Source: Burkholderiales bacterium (GTDB taxonomy: Bacteria > Pseudomonadota > Gammaproteobacteria > Burkholderiales > SG8-39). Taken from it: a stretch of DNA of 64,000 bases. The position numbers and the translations under genes were made by a program. The notes beneath the pieces were generated by a model. The model saw only the letters and a program-made list of their open reading frames with translations, searched no databases and was not told where the DNA came from. Numbering within the stretch: the stretch's first letter is position 1; each line of letters begins with the position of its first letter. The DNA is taken from positions 5,241 through 69,240 of the forward strand of contig DASPRX010000145.1 of the NCBI GenBank assembly GCA_035624235.1, read 5' to 3'. This document shows, in pieces, positions 1-64,000 of the stretch.

Positions 1-875
1 GCATTCCGCTCGAAGCGGTGAACTTCGCCGCCGAGTACAAGGAGCGCGTGTTCGCTGATTTCCTGCGCGAGTACTCCGCCGGCCGCACGCCCAATCCGGA
101 CGTGCTGTGCAACGCCGAGATCAAGTTCAAGGCATTCCTCGACCATGCGCTGCGGCTCGGCGCGGCGAAGATCGCCACCGGCCACTATGCGCGCGTGCGC
201 ACACGCGATGGGCGCTGCGAGCTCCTGCGCGGAGCGGACGCCGCCAAGGACCAGAGCTATTTCCTGCACCGCCTGAGCCAGGCACAGCTCGCGCGCGTGC
301 TGTTTCCGGTCGGCGGGCTGAAGAAGGCCGAGGTGCGGCGCATCGCGCTTGAGGCGGGGCTGCCCAACCACGACAAGAAGGACTCGACCGGAATCTGCTT
401 CATCGGCGAGCGGCCGTTCCGCGAGTTCCTCAACCGCTATCTGCCGCATACGCCGGGGCCGATCGTCACGCCCGAGGGCCGGCGCGTCGGCGAGCACATC
501 GGCCTCGCCTTCTACACCATCGGCCAGAGGAAGGGCATCGGCCTGGGCGGCGCGGGCGAGCCTTGGTACGTGGCCGCCAAGGACATGGCGGCCAACACGC
601 TCACCGTGGTGCAGGGCCACGACCATCCGCTGCTCCTGCGCCCGTCGCTCGCGGGGCTCGACGCGAGCTGGGTGGCGGGCGAGGCGCCGCCCGCGCATTC
701 GCGCCACGGCGCGAAGACGCGCTACCGCCAGGCGGACGCGGCTTGCACGCTGGCGCGCGTGGACGACGGCCGGATCGCGGTCGAGTTCGCCGAGCCGCAG
801 TGGGCGGTGACGCCCGGACAGTCGGTGGTGCTGTACGACGCCGAGGTCTGCCTCGGCGGGGCGATCATCGCCTAA
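1..875 (+). CDS. mnmA: tRNA 2-thiouridine(34) synthase MnmA, C-terminal part (5' end lies outside the window)
   Basis: ORF 18..875 carries the conserved MnmA core ([46 protein letters not shown]). The frame stays open back to base 3, so the gene is cut by the window edge. Confidence 0.9.
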
Positions 876-879
876 GCGT

Positions 880-1485
880 CTAGCGCGGAGCGGTATCCGC
901 GAACGCGGGCCGCTCCGAGAGCCGCTCGTACAGCCTTTCGAGGTTTGGATACTGCCCGCGCCAGTCGATCGCCGGGTGGCGGAAAGCGAGCCAGCCCAGG
1001 CAGCAGCCGAGCGCGATGTCCGCGAGCGTGTAGCGGTCGTTATTGCACCAGTTGTGCTCGCCCAGATCGGCGGCGAGCGCCGCGAGCCCTCGCTCGACCT
1101 TGCCCTGCTGGCGGCGCATCCACGCGGCGCTGCGCTCGCCCTCCGGACGCAGCGTCTCGCCGCGCAGCAGGATGCCCGCTTCGATCACTCCGTCGGCGAG
1201 CGCTTCCCAGCGGCGCACGGCGACACGCTCGCGCTTGTCTTGCGGGATGAGGCGGCTGATCGGCGAGACGTTGTCCAGGAATTCGACGATGACGCGCGAA
1301 TCGTACAGCGCGGTGCCGTCGTCCAGCACCAGCGTGGGCACCTTGCCGAGCGGGTTGTGCGCGATGACGGCAGAATCTTCGGGCGCCACGTCCACCAGCT
1401 CGAGGTCGCACTCGATGCGTTTCTCTGCGAGCACCACGCGCGCCTTGCGGCCATAGGGACTGGGGAGCGAGACGAGGAGTTTCAT
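880..1485 (-). CDS. Glutathione S-transferase family protein
   Basis: 201-aa ORF with an N-terminal thioredoxin-like GST fold (SPYGRKARVVLAEK, PLGKVPTLV, DSRVIVEFL) and a helical C-domain. Convergent with mnmA. Confidence 0.8.
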   Translation of the reverse strand: MKLLVSLPSPYGRKARVVLAEKRIECDLELVDVAPEDSAVIAHNPLGKVPTLVLDDGTALYDSRVIVEFLDNVSPISRLIPQDKRERVAVRRWEALADGVIEAGILLRGETLRPEGERSAAWMRRQQGKVERGLAALAADLGEHNWCNNDRYTLADIALGCCLGWLAFRHPAIDWRGQYPNLERLYERLSERPAFADTAPR

Positions 1486-1536
1486 GCTTGGCGAGTGCGG
1501 CGACCGCGGCGGATTATACCTTCACGGGCCTTATAA

Positions 1537-2931
<1,395 letters not shown>

Positions 2932-2940
2932 GGCGCCCCG

Positions 2941-3879
2941 TCAGACGACGGCGCCTTCGTGCTCGTCACGGCGCTCGCGCTTGGGCTTGATGAACTGCGC
3001 GCGCGTCACCCGCAGCCACATGAGCAGCGGGCTCGCCACCAGCACCGACGAGTAGATCCCGAACAGGATGCCGATCGTCAGCGCGAGCGCGAAGTAATGC
3101 AGCGCCGGCCCGCCGAAGATGAGCATCGTGGTCACCATCGCCTGAGTGCTGCCGTGCGTGATCACGGTGCGCGAGATGGTGCCTGTGATGGCCGCGTCGA
3201 TCACTTCCGGCGTCGGGGCTTTGCGCATCTTGCGGAAGTTCTCGCGCACCCGGTCGAAGACGACCACCGACTCGTTCACCGAGTAGCCCAGCACAGCCAG
3301 CACCGCGGCAAGCACGGGCAGCGAAAATTCCCACTGGAAGAACGAGAAGAAGCCCAGGATGATCACCACGTCGTGCAGGTTGGCGATGATCGCCGACAGG
3401 CCGAATTTCCACTCGAAACGGAGCGCGAGATAGGCGACGATTCCCAATGCCGTCACCATCAGCGCGAGCGCGCCGTACTGGGCCAGTTCCGACCCCACCT
3501 GCGGGCCGACGAACTCCACGCGCCGCACGTCGGCGCTCTGATCCTGTGCCTTGAGCAGCGTCGAGATCTTCTGCGACAGGTCGGAGCTCGACTGCCCCTT
3601 CTTAATCGGCATGCGGATGAGCACGTCCTGCGAGGAGCCGAAGGTCTGCGCCTCGGATTCGTAGCCGGCGCGCTTGAGCGTGTCGCGGATCTTCTGCACG
3701 TCTGCGGCGTGCGCGTAGTTCACCTCGATCAGCGTGCCGCCGGTGAACTCGATCGAGAGGTTGAGACCCTTGGTGGCGAGGAAGAAGACCGCGGCGAGGA
3801 ACGTGATCAGCGATATGACGTTGAAGATCAGCGCATACCGCATGAACGGTATGACGCGGCGGATCTTGAAGAACTCCAT
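2941..3879 (-). CDS. secF: Protein translocase subunit SecF
   Basis: 312-aa polytopic membrane ORF (SIEFTGGTLIEV, VFDRVRENF) immediately downstream of secD. Confidence 0.92.
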   Translation of the reverse strand: MEFFKIRRVIPFMRYALIFNVISLITFLAAVFFLATKGLNLSIEFTGGTLIEVNYAHAADVQKIRDTLKRAGYESEAQTFGSSQDVLIRMPIKKGQSSSDLSQKISTLLKAQDQSADVRRVEFVGPQVGSELAQYGALALMVTALGIVAYLALRFEWKFGLSAIIANLHDVVIILGFFSFFQWEFSLPVLAAVLAVLGYSVNESVVVFDRVRENFRKMRKAPTPEVIDAAITGTISRTVITHGSTQAMVTTMLIFGGPALHYFALALTIGILFGIYSSVLVASPLLMWLRVTRAQFIKPKRERRDEHEGAVV

Positions 3880-3899
3880 CCGGATCTATCCCTTGTCGG

Positions 3900-5756
3900 C
3901 TATTTCCACGCGGTATTGCCGATCGACAGCTTGGCCACGCGCCGGCGGTGCCCGTAGATGAGGTTCACCATCGCACGCGAGACAGTAACGGCCGAGAACA
4001 TCGACGTGAGGATCCCGAGGCAATGCACGACGGCGAAGCCGCGCACCGGCCCCTGGCCGAAGATAAGCAGCGCGAGGCCGGCGATCAGCGTGGTGATGTT
4101 CGAATCGAGGATCGTCCCCCAGGCGCGCTCGTAGCCCGCGTGAATGGCGGCCTGCGGCGTCGCCCCGCCGCGGATCTCCTCCCGGACGCGCTCGTTGATC
4201 AGCACGTTGGCGTCGATCGCCATGCCCAGCGTGAGCGCGATGGCCGCGATGCCGGGCAGGGTAAGCGTCGCCTGCAGCAGGGATAGCAGCGCGACCAGGA
4301 ACAGCAGGTTGATCGCCAGGGAAACGGACGAAGTCAGGCCGAACACCAGGTAGTAGATCGACATGAACACGACGATGATGCCGAAGCCCCACTTGGTCGA
4401 GTTGAAACCCTGGTCGATGTTCTCGCGCCCGAGGCTCGGGCCGACCGTGCGCTCCTCGACGATCTCCATCGGCGCGGCGAGCGCGCCAGCGCGCAGCAGC
4501 AGCGCGATGTTGTTCGCTTCGACCGTGCTCATGTGCCCGGAGATTTGAACCCTGCCGCCCGCTATCTCGCTGCGGATCACCGGCGCCGTGACGACCTCGC
4601 CCTTGCCCTTCTCGATCAGGAGGATCGCCATGCGCTTGCCGACGTTCTCGCGCGTGACCTGCTGGAAGATGCGCGCGCCGGCGCCGTCCAGCTGCAGGTG
4701 CACGGCCGGCTCGTTTGTCTGGGAGTCGAAGCCGGGTTGCGCATCGGTCAGCCGGTCGCCAGTCAGGACGACCTGCTTCTTGACGAGCAGCGGCTGGCCG
4801 TTGCGGTCGACGTAGTAGTCGTCGCCGAAGGGCACCTCGCCCTTGGCCGCGGCGGCGAGGATGTCGGGACGCATCCTTTCCTCGTCGACCATGCGGATCT
4901 CGAGGCTGGCGGTGCGTCCGAGGATCTCCTTAGCGCGGGCAGTGTCTTGTACGCCCGGCAGCTCCACCACGACGCGGTCGGCGCCCTGCTGCTGGATCAC
5001 AGGCTCGGCCACGCCGAGCTCGTTGATCCGATTGTGCAGCGTGGTGATGTTCTGCTTGATCGCATATTCCTGAGTGCGCCTGAGCGCCTGCGGTTTCAGG
5101 CTGCACACCAGCAGGTAATCGCTGCCCTCGTCGCGATCGGTCACGGCGAGATCGGGCTGCGTGCTGGCGATCAGATCGCGGCCACGGTCGCGCATCGCCG
5201 GGTCGCTGAAGCGTACGCGCAGCGTGTCGCCCTGGCGCGTAACGCCGAGGTGGCGCACGTTCTTGTCGCGCAGCGCCGTGCGCAGGTCGCTTGCCACGCT
5301 GTCGAGCCGCTTGGTGATCGCTGCCTGCATGTCGACTTGCAGCAGGAAATGCACGCCGCCGCGCAGGTCGAGGCCGAGGTACATCGGCAGGGCGTGTATC
5401 GCGGTGAGCCACGACGGCGAGGAGGACAGCAGGTTCAGCGCGACGACGTAGCTGGGGTTCGACGGCTCGTTGATCGCCTTCTCGATCAGGTCCTTCGCCT
5501 TGAGCTGCGTGTCGGTGTCGCTGAAGCGGATGCGCAGCCCGTTGGAATCGAGCACCGCCCCGGTGTACGGGATGCCCGCAGCCTTGAGGTCCGCCTCGAT
5601 GCGCGACATCAGGGCGGCATCGACGCTCACGGTCGCCTTGGTGCTCGAAACCTGGACCGCCGGCGATTCGCCGTACAGATTCGGCAGGGCGTAGACGAAG
5701 GCAACGACGATCGCAATCGCGATCATCGCGTACTTCCAGAGGGGAAAGCGATTCAC
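3900..5756 (-). CDS. secD: Protein translocase subunit SecD
   Basis: 618-aa ORF with the N-terminal MNRFPLWKY anchor, a large periplasmic domain and the C-terminal 6-TM SecD/F core (LTLPGIAAIALTLGMAIDANVLINERVREE). Confidence 0.93.
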   Translation of the reverse strand: MNRFPLWKYAMIAIAIVVAFVYALPNLYGESPAVQVSSTKATVSVDAALMSRIEADLKAAGIPYTGAVLDSNGLRIRFSDTDTQLKAKDLIEKAINEPSNPSYVVALNLLSSSPSWLTAIHALPMYLGLDLRGGVHFLLQVDMQAAITKRLDSVASDLRTALRDKNVRHLGVTRQGDTLRVRFSDPAMRDRGRDLIASTQPDLAVTDRDEGSDYLLVCSLKPQALRRTQEYAIKQNITTLHNRINELGVAEPVIQQQGADRVVVELPGVQDTARAKEILGRTASLEIRMVDEERMRPDILAAAAKGEVPFGDDYYVDRNGQPLLVKKQVVLTGDRLTDAQPGFDSQTNEPAVHLQLDGAGARIFQQVTRENVGKRMAILLIEKGKGEVVTAPVIRSEIAGGRVQISGHMSTVEANNIALLLRAGALAAPMEIVEERTVGPSLGRENIDQGFNSTKWGFGIIVVFMSIYYLVFGLTSSVSLAINLLFLVALLSLLQATLTLPGIAAIALTLGMAIDANVLINERVREEIRGGATPQAAIHAGYERAWGTILDSNITTLIAGLALLIFGQGPVRGFAVVHCLGILTSMFSAVTVSRAMVNLIYGHRRRVAKLSIGNTAWK

Positions 5757-6082
5757 TGAATGGTCTTGAGGGTTCCCTTGGGCAGCAGGGTCGATACTGC
5801 CGCCTTCTGGACGTGCACCTCGGTGTTGGGTGCGATCTCGAGCGTGATGTACGCGTCCGCGAGCTTCGTGATGCGCCCGACCATGCCGCCGGAGGTCACG
5901 ACCTCGTCGCCTTTCTGCAGGCCTTCAACCATCTGCCGCTGCTCCTTGGCGCGCTTCATTTGCGGCCGGATCATCAGGAAGTACAGCAGCCCGAACATGA
6001 GGATGATCGGCAGCAGGCCGATGAGCCCCGAGTCGCCGGCACCGCCTCCCGAGGCTTGCGCGAATACGGAGGAGATCGACAC
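5753..6082 (-). CDS. yajC: Preprotein translocase subunit YajC
   Basis: Only the last 109 codons of track ORF 5753..6322 look real (LLPIILMFGLLYFLMIRPQMKRAKEQ, KGDEVVTSGGMVGRI). Start set to GTG at 6082 (DNA reads GTGTCGATCTCC). The upstream 80 codons are Arg/Ala/Pro-rich. The stop overlaps the secD start. Confidence 0.85.
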   Translation of the reverse strand: MSISSVFAQASGGGAGDSGLIGLLPIILMFGLLYFLMIRPQMKRAKEQRQMVEGLQKGDEVVTSGGMVGRITKLADAYITLEIAPNTEVHVQKAAVSTLLPKGTLKTIQ

Positions 6083-6117
6083 GTCTAACTCCTTGCTGTG
6101 GCGGGAAAAGCCGCGAA

Positions 6118-8246
<2,129 letters not shown>

Positions 8247-8325
8247 GGCGCGGGAATTATAGGGGCGGCACTCGTAGGGACGCTTTCCGCTGCATGGGAA
8301 CTACGGGATAATCCGGCCCCGAGGC

Positions 8326-8412
8326 GCCGGAATGGCGGAACTGGTAGACGCGCCGGACTCAAAATCCGGTGCTGGTGACAGCGTGTGGGTTCGAGTCCCA
8401 CTTCCGGCACCA
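8326..8412 (+). tRNA. tRNA-Leu (anticodon CAA)
   Basis: 87-nt cloverleaf read by eye. Acceptor stem is GCCGGAA/TTCCGGC, anticodon loop CT-CAA-AA, with a long variable arm. T-arm is GTGGG-TTCGAGT-CCCAC. The 3' ACCA is encoded. Confidence 0.9.
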
Positions 8413-8565
8413 CCCCATGAAGGCCGCTCGACCCACCGGAGGTCTTCGTACACCGTGTGAGGAATATCACCAGTCAGCCCTGATTTTCAAGGGGGTTTCG
8501 GTGGACATTCGGACTCTCGGAGCGTACGCTCCCGAGTCTGAAGGGACACGGGGGGAAGGGGAGAC

Positions 8566-9663
8566 ATGGCCCAGGCGCAGCTAAGGGTGCTGCCGATGGC
8601 CCGCAATACCGTGATGGTCGTCGACGACCAGTCGACCGGCCGCGCGATTCTGGAACAGGTCGTTCGCAGCCTCGATCAGCGTGTCGTCGTCGAGGGCTTC
8701 GCGCGCCCCGTGGACGCGGTGGTGTGGGCGACGCGCCACGTGGCGGATCTCGTGCTCGTCGACTACATGATGCCGGACATGGACGGTATCGAGTTCGTCA
8801 AGCGGCTGCGAGCGCTGCCCGGTTACGAGCACATCCCGATCGTCATGGTGACGGTGCACGACGACCGCAAGGTGCGCTATGCCGCTCTGGACGCAGGGAT
8901 CACGGACTTCCTCACCAAGCCGGTCGACGCTCGCGAATGCCTCGCGCGCTGCAGAAACCTGCTCACGCTGCGGCGCCAGCAGCTGGCGCTGGAAGATCGC
9001 AAACGGCTCCTGGAAGGCATGGTCGAGGAGGCGACGCGCGAAGTGCGCGAGCGCGAAAAGGAAACCCTGCTGCGTCTTGCGCGCGCCGGCGAGTTCCGCG
9101 ACGCCGAGACGGGCTACCACCTTATCCGCATGGCGCGCTACTCGCGCCTGATCGCCGGAGCGATCGGCTTGGACCGCGACGAGTGCGAAACGGTCGAGCT
9201 CGCCGCGCCGCTGCACGACATCGGGAAGATCGGCATTCCGGACCAGATTCTGCTCAAGCCCGACAGGCTCGACGAGGGCGAGTGGGAGGTGATGCGCCGT
9301 CATCCGGTGATCGGCCACGAGATCCTGAAGGGCAGCGCTTCCAAGTACGTGCGCATGGGCGCCTTGATCGCGCTCGGTCACCACGAGAAGTACGACGGCT
9401 CGGGATACCCCAACGGCCTCGTCGGCGAGCACATCGTGCTGTGCGCGCGCATCGTGGCGGTGGCGGACGTCTACGACGCACTCACGTCGGTGCGTCCATA
9501 CAAGAAGGCCTGGCCGACCGAAGACGCACTGCAATACCTGCGCGCCCAGCGCGGCGGGCATTTCGATCCGCGCCTGGTCGACGCGTTCATCGGCGTGCGC
9601 GCGGACGTCGAGCGCGTGCAAAACGAGTGGCGCGATCCGGCCAAAGAGGCTGACGAGATCTGA
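8566..9663 (+). CDS. rpfG: Two-component response regulator with HD-GYP c-di-GMP phosphodiesterase output (RpfG-like)
   Basis: N-terminal receiver (VMVVDD, LVLVDYMMPDMDG, LTKP). C-terminal HD-GYP domain (PLHDIGKIGIP, HHEKYDGSGYPNGL, VADVYDALTSVRPYK). Strong RBS GGAAGGGGAG before ATG 8566. The stop overlaps the next ATG (TGATG). Confidence 0.85.
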   Translation: MAQAQLRVLPMARNTVMVVDDQSTGRAILEQVVRSLDQRVVVEGFARPVDAVVWATRHVADLVLVDYMMPDMDGIEFVKRLRALPGYEHIPIVMVTVHDDRKVRYAALDAGITDFLTKPVDARECLARCRNLLTLRRQQLALEDRKRLLEGMVEEATREVREREKETLLRLARAGEFRDAETGYHLIRMARYSRLIAGAIGLDRDECETVELAAPLHDIGKIGIPDQILLKPDRLDEGEWEVMRRHPVIGHEILKGSASKYVRMGALIALGHHEKYDGSGYPNGLVGEHIVLCARIVAVADVYDALTSVRPYKKAWPTEDALQYLRAQRGGHFDPRLVDAFIGVRADVERVQNEWRDPAKEADEI

Positions 9664-12194
9664 TGAACGCCCTGCTGGACGTTTTCCGGGATCTGCGCGC
9701 GCGACTGGCCGCGCGCCCCGACACCGAGCACGAACAAGCGATCGTGCGCCTGGTCGTGGGCGCGCTGATCGTCATTTATCTGCTGCCAGACGCGTTGCAT
9801 AACCGACCGGAGCCGACGCTGCCGGTGATGCTCGCCTATCTCGTGGTTGCGGCGCTCTTGCTCCTGCGAATTCTCGCTTCACCCGGTGAGTCGCATCTGC
9901 GCCGCATTTTGGCCGCCTTGGCGGATATCGGCACGATCACATGGTGCATGATGTTTCTGGACCAGCGTGCGGCGCCGATGTTTCTCTTCTACGTCTGGAT
10001 CACACTGGCTAACGGCTTCCGCTTCGGCGCCCGCTACCTCATCATCGCTCTGAGCCTCAGCGTGGCGGGTTTCTCCGCGGTGCTGATGACGAGCGACTTC
10101 TGGCAGAGCCATCTTTCGTTGGGCATCGGCCTGGCGATAGGTCTGGTCGCCCTGAGCCTGTACGTGCTCTCGCTCGTCAAGCGCATGTTCGACGCGCTTG
10201 CGCGTGCAGAGGCGGCGAACCAGGCCAAGCGCCGCTTCATCTCGGTGGTGAGCCACGAGATGCGTACGCCCCTCAACGCGATCATCGGGATGGCGGACCT
10301 GCTGCGGGATACGCCGCTCAGCCGAGAACAGGCCGATATGCTGCAGACGCTGCGGGGTTCTTCGCGCGTAATGCTCGGGCTGGTCGAGGATGTCCTCGAT
10401 TTCTCAAAGATCGAGGCCGGCAAGCTGCTGCTGGAACGTTCGGATTTCGACCTGCACGCCTTGGTGAACAGCACGTGTCGGATCATCGCCGCGCAAGCAG
10501 CGGCCAAGGGAGTCGAGTTCGTCGTCTCGATCATGCCCGAAGTCCCCCCGGCGGTGCGCGGCGACGCACACCACCTGCGCCAGGTGCTGATCAACCTGGC
10601 CGGTAACGCCGTCAAGTTCACCGAGCGCGGTAGCGTAACCGTGCACGTGAGTGCCCAGGAGGAGACGACCTCGGACGTGCGTCTCAAGTTTTCGGTGCGC
10701 GACACCGGCGTCGGCATTCCCGCGGAGGCTCAGGCGCGCATCTTCGAGAGCTTCACGCAGGCCGATCAATCGACGACGCGCCGCTTCGGCGGCACGGGCC
10801 TCGGCACGACCATCGCCAAGCAGCTGGTCGAGCTGATGGGCGGGCGCATCGGCATGGAAAGCTCAGTGGGCTTGGGCAGCACGTTCTGGTTCGAAGTCTC
10901 GCTTGAGAAGCAGGCCGAGCAGGTTGGCGTCACGCATGGCGAGCTATCCGGCGCGCGCATCATGCTGATCGGGTTTCCGCAGGCGGAGCGCGATGCACTA
11001 GAGCAAGCGCTTTCTGGTTGGGGGGCGACGGCCGTTGCCGCGGCGGACGTGGTCGACGCCGGCGCACGCCTCGTGGCGGAAATAAGCCTGGCGAGGCCGT
11101 ATCACAGCGCGCTGCTTCATGCGCACGGCGAAGACGGCCAGCTCGCACTGCGCTTCCGGCGCGTAGCACCGGATCCGGCGCCGCCGCTGGTGCTTGCTGT
11201 TCTGCGCGAAGCTGGCGTGCCGCGCTTTGCGGCATTGTCTTCCGGCTTTGCTGCCGTGCTCGAGATGCCCTTCGACAAACGGCAGCTGTTCAATGTTCTC
11301 CACTCGGTAAGCGCTGGCGACGAGGCACACGAAGGGGTCGTACGGCTGCAGGACTACGCGCGTCGCAACGCGAACGCGCGCAAGCTGCGCGTACTGGTCG
11401 CCGACGACAATCCAACCAACCGCGAAGTGCTCGGCAAGATCCTCGAAAGAGGCGGCCACGAGGCGACGCTCGTGGCGGACGGTGAACAGGCGCTCGACGC
11501 TGCAGAGCGTGAACAATTCGATATCGTGCTGCTAGATCGCAACATGCCCATCATGGGTGGCCTCGAAGCGTTGCAAGCAATGCGGCTACTTTCCGGGCCC
11601 AGCGCCCGCTTGCCGATCGTGATCCTATCGGCGGACGTGACTCCTGAGGTACGTAGCGAGTGCCTTGACGCAGGAGCCGATGCGTACCTATCTAAGCCTG
11701 TCGAGGCGGCTCGATTGCTCGAGCAGATTCAGGGCCTGGTCGTTGGCAAGTCCCTTACGGATACGCCGCAACCCGCACTCGAACAGGTGTCGTTGCGGGC
11801 GACGAGCGGTGCAGGGTTCGCCTTCGGGTCCGAACCGGTCGTCAATGCCGAAACGATTGCGCACCTGGAGGCGCTCGGCTCTTCGCCGGCGTTCCTCGAA
11901 AAACTCATTGGGGTATACCTGACCGACAGCGCCGCGCTGCTCGCAAAGGTCGATACGGCGCTTGCGAGCCGAAATGTCCAGGAGTTCCGCTCTCACCTTC
12001 ATGCGTTGAAGGGATCTTCGGCCAGCATGGGGACGGACCGCCTGACCGCACTTTGCTCGCAACTCGGAAGACTGAGCGATGCCGAGCTGCGGCTGCAGGC
12101 GCCCGGACTATTTAAGTCAGTTAGCGCCGAGCTCTCCGCCGCGCGAGCGGAGCTTGAAGTCTTTCTGCGGAACCGACAACAGTCGATCGGTTAG
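9663..12194 (+). CDS. rpfC: Hybrid sensor histidine kinase with multi-TM input, HisKA/HATPase, pseudo-receiver, receiver and HPt (RpfC-like)
   Basis: 843 aa with hydrophobic N-terminal helices. H-box SHEMRTPLN and G-boxes (GTGLGTTIAKQLVELMGG). Genuine REC (VLVADDNPTNREV, IVLLDRNMPIMGG, YLSKP) and C-terminal HPt (HLHALKGSSASMG). Translationally coupled to the rpfG-like gene. Confidence 0.8.
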   Translation: MNALLDVFRDLRARLAARPDTEHEQAIVRLVVGALIVIYLLPDALHNRPEPTLPVMLAYLVVAALLLLRILASPGESHLRRILAALADIGTITWCMMFLDQRAAPMFLFYVWITLANGFRFGARYLIIALSLSVAGFSAVLMTSDFWQSHLSLGIGLAIGLVALSLYVLSLVKRMFDALARAEAANQAKRRFISVVSHEMRTPLNAIIGMADLLRDTPLSREQADMLQTLRGSSRVMLGLVEDVLDFSKIEAGKLLLERSDFDLHALVNSTCRIIAAQAAAKGVEFVVSIMPEVPPAVRGDAHHLRQVLINLAGNAVKFTERGSVTVHVSAQEETTSDVRLKFSVRDTGVGIPAEAQARIFESFTQADQSTTRRFGGTGLGTTIAKQLVELMGGRIGMESSVGLGSTFWFEVSLEKQAEQVGVTHGELSGARIMLIGFPQAERDALEQALSGWGATAVAAADVVDAGARLVAEISLARPYHSALLHAHGEDGQLALRFRRVAPDPAPPLVLAVLREAGVPRFAALSSGFAAVLEMPFDKRQLFNVLHSVSAGDEAHEGVVRLQDYARRNANARKLRVLVADDNPTNREVLGKILERGGHEATLVADGEQALDAAEREQFDIVLLDRNMPIMGGLEALQAMRLLSGPSARLPIVILSADVTPEVRSECLDAGADAYLSKPVEAARLLEQIQGLVVGKSLTDTPQPALEQVSLRATSGAGFAFGSEPVVNAETIAHLEALGSSPAFLEKLIGVYLTDSAALLAKVDTALASRNVQEFRSHLHALKGSSASMGTDRLTALCSQLGRLSDAELRLQAPGLFKSVSAELSAARAELEVFLRNRQQSIG

Positions 12195-12266
12195 TCGATC
12201 GCGCTACAATCGCGCGGCACGCGCGCACACCGCTTTTCACTAGGCTGGACCAGGAGATTTATCAGC

Positions 12267-12938
12267 ATGTCCTTTTTCATTACCCTCGTCGAAATGACCG
12301 ACGCCAACCGGCGCGAACTGGAGAACGTGCCGAAAGTCCACTCGATGATCCATCATGGACTTACGCTTGCCGAATATCGCGCTTTCCTGCACGACCTCTA
12401 TCACATCGTGTGGCACTTCTGCCCGGTGATGGCCGCTGCCGCGGCGCGTTGCGACGACAACTTCCGAGGAGTGCGCTACGAGCTATACGAGAGGATCGAG
12501 GAGGAAAAGAACCACGAGACGTGGGTGCTGGACGACATCGAGTCCGTGGGGGGCGATGTGCGTGCGGCGCGCACGGCGGCACCTAGTGTCCCGGTGCAAG
12601 CGTTGATCGCCTTCAACTACTATAGCGCCGAGCGCGTCCACCCCTGCTCAGTTCTCGGAATGCTCTACATGCTCGAGGTGGTCTCATCCGTCTACGGCGG
12701 CAGGGTGTCGGACTCGATCGCGCGTGCCCTCGGGCGCGATGTGAACGGCGGGGGATTCAAATTTCTATCCTCGCACGCAACCATGGACGTCGATCACATG
12801 GCGAAGCTGAACAAGCTGGTGAAGACGATCGACGACCCGATCGCGCAGTCCGCAATCATCAATTCAACCCGCGTCAACTTCTACCAATTTAGCCACATGT
12901 TCGGCGAGGGTGGATTCGCCTCGCTCATCGCAGGCTAA
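12267..12938 (+). CDS. Heme-oxygenase-like fold protein, putative diiron oxidase/oxygenase (HDO, 'iron-containing redox enzyme' family)
   Basis: 223-aa ORF with RBS AGGAGA 9 nt upstream and helical composition. Candidate metal-ligand pattern is E80-x2-H83 (EEEKNHE), E137 (YMLEVVS) and H170-x3-D174-x2-H177 (SSHATMDVDH). Coding is clear. The family assignment is from motif and fold recollection only. Confidence 0.6.
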   Translation: MSFFITLVEMTDANRRELENVPKVHSMIHHGLTLAEYRAFLHDLYHIVWHFCPVMAAAAARCDDNFRGVRYELYERIEEEKNHETWVLDDIESVGGDVRAARTAAPSVPVQALIAFNYYSAERVHPCSVLGMLYMLEVVSSVYGGRVSDSIARALGRDVNGGGFKFLSSHATMDVDHMAKLNKLVKTIDDPIAQSAIINSTRVNFYQFSHMFGEGGFASLIAG

Positions 12939-12981
12939 ATGGCCTGGCGGTGACAGCGATTACTGGGGCCGGGCGAAGGAC

Positions 12982-21394: not shown

Positions 21395-24300
21395 ATGGCC
21401 GCACCTCGCTTCGTCCATCTTCGGCTGCACAGCGAGTACTCGGTGACGGATGGAATTGTCCGCATCGACGAGGCCGTCGCGCGCGCCGCTGGGGACGAGA
21501 TGCCAGCGCTCGCGATGACGGACGCGGCGAATTTCTTCGGCATGGTGAAGTTCTACAGGGCGGCGCGCGCCGCCGGCGTTAAGCCGATCGTTGGTGCGGA
21601 CTGCTGGATCCAGAACGACGCGGACCGCGACAAACCGTTTCGGATGCTGCTCCTGTGCGCCTCGCGTGCGGGCTACCTGAAACTGTCCGAACTGCTTTCG
21701 CGCGCCTGGCTGAGGAACCAGCATCGGGCGCGCGCCGAGCTCGGGCACTCATGGCTTGAGGAGCTCGGCACCGAGGGCCTGATCGCGCTCTCTGGAGGAC
21801 CATCCGGGGATCTCGGCCAGGCACTCCTTGCCGGTAACGCAGGCCTCGCGGAGAAGGTCGCTCGCCGTTGGGCAAGCCTGTTTCGGGGGCGTTTCTACGT
21901 GGAGCTGCAGCGCGCCGGCTTGCCACAGGCCGAAACGCTGGTGACGCGCTCGGTCGAACTGGCGACGCGGCTCGACCTCCCTGTCGTAGCGACGCATCCG
22001 GTGCAGTTTCTCGCCCCTGAAGACTACAAGGCGCATGAGGCGCGCGTGTGCATTGCGCAGGGCTACGTACTCGGCGACAGGCGCCGGCCGCGCCTATTCA
22101 CGCCCGATCAGTACTTCAAGTCTCAGGCCGAGATGTCGCAACTGTTCGCAGACGTCCCGCAAGCGCTCGTGAACTCCATCGAGATCGCGCGCCGCTGCAA
22201 TCTGGAAATCGAGCTGGGCAAGAACCGGCTGCCTGCTTTTCCGACGCCGCCGGGAATCACGCTGGAGCAGTACCTCCGGGAGCAAGCCGAGGCTGGACTC
22301 GAGAGGCGCCTGGTGAAGCTGTATCGCGAGGAGGCGATGCGCGCGGCGCGGGCAGCGCAATATCGCGAGCGCCTGGCGTTCGAGCTGGAAACGATCGTGC
22401 ACATGGGATTCGCGGGCTATTTCCTCATCGTGGCCGACTTCATCAACTGGGCAAAGTCCAACGAGGTGCCCGTCGGCCCGGGACGCGGATCCGGCGCCGG
22501 CTCGCTAGTCGCCTACTCGCTCGGGATCACCGACCTCGACCCGCTCAAATACGATTTGCTGTTCGAGCGATTTCTGAATCCGGAGCGCGTATCGATGCCG
22601 GATTTCGACATCGATTTCTGCCAGGACGGCCGCGACAAGGTCATCAACTACGTACGCGCGCGCTACGGCGAGCAGAGCGTGTCGCAGATCGCGACCTTCG
22701 GTACGATGGCCGCGCGCGCCGTCGTGCGCGATTGTGGCAGGGTGCTCGACCTGGGCTACAACTTCTGTGACCAGATTGCCAAGCTCATTCCGGTGCAGCC
22801 CGGCAAGACGATCACTCTGCAGGATGCGCGCCAAATGGAGCCGCTGCTCGCCGAACGCGAGCGCAACGAAGACGAGGTGCGCGAGCTTCTAGAGCTCGGC
22901 GGAAAGCTCGAAGGCCTGACGCGCAACGTCGGCATGCATGCGGGTGGGGTGCTGATTGCTCCGGGGCGACTCACGGACTATTGCCCCCTGTACGCGGCGG
23001 AAGGCACCACGAACGTCATTTCCCAGCTCGACAAGGACGACGTCGAGGCAGTAGGCCTCGTGAAGTTCGATTTTCTCGGCCTGACGACGCTTACGGTTCT
23101 GGACTGGGCCGAGCGTTACGTGCGTGCGCTTGGGGACGAGGGCTTTGCCCTAGATCGCATCGCACTCGACGACCGCAGCGCCTACGCGCTGCTTGCGTCG
23201 GGCAATACGACGGCCGTGTTCCAGCTTGAATCCCGCGGCATGCGCGACCTCATCAAGCGTGCGCAACCGGACCGCTTCGAGGACATCATCGCGCTGGTCG
23301 CGCTCTACAGGCCCGGGCCGATGGACCTGATACCGGATTTCATCGCGCGCAAGCACGGCCAGGCGCCTGTCGAATACCTCGACCCGCGGCTCGAGCCGAT
23401 CCTTGGGCCGACCTACGGCATCATGGTCTATCAGGAGCAGGTAATGCAGATCGCGCAGGTAATCGGCGGATACACGCTGGGGGGCGCGGACCTGCTGCGC
23501 CGCGCGATGGGCAAGAAGAAGCCCGAGGAGATGGCCGAGCATCGGGACATCTTCGTCGCGGGCGCCGAAAAGGGCGGACTGTCGCGCGGCCGCGCGACGC
23601 AGCTCTTCGACCACATGGAGAAGTTCGCCGGCTACGGCTTCAACAAGTCCCACGCGGCGGCTTACGCGCTCATCGCTTACCAGACCGCGTACATGAAGGC
23701 GCATCACGCGTCGGCTTTCATGGCGGCCAACTTGTCTGCGGTGATGGACGATACGGACAAGATACGCGGGCTCCACGACGATAGTGTCCTGAACGGCCTC
23801 ACAGTGCTGCCGCCGGACGTGAATACGTCGGCGTACCGTTTCGTTCCGGTCGACGCAAAGACGATCCGCTACGGGCTGGGCGCGATTCGCGGCACCGGCG
23901 AATCGGCCGCGAAGGAGATCGTTCGCGTGCGCGAGGCGGGGCCGTTCCGAGATTTGTTCGATTTCTGCACACGCGTCGATAAACGCGTGGTCAACCGCCG
24001 CGCTATCGAAGCCCTGGTCCGGGCCGGCGCGTTCGACTCGCTCGATGCGAACCGCGCTAGCGCTCTAGCGAGCGTCGGGCGCGCCATCGAGGCCGCCGAG
24101 CAGGCCGAGCGACAGGCCGCGCAGGTGAGCCTGTTCGGCGAAGCTGACGCTGCGCGTGCTCAGGCGCTGCCGATGGCTGAGGCGAAGCCGTGGGATCTCA
24201 GGCAGAAGCTCACGGAGGAGAAGGCGGCGCTCGGTTTCTGTCTTTCCGGCCACTTGTTCTCGGTTTATGAGCGCGATCTGGCCGGTTTTCCGCGCGTCCC

Positions 24301-24838
24301 GCTGGCGCGCGTCCAGCCCTCGGACGGACGCGTCTGGCTGGCGGGCGTTGTCGCCTCCGCGCGCAGCCAAATGACGCGGCGTGGCCGCATGATGATCGTA
24401 ATTCTCGACGACGGCAGCGCGCAGCTCGAGGTCACCGTCTTCAACGAGCTGTTCGAGAAGCATCGCGACAAACTGAAGGAGGACGCCCCGCTGGTAGTGA
24501 ATGGCAAGGTGCAGCGCGACGATTTTTCCGGAGGGATGCGCGTCACGGCGGAGGAGTTGCTCGACCTTGCGGGAGTGCGCCAGCGCTTCGCGGCGCGCTT
24601 GCGGATCGAAATGAATGGTCAGGCAGACGCAAGGCGACTTGCTCAGTTGCTGGCGCCGTTCCGCGCGGGCGGCGACGGCAGTTGTTCGGTCCTGGTGCAC
24701 TATGAGAATGGCGTCGCATCCTGCGACGTCGCGCTCGGCGAGGCTTGGCGCGTGCGCCCGGACGGCGAACTTCTCGAACAGCTGGAGGCGTGGCTCACGC
24801 CCGAGAACGTGCACCTGGTGTACGCAAACTCAGTCTAG
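21395..24838 (+). CDS. dnaE: DNA polymerase III alpha subunit
   Basis: 1147 aa from MAAPRFVHLRLHSEYSVTDG (PHP domain), followed by the polymerase core and OB fold. The first 150 codons of track ORF 20945..24838 are Arg-rich and antisense to the EamA gene, so they are rejected. Confidence 0.95.
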   Translation: MAAPRFVHLRLHSEYSVTDGIVRIDEAVARAAGDEMPALAMTDAANFFGMVKFYRAARAAGVKPIVGADCWIQNDADRDKPFRMLLLCASRAGYLKLSELLSRAWLRNQHRARAELGHSWLEELGTEGLIALSGGPSGDLGQALLAGNAGLAEKVARRWASLFRGRFYVELQRAGLPQAETLVTRSVELATRLDLPVVATHPVQFLAPEDYKAHEARVCIAQGYVLGDRRRPRLFTPDQYFKSQAEMSQLFADVPQALVNSIEIARRCNLEIELGKNRLPAFPTPPGITLEQYLREQAEAGLERRLVKLYREEAMRAARAAQYRERLAFELETIVHMGFAGYFLIVADFINWAKSNEVPVGPGRGSGAGSLVAYSLGITDLDPLKYDLLFERFLNPERVSMPDFDIDFCQDGRDKVINYVRARYGEQSVSQIATFGTMAARAVVRDCGRVLDLGYNFCDQIAKLIPVQPGKTITLQDARQMEPLLAERERNEDEVRELLELGGKLEGLTRNVGMHAGGVLIAPGRLTDYCPLYAAEGTTNVISQLDKDDVEAVGLVKFDFLGLTTLTVLDWAERYVRALGDEGFALDRIALDDRSAYALLASGNTTAVFQLESRGMRDLIKRAQPDRFEDIIALVALYRPGPMDLIPDFIARKHGQAPVEYLDPRLEPILGPTYGIMVYQEQVMQIAQVIGGYTLGGADLLRRAMGKKKPEEMAEHRDIFVAGAEKGGLSRGRATQLFDHMEKFAGYGFNKSHAAAYALIAYQTAYMKAHHASAFMAANLSAVMDDTDKIRGLHDDSVLNGLTVLPPDVNTSAYRFVPVDAKTIRYGLGAIRGTGESAAKEIVRVREAGPFRDLFDFCTRVDKRVVNRRAIEALVRAGAFDSLDANRASALASVGRAIEAAEQAERQAAQVSLFGEADAARAQALPMAEAKPWDLRQKLTEEKAALGFCLSGHLFSVYERDLAGFPRVPLARVQPSDGRVWLAGVVASARSQMTRRGRMMIVILDDGSAQLEVTVFNELFEKHRDKLKEDAPLVVNGKVQRDDFSGGMRVTAEELLDLAGVRQRFAARLRIEMNGQADARRLAQLLAPFRAGGDGSCSVLVHYENGVASCDVALGEAWRVRPDGELLEQLEAWLTPENVHLVYANSV

Positions 24839-25854
24839 TCGCCGCGCGACCAGCGCACCGGGCACAGGTCCCTCGCGAGCAGTCCTCGGTAGTGTCGATA
24901 CCACGAATTGTCCAGGCGCTCGTCGGGATCGCGGCGCCTTTTCTCCGCGAGTAGCGACTTCAGCGCGGGATAGCAGGCCTCGGTTTGCTCGCGCGAAGCG
25001 TGAAACGTGCTGGCGATCGGAAAGCCTCCGCCGGCGGCAAGCGCAAGGTCGATCAGCTCGCGCCGCAGTTGCACGGCCCGCACGGTCCCGCCGATGGCCG
25101 GCGGCAATGCAAGCAGCAACGTCACCTCCGCGCACTCGCAGCGTGCCCAGCGAAGCATGGTTTCGTCTTCCGGAAGAACGCGGCGCACGCGCATGCCGCA
25201 GATCGGAATTCGCCGGTCCGCGCAGCGTTCGCGCACCTGCGCCAGCACGCCCTCCAGTCGGTGCGGCGGCACGAGCAGACCGAGCGAGCAATGCTCGCCG
25301 CCGTATTCGTTTTCCGGTATCTCGAGGATCGCGGCAGGCTGTGAATCGCGCGCACTGCGCAGCAGCGAGTCGACCCTGAGCGTGATGCTGTACGGCGCGC
25401 CGAACAGATCGTGGCCGCCGATGGCCAGCACGAAGAGCTCTTTGTTCGCGAACCGGCTGGCGCGCCGTAGCGACCCATCGGGCGTGACGAGGGCGAGCGA
25501 TTCGACGTGGGCGACCATGGGGCGCCCGTCCGGGCCGGCAGCATTGGCGGCGACGCATTCGCCGATGCTGGGCGGCATGTCGCCGCATTCGGCGAAGGAT
25601 TGCAGGTCGGAAGCGTGCTCGGCGAGGTAAGAGCAAAGCGCTCGCCATGGCGTGCCGACTTGCACCTCGACCAGCTGGCGTGCCGTGTCAAAGCGCAGCA
25701 CGCGGTCGAGGGCAGTGCGGTCCACGCCGATGGCACCTGGCTCGGGCTGGCGCATGGCGCTGCGCAATTCGTCCGCCGAGCGGACCCTGAACGTGCGTGG
25801 CGGCGCGGGCGGAGCGGGTTCTGGCAGCGAAGGCAGCGAAAGCGTCGCGAGCAT
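24835..25854 (-). CDS. FAD-binding (PCMH / FAD_binding_4-like) oxidoreductase family protein, divergent
   Basis: The middle of the protein resembles the second half of the PCMH FAD domain (GTPW..L..YLAEH, IGECVAANAAGPDGRP, HVESLALVTPDGSLRRAS, NKELFVLAIGGHDLFGAPYSITLRV). Start set to ATG 25854 with RBS GGGAGGA. Confidence 0.5.
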   Translation of the reverse strand: MLATLSLPSLPEPAPPAPPRTFRVRSADELRSAMRQPEPGAIGVDRTALDRVLRFDTARQLVEVQVGTPWRALCSYLAEHASDLQSFAECGDMPPSIGECVAANAAGPDGRPMVAHVESLALVTPDGSLRRASRFANKELFVLAIGGHDLFGAPYSITLRVDSLLRSARDSQPAAILEIPENEYGGEHCSLGLLVPPHRLEGVLAQVRERCADRRIPICGMRVRRVLPEDETMLRWARCECAEVTLLLALPPAIGGTVRAVQLRRELIDLALAAGGGFPIASTFHASREQTEACYPALKSLLAEKRRRDPDERLDNSWYRHYRGLLARDLCPVRWSRGD

Positions 25855-25922
25855 GGCGTCCTCCCTGGTCGTAAGTCGCGGCGAATTGTTGTTGCGGCGC
25901 TTCGTAGATCGCAATACGTCCG

Positions 25923-25951
25923 CGCAAAGTATCAAAATATGATACTTTGCG
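25923..25951. promoter_or_regulatory. 29-bp palindrome CGCAAAGTATCA-aaata-TGATACTTTGCG, a probable operator in a divergent promoter
   Basis: Read directly: 12-bp perfect arms with a 5-nt AT spacer. It lies in the AT-rich gap between the FAD-oxidase-like gene and the XRE regulator gene. Confidence 0.65.
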
Positions 25952-25955
25952 GCGC

Positions 25956-26708
25956 ATGCTGCAGAGTGCTCGCCTCGTCGACACGCTTAAGAAATGCCTG
26001 CGGGTACGTGGCATGACCTACGCCGATGTGGCGCGCGCGCTAGGGGTGTCGGAGCCGAGCGTGAAGCGCATGTTCTCGCGCGGCACCTTTACCCTCAGAC
26101 GAATCGAGGAAATCCTCGATCTGCTCGAGATGGATTTGTTCGAGGTTGCGCGCATGAGCCGAGGCGCGCGCGACGGCGCTGCCGAACTTGCGCTGGGGCA
26201 GGAGACGGCCCTCGCGAAGGACGAGCGCCTGCTGTCGGTGTTCTGGCTGTTGCTGAACGAGTGGCGCTTCGGCGAGATCCTTGAGGCGTACTCCATCACC
26301 CGGAACGAATTGACGCTCGCCTTCGCGCGCCTCGCCAGGCTGAAGCTGATCGATTGGGGCCCTGAGGAGCGCGCCCGGTTGCGTGTGGCCAAGGACTTTC
26401 GCTGGCGCGCCGGAGGGCCCGTGAAGAAGGCGTACGGCAAGCGAGTGACGCGGGAGTTCCTCGATGGCCGATTCGACGCTCCGCTAGAACTACTGCGTTT
26501 CGAGACACGCGAGATGTCCGCTGAATCCGCGGCGGTGCTCAGGCGCCGGCTGGAACGCGTGGTAGCGGAGTTCAACGACCTCGCAGAGGTCGATGCCGGG
26601 GCGGGTACCGCCCGTGGCATCGGGGTCGCCTTGCTGGTGGCGTGCCGCCCTTGGCAGTTTTCCGTCGTTAACGCGCTAAAGCGGCGCGGGGTACGTCAGG
26701 CGAGCTAG
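25956..26708 (+). CDS. XRE-family helix-turn-helix transcriptional regulator
   Basis: N-terminal HTH LRVRGMTYADVARALGVSEPSVKRMFS, plus a ~180-aa C-terminal domain of unknown type. ATG 25956 has no SD and sits ~12 nt after a TATGAT element, so the transcript may be leaderless. The track start at 25947 is a TTG. Confidence 0.75.
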   Translation: MLQSARLVDTLKKCLRVRGMTYADVARALGVSEPSVKRMFSRGTFTLRRIEEILDLLEMDLFEVARMSRGARDGAAELALGQETALAKDERLLSVFWLLLNEWRFGEILEAYSITRNELTLAFARLARLKLIDWGPEERARLRVAKDFRWRAGGPVKKAYGKRVTREFLDGRFDAPLELLRFETREMSAESAAVLRRRLERVVAEFNDLAEVDAGAGTARGIGVALLVACRPWQFSVVNALKRRGVRQAS

Positions 26709-26998
26709 ATCGTCGGCACGCGTTCGAAGGCGCTGTAGTTGCGTTGCAGTGCAGCAGGGACCTCCTGAACGGTCATTCGTGCAACCCGGGCCGCGGGCGG
26801 ACCGACGCGCGCCCAGCCGAGCAGCGCGTCCAGCGCCTCTCTGCGGCCCCGGATCATCGCCTCGACCGTGCCGTCGCGGCGGTTGCGCACCCAACCGGTG
26901 ACGCCAAGCCGTTCGGCCTCAAGGCGCAGCCCCTCGCGATAGCCGACGCCCTGCACCAGTCCGCCGACGCTTACATGCAATGTCACCGTGTCGCTCAT
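26705..26998 (-). CDS. acyP: Acylphosphatase
   Basis: 97 aa from MSDTV, with VSVGGLVQGVGYREG and VTGWVRNRRDGTVEAM, the canonical acylphosphatase signatures. Confidence 0.88.
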   Translation of the reverse strand: MSDTVTLHVSVGGLVQGVGYREGLRLEAERLGVTGWVRNRRDGTVEAMIRGRREALDALLGWARVGPPAARVARMTVQEVPAALQRNYSAFERVPTI

Positions 26999-27091
26999 TC
27001 GTGGCCTTGTTCCTATGTAGAGCGCCGGCCAGACGGCATGATAAAGTTTAGCCAGAACAACATCGTTGGTGCATCGTCCGGGGGGCAATGA

Positions 27092-27484
27092 ATGAGAAAC
27101 GTGCTATTGGCTGTTGCAGCGCTCGCCCTAATAGCGTTCGTCGTCGTCGCAGTGGTTCTGCCGCAAATGTCCGGCGCGGAGTCACGTGCGGCCGCCGAGG
27201 CGCTGATCGCGGGCGCAGATGGTGCCAAGAAGCAGGTCGAGGCGGCAGCACAGAAGTCCGGGAAACTGGACGGCGCGGGGCAAGGCTTAAAGATTGAGGC
27301 CAAGGTCGATCCCAAGCACGGTGAGATGAAGTGGCTCGTCGAAGGCAACGGGACAATACGTGCCTGGAATGCGAAAAACGCGATCGAAATCGCGATGACG
27401 CCGAGTCTGCGCGATGGCAAGACGAGCTGGATCTGCAAGGGTTATCCGAACGACGCCATGCCCGCTTCGTGCGGGGGAAGCTGA
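27092..27484 (+). CDS. Pilin-fold protein (type IV pilin-like globular domain) lacking a prepilin peptidase site
   Basis: 130 aa with an N-terminal hydrophobic helix, then LPQMSGAESRAAAEALIAGADGAKKQVE (resembles pilin IPQYQDYTARSQ..EAL). C-terminal W-x-C ... P-x2-C disulfide-loop pattern (SWICKGYPNDAMPASC). There is no G/FTLIE motif. Confidence 0.55.
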   Translation: MRNVLLAVAALALIAFVVVAVVLPQMSGAESRAAAEALIAGADGAKKQVEAAAQKSGKLDGAGQGLKIEAKVDPKHGEMKWLVEGNGTIRAWNAKNAIEIAMTPSLRDGKTSWICKGYPNDAMPASCGGS

Positions 27485-27505
27485 AGGCTTGACTCTTGCG
27501 GGGCG

Positions 27506-28021
27506 CTAACGGCGGGCGCGCTGCACGGCGGTCAGGATCCCCTGCATGACGGCAGCCGGTGCGGGAGGGCAACCCGGCACCGCGACGTCTACCGGAATCA
27601 CGTTCGCGACGCGCCCGCGGCTTGCATAGCCCTCGCCGAAGATCCCGCCGGTGCACCCGCAATCACCTATCGCCAACACGAGCTTCGGCTCAGGCACCGC
27701 GTCGTAGGTGCGGAGCAGTGCCGCTTCCATATTGCGCGAGACCGGCCCGGTCACCAGCAGCATGTCCGCATGCCGCGGGCTGGCCACAAAGCGGATGCCT
27801 AGACCCTCGATGTTGTAGTAGGGATTGTTGAGCGCGTGAATCTCCAGCTCGCAGCCATTGCACGAGCCGGCGTCGACGTGCCGGATCGCCAGCGCCCTGC
27901 CAATCAGGCGCAGCACTTCGTCGTTCAGCCGACCGCGCACCGTGCGCAGCGCGTCGTCTGGCGGGGGCGGCGCTTCGGTCTTGATGCCAACTTTCGCGAT
28001 CTGACGCAGCAGCTTGTGCAT
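27506..28021 (-). CDS. NuoB/HycG/HyfI-like small subunit of a group-4 hydrogenase-related complex
   Basis: 171 aa from MHKLL (ATG 28021). Four conserved Cys contexts for one [4Fe-4S] cluster: GSCNGCELE, IGDCGCTGG, VPGCPP. Confidence 0.85.
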   Translation of the reverse strand: MHKLLRQIAKVGIKTEAPPPPDDALRTVRGRLNDEVLRLIGRALAIRHVDAGSCNGCELEIHALNNPYYNIEGLGIRFVASPRHADMLLVTGPVSRNMEAALLRTYDAVPEPKLVLAIGDCGCTGGIFGEGYASRGRVANVIPVDVAVPGCPPAPAAVMQGILTAVQRARR

Positions 28022-28023
28022 GC

Positions 28024-29583
28024 TCAGAGATCCTGCCCCGCGTAAGACAGGTTGAAGGACTTGTTGATGAGCGGGAAGTCCGGGACGATGTTGCCGAGAA
28101 TGGCGTGTTCGAGCGCCGGCCAGTTCTGCCAGGACGGGTCGTGCGGATGGCAGCGGCGCACGGATCCGCCGGCGCCCGACTCGAGCGCAACGAATATCTC
28201 GCCGCGCCAGCCTTCGACCCAGCCGAGGCCCAGCGCACCGGCCTCGACGGGCGGCACCGGGACGCGACCGGCGCCCGGCGGCAGCCCGTCCAGGATGCGG
28301 CGCTCGATCCTGAGGGACTCGAGCAGTTCCTCGAACCGCACGTTTACGCGCGCAGCGACGTCGCCGTGCCGACGCGTACACATGCGCGGTTCGAGTCGGT
28401 CGTAGGGTGCACAGGCCGGATATACGCGCGCGTCGATCGCAAGGCCGCTGGCGCGCGCCGCGAGACCAACGACGCCTAGTGAAGCGGCAGTCTCCGCGCT
28501 CAATTTGCCACACGCGACGAAGCGGTCCTGCAGGCCCGCATGATCGTCGTAGATCGCGCGCAGGCGCTGGATTTCGAGCTCAAGCTGCACGGCCTCGTCG
28601 TGCAGCGACGCGATCCCGGCCGGCTCAAGATCGACGCAGACGCCGCCTGGCACGACGCAGTCCATCTGAAAGCGATGACCGAAGAGTTTCGCGTTCAGGC
28701 GCAGGACATTCTCCTTGAGGCGGGAGAACTGCGCCAGCCCGAAGGCCAGGCCGCCGTCATTGCCGAGGTAGCCAAGGTCGCCGAGATGATTGGCGATGCG
28801 CTCGCGCTCGAGCAGCAGCGCCCGCAGCAGCAACGCCCGCTCCGACGGCCGGGCCCCGGCCATCGATTCGAGTGCCATGGCGTAGGCCCATGCGTAGCCC
28901 ACGCTGCTGTCCCCTGAGATTCGCCCTGCCATGCGAATTGCCTCGTCGAGCTTCATCTGCTCGAAGCGCTTTTCCACGCCCTTGTGCTTGTAGCCGAGCC
29001 TTTCCTCGAGGCGCAGCACGCGCTCGCCGACGACCGAGAAGCGGAAGTGCCCCGGCTCGATCGTGCCCGCGTGCACCGGGCCGACCGGAATCTCGTGCAC
29101 GCCGTCTCCGTCCACCGTGACGAAGGCATAGCGGTCCTCGCCGCTGGTCCAGCTGGCGTCGCGCGCCACGTCGCGCCGTAGTGGAAAGACATCCTCTGGC
29201 CAAGCGGTGTGCCGCAGCCAGCCGCGTGGGTCCGCAGGCTGCCCAGCGCCGTTGATTGCGCGCGTTCCGACTAGATCGTAAGCCGCGCGCTGCATGCGAC
29301 CCGCGCAAGGAAAGATATCAGAGAGGTCTGGAAAGCTCGCTTGGTGTGCCGGCATCCTCAGTTCGAGGCATGCCAGCCCTTCGTAGCAGACCAGTAGCGC
29401 GTAGACGCGAAATCCGCCGCCGCGGTCGCGTTCGTCGCTTGACCAAAGTGCGCCGAGCCGCGCTCCCGCCGTGGCCGCAGACGCCGCCGCCGCGCGCCAG
29501 GCTTGGGCATCAAGCTCCGCGCGCCAAGCCGGCACGGCACCGGCGAGCGGCTTAAGCGGTATGCCGGGAAGCGAGGCGAGCAT
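28024..29583 (-). CDS. Fused NuoC/NuoD-like 'large subunit' (HycE/HyfG-like) lacking NiFe-binding cysteines
   Basis: Alignable by eye to E. coli HycE (VPVGPVHAGTIEPGHFRF, LGYKHKGVEKRFE, RRCHPHDPSWQNWPALEHAILGN). The L1 motif reads GRISGDSSVGY (28894..28923) and the C-terminal L2 motif reads SFNLSYAGQDL (28027..28059). Start set to ATG 29583 (TGAACATG after the upstream stop). An alternative start is 29619. Confidence 0.85.
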   Translation of the reverse strand: MLASLPGIPLKPLAGAVPAWRAELDAQAWRAAAASAATAGARLGALWSSDERDRGGGFRVYALLVCYEGLACLELRMPAHQASFPDLSDIFPCAGRMQRAAYDLVGTRAINGAGQPADPRGWLRHTAWPEDVFPLRRDVARDASWTSGEDRYAFVTVDGDGVHEIPVGPVHAGTIEPGHFRFSVVGERVLRLEERLGYKHKGVEKRFEQMKLDEAIRMAGRISGDSSVGYAWAYAMALESMAGARPSERALLLRALLLERERIANHLGDLGYLGNDGGLAFGLAQFSRLKENVLRLNAKLFGHRFQMDCVVPGGVCVDLEPAGIASLHDEAVQLELEIQRLRAIYDDHAGLQDRFVACGKLSAETAASLGVVGLAARASGLAIDARVYPACAPYDRLEPRMCTRRHGDVAARVNVRFEELLESLRIERRILDGLPPGAGRVPVPPVEAGALGLGWVEGWRGEIFVALESGAGGSVRRCHPHDPSWQNWPALEHAILGNIVPDFPLINKSFNLSYAGQDL

Positions 29584-29585
29584 GT

Positions 29586-31046
29586 TCAGCCGATGAGCCG
29601 CGCGGCTTGGCGGTACCACTCGGCAAGATAGGGCGGCATGTAAAGGCCGAGCAATAGAACGATCGCGAGGTGCGTGAACACTGGCAACAGCGCCGGCGGG
29701 TGGGGCAGACGCCTTGCGGTCGTGTCGCCAAATACCATCGGCTGGACTTTGCCGAATATCGCGGCGAACGCCACGCCCAGGGCGCCGAGCAGGATCGGCG
29801 CCGCCCAGGGATGAAGCGCGATCGTCTGCGTGAGGATGAGGAACTCGCTGGCGAACACGCCGAATGGGGGCATGCCCAGAATCGCGGCCGTGCCCAGCAT
29901 CAGGCCCCAGGCGACAGTCGGGCTGACCCGGATCAGGCCACGGATATTTTCCATCAGTTGCGTGCCGGTTTTTTGCGCGGCATGTCCCACGGCGAAGAAG
30001 ATCGCGCTCTTGGTCAGCGAATGCACGGTCATGTGCAGCAGCCCGGCGAAGCTCGCGACCGGACCGCCTATCCCGAAGGCGAACGTTATCAGGCCCATGT
30101 GCTCGATCGACGAGTATGCGAACATGCGTTTGATGTCGCGTTGCCTGGAGAGGAAAAATGCCGCGACCACGACCGACAGCAGCCCGAATCCGATCATCAG
30201 CGAGCTGGCGAAGGGCACCGCGCCGGCTTCGTGCAGCGACCCGTCCGTGATCACCTTGCAGCGGATGAGGGCGTAAAGGGCGACGTTTAGTAGCAGACCG
30301 GACAGCACCGCGGAGACCGGCGTCGGGCCCTCCGCGTGCGCGTCCGGCAGCCAGTTATGCAGCGGTACCAGCCCGACTTTCGTGCCGTAGCCGACGAGCA
30401 GAAAGACGAAGGCAATCGACATCACTGTCGGCTGGAGGCTGCCTTTTACCGCGTCCAGATGGGTCCACAGCAACGAATTGACGCCTGGCCCGAGCACCTT
30501 CTCGGCAGCGAAGTACACGAGGATCGTGCCGAACAGCGCCTGTGCGATGCCGACGCCGCACAGGATGAAGTACTTCCACGCCGCTTCGAGCGAGGCGTGC
30601 GTCCGGTATAGCGCGACCAGCAAGACGGTGGTCAGGGTCGCCGCCTCCATGGCCACCCACATGATTCCGAGGTTGTTGGTGGTCAGCACCAGCAGCATCG
30701 TGAAGCTGAACAACTGGTACATGCTGTGGTACAGGCGCAGGCCGGCCGCCGAAACGCGGCCGTGATCCCGCTCTATGCGCATATAGGGGCGCGAGAAGAG
30801 CGCCGTGGTCATGCCGACGAACGCGGTGAGCGTCACCAGAAACATGTTCAGCGAGTCGACGAAGAACTGCTGGCCGAGCACGCGCATGGGGCCACGCTCG
30901 ACGACGCGCACGGTGAGCGCGACCGCTCCGAGGAAGGTGAGTCCGCTGAACAGTGCATTTAGCTCGGCTGCACGGTCCCGGTGACCGTACAGCGCCAGCA
31001 GCGCCGCGCCCGCGAGCGGTGATCCGAGGAGCAGAATCATCTCCAT
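29586..31046 (-). CDS. NuoN/M-type (HyfF-like) antiporter-like membrane subunit
   Basis: 486-aa polytopic ORF of the proton-conducting NuoL/M/N / Mrp family (LHNWLPDAHAEGPTPVSAVLSG). Overlaps the upstream gene by 1 nt. Confidence 0.85.
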   Translation of the reverse strand: MEMILLLGSPLAGAALLALYGHRDRAAELNALFSGLTFLGAVALTVRVVERGPMRVLGQQFFVDSLNMFLVTLTAFVGMTTALFSRPYMRIERDHGRVSAAGLRLYHSMYQLFSFTMLLVLTTNNLGIMWVAMEAATLTTVLLVALYRTHASLEAAWKYFILCGVGIAQALFGTILVYFAAEKVLGPGVNSLLWTHLDAVKGSLQPTVMSIAFVFLLVGYGTKVGLVPLHNWLPDAHAEGPTPVSAVLSGLLLNVALYALIRCKVITDGSLHEAGAVPFASSLMIGFGLLSVVVAAFFLSRQRDIKRMFAYSSIEHMGLITFAFGIGGPVASFAGLLHMTVHSLTKSAIFFAVGHAAQKTGTQLMENIRGLIRVSPTVAWGLMLGTAAILGMPPFGVFASEFLILTQTIALHPWAAPILLGALGVAFAAIFGKVQPMVFGDTTARRLPHPPALLPVFTHLAIVLLLGLYMPPYLAEWYRQAARLIG

Positions 31047-31708
31047 CAGTGCTCCTTCAGCTTCTCAAGGTGGCGCGTATCGAGCGAATCGAATCGCTCG
31101 CGAATCTCGAAAATGAAGATGCCGAGAATCAGCGCGCCCACCAGCACGTCGAGCCCGACGCCGAGCTCCACCACCATGGGCATGCCGTATACGGCGCCGG
31201 TGGCGGCGAAGAATAGGCCGTTCTCCATGGAGAGAAAGCCGATCACCTGGGGAATCGCCTTCGAGCGCGTGATCATCATCAAGAACGAAAGCAGCACGCT
31301 AGCGAGCGCGATGCCGAGCGTCGAGCGCGTGACCGTGCCTGCGAGCTCGGTGATTGGCAGCGCCAGATTGAATGCGAGCACGACCAGCACGATGCCGACC
31401 AGCATGGTGGTAGGGATATTGATCAGCGTTTCCACGTCCCACTTCACCTTCAGCCGTCGGATCAGACGGTGAAGAATCCAAGGCAGCAGCAGGACCTTCA
31501 AGCCGAGCGTCAGCAGGGCGGACCAATAGAGGTGGTGCTGGCCGGTCAACGTGGCGACCAGCGTCGTGGTGAGAAAGAGCACGAATCCCTGCGCGGCGAA
31601 CAGATTGATCAGCGACAACATGCGGCGCTGCGCAAGCATCGCGAAGGCGAGCAGCAGCAGGATCGCCGCGAGAAGATTGATAAGCTGCGGACCGTAGTGG
31701 GAAAGCAT
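31046..31708 (-). CDS. HyfE-like small membrane subunit
   Basis: 220-aa ORF with ~7 hydrophobic helices. Its position between the NuoH-like and NuoN-like genes matches hyfE. Confidence 0.75.
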   Translation of the reverse strand: MLSHYGPQLINLLAAILLLLAFAMLAQRRMLSLINLFAAQGFVLFLTTTLVATLTGQHHLYWSALLTLGLKVLLLPWILHRLIRRLKVKWDVETLINIPTTMLVGIVLVVLAFNLALPITELAGTVTRSTLGIALASVLLSFLMMITRSKAIPQVIGFLSMENGLFFAATGAVYGMPMVVELGVGLDVLVGALILGIFIFEIRERFDSLDTRHLEKLKEH

Positions 31709-31709
31709 G

Positions 31710-32660
31710 TCAAGTTTCCAGCAGCACGTGCACTAGCATGGCGAGGACCGCGAAAAGGAATGCCGTGCCGAGGAACTCGGGGGCGCGGAAGATGCGCATC
31801 TTCGCGCTGAGCGTCTCGATCAGTGCAAGCGCCGCGCCGCCAAGCGCAAGCTTGATCAGCAACGTCGGCAGGGCAAAGACAATGCCGAGCCAGTCGCCGC
31901 CGTGCGCGATGCCCCACGGAAAGAACACCGCCAGTCCCATGCACGAGTAGACGAACAGCTTGAGGCTCGCGGCCCACTCGATCATCGCCAGGTGGCGTCC
32001 AGAGTACTCGAGCACCATCGCTTCATGGATCATCGTGAGCTCAAGGTGGGTGGCGGGATTGTCGACGGGAATGCGCGCGTTTTCCGCCAGCGAGACCATG
32101 GTAAAGGCGACGCCCGCGAACGCCATACTCGGATATATGACGAACTCCTTGTGCGCGAGCGTCTGCACGATCGTCGCGAGGGACGTCGAGCTCGAGATGA
32201 GCGAGGCCGTGAACAGCACCATCAGCAGCGCCGGCTCGGCCAGGAAGCCGACCATCATTTCGCGCCGTGCGCCGAGCGAGCCGAAGGCGGTGCCGACGTC
32301 CATCCCTGCGAGCGCAACGAACAATCGCGCCAGTGCGAGCAGGCCGACGAGTGCGATCGCGTCGGCAGCGGCGTTCAGCGGCAGGTCGGTATCCAGCGTG
32401 GGCACGATCGCCGCAGCGAGCGCGAGGCTGCCGAAGATAAGGTAGGGCGCGATGCGGAAAAGCGGGCTGGCGTTGCGCGCCAGCACCACCTCCTTCTGGA
32501 AAAGCTTGCTCAGGGTGCGGTACGGCTGCAACAGGTCGGGGCCGCTCTTGTTCTGCAGCCAGGCGCGGCACTGGTTGACCCAGCCAGTTAGCAGCGGCGC
32601 AAGCAGCACCGCCAGCATGAGCTCCGCAAACTGGGCTGCGATTCCGGCGGGATTGATCAT
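31710..32660 (-). CDS. NuoH/HycD/HyfC-like membrane subunit
   Basis: 316 aa from MINPAGIAAQ (ATG 32660, ATGA overlap with the upstream stop). NuoH-like helices. The upstream 181 codons in the track ORF are Arg-rich and rejected. Confidence 0.82.
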   Translation of the reverse strand: MINPAGIAAQFAELMLAVLLAPLLTGWVNQCRAWLQNKSGPDLLQPYRTLSKLFQKEVVLARNASPLFRIAPYLIFGSLALAAAIVPTLDTDLPLNAAADAIALVGLLALARLFVALAGMDVGTAFGSLGARREMMVGFLAEPALLMVLFTASLISSSTSLATIVQTLAHKEFVIYPSMAFAGVAFTMVSLAENARIPVDNPATHLELTMIHEAMVLEYSGRHLAMIEWAASLKLFVYSCMGLAVFFPWGIAHGGDWLGIVFALPTLLIKLALGGAALALIETLSAKMRIFRAPEFLGTAFLFAVLAMLVHVLLET

Positions 32661-34654
32661 TTCACCAGGAACAGCAGCAAGAGCAGCGTCGCGAAGCTGT
32701 ACATCAGATAAACCGATATGCGCCCTCGCTGGAGCACCGTCACGAGCGAGGTGAGCCTGTCCACGCCGCGCGCGACCGGCAAGTAGAGCCAGCGCCACAG
32801 GCGGTCCTCCACCAGTTCCCGATAGCGCGGCCGCAGGTCGAACGGCGTCGGTGCAGAGTGTTCGACGCGAAAGAACGGCTCGAAGATCTGCCTGACAGGC
32901 TGACCGAAGCCTTCGGCAGTGTCCTGCATGCGGGCGTTGAGCGGTGCAAAGCCGCAATCCCAGGGGCCGGCGCGGCGCACGCGGCCGTGATAGAAGGCGC
33001 GCACCGAGAACCAGGCGAGCGCCACGAGAATCGTGATGAGCAGGAAGAACAGCGCCGGACTGTAGCTTGCGCGCCGCGGCTCGATCGGCGCGAGATAGAG
33101 CCAGCCGCCGGCGAGGCTCGCCATGCCGTGACCGGTGAGCGCCTTGGTCGTCGGATCGAGCATGCCGATCACCGTCGCAGGCACCAGCCCGAGCACGACA
33201 CATGCTGCGGCGAGCAGCAGCAGGCCGACGCGCTCCCAGGGCCCGGCATCATGAGCATCCGTCAGCTTGGGCTCACGCGGCTGGCCCAGGAACACGACGC
33301 CGTAGAACTTCACCATCACGTAGCCGGCGAGCGCCGCCGTGAGCGCGATCGACGCCGCGGCGATCGGCACCAGCATGTTGAGATAGGAGTGCGGCAGGCC
33401 CGGGCTAAACAGGAACGCCTGCAGCAGCAGCCACTCCGAAACGAAGCCATTCAGCGGCGGCAAACCGGCGATCGCCACGGTGCCGACGAGCGCGGTCCAC
33501 GCCACCCAGGGCATGCGATGGATCAGTCCTCCCAGGCGCCCGAGACTGCGCTCGCGCGTTGCGTGCAGCACCGAGCCGGTCGCGAGGAACAGCAGGCTCT
33601 TGAAGAATGCGTGATTGAGGCAGTGATAGAGCGTCGCGGTGAGGGCCAGCGCAGCGAGCGCGTTCATGCCGAAGCCGCGGAAAAGGATCGTCAGGCCAAA
33701 CCCCGCGACGATCAGGCCGAGGTTCTCGATCGATGAATACGCGAGCAGTCGCTTCATGTCGGTCTGCACGGCCGCGTAGACCGCACCGAACAGCGCGGAT
33801 GCCAGTCCGGCAGCGAGCGCAACGACGCCCCACCACCATATGGGAAAGCCCACCAGGTCGAAAGTGACGCGCAGCATGCCGTAGACCGCCGTCTTCAGCA
33901 TGACCGCGCTCATCAGGGCGGAAACGGGCGACGGCGCCGCGGGGTGCGCTTCCGGCAGCCAGGCGTGAAGCGGCAGCAGTCCCGCCTTGGCCCCGAAGCC
34001 CACCAGCGCGAGCAGGAACGCCGCGGTAGCCCATCCCGCCGAAGGCGCCAGGGCACGCATGCCGGCGAAGCTGTAGTCGCCGCTGCCGCTCTGCAGGGCA
34101 CCGAAGCAAAGCAGAATGGCGATCGCGCCGAGGTGCGCGAGGAGCAGGTACAGGTAGCCGGCGCGGCGGATTTCGGCCAGGCGATGGTCGCTCGTCACCA
34201 GGAAGTACGACGAAAGCGCCATCGATTCCCAGCCAACCATGAAGAAATAGGCATCGTCCGCCACCAGCACCAGCGCCATGCTGGCGAGGAAGGCGTGGTA
34301 GTAGAGCGCTTGCAGCCCCGGCGCAGTGCCTTCGCCGCGGCGAAAGTAGCCGCAGGCGAAGATCGAGATCGCCGCGGCGACTGCGCCGAGCATGAGCAGG
34401 AAGAACGCCGAAAGCGAGTCGAGCCGGGCGTGAAACGGCAGATCCGGTAGGCCGAGGGGCAGCACACGCGTTTGCGGCGGCAAGAACATGGCCGAGAGCG
34501 CCACCGCAGCAATTGCGAGACCGACCAGCGCGCCTGCGGGAAAGATCACTCGGCTCGCGATCCGGATGCTCGTCGGCGCTGCGAGCCCGCTGATTCCCAG
34601 CGCTAGCCAGGCGCAGGCAAGCGCGAGTGTGGCGTCAAGCGAACTCAAGTGCAC
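32657..34654 (-). CDS. NuoL-type (HyfB-like) antiporter-like membrane subunit
   Basis: 665-aa polytopic ORF (LHAWLPEAHPAAPSPVSALMS motif). GTG start at 34654. Confidence 0.85.
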   Translation of the reverse strand: MHLSSLDATLALACAWLALGISGLAAPTSIRIASRVIFPAGALVGLAIAAVALSAMFLPPQTRVLPLGLPDLPFHARLDSLSAFFLLMLGAVAAAISIFACGYFRRGEGTAPGLQALYYHAFLASMALVLVADDAYFFMVGWESMALSSYFLVTSDHRLAEIRRAGYLYLLLAHLGAIAILLCFGALQSGSGDYSFAGMRALAPSAGWATAAFLLALVGFGAKAGLLPLHAWLPEAHPAAPSPVSALMSAVMLKTAVYGMLRVTFDLVGFPIWWWGVVALAAGLASALFGAVYAAVQTDMKRLLAYSSIENLGLIVAGFGLTILFRGFGMNALAALALTATLYHCLNHAFFKSLLFLATGSVLHATRERSLGRLGGLIHRMPWVAWTALVGTVAIAGLPPLNGFVSEWLLLQAFLFSPGLPHSYLNMLVPIAAASIALTAALAGYVMVKFYGVVFLGQPREPKLTDAHDAGPWERVGLLLLAAACVVLGLVPATVIGMLDPTTKALTGHGMASLAGGWLYLAPIEPRRASYSPALFFLLITILVALAWFSVRAFYHGRVRRAGPWDCGFAPLNARMQDTAEGFGQPVRQIFEPFFRVEHSAPTPFDLRPRYRELVEDRLWRWLYLPVARGVDRLTSLVTVLQRGRISVYLMYSFATLLLLLFLVK

Positions 34655-34695
34655 GGGCGCATCGCTGACCGAAGGCCAGATTCTATCCGCGGGAG

Positions 34696-35952
34696 TTATT
34701 CACTGCGTTTGCCCCTTACGATTCGGTGCGCTAGCAGCGCCCCGAGGATGCCCGCCGCGCCCACCAGCAGCCAGTCGCGTCGCCGCCAGCCGCGGCGCTC
34801 GCGCGTGGGCGCCGAGCGCAGCATTTGCGTCGCCGTCAGCGTTTGCTCGCCGGTCTCGGGCTCATTCTGCAGCCCGGTGAGCGCGGCGAGGTGCTGCGTC
34901 GCCTCGGCGGAATCGAAGTTGCGCGACATGCCGCGCGCCGGCACCTCGCCCAGCGCCGCGGCATCCGCGTCCACGAGACGCGTACGGTCGAACGTGCGCT
35001 CGAGCATGCGGGCGCGCGCCGCCTCGCCAACGATTGCCGCTTGCGACCCGGTGGAGAACGCAGTCATCGGACGCTGCGGCGCCGGCGCCACTCCGCCGTG
35101 CGCCGCCAGCTGACGCTCGCACTCGTGCAAGTCTCGCGCTAGCTCGGCGGCGCTCTGGTAGCGCTCGTCGAGCGACTTGGCGAGCATCTTGGCGACGATG
35201 TAGTCGAGCAGCTCGGGGACGTCGAAGTTGAGTACGCTCGGAGCCGGTGGCGCGAGGTTGACAATCTGGTACATCAGCGCCGTGACGTTGTCGCCGCCAA
35301 AAGGCGCCGTACCGGCCAGCATCTCGTACAGGATGATGCCGAGCGAGAAGATGTCGGAGCGGAAGTCGGCGCGCTTGCCAAGCACCTGCTCGGGAGACAT
35401 GTACTTGGGCGAGCCGAGCATCATGCCGGTCTGCGTGAGTACTTCGGATGCGCGCATGCGTGCGATGCCGAAGTCGGTGATCTTCACCATGCCGTTCGAC
35501 ATGATCATGATGTTGGGCGGCTTTATATCGCGATGCACGATGCCGCGCTGGTGGGCGTAGTCGAGCCCCTCGGCAACCTGGATCGCGATGGAGACGGCCT
35601 GCGCGACGGGCAATATCCGCCCCTCGCTGATCAGCGAGCGCAGCTCGGCTCCCTCGATGAACTCCATCGCCATGTAGGCGATCTCGCCGCTCTTGCCGAT
35701 GTCGTAGATGGTGACGATGTTGGGGTGGCTCAGGCCCCCGGCGGCACGTGCCTCCTGGTAGAAGCGTGCCTCGTACCTCTCGATGCCGTCGCGCTCGAGC
35801 GCCATGTTGACCGTCTTGACGGCGACAGGGCGCTCGAGCAACGGATCGACGGCCTTGTAGACGACGCCCATCGCACCGCGCCCGAGCTCGGCGACGATCC
35901 GGTACCGGCCAATCGACTGCGTTTCCATTGCGGGCGTCTGCAAGTCTGGCAC
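34696..35952 (-). CDS. Hanks-type Ser/Thr protein kinase with C-terminal membrane anchor
   Basis: GRGAMGVVYKA, VAVK, HRDIKPPNIM, DFGIA and SPEQ are all present. Followed by a ~100-aa low-complexity linker, then one TM helix (DWLLVGAAGILGALLAHRIV) 6 residues from the end. GTG 35952 lies 4 nt after the lipoprotein stop. An alternative ATG is at 35928. Confidence 0.88.
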   Translation of the reverse strand: MPDLQTPAMETQSIGRYRIVAELGRGAMGVVYKAVDPLLERPVAVKTVNMALERDGIERYEARFYQEARAAGGLSHPNIVTIYDIGKSGEIAYMAMEFIEGAELRSLISEGRILPVAQAVSIAIQVAEGLDYAHQRGIVHRDIKPPNIMIMSNGMVKITDFGIARMRASEVLTQTGMMLGSPKYMSPEQVLGKRADFRSDIFSLGIILYEMLAGTAPFGGDNVTALMYQIVNLAPPAPSVLNFDVPELLDYIVAKMLAKSLDERYQSAAELARDLHECERQLAAHGGVAPAPQRPMTAFSTGSQAAIVGEAARARMLERTFDRTRLVDADAAALGEVPARGMSRNFDSAEATQHLAALTGLQNEPETGEQTLTATQMLRSAPTRERRGWRRRDWLLVGAAGILGALLAHRIVRGKRSE

Positions 35953-35956
35953 GGCC

Positions 35957-36367
35957 TCAGCGCCCGCCCTTCACCGAGCGGAACACGGGCCCCCAGACGG
36001 GGTGACCCGCTTCGGCGGGCGCGAGCTGCATCGAGGGATCGATTTCCAGCGCCGCGCGGAACTCATCGCGGCACGGCCCCACGCGCCCGTCTGCGCAGTT
36101 GATAAACGCCAGGTACTTGTGCGCCTTGACCCGGTCGGCGTTCGAAAGCCCCTGCTCGAGCGCGAGTTGCAGGCTGCGTGCCGATTGCGCGTAGTGGCCG
36201 TCGTCGTAGTCGCGCAGCCCCTTGGCGAGAGCCGCTTCTCCCTTGTGCGCGAAAAGGTCATTGAAAGTGCGCTGGAGTTCGCGCACCGGCTCCGACTGGC
36301 ACCCGGCGAGCAGCAACATGACCGCCGCGGCGAGCAGGCATAGGATCCGTGCGCGGTTCGCGACCAT
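35957..36367 (-). CDS. Lipoprotein with TPR-like helical repeats
   Basis: 136 aa from MVANRARILCLLAAAVMLLLAGC (lipobox LAGC). Helical repeat-like body (YAQSARSLQLALEQG, KAHKYLAFINCADGR). The upstream 159 codons in the track ORF are Arg/Pro-rich and rejected. Confidence 0.75.
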   Translation of the reverse strand: MVANRARILCLLAAAVMLLLAGCQSEPVRELQRTFNDLFAHKGEAALAKGLRDYDDGHYAQSARSLQLALEQGLSNADRVKAHKYLAFINCADGRVGPCRDEFRAALEIDPSMQLAPAEAGHPVWGPVFRSVKGGR

Positions 36368-36368
36368 G

Positions 36369-37532
36369 TCAGCGGAACTGATGGCGGACGCGGATCGACT
36401 CTCCGGAGCGAACCGTGACGGTCTCGATCCGGGCCGGGAATGTAGTGTTGCGAATCTCAATCGTGTGCATTCCCGCTGGCAACTCCAGTTCGCGCAGCGG
36501 CGGGCTGACACCCCGCTTGGTGCCGTCGACCACAATCTCCCCCCAAGGGCTGATCGCAAGCTGAATCGTACCCGAGGGGGGCGGCGCAGCCTTCGATCGG
36601 GCTTCTTCAGTCGACGCAAGGGGCCGCTGTTTGCCGGAATTTGCATTCGCCTTCGTCGGCTTGTGGGCGGGAGCCGGCGCTTGCGATGGCGCCGCTCTCG
36701 GGGGTTCCTTGACGGCGGGCGGCGCCGCGCCCTGCTTGACGGCGTCGGCGGCCGGCGCCGGCTCCTGCCCCGCCTTGGGGACCGGAGGGGCGCTTTCGGC
36801 AAGGGGGTTCTCGGCTGTCGTTGCAGGCGGCGCGTTCGTGCCATGCATCCCGGCGCGTAACGCGATGCCTGAGCCCGCGAACAGCAGGAACACGAGCGGT
36901 GCCGCGACCAGCGCTCCGCGGTGAAGACCGGCCGGTCCCGGCGCGGAGAACCAGCCGCCCGCCCGCTGCGTGCGCTTTACACGCGACATCGTTTCTTCGA
37001 CGCGGCGCGCCGCGGTCGGGCCCGATATGACCGCATAGACCTCGTGCTCGCGCACGTGCTTGTCGGTGCGCAATCCAACGTGCGTGAACAACCTGGTGTA
37101 GTCCCGCGACAGGCGCGATACGACTTCGTAGAACGAGCGCGATACCAGCAGCTGGCCCGGCTGCGCGAAGCCCATCACCCGCTGCGCCACGTTTATGCCG
37201 TCGCCGATGATGTTCATCTGCCCGTTCAGATCCTTCAGCAGCCTCACCGGCCCGAGGTTCACCCCGATGCGCACCGCGAGCGATCCGCTCGAGTCGCGAA
37301 TCGACATCGCCGCGAACAGGGCATCCTCGGGGTCGCCGAGGAACGTGATCGCCGCACCGTCGCCGGTGTCCAGAATGATGCGGTCGCGCGGCGGCACCTG
37401 TGCGACGGCGTCGGCCAGGATTCCGTTGAAAGCCTGCTTGAGCTGCAGCTGCTCGCTCACCGGCTTCCTGGAATACTCGGCGATGTCCAGGAATACGACG
37501 CAGCAGACCAGCGTGCGGCTCGATGTCTCCAT
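36369..37532 (-). CDS. Class III adenylate/guanylate cyclase domain - TM - Pro-rich linker - PEGA domain protein
   Basis: N-terminal cyclase homology domain (VVFLDIAEYS, DTGDGAAITF, RIGVNLGPV, IGDGINVAQRV). One TM helix (ALVAAPLVFLLFAGSGIAL) and an Ala/Pro-rich stretch. C-terminal PEGA-like beta domain (GTIQLAISPWGEIVVDGTKRGVSPP...GMHTIEIRN). ATG at 37532. The track start at 37535 is a TTG. Confidence 0.8.
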   Translation of the reverse strand: METSSRTLVCCVVFLDIAEYSRKPVSEQLQLKQAFNGILADAVAQVPPRDRIILDTGDGAAITFLGDPEDALFAAMSIRDSSGSLAVRIGVNLGPVRLLKDLNGQMNIIGDGINVAQRVMGFAQPGQLLVSRSFYEVVSRLSRDYTRLFTHVGLRTDKHVREHEVYAVISGPTAARRVEETMSRVKRTQRAGGWFSAPGPAGLHRGALVAAPLVFLLFAGSGIALRAGMHGTNAPPATTAENPLAESAPPVPKAGQEPAPAADAVKQGAAPPAVKEPPRAAPSQAPAPAHKPTKANANSGKQRPLASTEEARSKAAPPPSGTIQLAISPWGEIVVDGTKRGVSPPLRELELPAGMHTIEIRNTTFPARIETVTVRSGESIRVRHQFR

Positions 37533-37575
37533 CAATCGGCGTTCGCCCGATGCGGCGCGCGCGGCCGCGACGGAA

Positions 37576-39678
37576 TCATTTTACGCGCATGCCCGGCTGT
37601 GCCCCGGCATCTGCGGCAACGAGGAAGATGCCCGGCCCCTCGCCGGAGGCCGCAAGCACCATGCCCTGCGACACGCCGAAGCGCATCTTGCGCGGCGCTA
37701 GGTTTGCCACCATCACCGTATAGCGTCCTTTGAGCGCATCGGGCGCGTACGCCGCCTTGATACCGGCGAAAACCGTGCGCGTCTCGCTGCCGATATCGAG
37801 CGTCAGTTTCACCAGCTTGTCTGCGCCTTCCACCTGCTCGGCCTCAACGATGCGCGCGACGCGCAGGTCGACCTTGCTGAAGTCGTCCATCGAGATGGTT
37901 TCCTTCATCGCTGCCTCCGTGGCCGCGTGCTGCTGGTGTTGGGCGTGACGTTGTTGTGATTGCTGCGCGGGGGAAGGCTGAATGCTCTCCCGATTGGCGT
38001 TGACGAGGGTAGCCGTCTGTTTGGTGTCAATGCGGGTGATCAGGTGCTTGTATGGCTTAATTCTCTCGATCGACCTATCGAGGTCTGCCCACACGAATGG
38101 ATACTCAAGTCCCAGGAGCTCCGCCGCGCGCTCTGCGGTACTCGGAAGAACGGGCGCGAGATAGTAGGTCAATATTCGGAACGCGTTAACGCAATCCGAA
38201 CAGAGCGCGTGCAACTCTTGTTTCCTGGATGCGTCCTTCACCATGTCCCAGGGCTTGTCCTGATCGATTTGCTGATTGATCAGGTCCGTCGCATGCATGA
38301 TCTCGCGCATCGCACGGCCGTACTCGCGGTTCTCGTAGGCCTGACAAACTGTCTCTTCCGCGGCGTACGCGAGCATCGAGTACTTGCGAGTTCTTACCAG
38401 CGCCTTCGGATCCTCGTCTAAGACCTTGCCGTCGAAGTGCTTGCTTAGGATCGCGCCGTATCGACTAATGATGTTTACGTACTTGCCGACCAGGTCGCTA
38501 TTCACGCGCGCGACGAAATCCTCGAGGCTTAGGTCGATGTCCTCCATCGTCGGCCCCAGCTTGGCGGCGTAGTAGTAGCGCAACCACTCTGGATTGAGCT
38601 CGAGCTTCAGGTAGCTCTCGGCGGTGATGAACGTGCCGCGGCTCTTGGACATCTTCTCGCCGTTCACGGTGAGGAAGCCGTGCGCGAAGATCTTCGAAGG
38701 CGTGCGGTAGTCGGCATGTTCGAGCATGGCGGGCCAGAACAGCGCGTGGAAATAGAGGATGTCCTTGCCGATAAAGTGCACCATCTCCGTGTCGCCACCC
38801 GGGCGAAGGAAGTCATCCTGCGCGAGCGGCGCGCCTTCGGCGCGGCGGCGCGCAGCGTAGTGCGCGAAGCTCGCGAAGTAGCCCACCGGGGCGTCGAGCC
38901 AGACGTAGAAGAATTTCTTGCCTCCCGTGCCCGGAATGGGGAATCCGAAGTAGGGCGGATCGCGCGAGATGTCCCAATCGGCGAGTCGCTGCTCGCCCGG
39001 CTCGCCAAGCCATTCCTTCATCTTGTTGGCAGCCTCGTGCTGAAGCCGTTCCTCGCCCTGCGTAAAGCGGCGCAGGTACTGCTCGCAGCGCGCATCCGAC
39101 AGCCGGAAGAAGTGGTGTTCCGAGGCGCGGCGCTCGGGTGTCGCGCCCGAGACCACTGAATAGGGATTCTTCAGCTCGGTTGGCGCGTAGGTCGAACCGC
39201 ATACTTCGCAGGAATCGCCGTACTGGTCGCGCGCCCCGCATTTCGGGCACTCACCCTTGATGTAACGGTCCGGCAAAAACATTTCCTTCACCGGATCGTA
39301 GAACTGCTCCACCGAGCGGATGGCGATCAGCTCCTGGGCCTTGAGTCGGGCGTAGATGTCCTCGCAGAACGCGCGGTTCTCGGGCGAGTCAGTGCTGTAG
39401 TAATTGTCGAAGCCGATGTGGAAGCCGTCGAAGTCTCGCTTGTGCTCGTGCCACACGCGTTCGATGAGTTCGCGCGGCGAGATACCCTCGGCTTCCGCGC
39501 GCAACATGATCGGGGTCCCGTGCGTGTCGTCGGCGCATACGTAGTGCACCTCGTGGCCGCGCATTTTCTGGAACCGCACCCAGATATCGGTCTGGATGTA
39601 CTCGACCAGGTGGCCGAGGTGAATTGCACCGTTGGCGTACGGCAGGGCTGAAGTGACGAGGATCCTGCGACGGGGCAT
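37576..39678 (-). CDS. metG: Methionine--tRNA ligase
   Basis: 700 aa from [24 protein letters not shown] (HIGH motif). Also a Zn knuckle ([18 protein letters not shown]), KMSKS, and a C-terminal tRNA-binding EMAP domain. Confidence 0.95.
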
Positions 39679-39806
39679 CGACGGGCCTGAAACGGAGCGC
39701 ACGATTCTAGCAAAAGGAGCATGGTTACTGCGCCTTACGCGTGCCGAATTCGGTACACTTACCGACTTTTCTCCCCGCACACCGCGTGCGGGGCGAGGAT
39801 TCAGCC

Positions 39807-40892
39807 ATGGCGATAAGCGAAGCGCAAGTCCAATCGGTCCTGAAGCAACTCGTCGATCCGAACACGACGAAGGATTTCGTGTCCACCCGCTCGGTGAAGA
39901 GCGTCAAGATATCGGACGACGACGTGTCGCTTGACATCGAGTTGGGATATCCGGGCAAGAGCCAGTTCGAGCCCATCCGCAGGCAACTGGTACAGGCGCT
40001 CAAGCAGGCGGGAGCAGCGGGCGTCAAGGTGAACGTCACGTCGCGTGTGGTGCCGCACGCGGTGCAGCGCGGTGTCAAGCTCATTCCGGGGATCAAGAAC
40101 ATCATCGCTGTCGCCTCCGGCAAGGGTGGTGTCGGCAAGTCCACCACGGCGGTGAACCTGGCGCTGGCGCTTGCGACCGAAGGCGCCTCCGTGGGCATGC
40201 TCGATGCGGACATCTATGGGCCCTCGCAGCCAATGATGCTGGGCATCGCCGGGCGGCCAGAGTCGAAGGACGGCAAAAGCCTGGAGCCGATGGAGGGCCA
40301 CGGCATCCAGGCGATCTCGATCGGCTTCCTCATCGACGTGGATACGCCCATGGTGTGGCGCGGTCCAATGGTGACCCAGGCGCTTGAGCAGTTGCTCAAG
40401 GACACGCGCTGGCGCGAGCTCGACTACCTGGTCGTCGACCTGCCCCCGGGGACCGGCGACATCCAGCTGACCCTCGCCCAGAAGGTGCCGGTAACCGGGA
40501 CGGTGATCGTGACCACGCCGCAGGACATCGCCCTGATAGACGCGCGGAAAGGCCTCAAGATGTTCGAGAAGGTCGGCATTCCGATCCTTGGGGTGGTCGA
40601 GAACATGTCAACGCACATCTGCCCGCAGTGCGGCCATGAAAGCCACATCTTCGGCTCGGGCGGGGCGGAAAAGATGTGTCGCGACTACGGCACGGAGCTT
40701 CTCGGTCAGCTGCCGCTGGACGCGAGCATCCGCGAGCAGGCGGATTCGGGCCGCCCGACGGTCGTGGCGGACCCGGAGGGCAGGGTGGCCGAAATCTACC
40801 GACGCATTGCGCGCCGCTGCGCAGTCAAGATCTCCGAGTCGCAGAGGGACATGAGCGCCAAATTTCCGAATATCGTGGTGCAGAACACCTGA
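39807..40892 (+). CDS. apbC: Iron-sulfur cluster carrier ATPase ApbC/Mrp
   Basis: 361 aa from [12 protein letters not shown]. Deviant Walker [17 protein letters not shown] and a CPQCGH CxxC motif. Divergent from metG, as in many proteobacteria. Confidence 0.9.
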
Positions 40893-40902
40893 GCCTGAGC
40901 CC

Positions 40903-41469
40903 GTGACAATCAAATCGGACAAGTGGATCCGCCGCATGGCGCTCGCCGAGCGCATGATCGAGCCGTTCGAACCCGGCCAGGTGAAGGAGCTCGGCGGCCG
41001 CAAGATCGTGTCCTACGGCACCTCGAGCTACGGCTATGACATTCGCTGCTCCAGCGAATTCAAGATCTTCACCAACATCAACTCCACGATCGTTGACCCG
41101 AAGGCGTTCGATGAGAAGTCGTTCGTCGACTTTCGCGGCGACGTGTGCATCATTCCGCCCAACTCCTTTGCGCTCGCCCGCACCGTGGAGTATTTCCGCA
41201 TTCCGCGCAATGTGCTCACCGTGTGCTTGGGCAAGTCCACTTATGCGCGCTGCGGAATCATCGTTAACGTCACGCCTCTCGAGCCGGAATGGGAAGGGCA
41301 CGTGACGCTGGAGTTTTCCAATACCACGCCTTTGCCGGCCAAGATCTACGCCAACGAGGGAGTGGCTCAGGTGATCTTCATCGAGTCCGACGAGATCTGC
41401 GAGACCTCCTACAGGGACCGCGGCGGGAAGTACCTCGGACAGCGAGGCGTGACGCTGCCGCGCATCTGA
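40903..41469 (+). CDS. dcd: dCTP deaminase
   Basis: 188 aa ([43 protein letters not shown]). GTG start. Confidence 0.92.
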
Positions 41470-41512
41470 GCCGCGCGCGGGCCGCCGCGCGTAAAAAATC
41501 GTCCCTAAGCCC

Positions 41513-41540
41513 TTGACTCCGCGGGGGTCGACCCTATAAT
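41513..41540 (+). promoter_or_regulatory. Near-consensus sigma70-type promoter (TTGACT - 16 nt - TATAAT)
   Basis: Read directly: TTGACT at 41513-41518 and TATAAT at 41535-41540. It lies 48 nt upstream of the uORF ATG. Confidence 0.6.
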
Positions 41541-41587
41541 CGCCCCAAGTTTTCGGCCAACGTCTGACCGATCGGAAGGAGGTCATC

Positions 41588-41653
41588 ATGACAGGCAAAA
41601 GGAACTCGGTGCTGCATCTGGACGTTTCCCAGCAGGCGCTTCCCGAAACTTAG
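41588..41653 (+). CDS. Candidate 21-codon leader peptide (uORF) MTGKRNSVLHLDVSQQALPET
   Basis: ATG 41588 is preceded by GGAAGGAGG with a 5-nt spacer, the strongest SD I saw in the window. TAG stop at 41651-41653 lies 20 nt before the decarboxylase ATG, in a different frame. It is too short for the ORF track. Confidence 0.45.
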   Translation: MTGKRNSVLHLDVSQQALPET

Positions 41654-41673
41654 TGACATTGGGAGATACGTGA

Positions 41674-42876
41674 ATGGGCGCTCGCCCTAGCAGCATTGCT
41701 CGCAACAAGCAGACCGACCTTCCGCAAGAAGAACATCTTTTCGACAGCCATCCCGAAGTCAGCCTCGACTTCGAGATCGTGCGCCGGGCCGCGCGCGAAA
41801 GGTACACGCGGCCGTTCCTGATCCTCGATACCGGCATCGTGCGCGACAAGGCGCGCCGCTTCCGGGCGTCCATGCCGCGCGTCCGGCCCCACTACGCGGT
41901 GAAGGCGAATCCCGACCGGCGCGTGCTGAAGGTCCTGGCGCAGGAAGGCGTCGGGTTCGAGATCGCCTCGACCGACGAGCTCGATTTGCTGCTTTCCCTC
42001 GGCGTGAGCGCCGCAGAAGTGTTCTACTCGAACCCGGTGAAGCCGCGGGACGCCATCGCCTATACTGCGACCAAGGGCGTCGAGTGGTTCGTCGTCGATA
42101 GCGTCGATGAATCGAGGCGGGTGTTCGAGGTCAAGCCCGATGCCAAGCAGTATTTGCGCATCGCGACGCCGAACATCGGCAGCGATTGGCCCTTGTCGGG
42201 TAAATTCGGCGCGGGCGTCGCGGATACGCGCGAGATTATCGCCGCCGCGGCCAGGATGGGCGCAGATCTTGCCGGAGTCACCTTTCATGTCGGCTCGCAA
42301 TGCCGCAATCCGGCCAACTGGCGGGTTGGGATCGAGAAGGCGCGTGCGGCGTTCGACGCGATGCTCAAGGCCGGCCTCAAGCCGCGGCTGCTCGACATCG
42401 GTGGCGGCTTTCCGGTCAGGCACGTGAAGCCTATCCCGTCGATTGAAGTCATCGGCGAGGTGGTGAACGAGGGGCTCAAGGCGTTTCCGGAGGAAGTCAG
42501 GGTGATCGCGGAGCCGGGCCGCTACATGGTCTCGGACGCGGGCTACTTTGTTTGCCGCGTGCTTGGCACGGCGATGCGCGCCGGCAAGCGCTGGATGCAC
42601 TGGGACGCAGGGATGTTCGGCGGGGTGATCGAGACGACCGAGGGCCTCAAGTACCGCATCCGTACCGATCGCTCGGGTCATGACATTCCGTGGAACGTCG
42701 GCGGGCCGACTTGCGATTCGGTCGATGTCGTGCTGCGCGACGAGCCGCTACCGTCCGACCTGCAGGAAGGCGACTTCATCTATTTGCATAATGCGGGCGC
42801 GTACACGACGGCGTACGCGAGCCGATTCAACGGCTTTCCCCTTCCAGAAGTGAGAATTTTAGAAAGTAAGCGCTAA
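41674..42876 (+). CDS. Fold-type III PLP-dependent decarboxylase (eukaryote-type ornithine/lysine decarboxylase family)
   Basis: 400 aa with PHYAVKANP (PLP lysine), HVGSQC, DIGGGFP, EPGRY and GGPTCDSVD motifs typical of the Orn/DAP/Arg decarboxylase family 2. Confidence 0.85.
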   Translation: MGARPSSIARNKQTDLPQEEHLFDSHPEVSLDFEIVRRAARERYTRPFLILDTGIVRDKARRFRASMPRVRPHYAVKANPDRRVLKVLAQEGVGFEIASTDELDLLLSLGVSAAEVFYSNPVKPRDAIAYTATKGVEWFVVDSVDESRRVFEVKPDAKQYLRIATPNIGSDWPLSGKFGAGVADTREIIAAAARMGADLAGVTFHVGSQCRNPANWRVGIEKARAAFDAMLKAGLKPRLLDIGGGFPVRHVKPIPSIEVIGEVVNEGLKAFPEEVRVIAEPGRYMVSDAGYFVCRVLGTAMRAGKRWMHWDAGMFGGVIETTEGLKYRIRTDRSGHDIPWNVGGPTCDSVDVVLRDEPLPSDLQEGDFIYLHNAGAYTTAYASRFNGFPLPEVRILESKR

Positions 42877-43388
42877 CAAGCTCGTTCGTAGCGGACGAAG
42901 TCGAACCGCAGCCCGCCCGCTGCCGTATGCGGGCGGCGCTCGACCTCCCGCCAGTCGTGGCGGTCGAACTCCGGAAAGTGCGCGTCACCCTCGAAGGCGC
43001 GCTGGATCTCAGTGAGCACAAGTACGTCGGCGCACGCCAGCGCCTCGGTGTAAAGCTCGCCGCCTCCGATCACGAACGCGTCAGGCGCGTCGGCGCACAA
43101 CGCGAGGGCGGCGACGAGCGAGGATGCAATGCTGGCGCCCGGAGCCTCATAATTACGGTTGCGGGTCACCACGATGTTCTCTCGCTCCGGGAGCGCCTTG
43201 CCAAGGGACTCCCAAGTGCGTCGCCCCATAATGACCGGATGCCCGGAGGTCAATGCCTTGAAATTCCTTAGATCTTCCGGCAGGTGCCACGGTAGCTTCC
43301 CAGCCGCTCCAATGACGCCGTTGCTCGCCACGGCGGCGACCAGGTAGAGCCGCGTGAGGACTGGGGCATCATTTCGGGTTCGTGACAT
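42873..43388 (-). CDS. folA: Dihydrofolate reductase
   Basis: 171 aa from MSRTRND, with VAAVASNGVIGAAGKLPWHLPEDLRNFKALTSGHPVIMGRRTWES. The rest of the 667-aa track ORF is antisense to the kinase gene and rejected. Confidence 0.9.
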   Translation of the reverse strand: MSRTRNDAPVLTRLYLVAAVASNGVIGAAGKLPWHLPEDLRNFKALTSGHPVIMGRRTWESLGKALPERENIVVTRNRNYEAPGASIASSLVAALALCADAPDAFVIGGGELYTEALACADVLVLTEIQRAFEGDAHFPEFDRHDWREVERRPHTAAGGLRFDFVRYERAC

Positions 43389-43430
43389 CTGTCCTGTTCC
43401 TCGCAGAAGTTTGCATGAAATTATAGGCAT

Positions 43431-44909
43431 ATGAGTGCTAGTGGCCCTCCCGCAGGCACCGCGCTTCCTTACCCGCGCTCGTTTCTGGGGCTGCTGCTTG
43501 CCGGCTTCACGCTGGTGACCCTGCCACTCGTCGGTGCGCTCGCCTACTCGGCTTGGCACACGGAGCGCCTCGCCCAACAGAGCGGCAACGCCGTATTCAA
43601 TGCTGCGCGGGCCGCGCGCGCGAGCCGAGCGCTCGTGAATCGCATTGGATCCATCGAGCGCCTGGCACAACAGATTGCGCTCACCTCGGACAACGAGCTG
43701 ATGGATGACTTCACCAAGGTGCATGCGAGCTTCAAGCAGGTCGCAGGCGAGCTGGCGCGGCTGCCGCTGGACCGTGCGCAGGTCAGCGCGCTCAATCGGA
43801 CGGTCGAAGAGGAGCAGGCGTTGTATGACCAGCTGAGCGCCGACCCGCGGCCGGCGCTCGATCCACGCGTGGTGGCCGACAAGACCGGCCAACTCGCCGA
43901 AGATGCGTATCAGACGCTCGCCATCAGCTATCTGGTGGCAGACCGCGAGGTCGAGCGCCTCCGCGCCAACGCGGAAATGGTGCAGCAGCGGCTGATCCTT
44001 CTGGTGATCTTCAGCACAGCGCTGGCGCTTGCCACCGCGCTTGCGCTGACGCGCTTCATCGTGAGGCCCATTGCCCAGCTGGACGCATCGATTCGGCAGC
44101 TTGGCGGGGCGGACTTTGCGCGCCCGATCAAAGTGCACGGGCCGGCCGACCTGCAGTTCCTTGGCGAGCGGCTGGACTGGCTGCGCCGTCGGCTCACCGA
44201 GCTGGAAGCCGAGAAGAACCGTTTCCTGCGAAACCTGTCTCACGAGCTCAAGACTCCGCTTACAGCCCTTCGGGAGGGTGCCGAGCTGCTGAACGACGAG
44301 GTCGCCGGACCATTGGCACCGGCGCAACGACAGGTGGTCGCCATCATGCGCGACAACAGCCTGAAGCTGCAGCGCATGATCGAGGACCTGCTCGATTACC
44401 AGCGCGCGCTGCGCGCGGCGGCTTCGCTCGACGCAAAGCCTGTGGCGCTGCAAGAGCTGGTGCGCGAAGCCGCCCGCGCCCATCAGCTTGCCGCCCGCGC
44501 CAAGCGCCAGCGCTTGGCGCTTGAGCTTGAGCCGGTGATCCTGCTTGCGGACGCCGAAAAGTTGCGCTCCATCGTCGACAACCTGTTGGGCAATGCCGTG
44601 AAGTTCACGCCCGAGGACGGCACCATCTCCGTGCTTTCCCGTGCGCGCGACGGGGAGGTCACGATCGAAGTGATCGATTCGGGGCCCGGCGTGCCGTCTG
44701 AGGAGCGAGAATCGATCTTCGACAGCTTTTATCGCGGCCGCGCCCAAGCAAGCGGTCGCGTGGAGGGCAGCGGACTCGGACTCGCCATCGCGCGTGAGTA
44801 CGTCGAGGCGCACGGTGGGCGCATCGACGTGGTAGCCGGCGCACGCGGGGGTCACTTCCGGGTGACGCTCCCGCACAGGACGGCTGCGGCCATCGCGGAG
44901 GCGGCATGA
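43431..44909 (+). CDS. Sensor histidine kinase (2 TM, HAMP, HisKA, HATPase), GlrK/QseE-like by context
   Basis: 492 aa with H-box SHELKTPLTAL, an N box (NLLGNAVKFTP) and a G box (GSGLGLAIAREYVEAHGG). It is first in a kinase-lipoprotein-sigma54 RR trio. Confidence 0.8.
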   Translation: MSASGPPAGTALPYPRSFLGLLLAGFTLVTLPLVGALAYSAWHTERLAQQSGNAVFNAARAARASRALVNRIGSIERLAQQIALTSDNELMDDFTKVHASFKQVAGELARLPLDRAQVSALNRTVEEEQALYDQLSADPRPALDPRVVADKTGQLAEDAYQTLAISYLVADREVERLRANAEMVQQRLILLVIFSTALALATALALTRFIVRPIAQLDASIRQLGGADFARPIKVHGPADLQFLGERLDWLRRRLTELEAEKNRFLRNLSHELKTPLTALREGAELLNDEVAGPLAPAQRQVVAIMRDNSLKLQRMIEDLLDYQRALRAAASLDAKPVALQELVREAARAHQLAARAKRQRLALELEPVILLADAEKLRSIVDNLLGNAVKFTPEDGTISVLSRARDGEVTIEVIDSGPGVPSEERESIFDSFYRGRAQASGRVEGSGLGLAIAREYVEAHGGRIDVVAGARGGHFRVTLPHRTAAAIAEAA

Positions 44910-45403
44910 GGCGGCTCGCCGCAGCGCTCGCAGTAATGCTCGGCGGTTGTGCGCTCCTGTCGCCCCAGGCGCGCGAATCGACCGACGTGAGCCGCATTAC
45001 CTCCGAGACCGTGACAGCGTCGCGGGCAGCGGCCGACACCCAGCGACAGGCGCTCGAGCGCGCAAAGCGCGACTATCGACGCGAACCGAGCGACGCCAAC
45101 CGCCTGCGGCTCGCGGCCATGCTGGTGACCCTGCCGGACCCGCTGCGCGACGAAGCGCACGCGCTCACGCTGCTCAAGTCGCTGGCAACGCAGGACAGCA
45201 GGTCGCCCTACTGCAGCTTCGCGCTACTGCTCACCAGCGAGATCGCCGAGCGGCAGCGCCTTGCGCAGGAGAACGAGCGTCTCGCGCGCGAGGGTCAGAA
45301 GCGCGAAGAAGCGCTGCAGAAGCAACTCGATGCATTCAAGTCCATCGAACGCGGCATAATCCGGCGCGAGGAGGCCGCGCGCCAACCGGAGATGAAACCA
45401 TGA
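44906..45403 (+). CDS. Small lipoprotein (QseG/YfhG-like by position)
   Basis: 165 aa starting MRRLAAALAVMLGGC (lipobox), with a helical Gln/Arg/Glu-rich body. It overlaps the kinase stop and the regulator start (ATGA). Confidence 0.65.
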   Translation: MRRLAAALAVMLGGCALLSPQARESTDVSRITSETVTASRAAADTQRQALERAKRDYRREPSDANRLRLAAMLVTLPDPLRDEAHALTLLKSLATQDSRSPYCSFALLLTSEIAERQRLAQENERLAREGQKREEALQKQLDAFKSIERGIIRREEAARQPEMKP

Positions 45404-46758
45404 ATTCCGACGCCCCCAAAATCCTGCTGGTCGACGACGACAAGGACCTGCTGCAGCTGATCGTGATGCGTCTTTCCGCGGCGGGCTATACGGTGGCGAC
45501 CGCCGATTCCGGCGAGAGCGCGCTCGCCAGCCTCGCCGTCTCGCGGCCCCAGCTCGTGATCACCGACCTGCGCATGCACGGCATGGACGGGCTCGCGCTG
45601 TTCGACGCTATCCATCGCCACGCTCCCTCGCTGCCGGTCGTGATCCTGACCGCGCACGGCACCATCCCCGAGGCGGTGGCGGCGACCCGGCGCGGCGTGT
45701 TCAGCTTTCTGACCAAGCCGTTTGACAGCAAGCTGCTGCTCGATACCGTGTCGGACGCGTTGCGGCTCTCCAGCCCGCCCGCCGGCGGTCAGGGAGAGGA
45801 TTGGCGCGCGGGAATCATCACGCGCTCCCCCGCCATGGAGGACCTGCTCGCGCAGGCACGCCGGGTCGCCGCATCGGACGCGAGCGTGTGCATCTACGGC
45901 CAGAGCGGCACCGGAAAGGAACTGCTAGCGCGCGCGATTCACCGTTCGAGCCGGCGTACCGGCGCTCCCTTCGTCGCTGTGAACTGCAGCGCAATTCCCG
46001 AGGGGCTGCTCGAGTCCGAGCTGTTCGGTCACAGAAAGGGATCGTTCACCGGCGCCACGCAGGACCGTCGCGGCCTGTTTCAGGCCGCGCAGGGCGGTAC
46101 GCTCTTCCTAGACGAGGTCGGCGACATGCCCCTCGCGATCCAGGTCAAGCTGCTGCGTGCGCTCGAGGAGCGCGTCGTGCGGCCGGTCGGCTCGAACGAG
46201 GCAGTAGCGGTCGACGTGCGCATCATCTCCGCCACGCATCGCCGGCTTGAGGAGCGCATCGCCGCCGGCGAATTCCGCGAAGATCTCTTTTACCGCCTGA
46301 ATGTCGTCAAGCTCTCCCTGCCGGCCCTCGCCGAACGTCGCGAAGACATCCCGCTGCTCGCCAACCACTTCCTCGAGCGCATGGCCGAGCGTTACGGGCG
46401 CCCGCGGCTCGCCTTTTCGCCCGAGGCCATGCAGCGTCTGGTGTCCGCGTCCTGGCCCGGCAACGTGCGTCAGCTGCTGAACGTGGTGGAGCAGTCGGTG
46501 GCGCTGTCGGCCACGGAAGTGGTGCCGGCGTCGCTGGTCAACCAGGCGCTCGACGCGCGCGACTCGAGCCTCACGCCGCTCGATGAGGCGCGCCGCGCCT
46601 TCGAGCGCGACTACCTGGTGCGAATCCTGAAGATCACCAGCGGCAATGTCACGCAGGCTGCCAGGCTCGCCGGACGCAATCGCACGGAGTTCTACCGCTT
46701 GCTCGAGCGCCATGCGCTCGAACCGGGCATGTTCAAGGGCGCGGCACAGCTGCACTGA
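45400..46758 (+). CDS. Sigma-54-dependent response regulator (NtrC family, GlrR/QseF-like by context)
   Basis: 452 aa from MNSDAPKILLVDDD. REC domain (ITDLRMHGMDG, TKP). AAA+ domain (GQSGTGKELLARAIH, ESELFGHRKGSFTGA). Fis-type HTH (GNVTQAARLAGRNRTEFYRLL). Confidence 0.88.
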   Translation: MNSDAPKILLVDDDKDLLQLIVMRLSAAGYTVATADSGESALASLAVSRPQLVITDLRMHGMDGLALFDAIHRHAPSLPVVILTAHGTIPEAVAATRRGVFSFLTKPFDSKLLLDTVSDALRLSSPPAGGQGEDWRAGIITRSPAMEDLLAQARRVAASDASVCIYGQSGTGKELLARAIHRSSRRTGAPFVAVNCSAIPEGLLESELFGHRKGSFTGATQDRRGLFQAAQGGTLFLDEVGDMPLAIQVKLLRALEERVVRPVGSNEAVAVDVRIISATHRRLEERIAAGEFREDLFYRLNVVKLSLPALAERREDIPLLANHFLERMAERYGRPRLAFSPEAMQRLVSASWPGNVRQLLNVVEQSVALSATEVVPASLVNQALDARDSSLTPLDEARRAFERDYLVRILKITSGNVTQAARLAGRNRTEFYRLLERHALEPGMFKGAAQLH

Positions 46759-46815
46759 GGCACGGGGCGCGCCTGTAAGCCGGATGCGACCTCGGCCGAC
46801 AGACGGCTGGGGTCT

Positions 46816-47604
46816 ATGAGATCAAACCTCACTACCCGCTCGCTGGCGGTGTTGGCTGCCTGCGCGCTGGCCGCGCCCGCAATGGCCTGGCAGTGCGCCG
46901 CCCAGTCGCAGAGCGGTACCACCGCGCTGGTCGAGTTGTACACGTCGGAGGGCTGCAGCAGCTGCCCTCCGGCCGACCGATGGCTATCGGCGCTCGGCAA
47001 GACGGGTCCGACAGGCTCGGTCGTGCCGCTCGCGCTGCACGTGGACTACTGGGATTATCTCGGCTGGAGGGACCCGTTCGCCAAGCACGGTTTCTCGTTG
47101 CGCCAGCGCGAGCTCGCCACGCTTCGGCGCGCCGCCTTCGTTTACACGCCGCAGGTCCTGTTGCAGGGGGAGGATTTCCGGGGCTGGGATTCCGAGGCGT
47201 TTGACAAGCAGCTAGCTCGCATCAACGCTCAGCCTGCACTGGCCGCGATCCGGCTGTCGCTTACGCGAACACGCCGGAACGATCTTTCGGTCGAGGCGCG
47301 AGCGAAGCTGACCGGCGCACGCGACTCCTCTGGCGTCGCGCTCTACCTGGCCTCGTACGCCAACCGGCTCGTCTCGCGGGTGCAAAGGGGCGAGAACGAG
47401 GGCCGGAGCCTGACCCACGACTTCGTCGTGGTCGACCTTGCGGGGCCGTTGGATTTCGGGCCCGAAGGCCGCGTGTCGGCGAAGCGCGATCTGGCGCTGC
47501 TGGCCGGGACCTCGGCATCGCACGCAGGCGTCGCCGCCTTCGTCCAGGACCGCCGCAGCGCAAAGATCCTGCAGGCCCTCATGCTGCCGGTCTGTCCGGG
47601 TTAG
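46816..47604 (+). CDS. DUF1223-family secreted thioredoxin-like protein
   Basis: 262 aa with a signal peptide, then VELYTSEGCSSCPPADRWL and HVDYWDYLGWRDPF, the hallmarks of DUF1223. Confidence 0.8.
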   Translation: MRSNLTTRSLAVLAACALAAPAMAWQCAAQSQSGTTALVELYTSEGCSSCPPADRWLSALGKTGPTGSVVPLALHVDYWDYLGWRDPFAKHGFSLRQRELATLRRAAFVYTPQVLLQGEDFRGWDSEAFDKQLARINAQPALAAIRLSLTRTRRNDLSVEARAKLTGARDSSGVALYLASYANRLVSRVQRGENEGRSLTHDFVVVDLAGPLDFGPEGRVSAKRDLALLAGTSASHAGVAAFVQDRRSAKILQALMLPVCPG

Positions 47605-47704
47605 GGCGCCACCCCGGGGGGGCAATCCCTCTCAAATCCCCCCCTAGTCGGGTATATTCCCGGGCTACGCCTGCGGTAGCAAGAAAAAAGAGGGAGGAAC
47701 GGTC

Positions 47705-48826
47705 GTGCACGCGACGCAAATCCGGCAAAAAGACGGCATTTTCTACTTCGCTAGCTACAGGGCGCGCGAGCTGCTCTCAAGGGTGCGTTTCATCAGCCGT
47801 TTCTACGGCGAGGGCGAGGATATCGCCCCGGTGCGTATCTCGCACGACGACGACGTAGCGCAATTCATCGCCAAGATCGAGCGCACGGACGAGGCTTTCC
47901 AGCGCGCGCTGTCGCGCGCCAAGGTAAAGGCGCTGCGCAATTTCTACGAGACCGCGGTCACGCAACCCCCGATACCAGGTACGGTGCTCCTGTTCACCTC
48001 CGAGCGGCTCGCGTTCCGGCCGGGCGGCGAGGGGGGCGTCGGCGGCCTGACGGAGCCGAGCTCCAAGTACCTGATCATCGACGGCCAGCACCGCCTCGCG
48101 GCGCTGCATTTCTACCTGCAGGACAGGCCGCAGGAAGCCGAAACGATCCATGTCCCGTGCATCATCTTCGACGGCCGCAGCGAGGATTTCGCCGCCGAGA
48201 TGTTCGTCATCATCAATTCGACGCCCACGCGCATCAACAAGAGCCACCTCGTCGACTTGTACGAGCAGGTCTCCTGGGCGGCACCGGATCGCAAGTTCTC
48301 CGCGCGGCTGGTCGAAAAGCTCTACAGCGAAGGCGACAGCCCGCTGCGCTACCGCATCAACCGGCTCGGGGGGCGCAGCCAGCGCGACAAGTGGATCCTG
48401 CAGGCCGAGCTGTTCAACGAGCTGCACCGCTGGGTGCGCGGCCGCTGGCGCAGCATCCAGGTCTCGGGCGGGAGCGCGCACGAGGTGCCGCGCTATTACG
48501 CGGTGATTCGCGATTTCCTCAAGGCGGCGCGCGCTGCATGGGGCGACGCCTGGGGCAAGGAGGGCTACATGGTCACCAAGCCGGTAACCATCAAGGCCCT
48601 CATCCGGGTGTGCGCCGACCTGGCGCGCGAGGATGCGGAGCCCGAGCAGGGACGGACGGCTCGCTGGGAGCAGCGGCTCGCACCCTGGAGCGACCTGGTG
48701 GACGAATTCCGCGACGACGGGTTCTACGAGCGCTTTGCGGCCAAGGGCGAGGTGGAACGCGTGGCCCGCATCCACCGCGATCTCGCGCGCGCCGCGAAGA
48801 TCGAAGTCAGCCGCCCGAAAGGCTGA
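47705..48826 (+). CDS. DGQHR-domain protein (DndB-like, ParB/sulfiredoxin-fold)
   Basis: 373 aa with a GTG start after AGAGGGAGGA. Literal DGQHR motif at 48080..48094 (YLIIDGQHRLAAL) and an upstream FQRALSRAKVKALRNFY element, as in DndB-family proteins. Confidence 0.75.
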   Translation: MHATQIRQKDGIFYFASYRARELLSRVRFISRFYGEGEDIAPVRISHDDDVAQFIAKIERTDEAFQRALSRAKVKALRNFYETAVTQPPIPGTVLLFTSERLAFRPGGEGGVGGLTEPSSKYLIIDGQHRLAALHFYLQDRPQEAETIHVPCIIFDGRSEDFAAEMFVIINSTPTRINKSHLVDLYEQVSWAAPDRKFSARLVEKLYSEGDSPLRYRINRLGGRSQRDKWILQAELFNELHRWVRGRWRSIQVSGGSAHEVPRYYAVIRDFLKAARAAWGDAWGKEGYMVTKPVTIKALIRVCADLAREDAEPEQGRTARWEQRLAPWSDLVDEFRDDGFYERFAAKGEVERVARIHRDLARAAKIEVSRPKG

Positions 48827-50003
48827 CGACCTCTTCGGCGGCGAGACGCGCGATCTGCGCCTCGTCGTAGCCCAGCTCGGCGAGCAGCGCCGCGCTGTGC
48901 TCCCCGACGTCAGGTACGGGGTCCATGCGCGGCGCGAATTCCGACAGGTTGAACGGCGGCAGGAGCGCGTCGATCGTGCCGCCTGGCGAATCCACTTTCG
49001 ACCAGCGGTTGCGCGCCGTGAGCTGCTGGTGGTTCCAGAATTGCTCCATCGTGTTCAGGCGTGCATTGGCGATGCCCGCAGCTTCCAGGCGCTCTATGAC
49101 CCGCGCCGCGGTGAGCGTCGCGAATACCCGCTCGATCGCCGCGTGGGTCGCCTCGCGGTTGGCGTAGCGCGCCGGCCCGGTCGCGAAGCGAGGGTCGGCG
49201 GCGAGCGCCGGCTCGCCGAGCACCATTTCGCAGAAGCGGGCGAACTCGCGGTCGTTCTGGATGCTCAGGAAGACCGTGTCGCCGTCGCCCGCTTGGAACG
49301 GCCCGTACGGTACGATAGTCGCGTGGTAAGCCCCGCGGCGCGGCGGCGCGCTGCCGCCGTAGTGGCTGAAGTAAGCGGGGAAGCCCATCCATTCACCCAG
49401 GGCCTCGAACATCGTGACGTCGATGGTCGCCCCGTCCCCGTCGCGGGCGCGGCGCAGCAGCGCGGCGAGGATCGACGTGCAGGCGTACATGCCGGCGGCG
49501 ATGTCGGCCACCGGGATGCCGGCCTTGGCGGGCGAGTCCTCCGTGCCGGTGACCGACAATAGCCCGGCCTCGCACTGCACCAGCAGGTCGTAGGCTTTCT
49601 TCGCCGCGTAGGGCCCTGCCGGACCGTAGCCCGAGATGCCGCACCAGATGAGCCGCGGGTGCCGCGCGCGCACCTCCTTTGCGCCCAGGCCGAGGCGCTC
49701 GACCGCACCCGGCGCGAGGTTCTGCAAGAACACGTCTGCGCGGGCGATCAACTTGTCGAGGATCGGCTTCGCCTGCGGATGCTTGACGTCGAGTGCGAGG
49801 CTCTCCTTGGAGCGGTTCACCCAAACGAAATGCGATGACAGCCCTTTGACGGTAGTGTCGTAGCCGCGAGCGGCGTCGCCGCTCCCCGGGCGCTCGATCT
49901 TGATCACGCGCGCACCGAGTTCGGCGAGCTGCCGCGTGGCGAAGGGCCCGGCGATCACCTGCTCGAGCGCGACAACGGTAAAGCCGTCGAGCGGCCGCGT
50001 CAC
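48807..50003 (-). CDS. CaiB/BaiF family (class III) CoA-transferase
   Basis: 398 aa with LDGFTVVALEQVIAGPFATRQLAELGARVIKIERP, the typical family III CoA-transferase N-terminus. Confidence 0.88.
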   Translation of the reverse strand: MTRPLDGFTVVALEQVIAGPFATRQLAELGARVIKIERPGSGDAARGYDTTVKGLSSHFVWVNRSKESLALDVKHPQAKPILDKLIARADVFLQNLAPGAVERLGLGAKEVRARHPRLIWCGISGYGPAGPYAAKKAYDLLVQCEAGLLSVTGTEDSPAKAGIPVADIAAGMYACTSILAALLRRARDGDGATIDVTMFEALGEWMGFPAYFSHYGGSAPPRRGAYHATIVPYGPFQAGDGDTVFLSIQNDREFARFCEMVLGEPALAADPRFATGPARYANREATHAAIERVFATLTAARVIERLEAAGIANARLNTMEQFWNHQQLTARNRWSKVDSPGGTIDALLPPFNLSEFAPRMDPVPDVGEHSAALLAELGYDEAQIARLAAEEVVSLSGG

Positions 50004-50815
50004 GTGAAGTCGACGACCAGCCCTGGGAGCGGCAAGCCCGCAAGGGCGGTGCTCCAGCGATCGCCAGGGACGACCGGATGCGCGTCGGTCAGCGTGCCAG
50101 TGGTGACGATTTCCCCCGGCGAGAGGGCGGGCGCGGCGGACTGCCGCGCAAGCACCTCCACCAAGAAGGCGAGCGCCTCGAGCGGGCTGCCAAGCACATT
50201 GACGCCGCGGCCGCGGTCCACAATCGTCCCGCCCTTGCGTAGCTCGACCTCAAGCGCGGGCAGCCGGCCCGCAAGATCGGGCAGTTCGCGCACCGGAACG
50301 CGCGTGCCGAGCACGAGGCGCCCATGCAGGCCATTGTCGGCGGTGCAATCGGCGATCTTGAGCTGCCAGCCGGGGTGGTGGCACTGGACGATCTCGACGG
50401 CGTGCGCGACCCATTCGATCGCCCCGAGAAGGGCCTCGCCGTCGTGCGTCACGGGCGGCGTCGCGCGCAGGCCGAAGCAGATTTCCGGCTCGATGCGGGG
50501 CTGTGCCAGGCCCGCGAGCGGCACTGTCGCGCTCCCGCCCTGTGCGGTAATTAGGGTGCGGTCGCAGACCGTGCCCCACATCGGCTCGAAGACGCCGTAG
50601 CGCGGCCAGATGGTTCGATTGGTGAAGCCGATCTTGCGGCCTACCGGCCGCCAGCCGCGCGCGACGCGCAGCGCGTGCAGCCGGGTCGCTGCTGCGTAGC
50701 CGGCGGCAGCGGAGAGCTGCGCATAGCGCTCGCTGAACGGCGCGACAGTGCCGCCCGTTTCTTGCAGCGCTAGCAGCTCCTGCGCGAGCGCCTCGGTGTC
50801 TGGACCCTTGGCCAC
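50000..50815 (-). CDS. 2-keto-4-pentenoate hydratase / FAH-fold hydratase-decarboxylase family protein
   Basis: C-terminal ~270 codons resemble MhpD/HpcG-type hydratases (GRKIGFTNRTIW, EPEICF, GEIVTTGTLT). Start tentatively set to GTG 50815 (VAKGPDTEAL). The upstream part of the 398-aa track ORF is rejected. Confidence 0.7.
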   Translation of the reverse strand: MAKGPDTEALAQELLALQETGGTVAPFSERYAQLSAAAGYAAATRLHALRVARGWRPVGRKIGFTNRTIWPRYGVFEPMWGTVCDRTLITAQGGSATVPLAGLAQPRIEPEICFGLRATPPVTHDGEALLGAIEWVAHAVEIVQCHHPGWQLKIADCTADNGLHGRLVLGTRVPVRELPDLAGRLPALEVELRKGGTIVDRGRGVNVLGSPLEALAFLVEVLARQSAAPALSPGEIVTTGTLTDAHPVVPGDRWSTALAGLPLPGLVVDFT

Positions 50816-50875
50816 GATCTTGTCCCGTCGCTTCAGCCGATTGTACAGGGCGCGACTTGCTGCGATGAGCCGCCC

Positions 50876-51139
50876 GTGAGAGATTGGCGTTTCATCTTGA
50901 GTGCGACAGACTTCCTGCAGCGGATCTTCGGCGCCGCCCTCGGGATCGCGCTGTTCATCGCTGCGTTCATCTTCACTTCCGTGATCCTCGCGGTCGTGGC
51001 CAGTATGGCGCTCATCGTCTGGGCGTGGCTGTGGTGGCGCACGCGGGCGCTGCGGCGCGCCGTGCGGGAGGAGGGCAGCGTCGTGATCGAGGGCGAGTAC
51101 CGGGTCGAGCGCGAAACGCGGCGACAAGACGACGACTAA
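50876..51139 (+). CDS. Small membrane protein (87 aa, two predicted TM helices, charged tail)
   Basis: FGAALGIALFIAAFIFTSVILAVVASMALIVWAWLWW followed by a Arg/Glu-rich tail. Its composition is unlike the spurious ORFs. It occupies the gap left once the hydratase start is corrected. GTG start is uncertain. Confidence 0.5.
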   Translation: MRDWRFILSATDFLQRIFGAALGIALFIAAFIFTSVILAVVASMALIVWAWLWWRTRALRRAVREEGSVVIEGEYRVERETRRQDDD

Positions 51140-51214
51140 CCGCCCGGTCCAGCGGCCTGTGCTTGCTCGTGTAGGCGGCGCGTTGGCTTGCTCCAACGTT
51201 GCCCCCGCGGGCGG

Positions 51215-52153
51215 TTACACCACGCGCGTACGCACTGGCTTGCCGGCGAAGTGCAGGCGCAAATTCTCGATCTGCAGGTTGCCCATGGCGGTGCGCGTCT
51301 CGTTGGTCGCGCTGCCGACGTGCGGGAGAATCACCGCGTTGTCGAGGGCGAAGAAGGCCGGAGAGACCCTGGGCTCGTTGGCGAACACGTCCAGCCCCGC
51401 GCCCGCGATCTTTCCCTGTTGCAGGTATTCGAGCAGCACCGGTTCGTCGACCACCGACCCGCGCGCGATGTTGACGACGTAGCCGCGCGGGCCAAGCGCG
51501 TCGAGCACGCTCGCGCCCACCAATGCCTTGGTGCCCGCGCCGCCGGGGGTGGCGATCATCAGGACGTCGGAGCTCCTCGCCAGCGCCACCGCGTCGGCGT
51601 CGTAGGCGTAGGGCACGTCCTTCCGCTGGCGGTTGTGGTAGCGGATCTTCATGCCAAAGGCGAGCGCGCGCCTGGCGATCGACTCACCGATGCGGCCGAG
51701 GCCGAGCACGCCCATGGTCTTGCCGCCGAGCGAGGTGGTGAGAGGGTAATCGCCGCGCGCGCCCCAGTATCCGGAGCGCAGGTAGGCTTCCGCCTGCGGG
51801 TACTTGCGCATCACGTTCAGCGTGAGCGCGAGCGCGGTGTCGGCGACGCAGTCGTTCAGCACGTCCGGCGTGTTGGTGACGATGACGCCGCGTTTCTTGG
51901 CGGCCTCCAGGTCGATCGCGTCGACGCCCACGCCGAAATTGGAAATCAGCTCGAGCTTGGGCAGCGCGTCCATCAGCTTGGCGTTGGCGCCCGCGGCGCC
52001 GAAGGTCGCCACCGCGCGCACCCGCGGCGCGACTTCCTTGAGCAGCGCCTCGCGGTCGGAGGCCTCGTGCAGCTTGTGACAGGTGAACTCTCTCTCGAGG
52101 ATCGCCTGTGTGGGCCGGAAGATCCGCGTGGTGAGGACGATTTCAGCCTTCAT
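51215..52153 (-). CDS. D-isomer-specific 2-hydroxyacid dehydrogenase (glyoxylate/hydroxypyruvate reductase-like)
   Basis: 312 aa with NAD motif GVLGLGRIGESIARR and catalytic-region motifs (NIARGSVVDE, PHVGSAT). Confidence 0.88.
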   Translation of the reverse strand: MKAEIVLTTRIFRPTQAILEREFTCHKLHEASDREALLKEVAPRVRAVATFGAAGANAKLMDALPKLELISNFGVGVDAIDLEAAKKRGVIVTNTPDVLNDCVADTALALTLNVMRKYPQAEAYLRSGYWGARGDYPLTTSLGGKTMGVLGLGRIGESIARRALAFGMKIRYHNRQRKDVPYAYDADAVALARSSDVLMIATPGGAGTKALVGASVLDALGPRGYVVNIARGSVVDEPVLLEYLQQGKIAGAGLDVFANEPRVSPAFFALDNAVILPHVGSATNETRTAMGNLQIENLRLHFAGKPVRTRVV

Positions 52154-52165
52154 TGCGCTCTTTCT

Positions 52166-52930
52166 TCAGGTCTTGAATTTCGCCGCCAGCGTATCTGCGC
52201 CGCGCGCCAGGATTCCGACGTCGGCGCCCACCGCGCAGAACAGGCAGCCTGCGCCGAGCATCCGTCTGGCGTCGGCTTCGACCGGCGAGAGATAGCCGGG
52301 CGCCTTGCCTGCCTTGCGAATGCGGCGCATGGCCTCCTCGATGAGCGGCATGACGGCCGGATTGGCGGTTTCGCCCGGATGGCCCATCGAGGCGTGCAGG
52401 TCGGCGGGGCCGATGAACACGCCGTCGACGCCGTCGACCGCGCAAATCGCCTCGAGCTTGTCCAGGGCGGGCTTGGTTTCCACCTGCACGAGCACGCAGA
52501 GCTCGTCCTGCGCGCGCCGCGCGTAGTCCTTGACGCGTCCGAAGCGCGAGGCGCGCGTGGTGCCTGCCACGCCGCGCACGCCCGCGGGCGGATAGCGCGT
52601 CGCCGCAACCGCAGCCTTCGCCTCCTCCGCGCTGCAGACGTACGGGACGAGCAGCGACTGGGCGCCGACGTCGAGCACGCGCTTGATGGTCACCGTGTCG
52701 TTCCACGGCACGCGCACGATCGGTGTCGTCGGATAGGCGGCGGCCGCCTGAAGCTGCGCGAGCAGGCTCTCGAGATCGTTCGGCGAGTGCTCGCAGTCGA
52801 GCAGGATCCAGTCGAATCCGGCGCCCGCGATCACCTCGACGCTGTAGTGCGACGACAGGCTCGACCACAGCCCGATCTGTGGCTTGCCGGCCTTGAGCGC
52901 GCGCTTGAAAGCGTTGTGCGGAAGGTCCAT
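52166..52930 (-). CDS. HpcH/HpaI-family 2-keto-3-deoxy-acid aldolase
   Basis: 254 aa with [37 protein letters not shown] and FIGPADL, the class II aldolase HpcH/HpaI pattern. Confidence 0.88.
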
Positions 52931-52981
52931 GGGGCTCCCCGTTTGCGAGACGCGATTATCTGCGATCTGCGGCGTTGCCGC

Positions 52982-54715
52982 TCAGTGGATCTCGGGATCA
53001 GGGGTCGGCGCGGTGCCTTCCAGGAAGTCGAAATCGCAGCCGCGATCGGCTTGGGAGATGTGCCGCGAGAACACCGCGCCGTAGCCGCGCTCGTATTTGC
53101 GGGGCGGCCGCTTCCAGTCCGCGCGGCGCCTTTGCAGCTCCGCTTCCGGCACCTTGAGCTCGAGCGAGCGTCGCTCGACGTCCAGCTCGATCGGGTCGCC
53201 GTTCCTGACGAGCGCAAGCGGGCCGCCGACGAACGACTCCGGGGCCACGTGCAGCACGCAGGTGCCGTAGCTGGTGCCGCTCATGCGCGCATCCGACACC
53301 CGTAGCATGTCCTTGACGCCCTGCTTGAGCAGCTTCTTCGGCACCGGCAGCATGCCCCATTCGGGCATTCCCGGGCCGCCGAGCGGCCCGCCGTTCTTGA
53401 GGACCAGCACGGACGAGGCGTCCGCCTCGAGGTCGTCGCGGTCGATGCGCGCGGCCATGTCGTTGTAGTCCTCGAACACCACTGCGCGCCCGGTGTGCCT
53501 GAGCAGCTCGGGCGACGCGGCGCTCGCCTTGATGACCGCGCCGTCCGGCGCGAGGTTGCCCTTCAGCACGACGATGCCGCCGGAGCGCTTGACTGGATTG
53601 GCGCGGCGGCGAATCACCTCTTCGTGGTGGATCTGCGCGCCGGCGAGGTTCTCGCCCAGCGTCCGGCCGTTCACGGTCGGGCACTCGAGCTGCAGCAGGT
53701 CGCGCAGCTCCGCGAGCAGCGCGCGCAATCCGCCCGCGTAGTAGAAGTCCTCCATCAGGAATTCCCTGCCCGAGGGGCGAATGTTGGCGAGCACCGGCGT
53801 CCTGGCCGAGATCTCGTTGAAGCGCTCGAGTGGCAGCCTGATCCCGGTGCGTCCGGCCATCGCCACCAGGTGCACGATGGCGTTGGTCGATCCGCCGAGG
53901 CCCATGAGCGTGACAATCGCGTTGTCGAACGCGCGCGCATCGAGGATGTCGCGCGGCTTCAGGTCCTGCCACACCATCTCGACGATGCGGCGCCCGGTGA
54001 GCGTCGCCATGCGCGCATGGTTCGAGTCCACCGCCGGAATCGACGAGGCGCCGGGCAGGCACAGGCCGAGGCCCTCGGCGAGCGACATCATGGTGGCGGC
54101 GGTGCCCATCGTCATGCAGGTGCCCGCCGAGCGCGCGATGCCGTCCTCGATTTCCTGCCAGTCGCCCGGCGTGATCCGCTCCGCGCGCAATTCGTCCCAG
54201 TACTTCCAGGTGTCCGAGCCCGATCCGAGCGTGCGACCGCGCCAGTGGCCTTTCAGCATCGGCCCCGCGGGCAGGTAGATCGCCGGGATGTTCATGCTGG
54301 TCGCGCCCATGATCAGCGCAGGCGTCGTCTTGTCGCAGCCACCCATCAGCACACAGCCGTCGACCGGATACGAACGCAGCAGCTCCTCGGTTTCCATGGC
54401 GAGAAAGTTGCGGTACATCATCGTGGTGGGCTTCTGCATGACTTCGGCGAGCGCCATCGCCGGCATTTCGAGCGGGAAGCCGCCCGCTTGCCACACGCCG
54501 CGCTTGACTTCTTCGGCGCGCTGCCTGAAGTGCGTGTGGCAGTGATTGATGTCCGACCAGGTATTAACGATCGCGATCACGGGCTTGCCGGCGTAGTCGC
54601 CGGGCCCGTAGCCCATCTGCGCGGCGCGCGAGCGGTGCCCGAAGGCGCGCAGGTCCTGCGCGCCGAACCAGCGGTTGCTGCGCAGTTCGGAGGGTTTCTT
54701 GCTGTTCTTTGGCAT
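52982..54715 (-). CDS. IlvD/Edd-family sugar-acid dehydratase (pentonate/hexonate dehydratase type)
   Basis: 577 aa with RSNRWFG, the MGGCDKTTPA Fe-S motif and SDARMSGTSYG. The N-terminus is of the arabonate/xylonate-dehydratase type rather than the IlvD type. Confidence 0.85.
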   Translation of the reverse strand: MPKNSKKPSELRSNRWFGAQDLRAFGHRSRAAQMGYGPGDYAGKPVIAIVNTWSDINHCHTHFRQRAEEVKRGVWQAGGFPLEMPAMALAEVMQKPTTMMYRNFLAMETEELLRSYPVDGCVLMGGCDKTTPALIMGATSMNIPAIYLPAGPMLKGHWRGRTLGSGSDTWKYWDELRAERITPGDWQEIEDGIARSAGTCMTMGTAATMMSLAEGLGLCLPGASSIPAVDSNHARMATLTGRRIVEMVWQDLKPRDILDARAFDNAIVTLMGLGGSTNAIVHLVAMAGRTGIRLPLERFNEISARTPVLANIRPSGREFLMEDFYYAGGLRALLAELRDLLQLECPTVNGRTLGENLAGAQIHHEEVIRRRANPVKRSGGIVVLKGNLAPDGAVIKASAASPELLRHTGRAVVFEDYNDMAARIDRDDLEADASSVLVLKNGGPLGGPGMPEWGMLPVPKKLLKQGVKDMLRVSDARMSGTSYGTCVLHVAPESFVGGPLALVRNGDPIELDVERRSLELKVPEAELQRRRADWKRPPRKYERGYGAVFSRHISQADRGCDFDFLEGTAPTPDPEIH

Positions 54716-54825
54716 GGCCGCCTCGCTGATGAAGAGAGGGGATTCTATTTCAGTCGAGCCGCGGCTTGCTTCCGCGCCGCGCGCCAGTTTATCGTTGCGA
54801 AGACGATTCCATAGGGGAGGAGAGC

Positions 54826-56136
54826 ATGGCCGGTAAGCCCACGAAGCGCCCGGAGCCCAGGCAGGTACGGCCGGACGACGTCGATCCGCATCACGACTGG
54901 AAGCGCCCGCTGCAGGCGCCGGGGCACACGCAGGTCGACTTCGAGGAGCGCGTCAATTTCCGCCGCCTGCACGACTACCGCCTGGCGCGCGTGCGCAGCG
55001 CTCTCGCGCGTTCCGGGCTCGGCGCGCTGCTGTCCTTCGACCAGCACAATATCCGCTACACCACCAGCACCGTGATCGGCGAGTGGGCGCGGGACAAGCT
55101 CACGCGCTACTCGCTGCTCACGGGAAATGGAGACCCCTACATCTGGGACTTCGGATCGGCCGCGCGGCATCACAAGCTGCACGCGCCGTGGCTGCACCAC
55201 GACCACTGCCGCGCTGGGCTGCTCGGCCTGCGCGGCGCGACCGGCGGAGACCTGACGCTGTTCCGCGAAGCCGCGCGGGAGATCAAGTCGATCCTGGATG
55301 CCGAGGGCATGGGCGACATGCCGCTCGGCGTCGACGTAGTCGAACCGCCTATGCTGTTCGAGCTGCAGAAACTCGGCATCGAGGTGCGCGATGGCCAGCA
55401 GGTGATGCTCGAGGCGCGCGAGGTGAAGAACGTCGACGAGCTGACGCTGCTCAACATGGCCGCGGCGATGGTCGACGGCGTCTACCAGGACATCGCCGAG
55501 GCGCTCAAGCCGGGCGTCATGGAGTCGCAGATCGTGGCGCTCGCCACCAAGCGGCTGTACGAAATGGGCTCCGACTGCGTGGAGGCGATCAACTCGATCT
55601 CGGGCGAGCGCTGCTCGCCGCATCCGCACAATTTCACCGACCGCCTGATCCGGCCGGGCGACCAGGCGTTCTTCGACGTCATCCAGTCGTTCATGGGCTA
55701 CCGCACCTGCTACTACCGCACCTTCAATGTCGGGCGGGCAACGCCCGCCCAGCGCACCGCCTACATGAAGGCACGCGAATGGATGGATCGCGTGATCGAC
55801 CTGCTCAAGCCGGGCATGACAACGGACAAGGTGGCTGCGAAACTGCCCAAGGCGCAGGACGCGGGGTTCGCGACGGAGATGGACGCTTTCGGACTCAACT
55901 TCTGCCACGGGCTCGGGCTCGGACTGCACGAGCGGCCGCTCATCTCGCGGCTCAATTCCTTCCGCGAACCGATCGAGCTCAAGGCCGGCATGGTGTTCGC
56001 GGTCGAGACCTACTGCCCGGCGAACGACGGCGTATCCGCCGCACGCATCGAGGAGGAGGTGATCCTGACGCCGAAGGGCGCGCAGATCATTTCGCTCTAC
56101 CCCGCGGAGGAGCTGCCGATTGCCAACCGCTACTGA
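54826..56136 (+). CDS. M24-family metallopeptidase-fold protein (creatinase/prolidase/DddP-like)
   Basis: 436 aa from MAGKPTK (RBS GGGGAGGAG), with a creatinase-like N-domain and a pita-bread C-domain (HGLGLGLHE, ARIEEEV). Confidence 0.75.
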   Translation: MAGKPTKRPEPRQVRPDDVDPHHDWKRPLQAPGHTQVDFEERVNFRRLHDYRLARVRSALARSGLGALLSFDQHNIRYTTSTVIGEWARDKLTRYSLLTGNGDPYIWDFGSAARHHKLHAPWLHHDHCRAGLLGLRGATGGDLTLFREAAREIKSILDAEGMGDMPLGVDVVEPPMLFELQKLGIEVRDGQQVMLEAREVKNVDELTLLNMAAAMVDGVYQDIAEALKPGVMESQIVALATKRLYEMGSDCVEAINSISGERCSPHPHNFTDRLIRPGDQAFFDVIQSFMGYRTCYYRTFNVGRATPAQRTAYMKAREWMDRVIDLLKPGMTTDKVAAKLPKAQDAGFATEMDAFGLNFCHGLGLGLHERPLISRLNSFREPIELKAGMVFAVETYCPANDGVSAARIEEEVILTPKGAQIISLYPAEELPIANRY

Positions 56137-56137
56137 C

Positions 56138-57052
56138 ATGAAGATCGGCTGGATCGGCGCTGGCCGCATGGGCTACGAAATGGCCGCGCGCTTGGCCAAG
56201 GGCGGTGCGCACCTGACGGTCTGGAACCGCACGCGCGCGAAGGCCGAACCGCTCGCGCAGTACGGCGCCAAGGTCGCGCACGCGCTGCCCGAGCTCGCCG
56301 GCTGCGACGTCGTCTTTTGCATGGTCGCGACCTCGGACGACGTGATGGAGGTGATCGCGGGCGAGCGCGGGCTGCTTTCCGGGGGCGGCAAGGCGCCGCG
56401 CACGCTGATCGAGTGCTCGTCGATCTCGCTCGAGAGCTCGGCCGAGCTGCGCGCGCTGCTCGCGGCGCGCGGCATCGGCTATCTCGCCGCACCGGTGAGC
56501 GGCAACGCCAAGGTGATCAAGGCGGGGAAGCTGACGTTCGTCTGCTCCGGACCGCAGGCCGAGTTCGAGCGCGCGCTGCCTTTCCTGAAAATGATCGGGC
56601 CCGCGGCGAGCTACGTCGGCGAAGGCGAGCTCGCGCGCATCGTCAAGATTTGCCACAACGTGTTCCTCGGCGTCGTGATCCAGTCGCTCGCCGAGATCAC
56701 GGTGCTCGCGCAGAAGGCCGGCGTGCCGCGCCACGCTTTCCTCGATTTCATCAACCAGAGCGTGATGGGCTCGACCTTCTCGCGCTACAAGACGCCGGCG
56801 CTCGTGAACCTCGACTTCAAGGTGACATTCACCCCGAAGCTGCTGCGCAAGGACCTGGATCTCGGGCTCGACGCCGGGCGGCGCTTCGAGGTGCCGATGC
56901 CGCTCGCCTCTGCGACGCGCGACTTGTTGCAGGCGATGATCGGCCGCGGCATGACCGAGCAGGATTTCGCCACGCTCATCCTGCAGCAGGCGCAGAGCTC
57001 AGGACTCGAGCTGCAGCCGGAGAACGTGCCGGTCGGCGACGGCCTGTCGTGA
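56138..57052 (+). CDS. NAD(P)-dependent 3-hydroxyisobutyrate/6-phosphogluconate dehydrogenase-family oxidoreductase
   Basis: 304 aa starting MKIGWIGAGRMGYEMAARLA (Rossmann GxGxxG). Also has APVSGN and the KICHN motif. Confidence 0.85.
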   Translation: MKIGWIGAGRMGYEMAARLAKGGAHLTVWNRTRAKAEPLAQYGAKVAHALPELAGCDVVFCMVATSDDVMEVIAGERGLLSGGGKAPRTLIECSSISLESSAELRALLAARGIGYLAAPVSGNAKVIKAGKLTFVCSGPQAEFERALPFLKMIGPAASYVGEGELARIVKICHNVFLGVVIQSLAEITVLAQKAGVPRHAFLDFINQSVMGSTFSRYKTPALVNLDFKVTFTPKLLRKDLDLGLDAGRRFEVPMPLASATRDLLQAMIGRGMTEQDFATLILQQAQSSGLELQPENVPVGDGLS

Positions 57053-57059
57053 CGGGGAG

Positions 57060-57716
57060 CTAGGCGGCCTTGGCCGCCGCCGCGAGCTTGAGCGGCGCGG
57101 CGGTCTGGCGCTGCAGATCCTCGAAGGACAGGCCTTCGACCATCTCGACGACGCGCAGCCCGTCGGGCGCCACGTCGATCACCGCGAGGTCCGTGTAGAT
57201 CCGGTGCACGCAGGCGACGCCGGTAAGCGGATAATTGCAGCGCTCGACGATCTTGCTGGCGCCGGCCTTCGTCACGTGCTCCATCATGACGAGCACCTTC
57301 TTGGCGCCCAGCGCAAGATCCATCGCGCCGCCCACGGCGGGGATCGCGTCGGGCTCGCCCGTGTGCCAGTTGGCCAGATCGCCCGTGGCCGAGACCTGGA
57401 ACGCGCCTAGTACGCAGAAGTCGATGTGCCCGCCGCGGATCATGGCGAACGAATCGGCGTGGTGGAAATACGCGCCACCCGCGAGCAGCGTGACCGGCTC
57501 CTTGCCGGCGTTGATAAGGTCCTCGTCTTCCTGGTCCGGCGCGGGGCGCGGCCCGATGCCGAGCACGCCGTTCTCGCTGTGCATGATCACCTCGCGCCCC
57601 TTGGGAATGTGGTTGGCCACTAGCGTCGGCAGCCCGATTCCCAGGTTGACGTAAGCGCCTTCGGGGATGTCGCGCGCGACGCGCGCGGCGATCTGGTTGC
57701 GGTCGAGCCTCTTCAT
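57060..57716 (-). CDS. scoB: 3-oxoacid CoA-transferase subunit B
   Basis: 218 aa from MKRLDRNQIAARVARDIPEGAYVNLGIGLPT, with SENG (catalytic Glu context) and the GGAMDL motif. The remainder of track ORF 57060..58517 is rejected. Confidence 0.9.
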   Translation of the reverse strand: MKRLDRNQIAARVARDIPEGAYVNLGIGLPTLVANHIPKGREVIMHSENGVLGIGPRPAPDQEDEDLINAGKEPVTLLAGGAYFHHADSFAMIRGGHIDFCVLGAFQVSATGDLANWHTGEPDAIPAVGGAMDLALGAKKVLVMMEHVTKAGASKIVERCNYPLTGVACVHRIYTDLAVIDVAPDGLRVVEMVEGLSFEDLQRQTAAPLKLAAAAKAA

Positions 57717-57724
57717 CGAGTTTG

Positions 57725-58414
57725 CTAGGCGGCCTTGCCGAGCGCGGCGCGCGCTGCGACCCGCACGACGCGTTGCACGAAGATCCCCGGCGTCACGATT
57801 TCCTCGGGGTCGAGCGCGCCCAGCTCGACGGTCTCGCGCACCTGCACGACGGTGCAGCGCGCTGCGCTCGCCATGATCGGCCCGAAGTTGCGCGCGCTCT
57901 TGCGGTAGGTGAGGTTGCCCCACCGGTCGGCGCGGTCGGCCTTGATCAGCGCGTAGTCGGCGCGGATCGGGTATTCGAGGACGTAGTCGCGCGTGCCGAT
58001 GCGCCGCGTCTCCTTGCCTTCGGCGAGACGCGTGCCGAACGCGGTCGGCGTGTAGAACGCGCCGATGCCCGCGCCTGCGGCCCGGATGCGCTCGGCGAGC
58101 GTGCCCTGGGGCACGAGCTCGAGCTCGATTTCGCCTGCGCGGTACTGGCCGTCGAAGTGCCAGGAGTCCGCCTGCCGCGGAAACGAGCAGATGATCTTGC
58201 GGACGCGTCGCGCCTTGATGAGCGCGGCGAGCCCGGTGTCGCCGTTGCCGGCGTTGTTGTTGACGATCGTGAGCTCCCTTGCGCCTCGCTCGATCAGTGC
58301 GTCGATCAGCTGCGCGGGCATGCCGGCGTTGCCGAACCCGCCGATCATCACCGTCGCGCCGTCCGCCACGTCGGCGAGCGCCATCTGCGGTGTCGGAAGA
58401 ATCTTGTCGATCAC
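57725..58414 (-). CDS. scoA: 3-oxoacid CoA-transferase subunit A
   Basis: 229 aa with GATVMIGGFGNAGMP and ELELVPQGTLAERIRAAGAGIGAFYTPT. Confidence 0.9.
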   Translation of the reverse strand: MIDKILPTPQMALADVADGATVMIGGFGNAGMPAQLIDALIERGARELTIVNNNAGNGDTGLAALIKARRVRKIICSFPRQADSWHFDGQYRAGEIELELVPQGTLAERIRAAGAGIGAFYTPTAFGTRLAEGKETRRIGTRDYVLEYPIRADYALIKADRADRWGNLTYRKSARNFGPIMASAARCTVVQVRETVELGALDPEEIVTPGIFVQRVVRVAARAALGKAA

Positions 58415-58506
58415 CGGGCGAATCTAGGGCCCGCCTCCGCGCCTTGTCAAGCGAACGCCCCGCCGCGGTACACTTGCGCGCCTTGCCATCTTTCGCGGAC
58501 AACTCC

Positions 58507-59586
58507 ATGGCCGACATGCACGTGTTTCATTCCGCGCCGCTCATGCGCGCAATCGAGGCGATCGTCGCCGCAGGCGGCAGCGAGGCGCGCGAGGCACGCC
58601 TGGTGGCCGAGAACCTCGTCACCGCGAATCTCACCGGGCACGACTCGCACGGCATCGGCATGATCCCGCGCTACGTCGAATCGCTGAAGGAGGGCGGACT
58701 GAAGCCGAACCGCCATCCGCAGGTCAAGTTCGATGCCGGCGCACTGCTCGCGCTCGACGGCCAGGCCGGCTACGGCCAGGTGATCGGGCTGGAGGCGACC
58801 GACATGGCGATCGCGCGCGCCGAGCAGCATGGCGTGGCGGTGATGGCGCTCGCCAACTCGCACCATCTTTGCCGCATCGGCCAGTGGGCCGAGCAGGCGG
58901 TGGCGCAGAGCCTGATTTCGATAAGCTTCGTGAACGTCATCTCGCGGCCGATCGTCGCGCCCTACGGCGGCTCGGACGCGCGCTTCGGCACCAATCCTTG
59001 CACGATCGGCATCCCGCTCCCCGGCCAGCCGCCGCTCGTGCTCGACATGGCGACGAGCGCCGTCGCGCAGGGCAAGATCCGCGTCGCGCACAATAAGGGC
59101 GAGAGGGTGGCGCCGGGACTGCTGATCGACGACAAGGGCCAGCCCACGCTCGACCCGCGCTACGGCGTGATCGAGCCGCTGGGTGCGCTCACGACGATGG
59201 GGCTGCACAAGGGCTACGGTCTCGCGGTGGCGTGCGAGTTGCTCGGCGGCGCGCTCACCGGCGGCGGCACGCAGCATACGGGAGAGCGCACGAAGAAACG
59301 CGTGCTGAACGGCATGCTCACGATCCTCATAGACCCCTCCCGGCTCGGCACCGCGCAGGCGTTCGCGGGGGAGGCCGCCGCTTTCGTCGCGTGGGTGAGA
59401 AGGTCGCCGCCGGCGCCGGGCTTCGACAAGGTGCGCCTCGCGGGCGATCCGGAGCGCGAGACGCGCGCGCGGCGCCTTTCCGAGGGCATTCCGGTAGACG
59501 CCACCACCTGGCGCGATATCCACGCCGCGGGCGCAATGTTGAACGTTGCCGCCGACGCAATCGATCGGTTGGCGCGCGGGGCCTGA
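58507..59586 (+). CDS. Ldh_2-family (malate/L-lactate/ureidoglycolate-type) dehydrogenase
   Basis: 359 aa from MADMHVF, with TGHDSHGIGMIPRY, NSHHLCRIGQWAE and FGTNPC motifs of the type-2 malate/lactate dehydrogenase family. Confidence 0.85.
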   Translation: MADMHVFHSAPLMRAIEAIVAAGGSEAREARLVAENLVTANLTGHDSHGIGMIPRYVESLKEGGLKPNRHPQVKFDAGALLALDGQAGYGQVIGLEATDMAIARAEQHGVAVMALANSHHLCRIGQWAEQAVAQSLISISFVNVISRPIVAPYGGSDARFGTNPCTIGIPLPGQPPLVLDMATSAVAQGKIRVAHNKGERVAPGLLIDDKGQPTLDPRYGVIEPLGALTTMGLHKGYGLAVACELLGGALTGGGTQHTGERTKKRVLNGMLTILIDPSRLGTAQAFAGEAAAFVAWVRRSPPAPGFDKVRLAGDPERETRARRLSEGIPVDATTWRDIHAAGAMLNVAADAIDRLARGA

Positions 59587-59757
59587 AGGGCTTCGAGCGC
59601 GTCGCTCGCGGACGACGGACGTTCGCGACCATCTCAGATGTAACTTCCACTTGAGTATTTAAGTGGCTGATTATTTGTGCCCTTTTTCTTTCAGGAATCA
59701 CCCTTTCGATTGGCTTCTAAGTCTTTGTCTAAACGAGAAAAAATGCCTCCTTGAGCC

Positions 59758-59786
59758 TTGACCAGCCCCTTCCTTTCCCATACAGT
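59758..59786 (+). promoter_or_regulatory. Candidate dcw-cluster promoter (TTGACC - 17 nt - TACAGT)
   Basis: Read directly in the AT-richer 274-bp gap upstream of mraZ. TTGACC at 59758-59763 and TACAGT at 59781-59786. Confidence 0.5.
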
Positions 59787-59820
59787 GGGAAAATGTAGAA
59801 AAAAGTGGCAAAACACGGGA
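59785..59820 (+). promoter_or_regulatory. Four 10-bp-phased direct repeats (GTGGG-aaaat-GTAGA-aaaaa-GTGGC-aaaac-ACGGG), candidate MraZ operator
   Basis: Read directly. The G-rich pentamers are spaced by A-rich pentamers and overlap the putative -10. This resembles the TGGGN-N5 repeat operator described for E. coli MraZ. Confidence 0.55.
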
Positions 59821-59860
59821 GTCGCACCCCGCGTGTCGGTCACCAGAGGAAAAAAGGGGC

Positions 59861-60310
59861 ATGGGCGGAACGTTTCACGGGGCATCTGTCATCACGCTCG
59901 ACGCGAAGGGCCGTCTGGCTATTCCGACGCGTCATCGCGATGCGCTGCTCGAGCCCGACAAGCCGCTCGTGCTGACGGCGCACCCCGAAGGCTGCGTGCT
60001 GATCTACCCGGAGAGCGCCTGGGAGCCCGTGCGCGCCAAGGTCGAGACGTTTCCCAGCTTCAACCCCCAGGCGAGCTGGTGGAAGCGGCTGCTGCTCGGC
60101 TTCGAGGAGCACGTCGCTCCAGACGGCTCCGGGCGCGTTCTGCTCTCCGCGGCACTGCGCCAGCATGCGCGGCTCGAGCGCGACGCGATGATGGTCGGCC
60201 AGGGAAGCTACTTCGAGCTGTGGGACAACGGCGTGTGGAGCGCGAAACTCGCCGGCGCCCTGGCAGGCTCGGGCAATCCGCCGCCCGGAATGGAAGGCTT
60301 CTCGCTGTGA
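59861..60310 (+). CDS. mraZ: Transcriptional regulator MraZ
   Basis: 149 aa with FHGASVITLDAKGRLAIPTRHR and the second SpoVT/AbrB-like repeat (GRVLLSAALRQHARL). Confidence 0.92.
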   Translation: MGGTFHGASVITLDAKGRLAIPTRHRDALLEPDKPLVLTAHPEGCVLIYPESAWEPVRAKVETFPSFNPQASWWKRLLLGFEEHVAPDGSGRVLLSAALRQHARLERDAMMVGQGSYFELWDNGVWSAKLAGALAGSGNPPPGMEGFSL

Positions 60311-60325
60311 CGGCGGAAGCGAACG

Positions 60326-61309
60326 ATGGGCGCCCAGACGCTCACGCATCGCGCAGTGCTGCTCGAGGAGGCTGTCGAGGCGCTCGCCGTACGGCCCGAC
60401 GGCACCTACGTGGACGGCACCTTCGGGCGCGGCGGTCACAGCCGCGCCATCCTCGAGCGACTTGGCCCGCGCGGCGTGCTGATTGCCATCGATCGCGACC
60501 CGCAGGCGCTCGCCGCGGCGCGCTCGATCGTCGATCCAAGGCTGCGTGCGGTGCACGCGCGCCTGAGCGAGCTCGCCAGCGTGCTCGACGCCCAGGGCGT
60601 GCGGCACGCGCACGGCATGCTCTTCGACCTCGGCGTGTCCTCGCCGCAGCTCGAGGACCCGGCGCGCGGATTCTCGTTCCGCGCCGACGGGCCGCTCGAC
60701 ATGCGCATGGATCCGAGCAGCGGACAAACGGCGGCGCAGTGGCTCGCAGCCGCCACCGAGCGGGAGATCAGGGAGGCGATAGGGGGCTATGGCGAAGAAC
60801 GGTTTGCTAAACAGATTGCAAAGACGATTGTTGCTGCTCGCGACCGCGAACCCATCGTTCGCACCAAGCAACTTGCCGATATCGTGGGTGCGGCGGTCCG
60901 CACACGGGAGCCGGGCCAGGATCCGGCGACGCGCACCTTTCAGGCTCTACGGATTCTCGTCAATCGGGAGCTTCAGGAAGTGTCGCTGATGCTGCCACAG
61001 GCGATCGCGCGGCTGGCGCGCGGAGGGAGGCTCGCCGTTATCAGCTTCCATTCGCTCGAGGATCGCATCGTCAAGCGCTTCATGCGCGCGGCCTCGCGCG
61101 CCGAGCTGCCGCGGGATTTGCCGATCCGCGCCAGCGAAATGCCACAAATGCCGCTCAAGATCGTCGGCCGTGCCATCCGCGCCTCGGCTGCCGAAATTGC
61201 GGCGAATCCCCGCGCGCGCAGCGCAACGCTGCGCGTCGCAGAGCGCACGGGTGCGTTGCTCGACCCGTCGCTCTTTGACCGAATCGAGCCCGACGCGTGG
61301 CGAAGCTGA
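60326..61309 (+). CDS. rsmH: 16S rRNA (cytosine1402-N4)-methyltransferase RsmH
   Basis: 327 aa with [38 protein letters not shown] and [11 protein letters not shown]. Confidence 0.93.
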
Positions 61310-61575
61310 ACCTTCTCCTCCTCCTGGTTCTCGTCGTCTGCGCGCTCGGGCTCGTCACCTCCCAGCACAAGGCGCGCACGCTGTTCTCCGACCTGGAGCG
61401 CGAAGAGCAGCGCGCGCGCCAGCTGGACGTCGAGTACGGCCAGCTGCAGCTCGAGGCGAGCACCTGGGGGCTGCACTCGCGCGTCGAGCAGATCGCGCGC
61501 CAGACGCTCGGCATGCGCGTGCCGGACCCGCGCGGCGTGGTGATCGTGAGGCCGCCGGCGGGAGCGACGAAGTGA
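61297..61575 (+). CDS. ftsL: Cell division protein FtsL
   Basis: 92 aa with one TM helix ([15 protein letters not shown]) and a coiled-coil region. GTG start overlaps the rsmH end. Sits in the canonical position between rsmH and ftsI. Confidence 0.85.
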
Positions 61576-63302
61576 GCCTCGCCGCAGCGCCAGCGGTGGT
61601 GCGCCTGCCGGTATGGCGCGCGCGCTTCGTGCTGATCGCGTTTGTCGCGGGATTCGCCGTGCTCGTCGGACGCTCGGTCTACCTGCAGGCAATGAAGACC
61701 GACTTCCTGCAGGAGAAGGGTGAGGCCCGCTTTTCGCGCGCGCTCGAGATTCCGGCGACGCGCGGCAGGGTGCTCGACCGCAACGGCGAGGCGCTCGCGG
61801 TGTCCACGCCGGTCAAGTCGATATGGGTCATCCCCGCCGACGTCGAGGCGAGCGCACAGGCGAAGAGAAGGCTCGCGCAGCTACTCGGGCTGGATGCGCG
61901 CGAGGTGGCGAAGAAGCTCGCCGAAACCGACCGCGATTTCGTCTACCTCAAAAGACAGGTGTCGCCCGACACCGCCGAGAAGGTGGACGCGCTCGGGATC
62001 CCGGGCGTGTATGAACAGAAAGAGTACCGGCGCTACTACCCGGCGGGCGAAGTCGCCGCGCACGTTGTCGGCTTCACCGGCGTCGACGACACCGGCCAGG
62101 AAGGCATCGAGCTCGCCTACCAGTCCATGCTCGGCGGCAAGCCGGGCAGCCGGCGCGTGATCAAGGACCGCCTCGGGCGCATCGTCGAAGACGTCGGTTC
62201 GGTACACGCGGCGCAGGACGGCAAGGACGTGACGCTGTCGATCGACAGCAAGATCCAGAGCCTTGCCTACGGCGCTCTGAAGGACGCGGTGGCGGCGCAC
62301 CATGCGAAGGCGGGCGCGATCGTCGCGATCGACGCGCGCACCGGCGAGGTGCTCGCGCTCGCGAACGTGCCCTCCTACAACCCGAACAACCGCGCGCGGC
62401 TGACCGGCTCGCAGCTGCGCAACCGCGCGCTCACCGACAGCTTCGAACCGGGCTCGACTCTCAAGCCATTCAGCATCGCGCTCGCGCTCGAGACGGGGCG
62501 CATCACGCCCGCGACCCGGCTGCAGACTGACGGCGGCAAGTTCCGCATCGGCGGATACACGATCCACGATGCGCACAAGGACGGGATGCTGAGCGTGGCG
62601 CAGGTCATCGAGGTCTCCTCCAACGTCGGCGCGGCCAAGATCGCGCTCCAGCTCCCGCGCGAGCAGATGTGGGACATGTTCAGGCGCGTCGGCTTCGGTG
62701 CCCAGCCGGCGCTCGGCTTTCCCGGAGAATCCGGCGGCAAGCTGCGCCCCTGGAAGACCTGGCGCCCGATAGAGCAGGCGACGATGGCCTACGGGCACGG
62801 TATTGCGGTGAGCCTTATGCAGCTGGCGCACGCGTACACCATATTCGCGCGCGACGGCCGCCTGGTGCCGCTCACGCTGCTGCGCACCGACACGCCCGTG
62901 CAGGGCGAGCGCGTGATTTCGGCGCATACCGCGCACGAGGTGCGCAAGATGCTCGAGCTCGCGGTGCAACCGGGTGGCACGGGTCCGCTCGCGCGCATCA
63001 TGGGCTGGAGCGTCGCCGGCAAGACCGGCACGGCGCACAAGGAGCAGGACGGCGGCTATGCCCCGGACAAGTACATCGCGTCGTTCGCCGGGTTCGCCCC
63101 CGCCTCGGCACCGCGCGTCGTGCTCGCCGTCATGATCGACGAGCCCGACGTGCGCCTCGACTACTACGGCGGTGTCGTGGCGGCGCCGGTGTTCGCGCAG
63201 GTCATGCAGGGAATTCTGCGCATGCTGAACGTTCCGTACGACGCGCCGCTCGAGCCGCTCGACGCGCCGGGCGACGGCGACGCTGCCAAGGAGGGCACTT
63301 GA
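61572..63302 (+). CDS. ftsI: Peptidoglycan D,D-transpeptidase FtsI (PBP3)
   Basis: 576 aa from GTG 61572 (GTGA overlap with the ftsL stop). TM anchor, RG.I.DRNG-type motif (RGRVLDRNGEALA), and SxxK (STLKP), SSN and KTGT active-site motifs. The upstream 134 codons of the track ORF are rejected. Confidence 0.92.
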   Translation: MSLAAAPAVVRLPVWRARFVLIAFVAGFAVLVGRSVYLQAMKTDFLQEKGEARFSRALEIPATRGRVLDRNGEALAVSTPVKSIWVIPADVEASAQAKRRLAQLLGLDAREVAKKLAETDRDFVYLKRQVSPDTAEKVDALGIPGVYEQKEYRRYYPAGEVAAHVVGFTGVDDTGQEGIELAYQSMLGGKPGSRRVIKDRLGRIVEDVGSVHAAQDGKDVTLSIDSKIQSLAYGALKDAVAAHHAKAGAIVAIDARTGEVLALANVPSYNPNNRARLTGSQLRNRALTDSFEPGSTLKPFSIALALETGRITPATRLQTDGGKFRIGGYTIHDAHKDGMLSVAQVIEVSSNVGAAKIALQLPREQMWDMFRRVGFGAQPALGFPGESGGKLRPWKTWRPIEQATMAYGHGIAVSLMQLAHAYTIFARDGRLVPLTLLRTDTPVQGERVISAHTAHEVRKMLELAVQPGGTGPLARIMGWSVAGKTGTAHKEQDGGYAPDKYIASFAGFAPASAPRVVLAVMIDEPDVRLDYYGGVVAAPVFAQVMQGILRMLNVPYDAPLEPLDAPGDGDAAKEGT

Positions 63303-63366
63303 TGCGCGGCCTGATCTACGCGGTGGTGGAGGCGGTTTGGCGGCTCAAGGGCTGCTGGGTGGACGA

Positions 63367-64000
63367 GTGGGATCCGCGCGACTGGACATTTTCACGAACC
63401 TCGCCTCGCAGGGAGCAATGATCGAGCGGCTCTCCTCGGACAGCCGCCGCTGCGCGCCGGGGGTGGCGTTTTTCGCCTATCCGGGCGAGACGGCCGACGG
63501 ACGTTCGTACATCGCGGACGCGATCGGCCGCGGCGCGTCCGCAGTGGTATGGGAGTCCGCCGAGTTCGCCTGGCGCGCAGAATGGAACGTACCGAACGTC
63601 GGCGTGAGCGGATTGAAGCGCCGTGCCGGCACGCTCGCGCACGAGTTCTACGGGCGACCGTCCGAGTCGCTGTGGACGTGTGGCGTCACGGGCACCAACG
63701 GCAAGACCTCGACCACTCAGTGGCTCGCCGCGCTGCTGTGCGCGCGCGGCGTGAAGGCGGGGGTGATCGGAACGCTCGGCAACGGCTTTCCCGGCGCGCT
63801 CGCGGCGCCCGTAAACACCACGCCCGATGCGCTCGAGGTTCACGCCACGCTCGCCGCGCTGCGCAACGCGGGCGCGCGCGCCGTGGCAATGGAGGTGTCC
63901 TCGCACGGACTGGCGCAGGGCCGCGTCGGCGGCGTCGCCTTCGATTGCGCGCTCTTCACCAACCTGTCGCACGACCACCTCGACTACCACGGCACGATGG
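63367..64000 (+). CDS. murE: UDP-N-acetylmuramoyl-L-alanyl-D-glutamate--2,6-diaminopimelate ligase MurE, N-terminal part (3' end outside window)
   Basis: This frame is absent from the ORF track because it runs off the window. It reads LSSDSRRCAPGVAFFAYPGETADGRSYI and GVTGTNGKTSTTQWLA (P-loop). The start is uncertain: GTG 63367, TTG 63337 or ATG 63418. Confidence 0.85.
   Translation, partial: MGSARLDIFTNLASQGAMIERLSSDSRRCAPGVAFFAYPGETADGRSYIADAIGRGASAVVWESAEFAWRAEWNVPNVGVSGLKRRAGTLAHEFYGRPSESLWTCGVTGTNGKTSTTQWLAALLCARGVKAGVIGTLGNGFPGALAAPVNTTPDALEVHATLAALRNAGARAVAMEVSSHGLAQGRVGGVAFDCALFTNLSHDHLDYHGTM

Follow-up and report, generated by a model that had tools for sequence, protein, structure and literature searches.

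Many proteobacteria use DSF-family signals to control virulence, biofilm formation, and c-di-GMP levels. The characterised RpfF enzymes release a free 2-enoic fatty acid from acyl-ACP, and to our knowledge RpfF, through its choice of substrate, has so far been taken as the only source of the structural diversity of DSF signals. In the Xanthomonas rpf cluster (rpfB-rpfF-rpfC-rpfH-rpfG), the signal is turned over by RpfB, an acyl-CoA ligase encoded next to rpfF, and RpfF is sequestered by the REC domain of RpfC. We know of no oxidase in the described Xanthomonas rpf clusters or in the RpfF-RpfR clusters of Burkholderia and Cronobacter. The locus described here lies in a 64-kb stretch of DNA from a Burkholderiales bacterium (hereafter, the window), and it carries a gene for a putative oxidase among rpf-like genes (Table 1).

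The genes on either side of the oxidase gene are those of a DSF-type signalling cluster, as judged from their domain content and family scores. Two components of the Xanthomonas rpf cluster, an Hpt-bearing RpfC-type hybrid kinase and a REC-HD-GYP regulator, are common to the window locus. The translation of the RpfG-like regulator shows the motifs LHDIGK and GSGYPNG, and this gene is kept upstream in loci of the window type with 54 to 94% identity. The start of the kinase gene overlaps the stop of the regulator gene, the N-terminus of the kinase is hydrophobic and multi-span, and the label rpfC given to it in the sequence-only reading agrees with its HisKA-HATPase_c-REC-Hpt order, which is the architecture of RpfC. 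The label rpfF was right for the family of the crotonase and too narrow for its type. The four best PDB matches of the crotonase were all of the RpfF/DfsA type (6DGN, 3M6M, 5FUS, and 7ZQ7; E ~1e-52, compared with 1e-16 for generic enoyl-CoA hydratases), its catalytic glutamate pair is that of the Xanthomonas and the Burkholderia/Cronobacter enzymes, and it passed NF006452 (352.8 bits; cutoff, 177), but it failed the Xanthomonas RpfF equivalog NF053515 (218.3 bits; cutoff, 550). With 39 to 40% identity to the RpfF proteins of Xanthomonas, Burkholderia, and Cronobacter (40% to Xcc RpfF) and a position outside the Xcc/Cronobacter pair in a neighbour-joining tree, the window crotonase is placed by these comparisons as an RpfF-family enzyme of a branch other than that of Xanthomonas RpfF. 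A tblastn search of the 64-kb window, using a divergent AMP-binding domain as the probe and thus giving a weak negative, found no RpfB-like acyl-CoA ligase of the kind encoded by rpfB in the Xanthomonas cluster.

Table 1. Features of the oxidase-bearing rpf-like locus, in window coordinates
Feature	Positions	Strand	Details
RpfG-like response regulator, REC + HD-GYP (c-di-GMP phosphodiesterase type)	8566..9663	+	Response_reg 89.9, HD_5 114.9, HD 72.8 bits
RpfC-like hybrid sensor kinase	9663..12194	+	843 aa; HisKA, HATPase_c, Response_reg, and Hpt all above Pfam threshold
Shine-Dalgarno-like AGGAG	12252..12256	+	10 nt 5' of the oxidase start codon, read from sequence
Oxidase ORF	12267..12938	+	ATG at 12267; stop codon ends at 12938; 223 aa
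Candidate ligand codon E80	12504-12506	+	
Candidate ligand codon H83	12513-12515	+	
Candidate ligand codon E137	12675-12677	+	
Candidate ligand codon H170	12774-12776	+	
Candidate ligand codon D174	12786-12788	+	
Candidate ligand codon H177	12795-12797	+	
RpfF-family crotonase	12982..13908	-	308 aa; catalytic Glu148 (GGGFE) and Glu168 (LPEILF)

The position of the oxidase gene, which the sequence-only reading had described as a 223-aa ORF lying 72 nt after rpfC and convergent with rpfF across a 43-nt gap, was confirmed in every respect from the sequence, and each of the six candidate metal ligands listed for its product (E80, H83, E137, H170, D174, and H177) was found in the translation. A scan for promoters and terminators around the oxidase gene gave nothing above background. 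A search of the 90%-clustered database returned 1265 oxidase homologues, and an exhaustive search over 1.8 billion cluster representatives gave 945 clusters at 50% identity. Across 32 aligned homologues sharing 24 to 71% identity with the window oxidase, the six candidate ligands and D90 were each at least 90% conserved, and the full ligand pattern was intact in 84 of 87 related loci. Measured by these homologue counts and by the Pfam score given below, the ORF and its ligand pattern are well beyond chance.

[quoted passage not shown] The oxidase scored 67.6 bits against PF14518 (Haem_oxygenas_2, iron-containing redox enzyme; gathering threshold, 28.9; E 1.6e-18), and an AlphaFold2 model built on the homologue alignment (pLDDT, 95.9; pTM, 0.91) was an all-helical bundle. 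The highest Foldseek TM-scores of this model were obtained with 3DDE (0.84) and the Fe/Mn protein CtCADD (0.83), followed by 3OQL, a Pseudomonas syringae TenA homolog (0.77), UndA (0.74 to 0.76), and BesC (0.71); heme oxygenases were also among the matches. A PDB search with the single oxidase sequence recovered 3DDE as its sole match (E 7.7e-11) and did not find UndA, while the profile of 32 diverse homologues reached 3DDE (5e-35), CADD/CT610 (2e-13), UndA (3.4e-9), and MboA (2.5e-8). TenA proteins and heme oxygenases were far weaker than these four in the profile search, in which 3OQL gave an E value of 1.9e-8 against the oxidase family. In the profile alignment, E80, H83, E137, H170, D174, and H177 pair with residues E103, H106, E161, H196, D200, and H203 of the 4WWJ chain and also fall on the ligand columns of CADD; the UndA ligands given in the sequence-only reading (E101/H104/E159/H194/D198/H201) are correct, the 4WWJ chain numbering running 2 higher. 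In the model, E80 and H83 stand at the junction of helices 64-80 and 83-93, E137 lies on helix 128-154, and H170, D174, and H177 lie on helix 165-185. Under the α7 and 3H/3C definition of PMC13108848, the modelled fold and the aligned ligand columns make the window oxidase an HDO with a predicted dimetal site. The proposal of a putative diiron oxidase of the HDO type was thereby borne out by a PF14518 score above threshold, by a helical fold near those of 3DDE, CADD, and UndA, and by aligned ligand columns, and the family models gave no assignment to TenA or PqqC.

Narrower assignments of the protein were considered and set aside. A metal-free TenA is rejected on the TENA_THI-4 score of 16 bits (gathering threshold, 22), which covers residues 26 to 84 only, and no PqqC model of NCBIfam matched the oxidase at E values up to 1. 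The name 'PQQ biosynthesis protein C' carried by oxidase homologues at JGI is an automatic label. The oxidase is likewise not an UndA orthologue, with an identity of 14 to 16% and a match seen with the profile only (E 3.4e-9), which ranked behind 3DDE and CADD. UndA, the Pseudomonas fatty-acid decarboxylase (4WWJ, 6P5Q) and founding HDO, has the fold in common with the oxidase and an identical ligand spacing, ExxH ... E ... Hx3Dx2H, in aligned columns; it differs in being a stand-alone enzyme linked to neither a crotonase nor a sensor kinase. Among solved structures, 3DDE (Sden_3740 of Shewanella denitrificans) is the closest in both sequence and fold; it is an uncharacterised structural genomics target of about 20% identity that retains the motifs EExxH, E, and HxxxDxxH when aligned with the oxidase. 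CADD/CT610, the Fe:Mn self-sacrificing p-aminobenzoate synthase of Chlamydia (1RCW, 8VA9), has the same fold and the same 3H/3C set, but its first ligand pair is spaced Ex6H instead of ExxH. MboA (mangotoxin acetylenase; 9YPI) and BesC (7TWA) belong to the same superfamily and install unsaturation or cleave C-C bonds, which shows that chain fragmentation and the desaturation of an alkene are both within reach of the HDO scaffold (PMC13108848); they differ from the oxidase in their amino-acid substrates, their unrelated gene contexts, and their very distant sequences.

The association between the oxidase and an RpfF-like crotonase proved to be widespread. A linkage survey, in which one genome per species was scanned with a seed alignment of four sequences, yielded 80 loci whose oxidases are 47 to 91% identical to that of the window. 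By tblastn, an RpfF-like crotonase adjoins the oxidase gene in 78 of these 80 species-level genomes, down to 47% oxidase identity, and in the remaining two the contig ends at the oxidase gene. Both catalytic glutamates are kept in all 78 oxidase-linked crotonases. Three arrangements were recognised, each with an RpfC-like hybrid kinase nearby. The window type, rpfG-rpfC-oxidase convergent with the crotonase gene, accounts for 57 loci. In 20 loci, the oxidase gene is followed by the crotonase gene on the same strand, with a gap of down to 20 nt; these are carried by Rubrivivax, Rhizobacter, and Piscinibacter genomes and by cultured Noviherbaspirillum and Herbaspirillum, and in Noviherbaspirillum galbum a single block of genes on one strand encodes, in this order, a REC-EAL protein, an RpfC-like kinase, the oxidase, and the crotonase. 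In four loci, the crotonase lies upstream of the oxidase as part of a fusion. The identities of the oxidases and crotonases to the window proteins track each other (r = 0.95), a correlation that, as a comparison of sequences, speaks for joint inheritance of the two genes only and not for interaction of their products. No redox partner gene is conserved in the oxidase-crotonase module, which counts against the pathway proposed below. The sequence-only reading had named missing linkage to rpfF in related genomes as an outcome that would count against its proposal, and the linkage in 78 of 80 genomes, the three arrangements, and the fusions are the opposite of that outcome. Carriers are mostly Burkholderiales of soil and freshwater, with some alphaproteobacterial genomes, and the closest relatives of the window locus are found in uncultured Burkholderiales genomes; cultured carriers are Noviherbaspirillum galbum 17J57-3, Herbaspirillum sp. 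CPCC 101687, and Lacisediminimonas profundi.

The closest association between the two enzymes is seen in three divergent single-ORF fusions of the order crotonase-linker-oxidase (P0126, P0138, and L066:1994-3880). Among relatives of the oxidase, the exhaustive search of cluster representatives had returned some long proteins. In P0126 (668 aa) and P0138 (605 aa), an N-terminal crotonase (45 to 46% identity to that of the window across about 275 aa) is joined by a low-complexity linker of roughly 100 to 150 residues to a C-terminal oxidase domain with 50% and 40% identity to the window oxidase, respectively. The third fusion comprises 628 aa and comes from an alphaproteobacterial genome; across all three, the crotonase halves are 38 to 46% and the oxidase halves 40 to 50% identical to the window proteins. 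P0126 was found in two independent assemblies or contigs, and a gene for an MMPL-type lipid exporter lies directly downstream of it. The kinase beside P0126 (locus L084) is a full-length RpfC-like protein with 34% identity to the window kinase over 787 aa, membrane region included. In locus L086, the gene immediately before the fusion encodes FolB. In the neighbour-joining tree, the crotonase halves of the three fusions group together as one clade, with a mutual identity of 57 to 66%, and the fusions probably represent one old event that was maintained while the crotonase domains diverged to this level. A metagenome scan seeded with a crotonase of the fusion clade returned five loci, all with RpfF-like genes (34 to 41% identity) and no oxidase nearby, and no further crotonase-oxidase fusions. 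Since RpfF-family genes also occur without an adjacent oxidase, as in the classical Xanthomonas and Burkholderia systems, the family at large does not depend on the oxidase, which instead sets apart one particular form of the DSF system.

A sister subfamily of the oxidase offers a second view of its likely substrate class. Some relatives at 28 to 37% identity are attached to the C-terminal end of an AMP-binding (acyl-adenylating) domain, in proteins of about 700 aa, and other sister-subfamily oxidases are encoded by separate genes that overlap an AMP-binding gene. Whether the two are fused or separate, a short-chain dehydrogenase gene follows, and a gene of the PF12261 'thermostable hemolysin' family often precedes; a literature search on this operon of AMP-binding, thermostable hemolysin, and dehydrogenase genes yielded nothing useful. 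As far as gene context can tell, both branches of the oxidase are tied to enzymes handling acyl or carboxylic-acid substrates. A fatty-acyl substrate class is suggested by the acyl-activating partners of the sister subfamily and by UndA, the structural relative that appears in the 2026 review as the HDO acting on free fatty acids (C10-C14) (PMC13108848), the substrate class to which the partner enzymes of the oxidase also point.

We consider it reasonably probable that the oxidase is a cytoplasmic O2-activating dimetal HDO (Fe/Fe or Fe/Mn) and the dedicated partner of an RpfF-family crotonase that produces a fatty-acid-derived diffusible signal. In the first step of the proposed pathway, the crotonase would dehydrate a 3-hydroxyacyl-ACP and hydrolyse the thioester to release a free cis-2-enoic (or related) fatty acid, a step assigned from the family to which the crotonase belongs and from its two conserved catalytic Glu residues. 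The oxidase would then bind this acid or an acyl precursor at the site formed by its six candidate ligands and use O2 and two electrons for the hydroxylation, desaturation, or oxidative C-C cleavage of the lipid. Hydroxylation, desaturation, and oxidative decarboxylation are within the known HDO repertoire (PMC13108848). Finally, going by gene content, the RpfC-like kinase may sense the modified lipid and drive c-di-GMP turnover through the REC-HD-GYP regulator, or through REC-EAL in some relatives. The conserved pairing suggests that the oxidase acts with the synthase on a fatty-acyl substrate and makes or tailors the signal. The sequence-only reading had put forward both tailoring and destruction of the signal; of the two, tailoring or biosynthesis is favoured by the fusions, by the closely spaced operons, and by the exporter gene downstream.

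Signal removal nevertheless deserves consideration, although we regard it as unlikely. The oxidase would then reset the system, either by oxidatively inactivating the RpfF product or by clearing free fatty-acid by-products of the RpfF thioesterase activity, and would replace RpfB. The gene order of the window suits a modulating or removing role as well, with the oxidase gene placed after the two sensor genes (rpfG and rpfC) and pointing towards the synthase gene; the turnover enzyme of Xanthomonas is also encoded beside rpfF, and the window returned no RpfB-like AMP-binding gene in the search with a divergent probe, a weak negative. UndA further shows that the HDO fold can destroy a fatty-acid carboxylate (PMC13108848). 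Against this stand the loci in which the two genes are most tightly joined. A synthase fused to its own degrading enzyme, or encoded with it in a co-directional operon with 20-nt gaps, would run a futile cycle, yet the fusion has been maintained in three sequences whose crotonase domains are only 57 to 66% identical, and the MMPL exporter directly downstream of one of them suggests export of the product of the pair.

A catalytic partner of the synthase is also to be weighed against a regulatory or sensing subunit, which would sense O2 or iron or bind fatty acids and thereby modulate the synthase or the kinase. This alternative, which appears improbable, has an analogue in the sequestration of RpfF by the REC domain of RpfC in Xanthomonas; going by gene layout, the oxidase gene of window-type loci shares a transcript with the sensor genes, and fusion to the synthase would suit an allosteric regulator too. 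The metal sites of HDOs are labile and respond to substrate (PMC13108848), but a purely regulatory HDO is not mentioned in the same 2026 review. The six ligands and D90 are conserved across a range of 24 to 91% identity, as is typical of an active enzyme, and the same domain is fused to acyl-adenylating enzymes in biosynthetic-looking operons. The intact ligand set and the biosynthetic setting in which the sister branch is found speak for catalysis rather than regulation. That the oxidase might instead be a CADD-type self-sacrificing p-aminobenzoate synthase, or another housekeeping enzyme lying near rpf genes by coincidence, is scarcely credible: CADD is its second-best match in sequence and structure, folK lies ~3.2 kb away in the window, FolB precedes one fusion, and CADD orthologues occur in folate gene clusters (PMC9522330), but a folate or pABA role is ruled out by the TIGR04305 score (16.1 bits; cutoff, 200), by the absence of the sacrificial Tyr27 (which aligns with V24 in the oxidase and with V, L, I, or M in the family), and by a folate context that is not conserved, most other loci having neighbours such as mutL, gamma-glutamyltranspeptidase, and sulfate permease and no folate genes, with the crotonase adjacent in 78 of 80.

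The alkene or diene formation of the UndA type named in the sequence-only reading is speculation for the window oxidase, UndA being a distant relative and 3DDE and CADD being closer. By analogy with the UndA mechanism, moreover, β-hydrogen abstraction is unfavourable on a cis-2-enoic acid, and its coupling to decarboxylation is not simply transferable to such a substrate. The cis-2-unsaturation of the DSF signal might itself be the feature that the oxidase alters. More tentatively, and as a possibility to which we give less than even weight, the crotonase and the oxidase together may make a new chemical class of signal, an oxygenated, further desaturated, or decarboxylated DSF derivative whose formation depends on O2. 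Candidates for a decarboxylated signal are a volatile alkene, diene, alkyne, or methyl ketone derived from a DSF-type fatty acid.

The statement of the sequence-only reading that no described DSF system has such a partner agrees with the full-text literature available without subscription, in which no paper was found that associates rpfF or DSF with an HDO or a PF14518 enzyme. About a dozen of the more than 10,000 HDOs have assigned functions, and none of the characterised members in the 2026 review acts in cell-to-cell signalling (PMC13108848). The oxidase subfamily is unusually tractable in this respect, with a fused crotonase as a candidate source of substrate, an adjacent kinase as a built-in biosensor, and cultured carriers. 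If the pair does make a new class of signal, no HDO before this oxidase would have been placed in cell-to-cell signalling and only one other would have a fatty-acid substrate, and the output of the RpfC-like kinase would reflect the oxygen supply in addition to the cell density. With a conserved oxidase, which in some carriers forms one polypeptide with the synthase, DSF-type signalling would gain a tailoring step that depends on O2, and an unrecognised signal chemistry would be implied for a broad set of soil and freshwater bacteria, mostly Burkholderiales with some alphaproteobacteria.

Across positions 11400-14400 of the window, the GC content fell to 0.59-0.62, compared with 0.65-0.74 in the flanks, and this low-GC stretch covered the 3' end of the RpfC-like kinase gene, the HDO-type oxidase gene, the RpfF-family crotonase gene, and the next intergenic region. 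On either side of the module lie blocks of conserved housekeeping genes, queA-tgt-yajC-secDF on one and panC-dNK-folK-pcnB on the other. The GC dip, together with this position between housekeeping blocks, suggests that the module may have been acquired horizontally. The interval between oxidase and crotonase genes varied among the loci of other genomes. In two of these (L009 and L011), the oxidase gene and the full-length crotonase gene are separated by a 32-aa vestige of the 3' end of a crotonase, and a partial second copy of the oxidase is present as well; this arrangement resembles the outcome of duplication or insertion at the site. In three others (L022, L026, and L035), the interval was enlarged by 0.9-1.7 kb of additional DNA.

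Features of the window and of the compared loci
Feature	Location	Strand	Remarks
Small ORF, 83 aa	window 14468-14719	+	between crotonase and panC
Second histidine-kinase core and receiver-domain match	window 44214-44831 and 45553-45768		~32 kb downstream
Second, partial oxidase copy	L009:1032-1600; L011:1047-1615		70-72% identity over 162 aa
Sister-subfamily HDO operon	L087:7279-10918; L088:7409-11019; also L092, L093
LuxI-type autoinducer synthase, LuxR-type receptor, PhyH-family dioxygenase	L084:12671-15345		just past MMPL exporter
REC-EAL, kinase, oxidase, crotonase	L061:4506-9699		all co-directional; Noviherbaspirillum galbum 17J57-3, cultured

The small ORF of the window had no Pfam match; in close relatives, a 78-aa gene is called at the equivalent position (L001:12414-12650). 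The second histidine-kinase core shares 34% identity with that of the RpfC-like kinase and, with its receiver match, probably represents an unrelated two-component system.

A sister HDO subfamily (28-37% identity) resides in a conserved operon, in which a PF12261 "thermostable hemolysin" family gene is followed by an AMP-binding enzyme, either fused to the HDO or overlapping its gene, and then by a short-chain dehydrogenase. At L088, this operon is surrounded by a hopanoid/squalene locus (squalene-hopene cyclase, SQS_PSY, MMPL, and MlaC). A literature search for an operon of this composition yielded no paper describing it.

Because the locus encoding the crotonase-oxidase fusion (L084) also encodes a LuxI-type/LuxR-type pair, two different cell-to-cell signaling systems lie adjacent there. 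In N. galbum, an EAL domain takes the place of HD-GYP on the regulator upstream of the RpfC-like kinase; the output enzyme is thus exchanged relative to the window type, yet it is a c-di-GMP phosphodiesterase in both.

Follow-up and report, generated by a model that had tools for sequence, protein, structure and literature searches.

The window, by which we mean the whole 64,000-nucleotide stretch of a Burkholderiales contig that was analysed, carries a six-gene operon on its reverse strand, ehrA-B-C-D-L-S (27506-34654), whose genes are hyfB/C/E/F/G/I-like. Start and stop codons of the ehr genes overlap or sit 1-2 nt apart (the ehrB ATG, for example, overlaps the ehrA stop codon as ATGA), and the genes are translationally coupled. 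The gene of main interest, ehrL, is the fifth of this tightly packed operon. The features are as follows:

ehrA, 32657-34654, reverse strand: HyfB/HycC/NuoL-like antiporter-type membrane subunit, 665 aa
ehrB, 31710-32660, reverse strand: NuoH/HycD-like membrane anchor, 316 aa
ehrC, 31046-31708, reverse strand: HyfE-like small membrane subunit, 220 aa
ehrD, 29586-31046, reverse strand: HyfF/NuoN/MbsH-like antiporter-type subunit, 486 aa
ehrL, 28024-29583, reverse strand: NuoC/NuoD-fused, HycE-like large subunit without [NiFe] cysteines, 519 aa
Former L1 motif GRISGDSSVGY, 28894-28926, reverse strand: EhrL residues 220-230, aligning with HycE DRVCGICGFAH
Former L2 motif and C-terminus SFNLSYAGQDL, 28027-28059, reverse strand: EhrL residues 509-519, aligning with SLDPCYSCTDR
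ehrS, 27506-28021, reverse strand: small subunit like NuoB, HycG and MbhJ, 171 aa; its hydrogenase-type CxxC...C...CPP cysteines would bind one [4Fe-4S] cluster

Translation of 28024-29583 (reverse strand) gives 519 aa followed by a stop codon, and the product contains the Pfam domains Complex1_30kDa and Complex1_49kDa. The best solved structure for EhrL in HMMER searches was E. coli HycE (7z0s_E, E = 1.8e-51), with residues 74-515 matched to HycE 103-545. As this homology alignment spans the full length, a chance match is of no concern. A preliminary description of the sequence had aligned the protein by eye with HycE/HyfG along its length, and both the HMMER match and a MAFFT L-INS-i alignment with E. 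coli HycE, HyfG and NuoCD agree with it. In the HMMER alignment 'gRisGdssvgy' is placed against HycE 'dRvCGiCgfaH' and 'sfnlsya' against 'sldpcys'; MAFFT returned the identical motif register. At the four [NiFe] ligand positions EhrL has S223, S226, S513 and G516 in both alignments, confirming that all four cysteines are missing. Instead of the two metal-ligating cysteines of the group-4 L1 motif (RxCGxCxxxH) EhrL has Ser and Ser, and instead of those of L2 (DPCxxCxxH/R) it has Ser and Gly. The remodelled L1 reads R221-I-S223-G-D225-S226 and the remodelled L2 reads N511-L-S513-Y-A-G516-Q-D-L519-stop. The position first reported for SFNLSYAGQDL was exact; for GRISGDSSVGY the register was right, but the coordinates 28894-28923 omitted the leading G and are corrected here to 28894-28926.

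The possibility that the by-eye alignment was shifted, raised in the same description, was rejected. HMMER and MAFFT (with HycE, HyfG and NuoCD) concur in placing no Cys pairs at L1 or L2, and a search throughout EhrL for family-conserved cysteines found none anywhere, so no shift could rescue a Cys site. The EhrL C-terminus coincides in the alignment with the point at which the HycE maturation protease cleaves, and the 32-residue C-terminal extension of HycE is absent from EhrL (MAFFT). The hydrogenase-type beta1-beta2 loop HEIPVGPVHAGxIEPGHFRF is unaltered, proton-relay Glu176 included, and EhrL scores under every NuoD NCBIfam cut-off. An AlphaFold2 model had a fine overall fold (pTM 0.80, TM-score 0.82 to HycE). 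Its pLDDT was <50 at residues 150-201 and 490-519, which form the pocket region; the model is unreliable there, and pocket geometry was therefore taken from homology only.

Among the membrane subunits, EhrA and EhrD matched Pfam Proton_antipo_M (2.5e-52 and 4.9e-53) and exceeded the cut-offs of the NCBIfam models 'hydrogenase 4 subunit B' (885 bits vs 667) and 'hydrogenase 4 subunit F' (854 bits vs 543), respectively; their best PDB matches were HycC 7z0s_C (2.4e-67) and MbsH 6u8y_H (7.3e-37). E143, K223, K254 and K352 of EhrA are invariant in 56 orthologues; E134, K223 and K346 of EhrD are invariant, and the TM5 Glu, TM7 Lys and TM12 Lys are invariant in both proteins. EhrB (Pfam NADHdh, 6.1e-36) has conserved acidic loop and motif residues at E139, E147, E198, D205, E212 and E218. 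EhrC matched NCBIfam 'hydrogenase 4 membrane subunit' under its cut-off (4.3e-25), and its gene occupies the same position in every complete locus. EhrS (Pfam Oxidored_q6, 2.1e-30) matched MbhJ (6.8e-38) and HycG (6.2e-37) with its cysteines aligned. Consistent with the earlier observation that this NuoB-like neighbour (27506-28021, reverse strand) retains four cysteines, C54, C57, C121 and C151 stay unchanged throughout 77 orthologues and correspond in the alignment to the residues that hold the cluster in MbhJ and HycG, which makes it a CxxC-type proximal [4Fe-4S] subunit as in group-4 hydrogenases. In MbhJ and HycG, electrons pass to the site in the large subunit through a cluster with this CxxC geometry (PMC7684303). 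The operon contains no HycF/NuoI-type ferredoxin subunit, no equivalents of NuoA, NuoJ or NuoI, and no N-module genes.

Across 79 orthologues of EhrL, R221, G224 and D225 are invariant, S223 is kept in 77 and S226 in 78, and residues 502-514 are invariant or nearly so. The patterns [SA]-G-D-[ST] and N-L-S-Y-[SA]-G-x-D-L-stop are near-invariant in these 79 betaproteobacterial orthologues together with 65 distant representatives. Relative to loci L001 and L002, EhrL had a dN/dS of 0.14-0.15 and the remaining subunits had values of 0.03-0.10, and the gene order A-B-C-D-L-S was found in 61/61 complete loci. The cysteines had been described as lost; they are indeed absent, but a new strictly conserved motif stands in their place, which is more than loss. 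A single ancient event seems to have put this fixed Ser/Asp motif in place of the cysteines.

The operon occupies a syntenic site between metG/mrp/dcd and dnaE. We rejected compositional oddity or horizontal transfer of ehrL, given this synteny and a GC3 (0.80) similar to that of the neighbouring genes. No hyp, nik or fdh genes occur within the 64-kb window. A conserved redox partner was not found in the 10-kb flanks of 80 loci, which held only housekeeping synteny and clade-limited genes (a Ser/Thr kinase, a TssQ-like lipoprotein, a FAD_binding_4 protein, an HTH regulator and a small secreted ORF). A link between the kinase and ehr was unconvincing, as the kinase remains on the metG side where ehr is inverted. 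A YoaK/DUF1275 gene lies upstream in both Burkholderia pyrrocinia and R. leguminosarum, but neither the window nor any of the 80 loci has one. A promoter and terminator scan gave nothing exceeding shuffled expectation.

Homologues are numerous: at E <= 1e-30 there are 961 cluster representatives, and Ehr occurs in over 576 species genomes, among them Cupriavidus, the Burkholderia cepacia complex and rhizobia. The genetically tractable C. metallidurans CH34 (Rmet_4666-4671) carries near-identical motifs. According to the literature, Nitrospira, ammonia-oxidising archaea and M. tuberculosis are also carriers, the last retaining an Ehr-like locus without hyp genes (PMC6728331). Public records label the genes variously as 'hydrogenase 4', 'formate hydrogenlyase', 'NuoC' and even 'HypE'. 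In a neighbour-joining distance tree of 90 sequences, computed without support values, the S-G-D clade was separate from 15 Cys-bearing representatives, HycE and HyfG. The Ehr family was sister to Cys-bearing group-4f-like hydrogenases, adjoining the Cys-bearing group-4 enzymes but falling outside them, and the Hyq clade was sister to the betaproteobacterial Ehr clade. The literature likewise puts Ehr beside group 4f (PMC10284858).

The Ehr class is defined by a group-4-like large subunit without the Ni-Fe-coordinating residues (PMC6349859, PMC10284858) and is listed with function unknown (PMC6349859, PMC10284858, PMC10432482, PMC4758237). EhrL is such a subunit, and NuoB-like, NuoH-like, HyfE-like and Mrp/NuoL-type antiporter-like subunits are all present in the operon. 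It belongs to the already described Ehr/Hyq class and is not a new type of system. The Ehr-type assignment made at the outset is upheld by a Cys-free group-4-like EhrL, a [4Fe-4S] EhrS and intact membrane subunits under purifying selection. We consider that the operon probably encodes an Ehr/Hyq complex that acts as a six-subunit, complex-I-like ion-translocating oxidoreductase with a remodelled pocket, derived from a group-4 [NiFe] hydrogenase. Most likely this complex lacks a thiolate-ligated Ni-Fe site and falls outside the canonical [NiFe] hydrogenases, and it is unlikely to carry out H2 chemistry of the canonical kind. The initial statement that it cannot be a hydrogenase is right in that canonical Ni-Fe ligands are absent, but its wording exceeds the evidence, because mutant phenotypes of the alphaproteobacterial Hyq complex, which has the same motif, were reported to show that it takes up and evolves H2 (PMC2650096, PMC2930871, PMC3357923).

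In the oxidoreductase model, EhrABCD would lie in the membrane with EhrL and EhrS on its cytoplasmic face. Because the HycF/NuoI relay subunit is missing, a soluble low-potential carrier would donate electrons straight to the single EhrS cluster or accept them from it. A point against this is that a gene outside the window could supply an electron-input subunit. The cluster would give electrons to, or take them from, a substrate in a remodelled, hydrophilic Ser/Asp/Glu pocket at the EhrL-EhrS-EhrB interface. This substrate would most plausibly be either a membrane quinone or some small, polar compound. Charge changes in the pocket may act via the conserved loop system on EhrB, EhrC, EhrD and EhrA, and this system would then move H+ or Na+, or else the membrane potential would power the process in the opposite direction. 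Counting against the model are the lack of the quinone ligands seen in complex I, the missing NuoA, NuoJ and NuoI equivalents, and the Hyq genetics, which favour H2 turnover (PMC3357923).

Alternatively, the complex may be a non-oxidoreductase cation/proton transporter, in which the membrane arm would act as an Mrp-like antiporter and EhrL and EhrS would cap it, as a structural element or a redox sensor, with transport gated by their cluster. This would agree with the strong Mrp subunit matches of EhrA and EhrD, with the lack of both an electron-input module and a conserved redox partner, and with the absence of all classical NiFe and quinone substrate ligands. We nevertheless regard it as unlikely, since a structural cap is not expected to keep Glu176, the beta1-beta2 loop, the newly fixed Asp225 and Asp276 and the four-Cys cluster invariant across such a broad radiation, and since the Mrp-specific small subunits MrpB, C, F and G are absent from the operon (Pfam).

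Quite unlikely, too, is a non-canonical, Hyq-like hydrogenase whose active site, free of Cys or with other ligands, would consume or produce H2 and be coupled to the quinone pool. The six subunits, their order and the S-G-D-[ST]/N-x-S-Y-S-G-x-D-L motifs match R. leguminosarum HyqG and the Hyq-type representative P0138, and the two clades are sisters in the neighbour-joining tree. Moreover, H2 recycling is lost in hup hyq double mutants, H2 evolution remains high in a nifK hupSL mutant, and a hupSL hyq double mutant shows ~20% of the H2 rate of the hupSL single mutant (PMC2650096, PMC2930871, PMC3357923). Weak H2 oxidation by membranes of Burkholderia plantarii, which has no annotated hydrogenase, is a lead only (PMC13626601). 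On the other hand, the authors of the C. metallidurans genome considered the genes unlikely to serve lithotrophy (PMC2864759). The reported Hyq activity comes from genetics, not from purified enzyme, and the Hyq-conserved C258, C491 and C497 are conserved neither in EhrL nor across the family. We know of no H2-activating site without a thiolate ligand. The invariant Asp225 of EhrL presumably occupies, going by the RxCGxC motif, the V74 position of the gas tunnel, where it would make the pocket polar and not gas-friendly. In standard [NiFe] enzymes, V74 of D. fructosovorans gates this tunnel (PMC11134402).

It is highly improbable that the strictly conserved Ser223/Asp225/Ser226/Ser513/Tyr514/Gly516 pocket, supplied with electrons by a hydrogenase-type proximal [4Fe-4S] cluster, is a catalytic site of a new type, with oxygen ligands or a non-thiolate cofactor, that explains Hyq H2 turnover. 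If it were, hydrogen cycling would have a fourth, Hyp-independent chemistry, or small-molecule redox catalysis a site just as unprecedented, and this would be widespread among aerobic soil Betaproteobacteria and Alphaproteobacteria. The view of the operon as a relic in decay, a hydrogenase pseudo-enzyme drifting without its active site, is scarcely credible even though four of four ligand cysteines are gone, being refuted by the dN/dS (~0.15 for EhrL, lower for the other subunits) and by the invariance of the replacement residues themselves, and further opposed by six intact reading frames, an invariant gene order and thousands of homologues.

Ehr/Hyq complexes stand between membrane hydrogenases and complex I and are very common, and treating them as hydrogenases inflates predictions of H2 metabolism in genome surveys. 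Identifying the real Ehr substrate would supply a missing piece of bacterial bioenergetics, and also of models for the origin of complex I. What is added here is the fixed Ser/Asp replacement, the placing of Hyq and the betaproteobacterial 'hyfBCEFGI' clusters in one family, and tractable hosts with near-identical motifs.

Compared by description, the Geobacter sulfurreducens EhrA-1/B/C/D/L/S complex (GSU0739-0745; the class of Marreiros et al. 2013) shares a CxxC-free, group-4-hydrogenase-like large subunit, a [4Fe-4S] small subunit and NuoL/NuoH/HyfE-like membrane subunits (PMC7894505, PMC6349859, PMC10284858). In contrast to Geobacter, Nitrospira and archaeal Ehr, also compared by description, the clade of the window is betaproteobacterial, has no adjoining formate dehydrogenase and keeps a conserved place on the chromosome, with metG/mrp on one side and dnaE on the other.

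A further likeness is to Hyq of Azorhizobium caulinodans and other diazotrophic Alphaproteobacteria (hyqRBCEFGI), whose structural genes B-C-E-F-G-I correspond to Ehr A-B-C-D-L-S, order included. HyqG is without both CxxC motifs, as is EhrL (PMC3357923), and HyqI has four cysteines at nearly the positions of those in EhrS. In the R. leguminosarum plasmid copy used for this comparison, HyqG has the same motif as EhrL (AGRTSGDSTVAY ... NKSFNCSYSGHDL-stop); EhrL is 41% identical to this protein and 47% to P0138. The Hyq authors pointed to three conserved HyqG cysteines, C258, C491 and C497 in A. caulinodans (PMC3357923), and R. leguminosarum HyqG carries C259, C491 and C497. EhrL has none of the three: C491 and C497 align with I506 and L512, and the 258/259 position has no Cys either. 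There is also no hyqR-type gene upstream of the window operon, and NifA-dependent expression and H2 phenotypes of Hyq come only from A. caulinodans genetics (PMC2650096, PMC3357923).

E. coli FHL provides the best structures for EhrL (HycE) and EhrA (HycC, 7z0s_C) and, behind MbhJ, the second best for EhrS (HycG, 7z0s_G). HycE/HyfG and EhrL have in common the NuoC-NuoD fusion and the beta1-beta2 loop with EPGHFR; unlike EhrL, HycE/HyfG retain four cysteines and a C-terminal extension removed on maturation. FHL also has HycF, HycB, FdhF and linked hyp genes, none of which is present in the ehr operon or the window.

The nearest true-hydrogenase relatives are Cys-bearing group-4f-like large subunits, which are 35-40% identical to EhrL and share with Ehr the beta1-beta2 loop and a PDFPLINKSF...DR/DL C-terminus without extension. 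They carry ER.CG.C..SH, ELCY[AS]C.DR and Gly at 276, whereas Ehr has S/D/S, S/G and Asp276. At thresholds of >=85% conservation in the Ehr group and >=75% in the Cys group, the systematically different positions were S513 and G516, both ligand positions, and D276; S223, S226 and the Ehr-invariant D225 likewise differ from the Cys group, outside these thresholds. Asp276 aligns with a conserved NuoD Asp (MAFFT).

The MBS/Mbx sulfane-sulfur reductase of Pyrococcus furiosus and complex I are descendants of membrane hydrogenases that keep the proximal cluster and antiporter-like pumps (PMC7684303, PMC8165549). MBS keeps two of the four cysteines and has a three-Cys proximal cluster, whereas Ehr has none of the four and a four-Cys CxxC-type cluster. 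Complex I has adjacent CC ligands of N2 and His/Tyr quinone ligands; EhrS has CxxC instead, and in EhrL I175 aligns with Nqo4 His38 and G224 with Tyr87. Both MBS and complex I possess a NuoI-type two-cluster subunit, which Ehr lacks, as it does NuoA, NuoJ and the N-module. In both, the interface chamber and three-loop coupling are kept without a NiFe site (PMC7684303, PMC8165549).

The reading frame at 28024-29583 on the reverse strand encodes a 519-aa protein (EhrL) with a NuoC-like N-terminal domain (PF00329) and a NuoD/hydrogenase-large-subunit C-terminal domain (PF00346). Its best match among solved structures was E. coli HycE of formate hydrogenlyase (7z0s_E, E = 1.8e-51, near full length), followed by Thermus Nqo4 and then Pyrococcus MbhL. 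The AlphaFold2 model showed the HycE fold (pTM 0.80, TM-score 0.82 to 7z0s_E), with residues 150-201 and 490-519 being unreliable. EhrL belongs to a six-gene operon whose start and stop codons overlap or lie 1-2 nt apart.

Genes of the ehr operon (27506-34654, minus strand)
ehrA, minus strand, HyfB/HycC/NuoL-like, 665 aa
ehrB, minus strand, NuoH/HycD-like, 316 aa
ehrC, minus strand, HyfE-like, 220 aa
ehrD, minus strand, HyfF/NuoN/MbsH-like, 486 aa
ehrL, 28024-29583, minus strand, HycE-like large subunit, 519 aa
ehrS, 27506-28021, minus strand, NuoB/HycG-like small subunit, 171 aa

EhrL passed no NCBIfam cut-off, and annotation of the Ehr family is therefore inconsistent and partly wrong. Orthologues of EhrL appear in public records (the related loci L084 and L085, and protein clusters) as 'hydrogenase expression protein HypE', 'NADH-quinone oxidoreductase subunit C', 'hydrogenase large subunit' or 'Hydrogenase-3 subunit E', and those of EhrB, EhrC and EhrS are variously labelled 'formate hydrogenlyase'.

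The [NiFe] site of hydrogenases is ligated by four cysteines in the motifs L1 (RxCGxCxxxH) and L2 (DPCxxCxxH/R). At both motifs, HMMER and MAFFT L-INS-i (EhrL with E. coli HycE, HyfG, NuoCD and about 90 relatives) gave the same register, reproducing the by-eye alignment with HycE/HyfG in the preliminary description, whose motif coordinates were correct except that the L1 segment began one residue off. In the HMMER alignment, HycE 'dRvCGiCgfaH' lay opposite EhrL 'gRisGdssvgy' and 'sldpcys' opposite 'sfnlsya'. The residues at the four ligand positions are S223, S226, S513 and G516, confirming that all four NiFe-ligating cysteines are gone. None of the EhrL cysteines was conserved, whether in 79 betaproteobacterial orthologues or in 65 distant members of the family, so that shifting the alignment could not bring back a thiolate site, and this escape was rejected. 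The C-terminus coincides with the HycE maturation cleavage point (after ...CTDR), and EhrL therefore has no C-terminal extension.

The altered motifs were themselves strongly conserved. Across the 79 orthologues (57-100% identity), the former L1 region had the consensus A-G-R-[VI]-S-G-D-S-[TS]-V-A-Y-A-W-A-Y and the C-terminus P-D-F-P-L-I-N-K-S-F-N-L-S-Y-[SA]-G-x-D-L-stop, with the majority of positions invariant. When 1.84 billion cluster representatives were searched exhaustively, 6358 matched, including 961 at E <= 1e-30. In a set of 93 near-full-length representatives, 65 carried [SA]-G-D-[STEN] together with N-L-S-Y-[SA]-G-x-D-L, and 15 retained intact ER.CG.C..SH and ELCY[AS]C.DR. In a neighbour-joining tree, a simple distance tree without support values, the S-G-D sequences formed one large clade with the cysteine-bearing sequences as an adjoining grade, and HycE and HyfG fell outside. 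The cysteines described earlier as 'lost' are indeed absent, but the change is a conserved replacement, not decay or plain loss.

Systematic differences between the two groups (conserved in >=85% of the S-G-D group and >=75% of the Cys group) were found at ligand positions S513 and G516 and at Asp276; S223, S226 and Asp225 also differed, yet outside these thresholds. Residue 276 (28756-28758) is Asp in >90% of Ehr sequences and Gly in the nearest cysteine-bearing hydrogenases. The hydrogenase-type beta1-beta2 loop HEIPVGPVHAGxIEPGHFRF is invariant in EhrL and common to cysteine-bearing relatives. Asp225, located between S223 and S226 and invariant in the S-G-D group, takes the place of the residue that separates Gly from the second Cys in RxCGxC, which is V74 in the Desulfovibrio fructosovorans enzyme. 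This valine forms a gas-tunnel bottleneck adjoining Ni (PMC11134402). An invariant carboxylate at the gate would imply a polar EhrL pocket.

Key residues were also retained in EhrS, EhrA, EhrD and EhrB. As described earlier for the NuoB-like neighbour, EhrS keeps its four [4Fe-4S] cysteines: C54, C57, C121 and C151 are invariant, line up with the residues that bind the proximal cluster in MbhJ and HycG, and have the CxxC spacing of true hydrogenases. Likewise, EhrA retains E143, K223, K254 and K352, EhrD retains E134, K223 and K346, and EhrB its acidic loop residues. The operon contains no HycF/NuoI-type two-cluster subunit, HycB, FdhF, NuoA or NuoJ. Within the 64-kb window, no hyp, nickel-transport or formate dehydrogenase genes were found, the rest being housekeeping genes (mnmA, purB, secDF, queA, pcnB, dnaE, metG, mrp, dcd, folA and others), and neither sigma-70-like promoters nor intrinsic terminators exceeded shuffled expectation when scanned for. 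The proposed reading, an Ehr-type complex that is probably an ion-translocating oxidoreductase, is supported; a cation transporter, either redox-gated or non-redox, would be an unlikely alternative.

A scan of one genome per species recovered relatives in >576 genomes. Nearly all of the best 80 bore the label Betaproteobacteria or were unclassified Proteobacteria MAGs, and Sulfuricella sp. T08 was also among them (Burkholderiales, Casimicrobiaceae, Gallionellaceae and Nitrosomonadales), with discordant labels on a few records (Enterobacteriaceae, Streptomycetaceae, Acidiferrobacterales). All 61 loci of sufficient length had the order A-B-C-D-L-S. The flanks were syntenic, metG, mrp and dcd bordering ehr at one end and dnaE at the other, and no conserved partner gene was found in the flanks of the 80 loci. 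This slot, metG/mrp(apbC)/dcd - dnaE (20945-24838 and 37576-41469 here), is common to many Betaproteobacteria (flanks of related loci L001-L080), which argues for long vertical inheritance over recent transfer. Some carriers are in culture, among them Cupriavidus necator, C. metallidurans CH34, Paraburkholderia, Variovorax and several species of the Burkholderia cepacia complex. CH34 was confirmed to have the six genes in this order, with the motifs AGRVSGDSTVAYAWAY and NKSFNLSYAGHDL-stop; the locus is the 'hyfBCEFGI' cluster (Rmet_4666-4671), for which the genome paper judged a role in lithotrophy unlikely (PMC2864759). Separately, a 2026 study reported weak, reproducible H2 oxidation in membranes of Burkholderia plantarii, which has no annotated hydrogenase (PMC13626601).

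Recurring flank genes were clade-limited: a Ser/Thr kinase, a TssQ-like lipoprotein, a cyclase/PEGA protein, a FAD_binding_4 protein, an HTH regulator and a small secreted ORF. Between metG and ehrA (34696-37535, minus strand) lie the Ser/Thr protein kinase (34696-35952), whose stop and the start of ehrA are just 41 nt apart, a TssQ-family T6SS-associated lipoprotein (about 35957-36400, minus) and a cyclase-homology/PEGA-domain protein (36369-37535, minus). The trio adjoins ehr in 8-15 of the 80 loci and remains on the metG side where ehr is inverted (L016), so that any functional tie to ehr is putative. Convergent on ehrS is a 130-aa ORF (27092-27484, plus) with an N-terminal hydrophobic segment, kept in position in 10 close loci and having a C-terminal Cys pair in one orthologue; no family could be assigned, the sole NCBIfam match being at 2e-4. 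Between ehrS and dnaE are a FAD_binding_4-domain protein (24835-25857, minus; conserved in 12 related loci) and an XRE/HTH regulator (25947-26708, plus; conserved in 6). The flavoprotein may act as a redox partner specific to this clade, though most carriers do not have it. In one MAG locus (L003, 4900-10000; EhrL 73% identical), ehrA-D matches were fragmented with dN/dS near 0.4-1, a pattern more suggestive of frameshifts or faulty assembly than of true divergence. A DndB-like (DNA-sulfur-modification-associated) protein (47648-48826, plus) beside a DUF1223 gene has no relation to ehr.

Ehr (energy-converting, or Ech-, hydrogenase-related) is a name first used for Geobacter sulfurreducens GSU0739-0745, which Marreiros et al. 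2013 then generalised. Papers repeatedly describe such complexes as having no CxxC motifs, as close to group 4f or 4a hydrogenases and as of undefined function (PMC7894505, PMC6349859, PMC10284858, PMC10432482, PMC4758237); M. tuberculosis reportedly retains an Ehr-like locus without hyp genes (PMC6728331). The ehr operon is a further member of this known, functionally unsolved class. The 'endo-hydrogenase' hyqRBCEFGI of Azorhizobium caulinodans was described as a 'core complex I' of six subunits, with neither CxxC motif present in HyqG and with R. leguminosarum HyqG as an orthologue (PMC2650096, PMC2930871, PMC3357923). The latter (504 aa; Cys 259, 491 and 497, matching that description) shares 41% identity with EhrL and carries AGRTSGDSTVAY and NKSFNCSYSGHDL-stop; a Hyq-type representative from Falsiroseomonas (47% identical) was sister to the betaproteobacterial clade in the neighbour-joining tree. 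By sequence, the two separate literatures concern one family.

This bears on the earlier claim that the complex cannot be a hydrogenase, which holds for a canonical [NiFe] hydrogenase but is contested by in vivo data on orthologues. In A. caulinodans, deleting hyq and hup together abolished nitrogenase H2 recycling, and Hyq was the reported source of most H2 evolved below 1 uM O2, even in a nifK mutant (PMC2650096, PMC2930871, PMC3357923). These genetics are the sole argument for a cysteine-free hydrogenase, and three points count against that reading: the chemistry, the polar residue at the gate, and the lack here of the three Hyq-conserved cysteines, which are conserved neither in our clade nor in the wider family. 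We consider it unlikely. A decaying relic is highly improbable, being contradicted by dN/dS values against the two closest genomes of 0.14-0.15 for ehrL and 0.03-0.10 for the other ehr genes.

Compared with complex I, both alignments placed Asp276 opposite a conserved NuoD Asp (E. coli NuoCD 'FIQD'; Nqo4 'LLDLGA'), which partners the quinone-site His in complex I. Asp276 is thereby a complex-I-like feature within an otherwise hydrogenase-like pocket. Quinone, also proposed by the Hyq authors, is a candidate substrate, given the complex-I-like Asp276 and the fact that the carriers are aerobes which contain quinones, although the quinone-ligand His and Tyr are absent from EhrL. Going beyond the conservation data, we infer that the complex may work in three steps. 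The single EhrS cluster would swap electrons directly with a soluble carrier, as there is no NuoI-type relay; it would pass them to, or take them from, a substrate held in the polar Ser/Asp/Glu pocket of EhrL; and this step would be linked to H+ or Na+ transport, which could run either way. We favour this model because EhrS combines true-hydrogenase CxxC spacing with the absence of both the complex-I CC pair and the shortened loop of MBS (PMC7684303). In true hydrogenases, both CxxC cysteines ligate the cluster, which relays electrons into the large subunit (PMC7684303). MBS and complex I show that loss of the Ni-Fe site need not stop a membrane-hydrogenase descendant from using the proximal cluster, the chamber where large subunit, small subunit and NuoH meet, and three-loop coupling to antiporter-like pumps (PMC7684303, PMC8165549).

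Follow-up and report, generated by a model that had tools for sequence, protein, structure and literature searches.

Immediately upstream of an ornithine decarboxylase (ODC) gene of a Burkholderiales bacterium lies a 21-codon upstream open reading frame (uORF) that, as judged from comparative sequence analysis, is probably an undescribed translational sensor controlling ornithine decarboxylase. We hold it somewhat better than an even bet that the uORF encodes a genuine 21-residue, cis-acting peptide of the arrest type, which acts on its own ribosome, represents a new family and gates ODC initiation. An earlier reading of this DNA, made from the letters alone (the sequence-only reading), had proposed a leader peptide here and had named conservation of the peptide, and not just of the DNA, upstream of orthologous decarboxylases as the point to look into; the peptide is indeed conserved, in 25 of 31 genomes. 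That the element is more than a chance occurrence follows from this conservation and not from the single sequence.

Organization of the leader region

The element lies between dcd and the ODC gene in the window, that is to say, the whole 64-kb stretch of DNA that was analysed. The features of the region are as follows.

41467–41469: dcd stop codon, just before the leader region
41470–41498, + strand: GC-rich hairpin after the dcd stop, then an A-tract (41493–41498), read from the sequence
41513–41518, + strand: −35 hexamer TTGACT (homologues have cccTTGACT or TTGATT at the equivalent site)
41535–41540, + strand: −10 hexamer TATAAT, separated from the −35 hexamer by a 16-nt spacer
41541–41549, + strand: GC-rich discriminator CGCCCC and probable transcription start site (TSS), the latter placed by spacing
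41576–41583, + strand: uORF Shine-Dalgarno sequence (SD) AAGGAGGT, an 8-nt perfect complement of the 16S 3′ tail
41578–41591, + strand: invariant 14-mer GGAGGTCATCATGA (SD core, 5-nt spacer, ATG, A)
41588–41653, + strand: conserved 21-codon leader ORF, MTGKRNSVLHLDVSQQALPET plus stop
41621–41650, + strand: codons 12–21 (DVSQQALPET), the segment under peptide-level selection (D12, V13, P19, E20 and T21)
41651–41653, + strand: TAG stop codon of the uORF, near-invariant in homologues
41661–41666, + strand: ODC SD GGGAGA, starting 7 nt after the uORF stop
41674–42876, + strand: fold-III (alanine-racemase-fold) PLP-dependent ornithine or lysine/ornithine decarboxylase, 400 aa

The promoter TTGACT-16-TATAAT, which the sequence-only reading had placed exactly at 41513–41540, matches the consensus at 11 of 12 positions and is the sole promoter-like site within 41000–43200 (shuffled sequences give 0.3). 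The transcription start is probably the A at 41547 or 41548, which would leave a 5′UTR of ~41 nt. Relative to this start, the A-tract at 41493–41498 falls at about −41 to −46, the position where an UP element would sit, and it may act as one. Most homologous loci carry A-tracts at the equivalent position 5′ of the −35 hexamer, and cgcc or cggc followed by aagtttt recurs in their discriminator/TSS region. Automated pairing found a TATAAT or TATACT −10 hexamer, a 16-nt spacer and a −35 hexamer matching at 4 or more of 6 positions in 36 of 45 diverse homologues; those that failed the pairing belong mostly to a subclade with a long 5′UTR, in which the −35 hexamer lies beyond the 130 nt examined.

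The initiation region of the uORF is the most conserved part of the element. The SD AAGGAGGT, which is embedded in a wider SD stretch (GGAAGGAGG at 41574–41582), occurs three times in the whole 64-kb window, and of 30 uORF-bearing loci located via the ODC protein alone, 28 share the 14-mer GGAGGTCATCATGA without a change. The strong SD followed by tcatc and the ATG at 41588, the 21 codons and the TAG at 41651–41653 are all present as the sequence-only reading described them, and so is the difference in frame between the uORF and the ODC gene, since their ATGs lie 86 nt apart. Gene callers have overlooked the uORF: the cultured-strain genomes that were examined have no gene called there.

The downstream protein contains the domains Orn_Arg_deC_N (PF02784, 2.4e-56) and Orn_DAP_Arg_deC (PF00278, 3.1e-16). 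Its best relatives in the PDB are the Vibrio lysine/ornithine decarboxylase 2PLJ (1e-60) and eukaryotic ODCs (~1e-57), DAP decarboxylases score ~1e-26 against it, and close homologues are named “ornithine decarboxylase” by JGI. By sequence, the gene appears to be of the ODC/L-ODC type and not a DAP or arginine decarboxylase, with a putative preference for ornithine or lysine. This eukaryote-like ODC gene is monocistronic and is followed by a convergent folA-thyA pair. The distance of 20 nt from the uORF stop to the decarboxylase ATG at 41674, also part of the earlier description, holds and is typical: in homologues the median is 21 nt (mostly 17–28 nt), and the median distance from the uORF stop to the start of the ODC SD core is 9 nt. 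The ODC SD had been called the weaker of the two; GGGAGA is present but is not especially weak, and because the ODC gene has a reasonable SD itself, its dependence on the uORF is not obvious. Fusion of the uORF to the ODC by read-through or frameshifting was rejected, because loci differ both in the frame of the uORF relative to the ODC gene (0, 1 or 2) and in the length of the spacer.

Distribution of the uORF

Of 31 species-representative genomes in which the DNA 5′ of the orthologous ODC gene could be read, 25 carry a class I uORF there, as found by a search anchored on the ODC protein. All 4 cultured Nitrosomonas/Nitrosospira genomes checked carry it (Nitrosomonas ureae, N. communis, N. 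cryotolerans and Nitrosospira lacus), and the range of the uORF takes in many Betaproteobacteria, ammonia oxidisers among them. The ODC proteins of uORF-bearing loci are as little as ~64% identical. A metagenome scan with a 19-nt pattern returned 120 loci, 64 of which encode the class I peptide, and at every one of these the ODC gene lies directly downstream or the contig ends before an ODC gene would be visible; the tally of metagenome loci with the uORF is 62.

Two kinds of departure from this arrangement were found. At loci L019 (a Nitrosovibrio metagenome-assembled genome) and L025, the promoter is kept and the uORF is cleanly lost, which suggests that the uORF is a dispensable accessory. 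The other, class II, is a derived clade comprising 9 loci with a uORF of 37–40 codons and 2 relatives with an early stop. Class II has lost the C-terminal motif but retains codons 1–6 and the initiation region; some of what the element does therefore needs no C-terminal motif, a point against the arrest reading. In this clade the uORF overlaps the ODC start by 16–22 nt, and the ODC SD is weak. The class II ending ...RPRCPEPPR* was considered as a peptide motif and rejected on three grounds: the codons that spell it coincide with the ODC SD and the opening 7 codons of the ODC gene, the frame closes early in two relatives, and the central part of the peptide is hypervariable.

Selection on the encoded peptide

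Among ~82 unique class I sequences, 75 are exactly 21 codons long. The analysis of selection, which was based on 75 unique uORF sequences encoding 66 unique peptides, revealed that (i) Pro19 is invariant among the 75 sequences and is written with three codons (CCT 36, CCC 33 and CCG 6), its one loss being at locus L048; (ii) strong conservation of D12, I18 and T21 goes together with free variation at their third codon positions, GAC as well as GAT being used for D12 and D17, and ACC (24), ACT (23) and ACG (22) for Thr21; (iii) pN/pS is 0.27 for codons 17–21, 0.61 for codons 12–16 and 0.93 (neutral) for codons 7–11; and (iv) S3 and N6 are conserved at the N-terminal end. The uORF frame is clearly 3-periodic, with a third-position entropy of 1.39 bits against 0.67 and 0.73 bits at the first and second positions, and pN/pS in the other sense frames is 1.6–2.5. 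Of the antisense frames, the only one with a low pN/pS is interrupted by stops in 71 of the 75 sequences, whereas the one that is open has a pN/pS of 1.9; across both strands, the uORF frame alone is both open and constrained. An antisense or alternative-frame gene was rejected for want of a second such frame, and minus-strand ORFs had no Pfam matches.

The stop codon is conserved as well. The uORF ends with TAG in 72 of the 75 unique sequences (TAA in 3, TGA in none), although such raw counts overstate the number of independent events because the sequences are phylogenetically related. In a paired comparison of 61 loci, the uORF stop is TAG in all 61, and the ODC stop is TAG in 35, TGA in 15 and TAA in 11. 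TAG is read by RF1 only. The positions of D12 and P19 relative to the stop are constant despite the neutrally evolving middle. The uORF peptide thus shows two hallmarks of arrest peptides, that is, conserved amino acids, especially among the C-terminal residues proximal to the peptidyl transferase centre (PTC), and conserved residues at a fixed distance from the stop codon. The sequence-only reading had held that a uORF unconserved in frame or sequence among relatives would speak against a leader peptide; the frame and the 21 codons are kept.

Three observations on the peptide point the other way, one of them being the loss of Pro19 at locus L048. In the clade of the window, positions 16–18 are Q16-A17-L18, where the consensus is R/L-D/H-I, and this departure counts against the arrest reading. 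The uORF peptide resembles none of the known arrest motifs, which is a further point against that reading. The peptide has no hydrophobic or structured segment. Its codons are the rarest ones in a genome of 66% GC: among the long ORFs of the window, ACA accounts for 4% of Thr codons, AGG for 5% of Arg, ATT for 16% of Ile, GTT for 9.5% of Val and CCT for 8% of Pro, and the rare Arg codons AGG/AGA occur at codon 5 of the uORF.

Database searches and leader RNA

The window peptide matched no family in NCBIfam, 45 diverse uORF peptides matched none in Pfam (E ≤ 10), SpeFL/DUF2618 included, and no match to the peptide was found among solved chains in the PDB. A scan of 40500–43500 against all families of Rfam 15 (cmscan, E ≤ 1) gave no match, and a permissive cmscan of five related loci found nothing relevant among known RNA families. 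These results agree with the proposal of the sequence-only reading that the leader peptide is independent of, and unrelated to, SpeFL. Full-text literature, mostly outside subscription journals, yielded SpeFL/orf34 and the alpha-proteobacterial odc1 and no description of the betaproteobacterial uORF.

RNAalifold predicted no conserved pairs, either from the uORF to the ODC start (36 sequences) or from the 5′UTR to the uORF (27 sequences), the single-sequence fold of the leader gave z = −0.35, and no terminator-like site was found in the leader region. The unpaired probability of the ODC translation initiation region (TIR) was 0.404 with the native uORF and 0.425 with shuffled uORFs (p = 0.36, 45 loci). 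Pairing of TTCC(C/T), in the Ile-Pro codons, with the ODC SD was rejected, because TIR accessibility matches that of the uORF-shuffled controls and the pairing is broken by the synonymous variants ATA-CCC and ATC-CCG.

Proposed mechanism and alternative explanations

In the mechanism that we propose, the strong promoter (UP-like A-tract, near-consensus hexamers and GC-rich discriminator) would produce an mRNA with a ~41-nt 5′UTR, and the invariant, maximal-strength initiation region would load the uORF with ribosomes. Once codon 21 has been translated, the entire peptide would still sit in the exit tunnel, the P site holding Thr-tRNA and the A site UAG. D12, a hydrophobic residue at position 13 and the segment (R/L)-(D/H)-I-P-(E/V)-T would then slow or block RF1-dependent release, possibly assisted by the conserved N-terminal S3 and N6. 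The block is probably conditional on a bound small molecule, for which the pathway products putrescine, 2-hydroxyputrescine or spermidine are favoured, with ornithine or arginine as the alternative. A ribosome parked on the UAG would cover ~10 nt downstream, reach the ODC SD and overlap the 30S landing site for the ODC AUG 20 nt away, so that ODC initiation and re-initiation would be blocked and the outcome would be feedback repression. With fast release, the site would clear and the ODC would be translated de novo or by re-initiation. Translation of the uORF, stalling at its stop, the ligand and the sign of regulation are our inferences, and the last two are guesses based on the logic of the pathway and on steric geometry. 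The full proposition, that a polyamine and the 21-residue nascent chain together block RF1 at UAG, that the parked ribosome shuts the ODC ribosome-binding site (RBS) and that the system is independent of SpeFL, is a tentative one, which we would sooner doubt than assert.

The strength of the initiation region also suits an element that merely loads ribosomes or couples translation, in which the peptide would have no role and no ligand would be involved; ribosomes would re-initiate ~20 nt downstream at the ODC AUG, or the leader would be kept free of Rho or RNases. The 14-mer shared by 28 of the 30 ODC-anchored loci and the short stop-to-ATG distance fit such an element, as does class II, where the retained initiation region, the overlap with the ODC start and the weak ODC SD form a classical coupling geometry. 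We nevertheless judge it unlikely: it leaves unaccounted for the amino-acid selection at codons 12–21 with saturated synonymous sites, the fixed length of 21 codons and the near-exclusive TAG, the ODC TIR is not sequestered by uORF sequence, so that there is nothing to unfold, and L019 and L025 have the ODC gene behind the same promoter without a uORF. The sequence-only reading had proposed that translation of the uORF may be coupled to expression of the decarboxylase. Conservation at the peptide level is in favour of a link between the two, but the tight stop-to-SD geometry together with the near-invariant TAG favours occlusion at termination over simple coupling. The peptide-level selection could instead reflect a released 21-residue small protein acting in trans, for example an antizyme-like modulator of the neighbouring ODC. 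Purifying selection at both ends, constant length, a very strong TIR and strict linkage to the ODC gene would be expected of such a micropeptide. By contrast, it would have no reason to keep TAG over TAA or TGA, to keep the stop-to-SD distance or to use the rarest codons of a 66% GC genome, and a peptide whose central third is unconstrained, which lacks a hydrophobic or structured segment and matches no protein family or solved chain makes a poor candidate; we give this explanation a small chance.

The arrest model gives no reason for the invariance of the TCATC spacer, which may be held against it. This non-coding spacer is part of a palindrome, (G)TCAT-C-ATGA(C), at the uORF start, which could be a nucleic-acid operator bound by a protein or sRNA in the mRNA or the promoter, the ORF being partly incidental; GGTCAT is also seen between the promoter hexamers at ~17 of 45 diverse loci, and the GGTCATC copy in the promoter spacer of a Burkholderiales-type clade would belong to the same system. 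That copy is missing from distant clades in which the uORF is retained, Nitrosomonadaceae among them, no complementary sequence was found elsewhere in the 64-kb window, and codon-periodic conservation 35–65 nt downstream is left unexplained, which makes an operator improbable. A model with two operators, GGTCATC in the promoter spacer and in the TIR, was rejected because the promoter copy is clade-restricted. Least credible, to the point of being nearly negligible, is attenuation, either by tRNA charging as in trpL/hisL or by a mid-ORF stall that opens an SD-hiding hairpin as in erm/cat, for which the short leader ORF before an amino-acid-metabolising enzyme and the rare Arg codons AGG/AGA at codon 5 could be cited. 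No tandem regulatory codons, terminator-like site or conserved alternative hairpins were found in the leader, ODC SD accessibility is independent of uORF sequence, and merely ~20 nt separate the uORF from the ODC.

Comparison with known systems

SpeFL (orf34 in Salmonella) is an ornithine-sensing arrest peptide in the speF-potE leader of gamma-proteobacteria (10.1101/604074; PMC6386406). In E. coli, SpeFL arrest places UAG in the A site, blocks RF1 and controls ODC (10.1101/604074), and because SpeFL lies 257 nt upstream and acts through Rho/rut masking, stalling activates (10.1101/604074; PMC6386406). Like SpeFL, the uORF described here is a short ORF upstream of an ornithine decarboxylase gene with rare codons inside the leader, and action of the peptide inside the ribosome, a feature of SpeFL, is proposed for it. 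The two differ in that (i) they share no sequence similarity and have 34 and 21 residues, respectively; (ii) SpeFL controls an operon for an inducible ODC of the AAT fold, whereas here the ODC is of fold III and monocistronic; (iii) a long (~250 nt) region with rut and a pause hairpin follows speFL, whereas here the stop lies 20 nt from the ODC and no conserved hairpin was found; and (iv) any of the three stop codons may close speFL, depending on the species, whereas TAG is used in 72 of 75 sequences here. A ribosome stalled here must occlude the RBS, because the stop is ~20 nt from the ODC AUG.

The odc1 element (uORF-25-1) of alpha-proteobacteria is a structured RNA with a long hairpin and a pseudoknot upstream of ornithine decarboxylase; its 11-codon uORF starts with a UUG 2 nt from the main UUG, and control is by start-site choice (PMC8632094). 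Both systems place a fixed-length uORF with a conserved peptide before a fold-III-type odc gene in Proteobacteria. The uORF described here, by contrast, starts with AUG, has 21 codons, lies fully upstream without overlapping the ODC gene, occurs in Betaproteobacteria, and has neither conserved structure nor an Rfam match. An older “speF” RNA motif also belongs to alpha-proteobacteria.

In eukaryotes, polyamine-responsive uORFs include the AMD1/SAMDC uORF “MAGDIS” and the upstream conserved coding region of AZIN1, where pathway products stall ribosomes at uORF termination and the main ORF is repressed. These too are short conserved-peptide uORFs immediately before genes of polyamine biosynthesis. 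They differ in that they involve scanning ribosomes and eRF1, are unrelated in sequence, and show a demonstrated polyamine response, which is a hypothesis here. The AMD1 uORF is also dealt with in PMC13025110.

TnaC and PepNL are termination-arrest leader ORFs of 24 and 14 codons (PMC8429421, PMC8450073, PMC11890864); the identity of the stop codon matters for PepNL arrest (PMC11890864), and TnaC acts through Rho ~220 nt upstream of tnaA (PMC8429421, PMC8450073, PMC11890864). They share with the present uORF a short leader ORF in which conserved residues keep a fixed spacing to the stop, and their release-factor block is what we propose for it. Their peptides are unrelated, they use UGA and RF2 instead of UAG and RF1, and neither occludes an adjacent RBS. 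Compared with the trpL/hisL attenuators, the leader has no repeated regulatory codons, no terminator-like sites and no conserved pairs, and compared with erm/cat attenuation, no consensus hairpin hides the ODC SD with leader-ORF sequence.

Biological implications

Only a few bacterial arrest peptides that sense a metabolite are known, TnaC and SpeFL among them, and each is informative on how the ribosome and the nascent chain jointly recognize a small molecule. The candidate described here is tractable, with 21 residues, clear conserved positions, a release-factor-specific stop, a read-out at the adjacent RBS and cultured hosts. The signature polyamines of Betaproteobacteria are putrescine and 2-hydroxyputrescine. 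If the ligand is a polyamine, a nascent peptide would here mediate feedback of the products on polyamine synthesis, the first such case in bacteria, and the uORF would stand as a prokaryotic functional counterpart of AMD1 “MAGDIS” and a striking convergence with eukaryotic uORF control. If true, the mechanism would serve Betaproteobacteria broadly, among them ammonia oxidisers of the genera Nitrosomonas and Nitrosospira, and would explain how the main putrescine-forming enzyme of these bacteria is regulated.

Architecture of the leader and promoter region

The sequence-only reading had placed a strong promoter and a short upstream ORF (uORF) before a decarboxylase gene, and all claimed elements, including the Shine–Dalgarno (SD) sequences, the uORF stop and the ornithine decarboxylase (ODC) start, were present when positions 41200–41900 were read.

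Elements of the uORF–ODC region in the window
to 41469, +: dcd, dCTP deaminase (sequence read; Pfam DCD)
41470–41498, +: GC-rich hairpin and A-tract 3′ of dcd (sequence read)
41513–41518, +: −35 element TTGACT (consensus scan)
41535–41540, +: −10 element TATAAT, 16 nt from the −35 element
after the −10 element, +: GC-rich discriminator CGCCCC (sequence read)
41576–41583, +: perfect 8-nt uORF SD AAGGAGGT (sequence read)
41588–41653, +: uORF, ATG at 41588, 21 codons encoding MTGKRNSVLHLDVSQQALPET, TAG at 41651–41653 (sequence read)
41661–41666, +: ODC SD GGGAGA (sequence read)
41674, +: ODC ATG, opening a 400-aa ORF

The promoter matches the consensus at 11 of 12 positions and is the sole such site in the 2.2 kb scanned. 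An UP-like A-tract, the 16-nt spacer, and the GC-rich discriminator are kept among homologous promoters, features that we take to resemble those of growth-rate and stringently controlled promoters; a growth-rate-type promoter would suit a biosynthetic enzyme with a product level tied to ribosome content. The spacer (41519–41534), which in the window holds the palindrome GGGTCGACCC, shows clade-wise conservation (Burkholderiales-type group, gggggtc(a/g)(t/a)ccc; Nitrosomonadaceae, ..aatgc..) and may bind a regulator or affect promoter strength.

The 400-aa ORF has both Pfam domains of fold-III basic-amino-acid decarboxylases, and its nearest relatives in a PDB comparison are the Vibrio lysine/ornithine decarboxylase 2PLJ and eukaryotic ODCs, with DAP decarboxylases far behind. 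Because the next genes are convergent (DHFR), the uORF–ODC unit is monocistronic. The gene order apbC/mrp, dcd, uORF–ODC, and convergent folA–thyA (39741–44876) is common to the window and Nitrosospira lacus (loci L157, L158, and L160 compared). In Nitrosomonas ureae (L157), the ODC and convergent folA–thyA are kept, with mrp and dcd not seen upstream; in N. cryotolerans (L160), a metallo-beta-lactamase-fold gene lies between the ODC and folA and the locus stops before thyA; the N. communis context differs (rdgC/mutS). The 667-aa minus-strand ORF at 42873–44876 is over-extended, DHFR being its last ~160 residues only. Minus-strand ORFs across the region gave no family matches.

Distribution of the uORF

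The ODC is highly conserved among uncultured Burkholderiales-type Betaproteobacteria. A scan anchored on the ODC protein, with one genome per species, yielded 36 loci, 31 of them with readable upstream DNA. A homologous uORF was recognisable in 25 of the 31 and a derived long form in one; three carried more distant ODCs (59–62% identity) in other contexts, and two (L019, a Nitrosovibrio sp. Nv4 MAG, and L025) had the same promoter with the uORF cleanly absent. In these two, the promoter TTGAC(T/G)-16-TATAAT stands ~90 nt before the ODC start (2501), and AAGGAC(A/C)AGA-ATG of the ODC comes immediately after it; the uORF is deleted, and what is left of its SD region has been taken over by the ODC. 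Such natural uORF-less variants would be useful comparators.

Scanning metagenome contigs for a 19-nt pattern gave at least 120 loci. Among the matches listed, a class I uORF (the type with the C-terminal motif, usually of 21 codons) stood directly before an ODC homologue in 62 and at a contig end in 2, the long form occurred in 8, and other forms with ODC in 4 (two early stops, one lost Pro19, one frameshifted contig); the peptide was not seen before any gene other than ODC. A further 44 were unrelated chance matches, 30 of which were one identical human-gut site (L055, L056, L063, L065, and 26 other contigs) inside a gene interpreted as encoding a response regulator (translation MRSVWDTDFEGETRTVDMHIKTLRHKLG...) and unrelated to ODC; thus, the 19-mer alone is not diagnostic.

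A second protein search, from a low-GC member, showed that the low-GC clade is Nitrosomonas. All four cultured strains fetched via the ODC protein have the uORF, each with 21 codons, TAG, and 21–22 nt to the ODC ATG, at a position where the gene calls supplied with these genomes have no gene.

uORF peptides of cultured strains
N. ureae, CP013341: MRSIKNFFAPADLVNIHIPET
Nitrosospira lacus, CP021106: MKSKANYFDTADLVNIHIPVT
N. cryotolerans, SRR4235476 assembly: MICKVNFSIPADLVNVHIPVT
N. communis, JAGFJM01: MISKANSSAQSDLVHIHIPET

Two further elements lie upstream in some loci. In a subclade whose peptide ends in ...GSQDFFALDIPVT (L054 ~2315–2432, +; L073, L094, L148, L041, L111), the 5′UTR is ~110 nt, versus ~45, and has an invariant 20-bp hairpin directly 3′ of the promoter, followed by GAUGCUUUU, which is able to pair with the uORF SD and spacer (AAAGGAGGUCAUC). 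Hairpin and pairing may add a further layer of control over uORF translation; the element had no Rfam match, and its six near-identical sequences showed no informative covariation. Other loci (L013 ~2220–2280, +; L016, L018, L020, L025, L009) carry, past the dcd stop and ahead of the ODC promoter, a conserved ~55-nt motif, ACAAGTATTAGTGG..CGGCGGGTTAGCG..CCTACCTATAGT(A/G)GTTTCTCA, which includes two direct repeats like TAGTGGTT; the window lacks this motif, and Rfam gave no match to it.

Selection on the encoded peptide

Selection statistics were drawn from 75 unique 21-codon sequences (66 unique peptides), with the consensus M-T/R-S/G-x-R/K-N-x5-D-V/F/L-x-V/A-R/L-D/H-I-P-E/V-T. Pro19 is invariant through CCT (36), CCC (33), and CCG (6); Thr21 uses ACC (24), ACT (23), and ACG (22); both GAC and GAT occur at D12 and D17, and both GAA and GAG at E20. 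Across codons 12–21, entropy is 0.67, 0.73, and 1.39 bits at codon positions 1, 2, and 3. The pN/pS ratio is 0.27 in codons 17–21, 0.61 in 12–16, 0.93 in 7–11, and 0.83 in 2–6, where pS itself is low, which points to nucleotide-level constraint. The other sense frames of the same nucleotides give 1.6–2.5; on the antisense strand, the sole low ratio (0.53) is that of the wobble-coincident frame, but stops close this frame in 71 of 75 sequences, and the usually open antisense frame gives 1.9. These patterns indicate that the uORF is a coding sequence under selection, beyond mere DNA conservation. The earlier proposal of leader-peptide control, for which one suggested check was whether frame and sequence are conserved upstream of orthologous decarboxylases, is supported: both are kept in relatives, and even variants of 19, 20, 22, and 23 codons hold the C-terminal motif in frame.

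The uORF codons are rare ones judged against the long ORFs of the window (ACA, 4% of Thr codons; AGG, 5% of Arg; ATT, 16% of Ile; GTT, 9.5% of Val; CCT, 8% of Pro). At codon 5, nearly all sequences have AGG or AGA, which at 5% and 1.5% are the least used Arg codons here; Arg16 is encoded by the common CGC and CGG. In high-GC clades, codons 4–6 (AAG-AGG-AAC) make up another purine tract resembling an SD, which Nitrosomonas lacks.

Stop codon, spacing, and the initiation region

The uORF ends in TAG in 72 of the 75 sequences (TAA 3, TGA 0), with third positions of the adjoining codons saturated; in the same 61 loci, the uORF stop is always TAG, whereas the ODC stop is TAG in 35, TGA in 15, and TAA in 11. 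TAG is read by release factor RF1 only. The ODC ATG follows the uORF stop by a median of 21 nt (mostly 17–28); for the beginning of the ODC SD core (GGAGA-type), the median is 9 nt and the window value 7 nt. By established footprint and toeprint geometry, ~10 nt past the stop codon are protected when UAG occupies the A site, so a parked ribosome would reach the ODC SD and overlap the region where the 30S subunit binds for ODC initiation. Stop usage and spacing together suggest that the peptide acts at termination and on the adjacent ODC ribosome-binding site. Loci differ in the frame of the uORF relative to the ODC (0, 1, or 2), which excludes a read-through or frameshift fusion.

The main rival is pure translational coupling between uORF and ODC. 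Of 30 ODC-anchored loci, with genomic GC of 44–66%, 28 share exactly the 14-mer GGAGGTCATCATGA, which includes a non-coding 5-nt spacer expected to be free to vary. In the derived clade, the uORF runs 37–40 codons into the ODC start, and the C-terminal conservation that it seems to show is accounted for by nucleotides shared with the ODC SD and the initial 7 codons of the ODC; in two relatives, an early TAG follows codons 6–7. All these loci keep the initiation region and first six codons, so this region serves a separate function, such as ribosome loading or coupling, or as a binding site. Coupling, however, cannot account for the peptide-level selection, and leaves the fixed 21-codon length and the TAG preference unaccounted for.

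Comparison with known leader elements

SpeFL, a 34-aa peptide encoded 257 nt upstream of the AAT-fold speF, acts via Rho with any stop codon (10.1101/604074), whereas the present uORF has 21 codons, lies ~20 nt from a fold-III ODC, and ends almost exclusively in TAG. In the alpha-proteobacterial odc1 (uORF-25-1) motif, a hairpin and pseudoknot accompany a UUG-initiated uORF of 11 codons placed right against the main start (PMC8632094); the present 21-codon uORF starts with ATG and has no conserved structure. The peptide matched no Pfam, NCBIfam, or PDB sequence, Rfam gave no match even at E ≤ 1, neither leader half showed conserved secondary structure, and the window leader folded no better than shuffles (z = −0.35). 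The leader region has no terminator, the uORF has no tandem regulatory codons, and accessibility of the ODC translation initiation region with the native uORF was not below that with shuffled uORFs. The element is therefore neither SpeFL nor odc1.

Proposed mechanism

We propose that ribosomes would load efficiently onto the uORF, that the peptide, probably with a ligand, would block RF1 release at UAG, and that the parked ribosome would occlude the ODC ribosome-binding site and lower ODC synthesis. Since a stall ~20 nt before the start can hardly activate the same mRNA, repression is favoured, and a product (polyamine) signal would consequently be preferred over an ornithine-type inducer. In cultured Nitrosomonas and Nitrosospira strains and by in vitro translation, function, ligand, and sign should be straightforward to show.

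Full-text literature searches, covering few subscription-journal papers, found no description of the betaproteobacterial element, which is apparently undescribed. On the comparative evidence, it is a real, widespread leader peptide of betaproteobacterial ODC genes, and we assign it, as a new family of new architecture, to regulatory leader/arrest peptides, a class already known.
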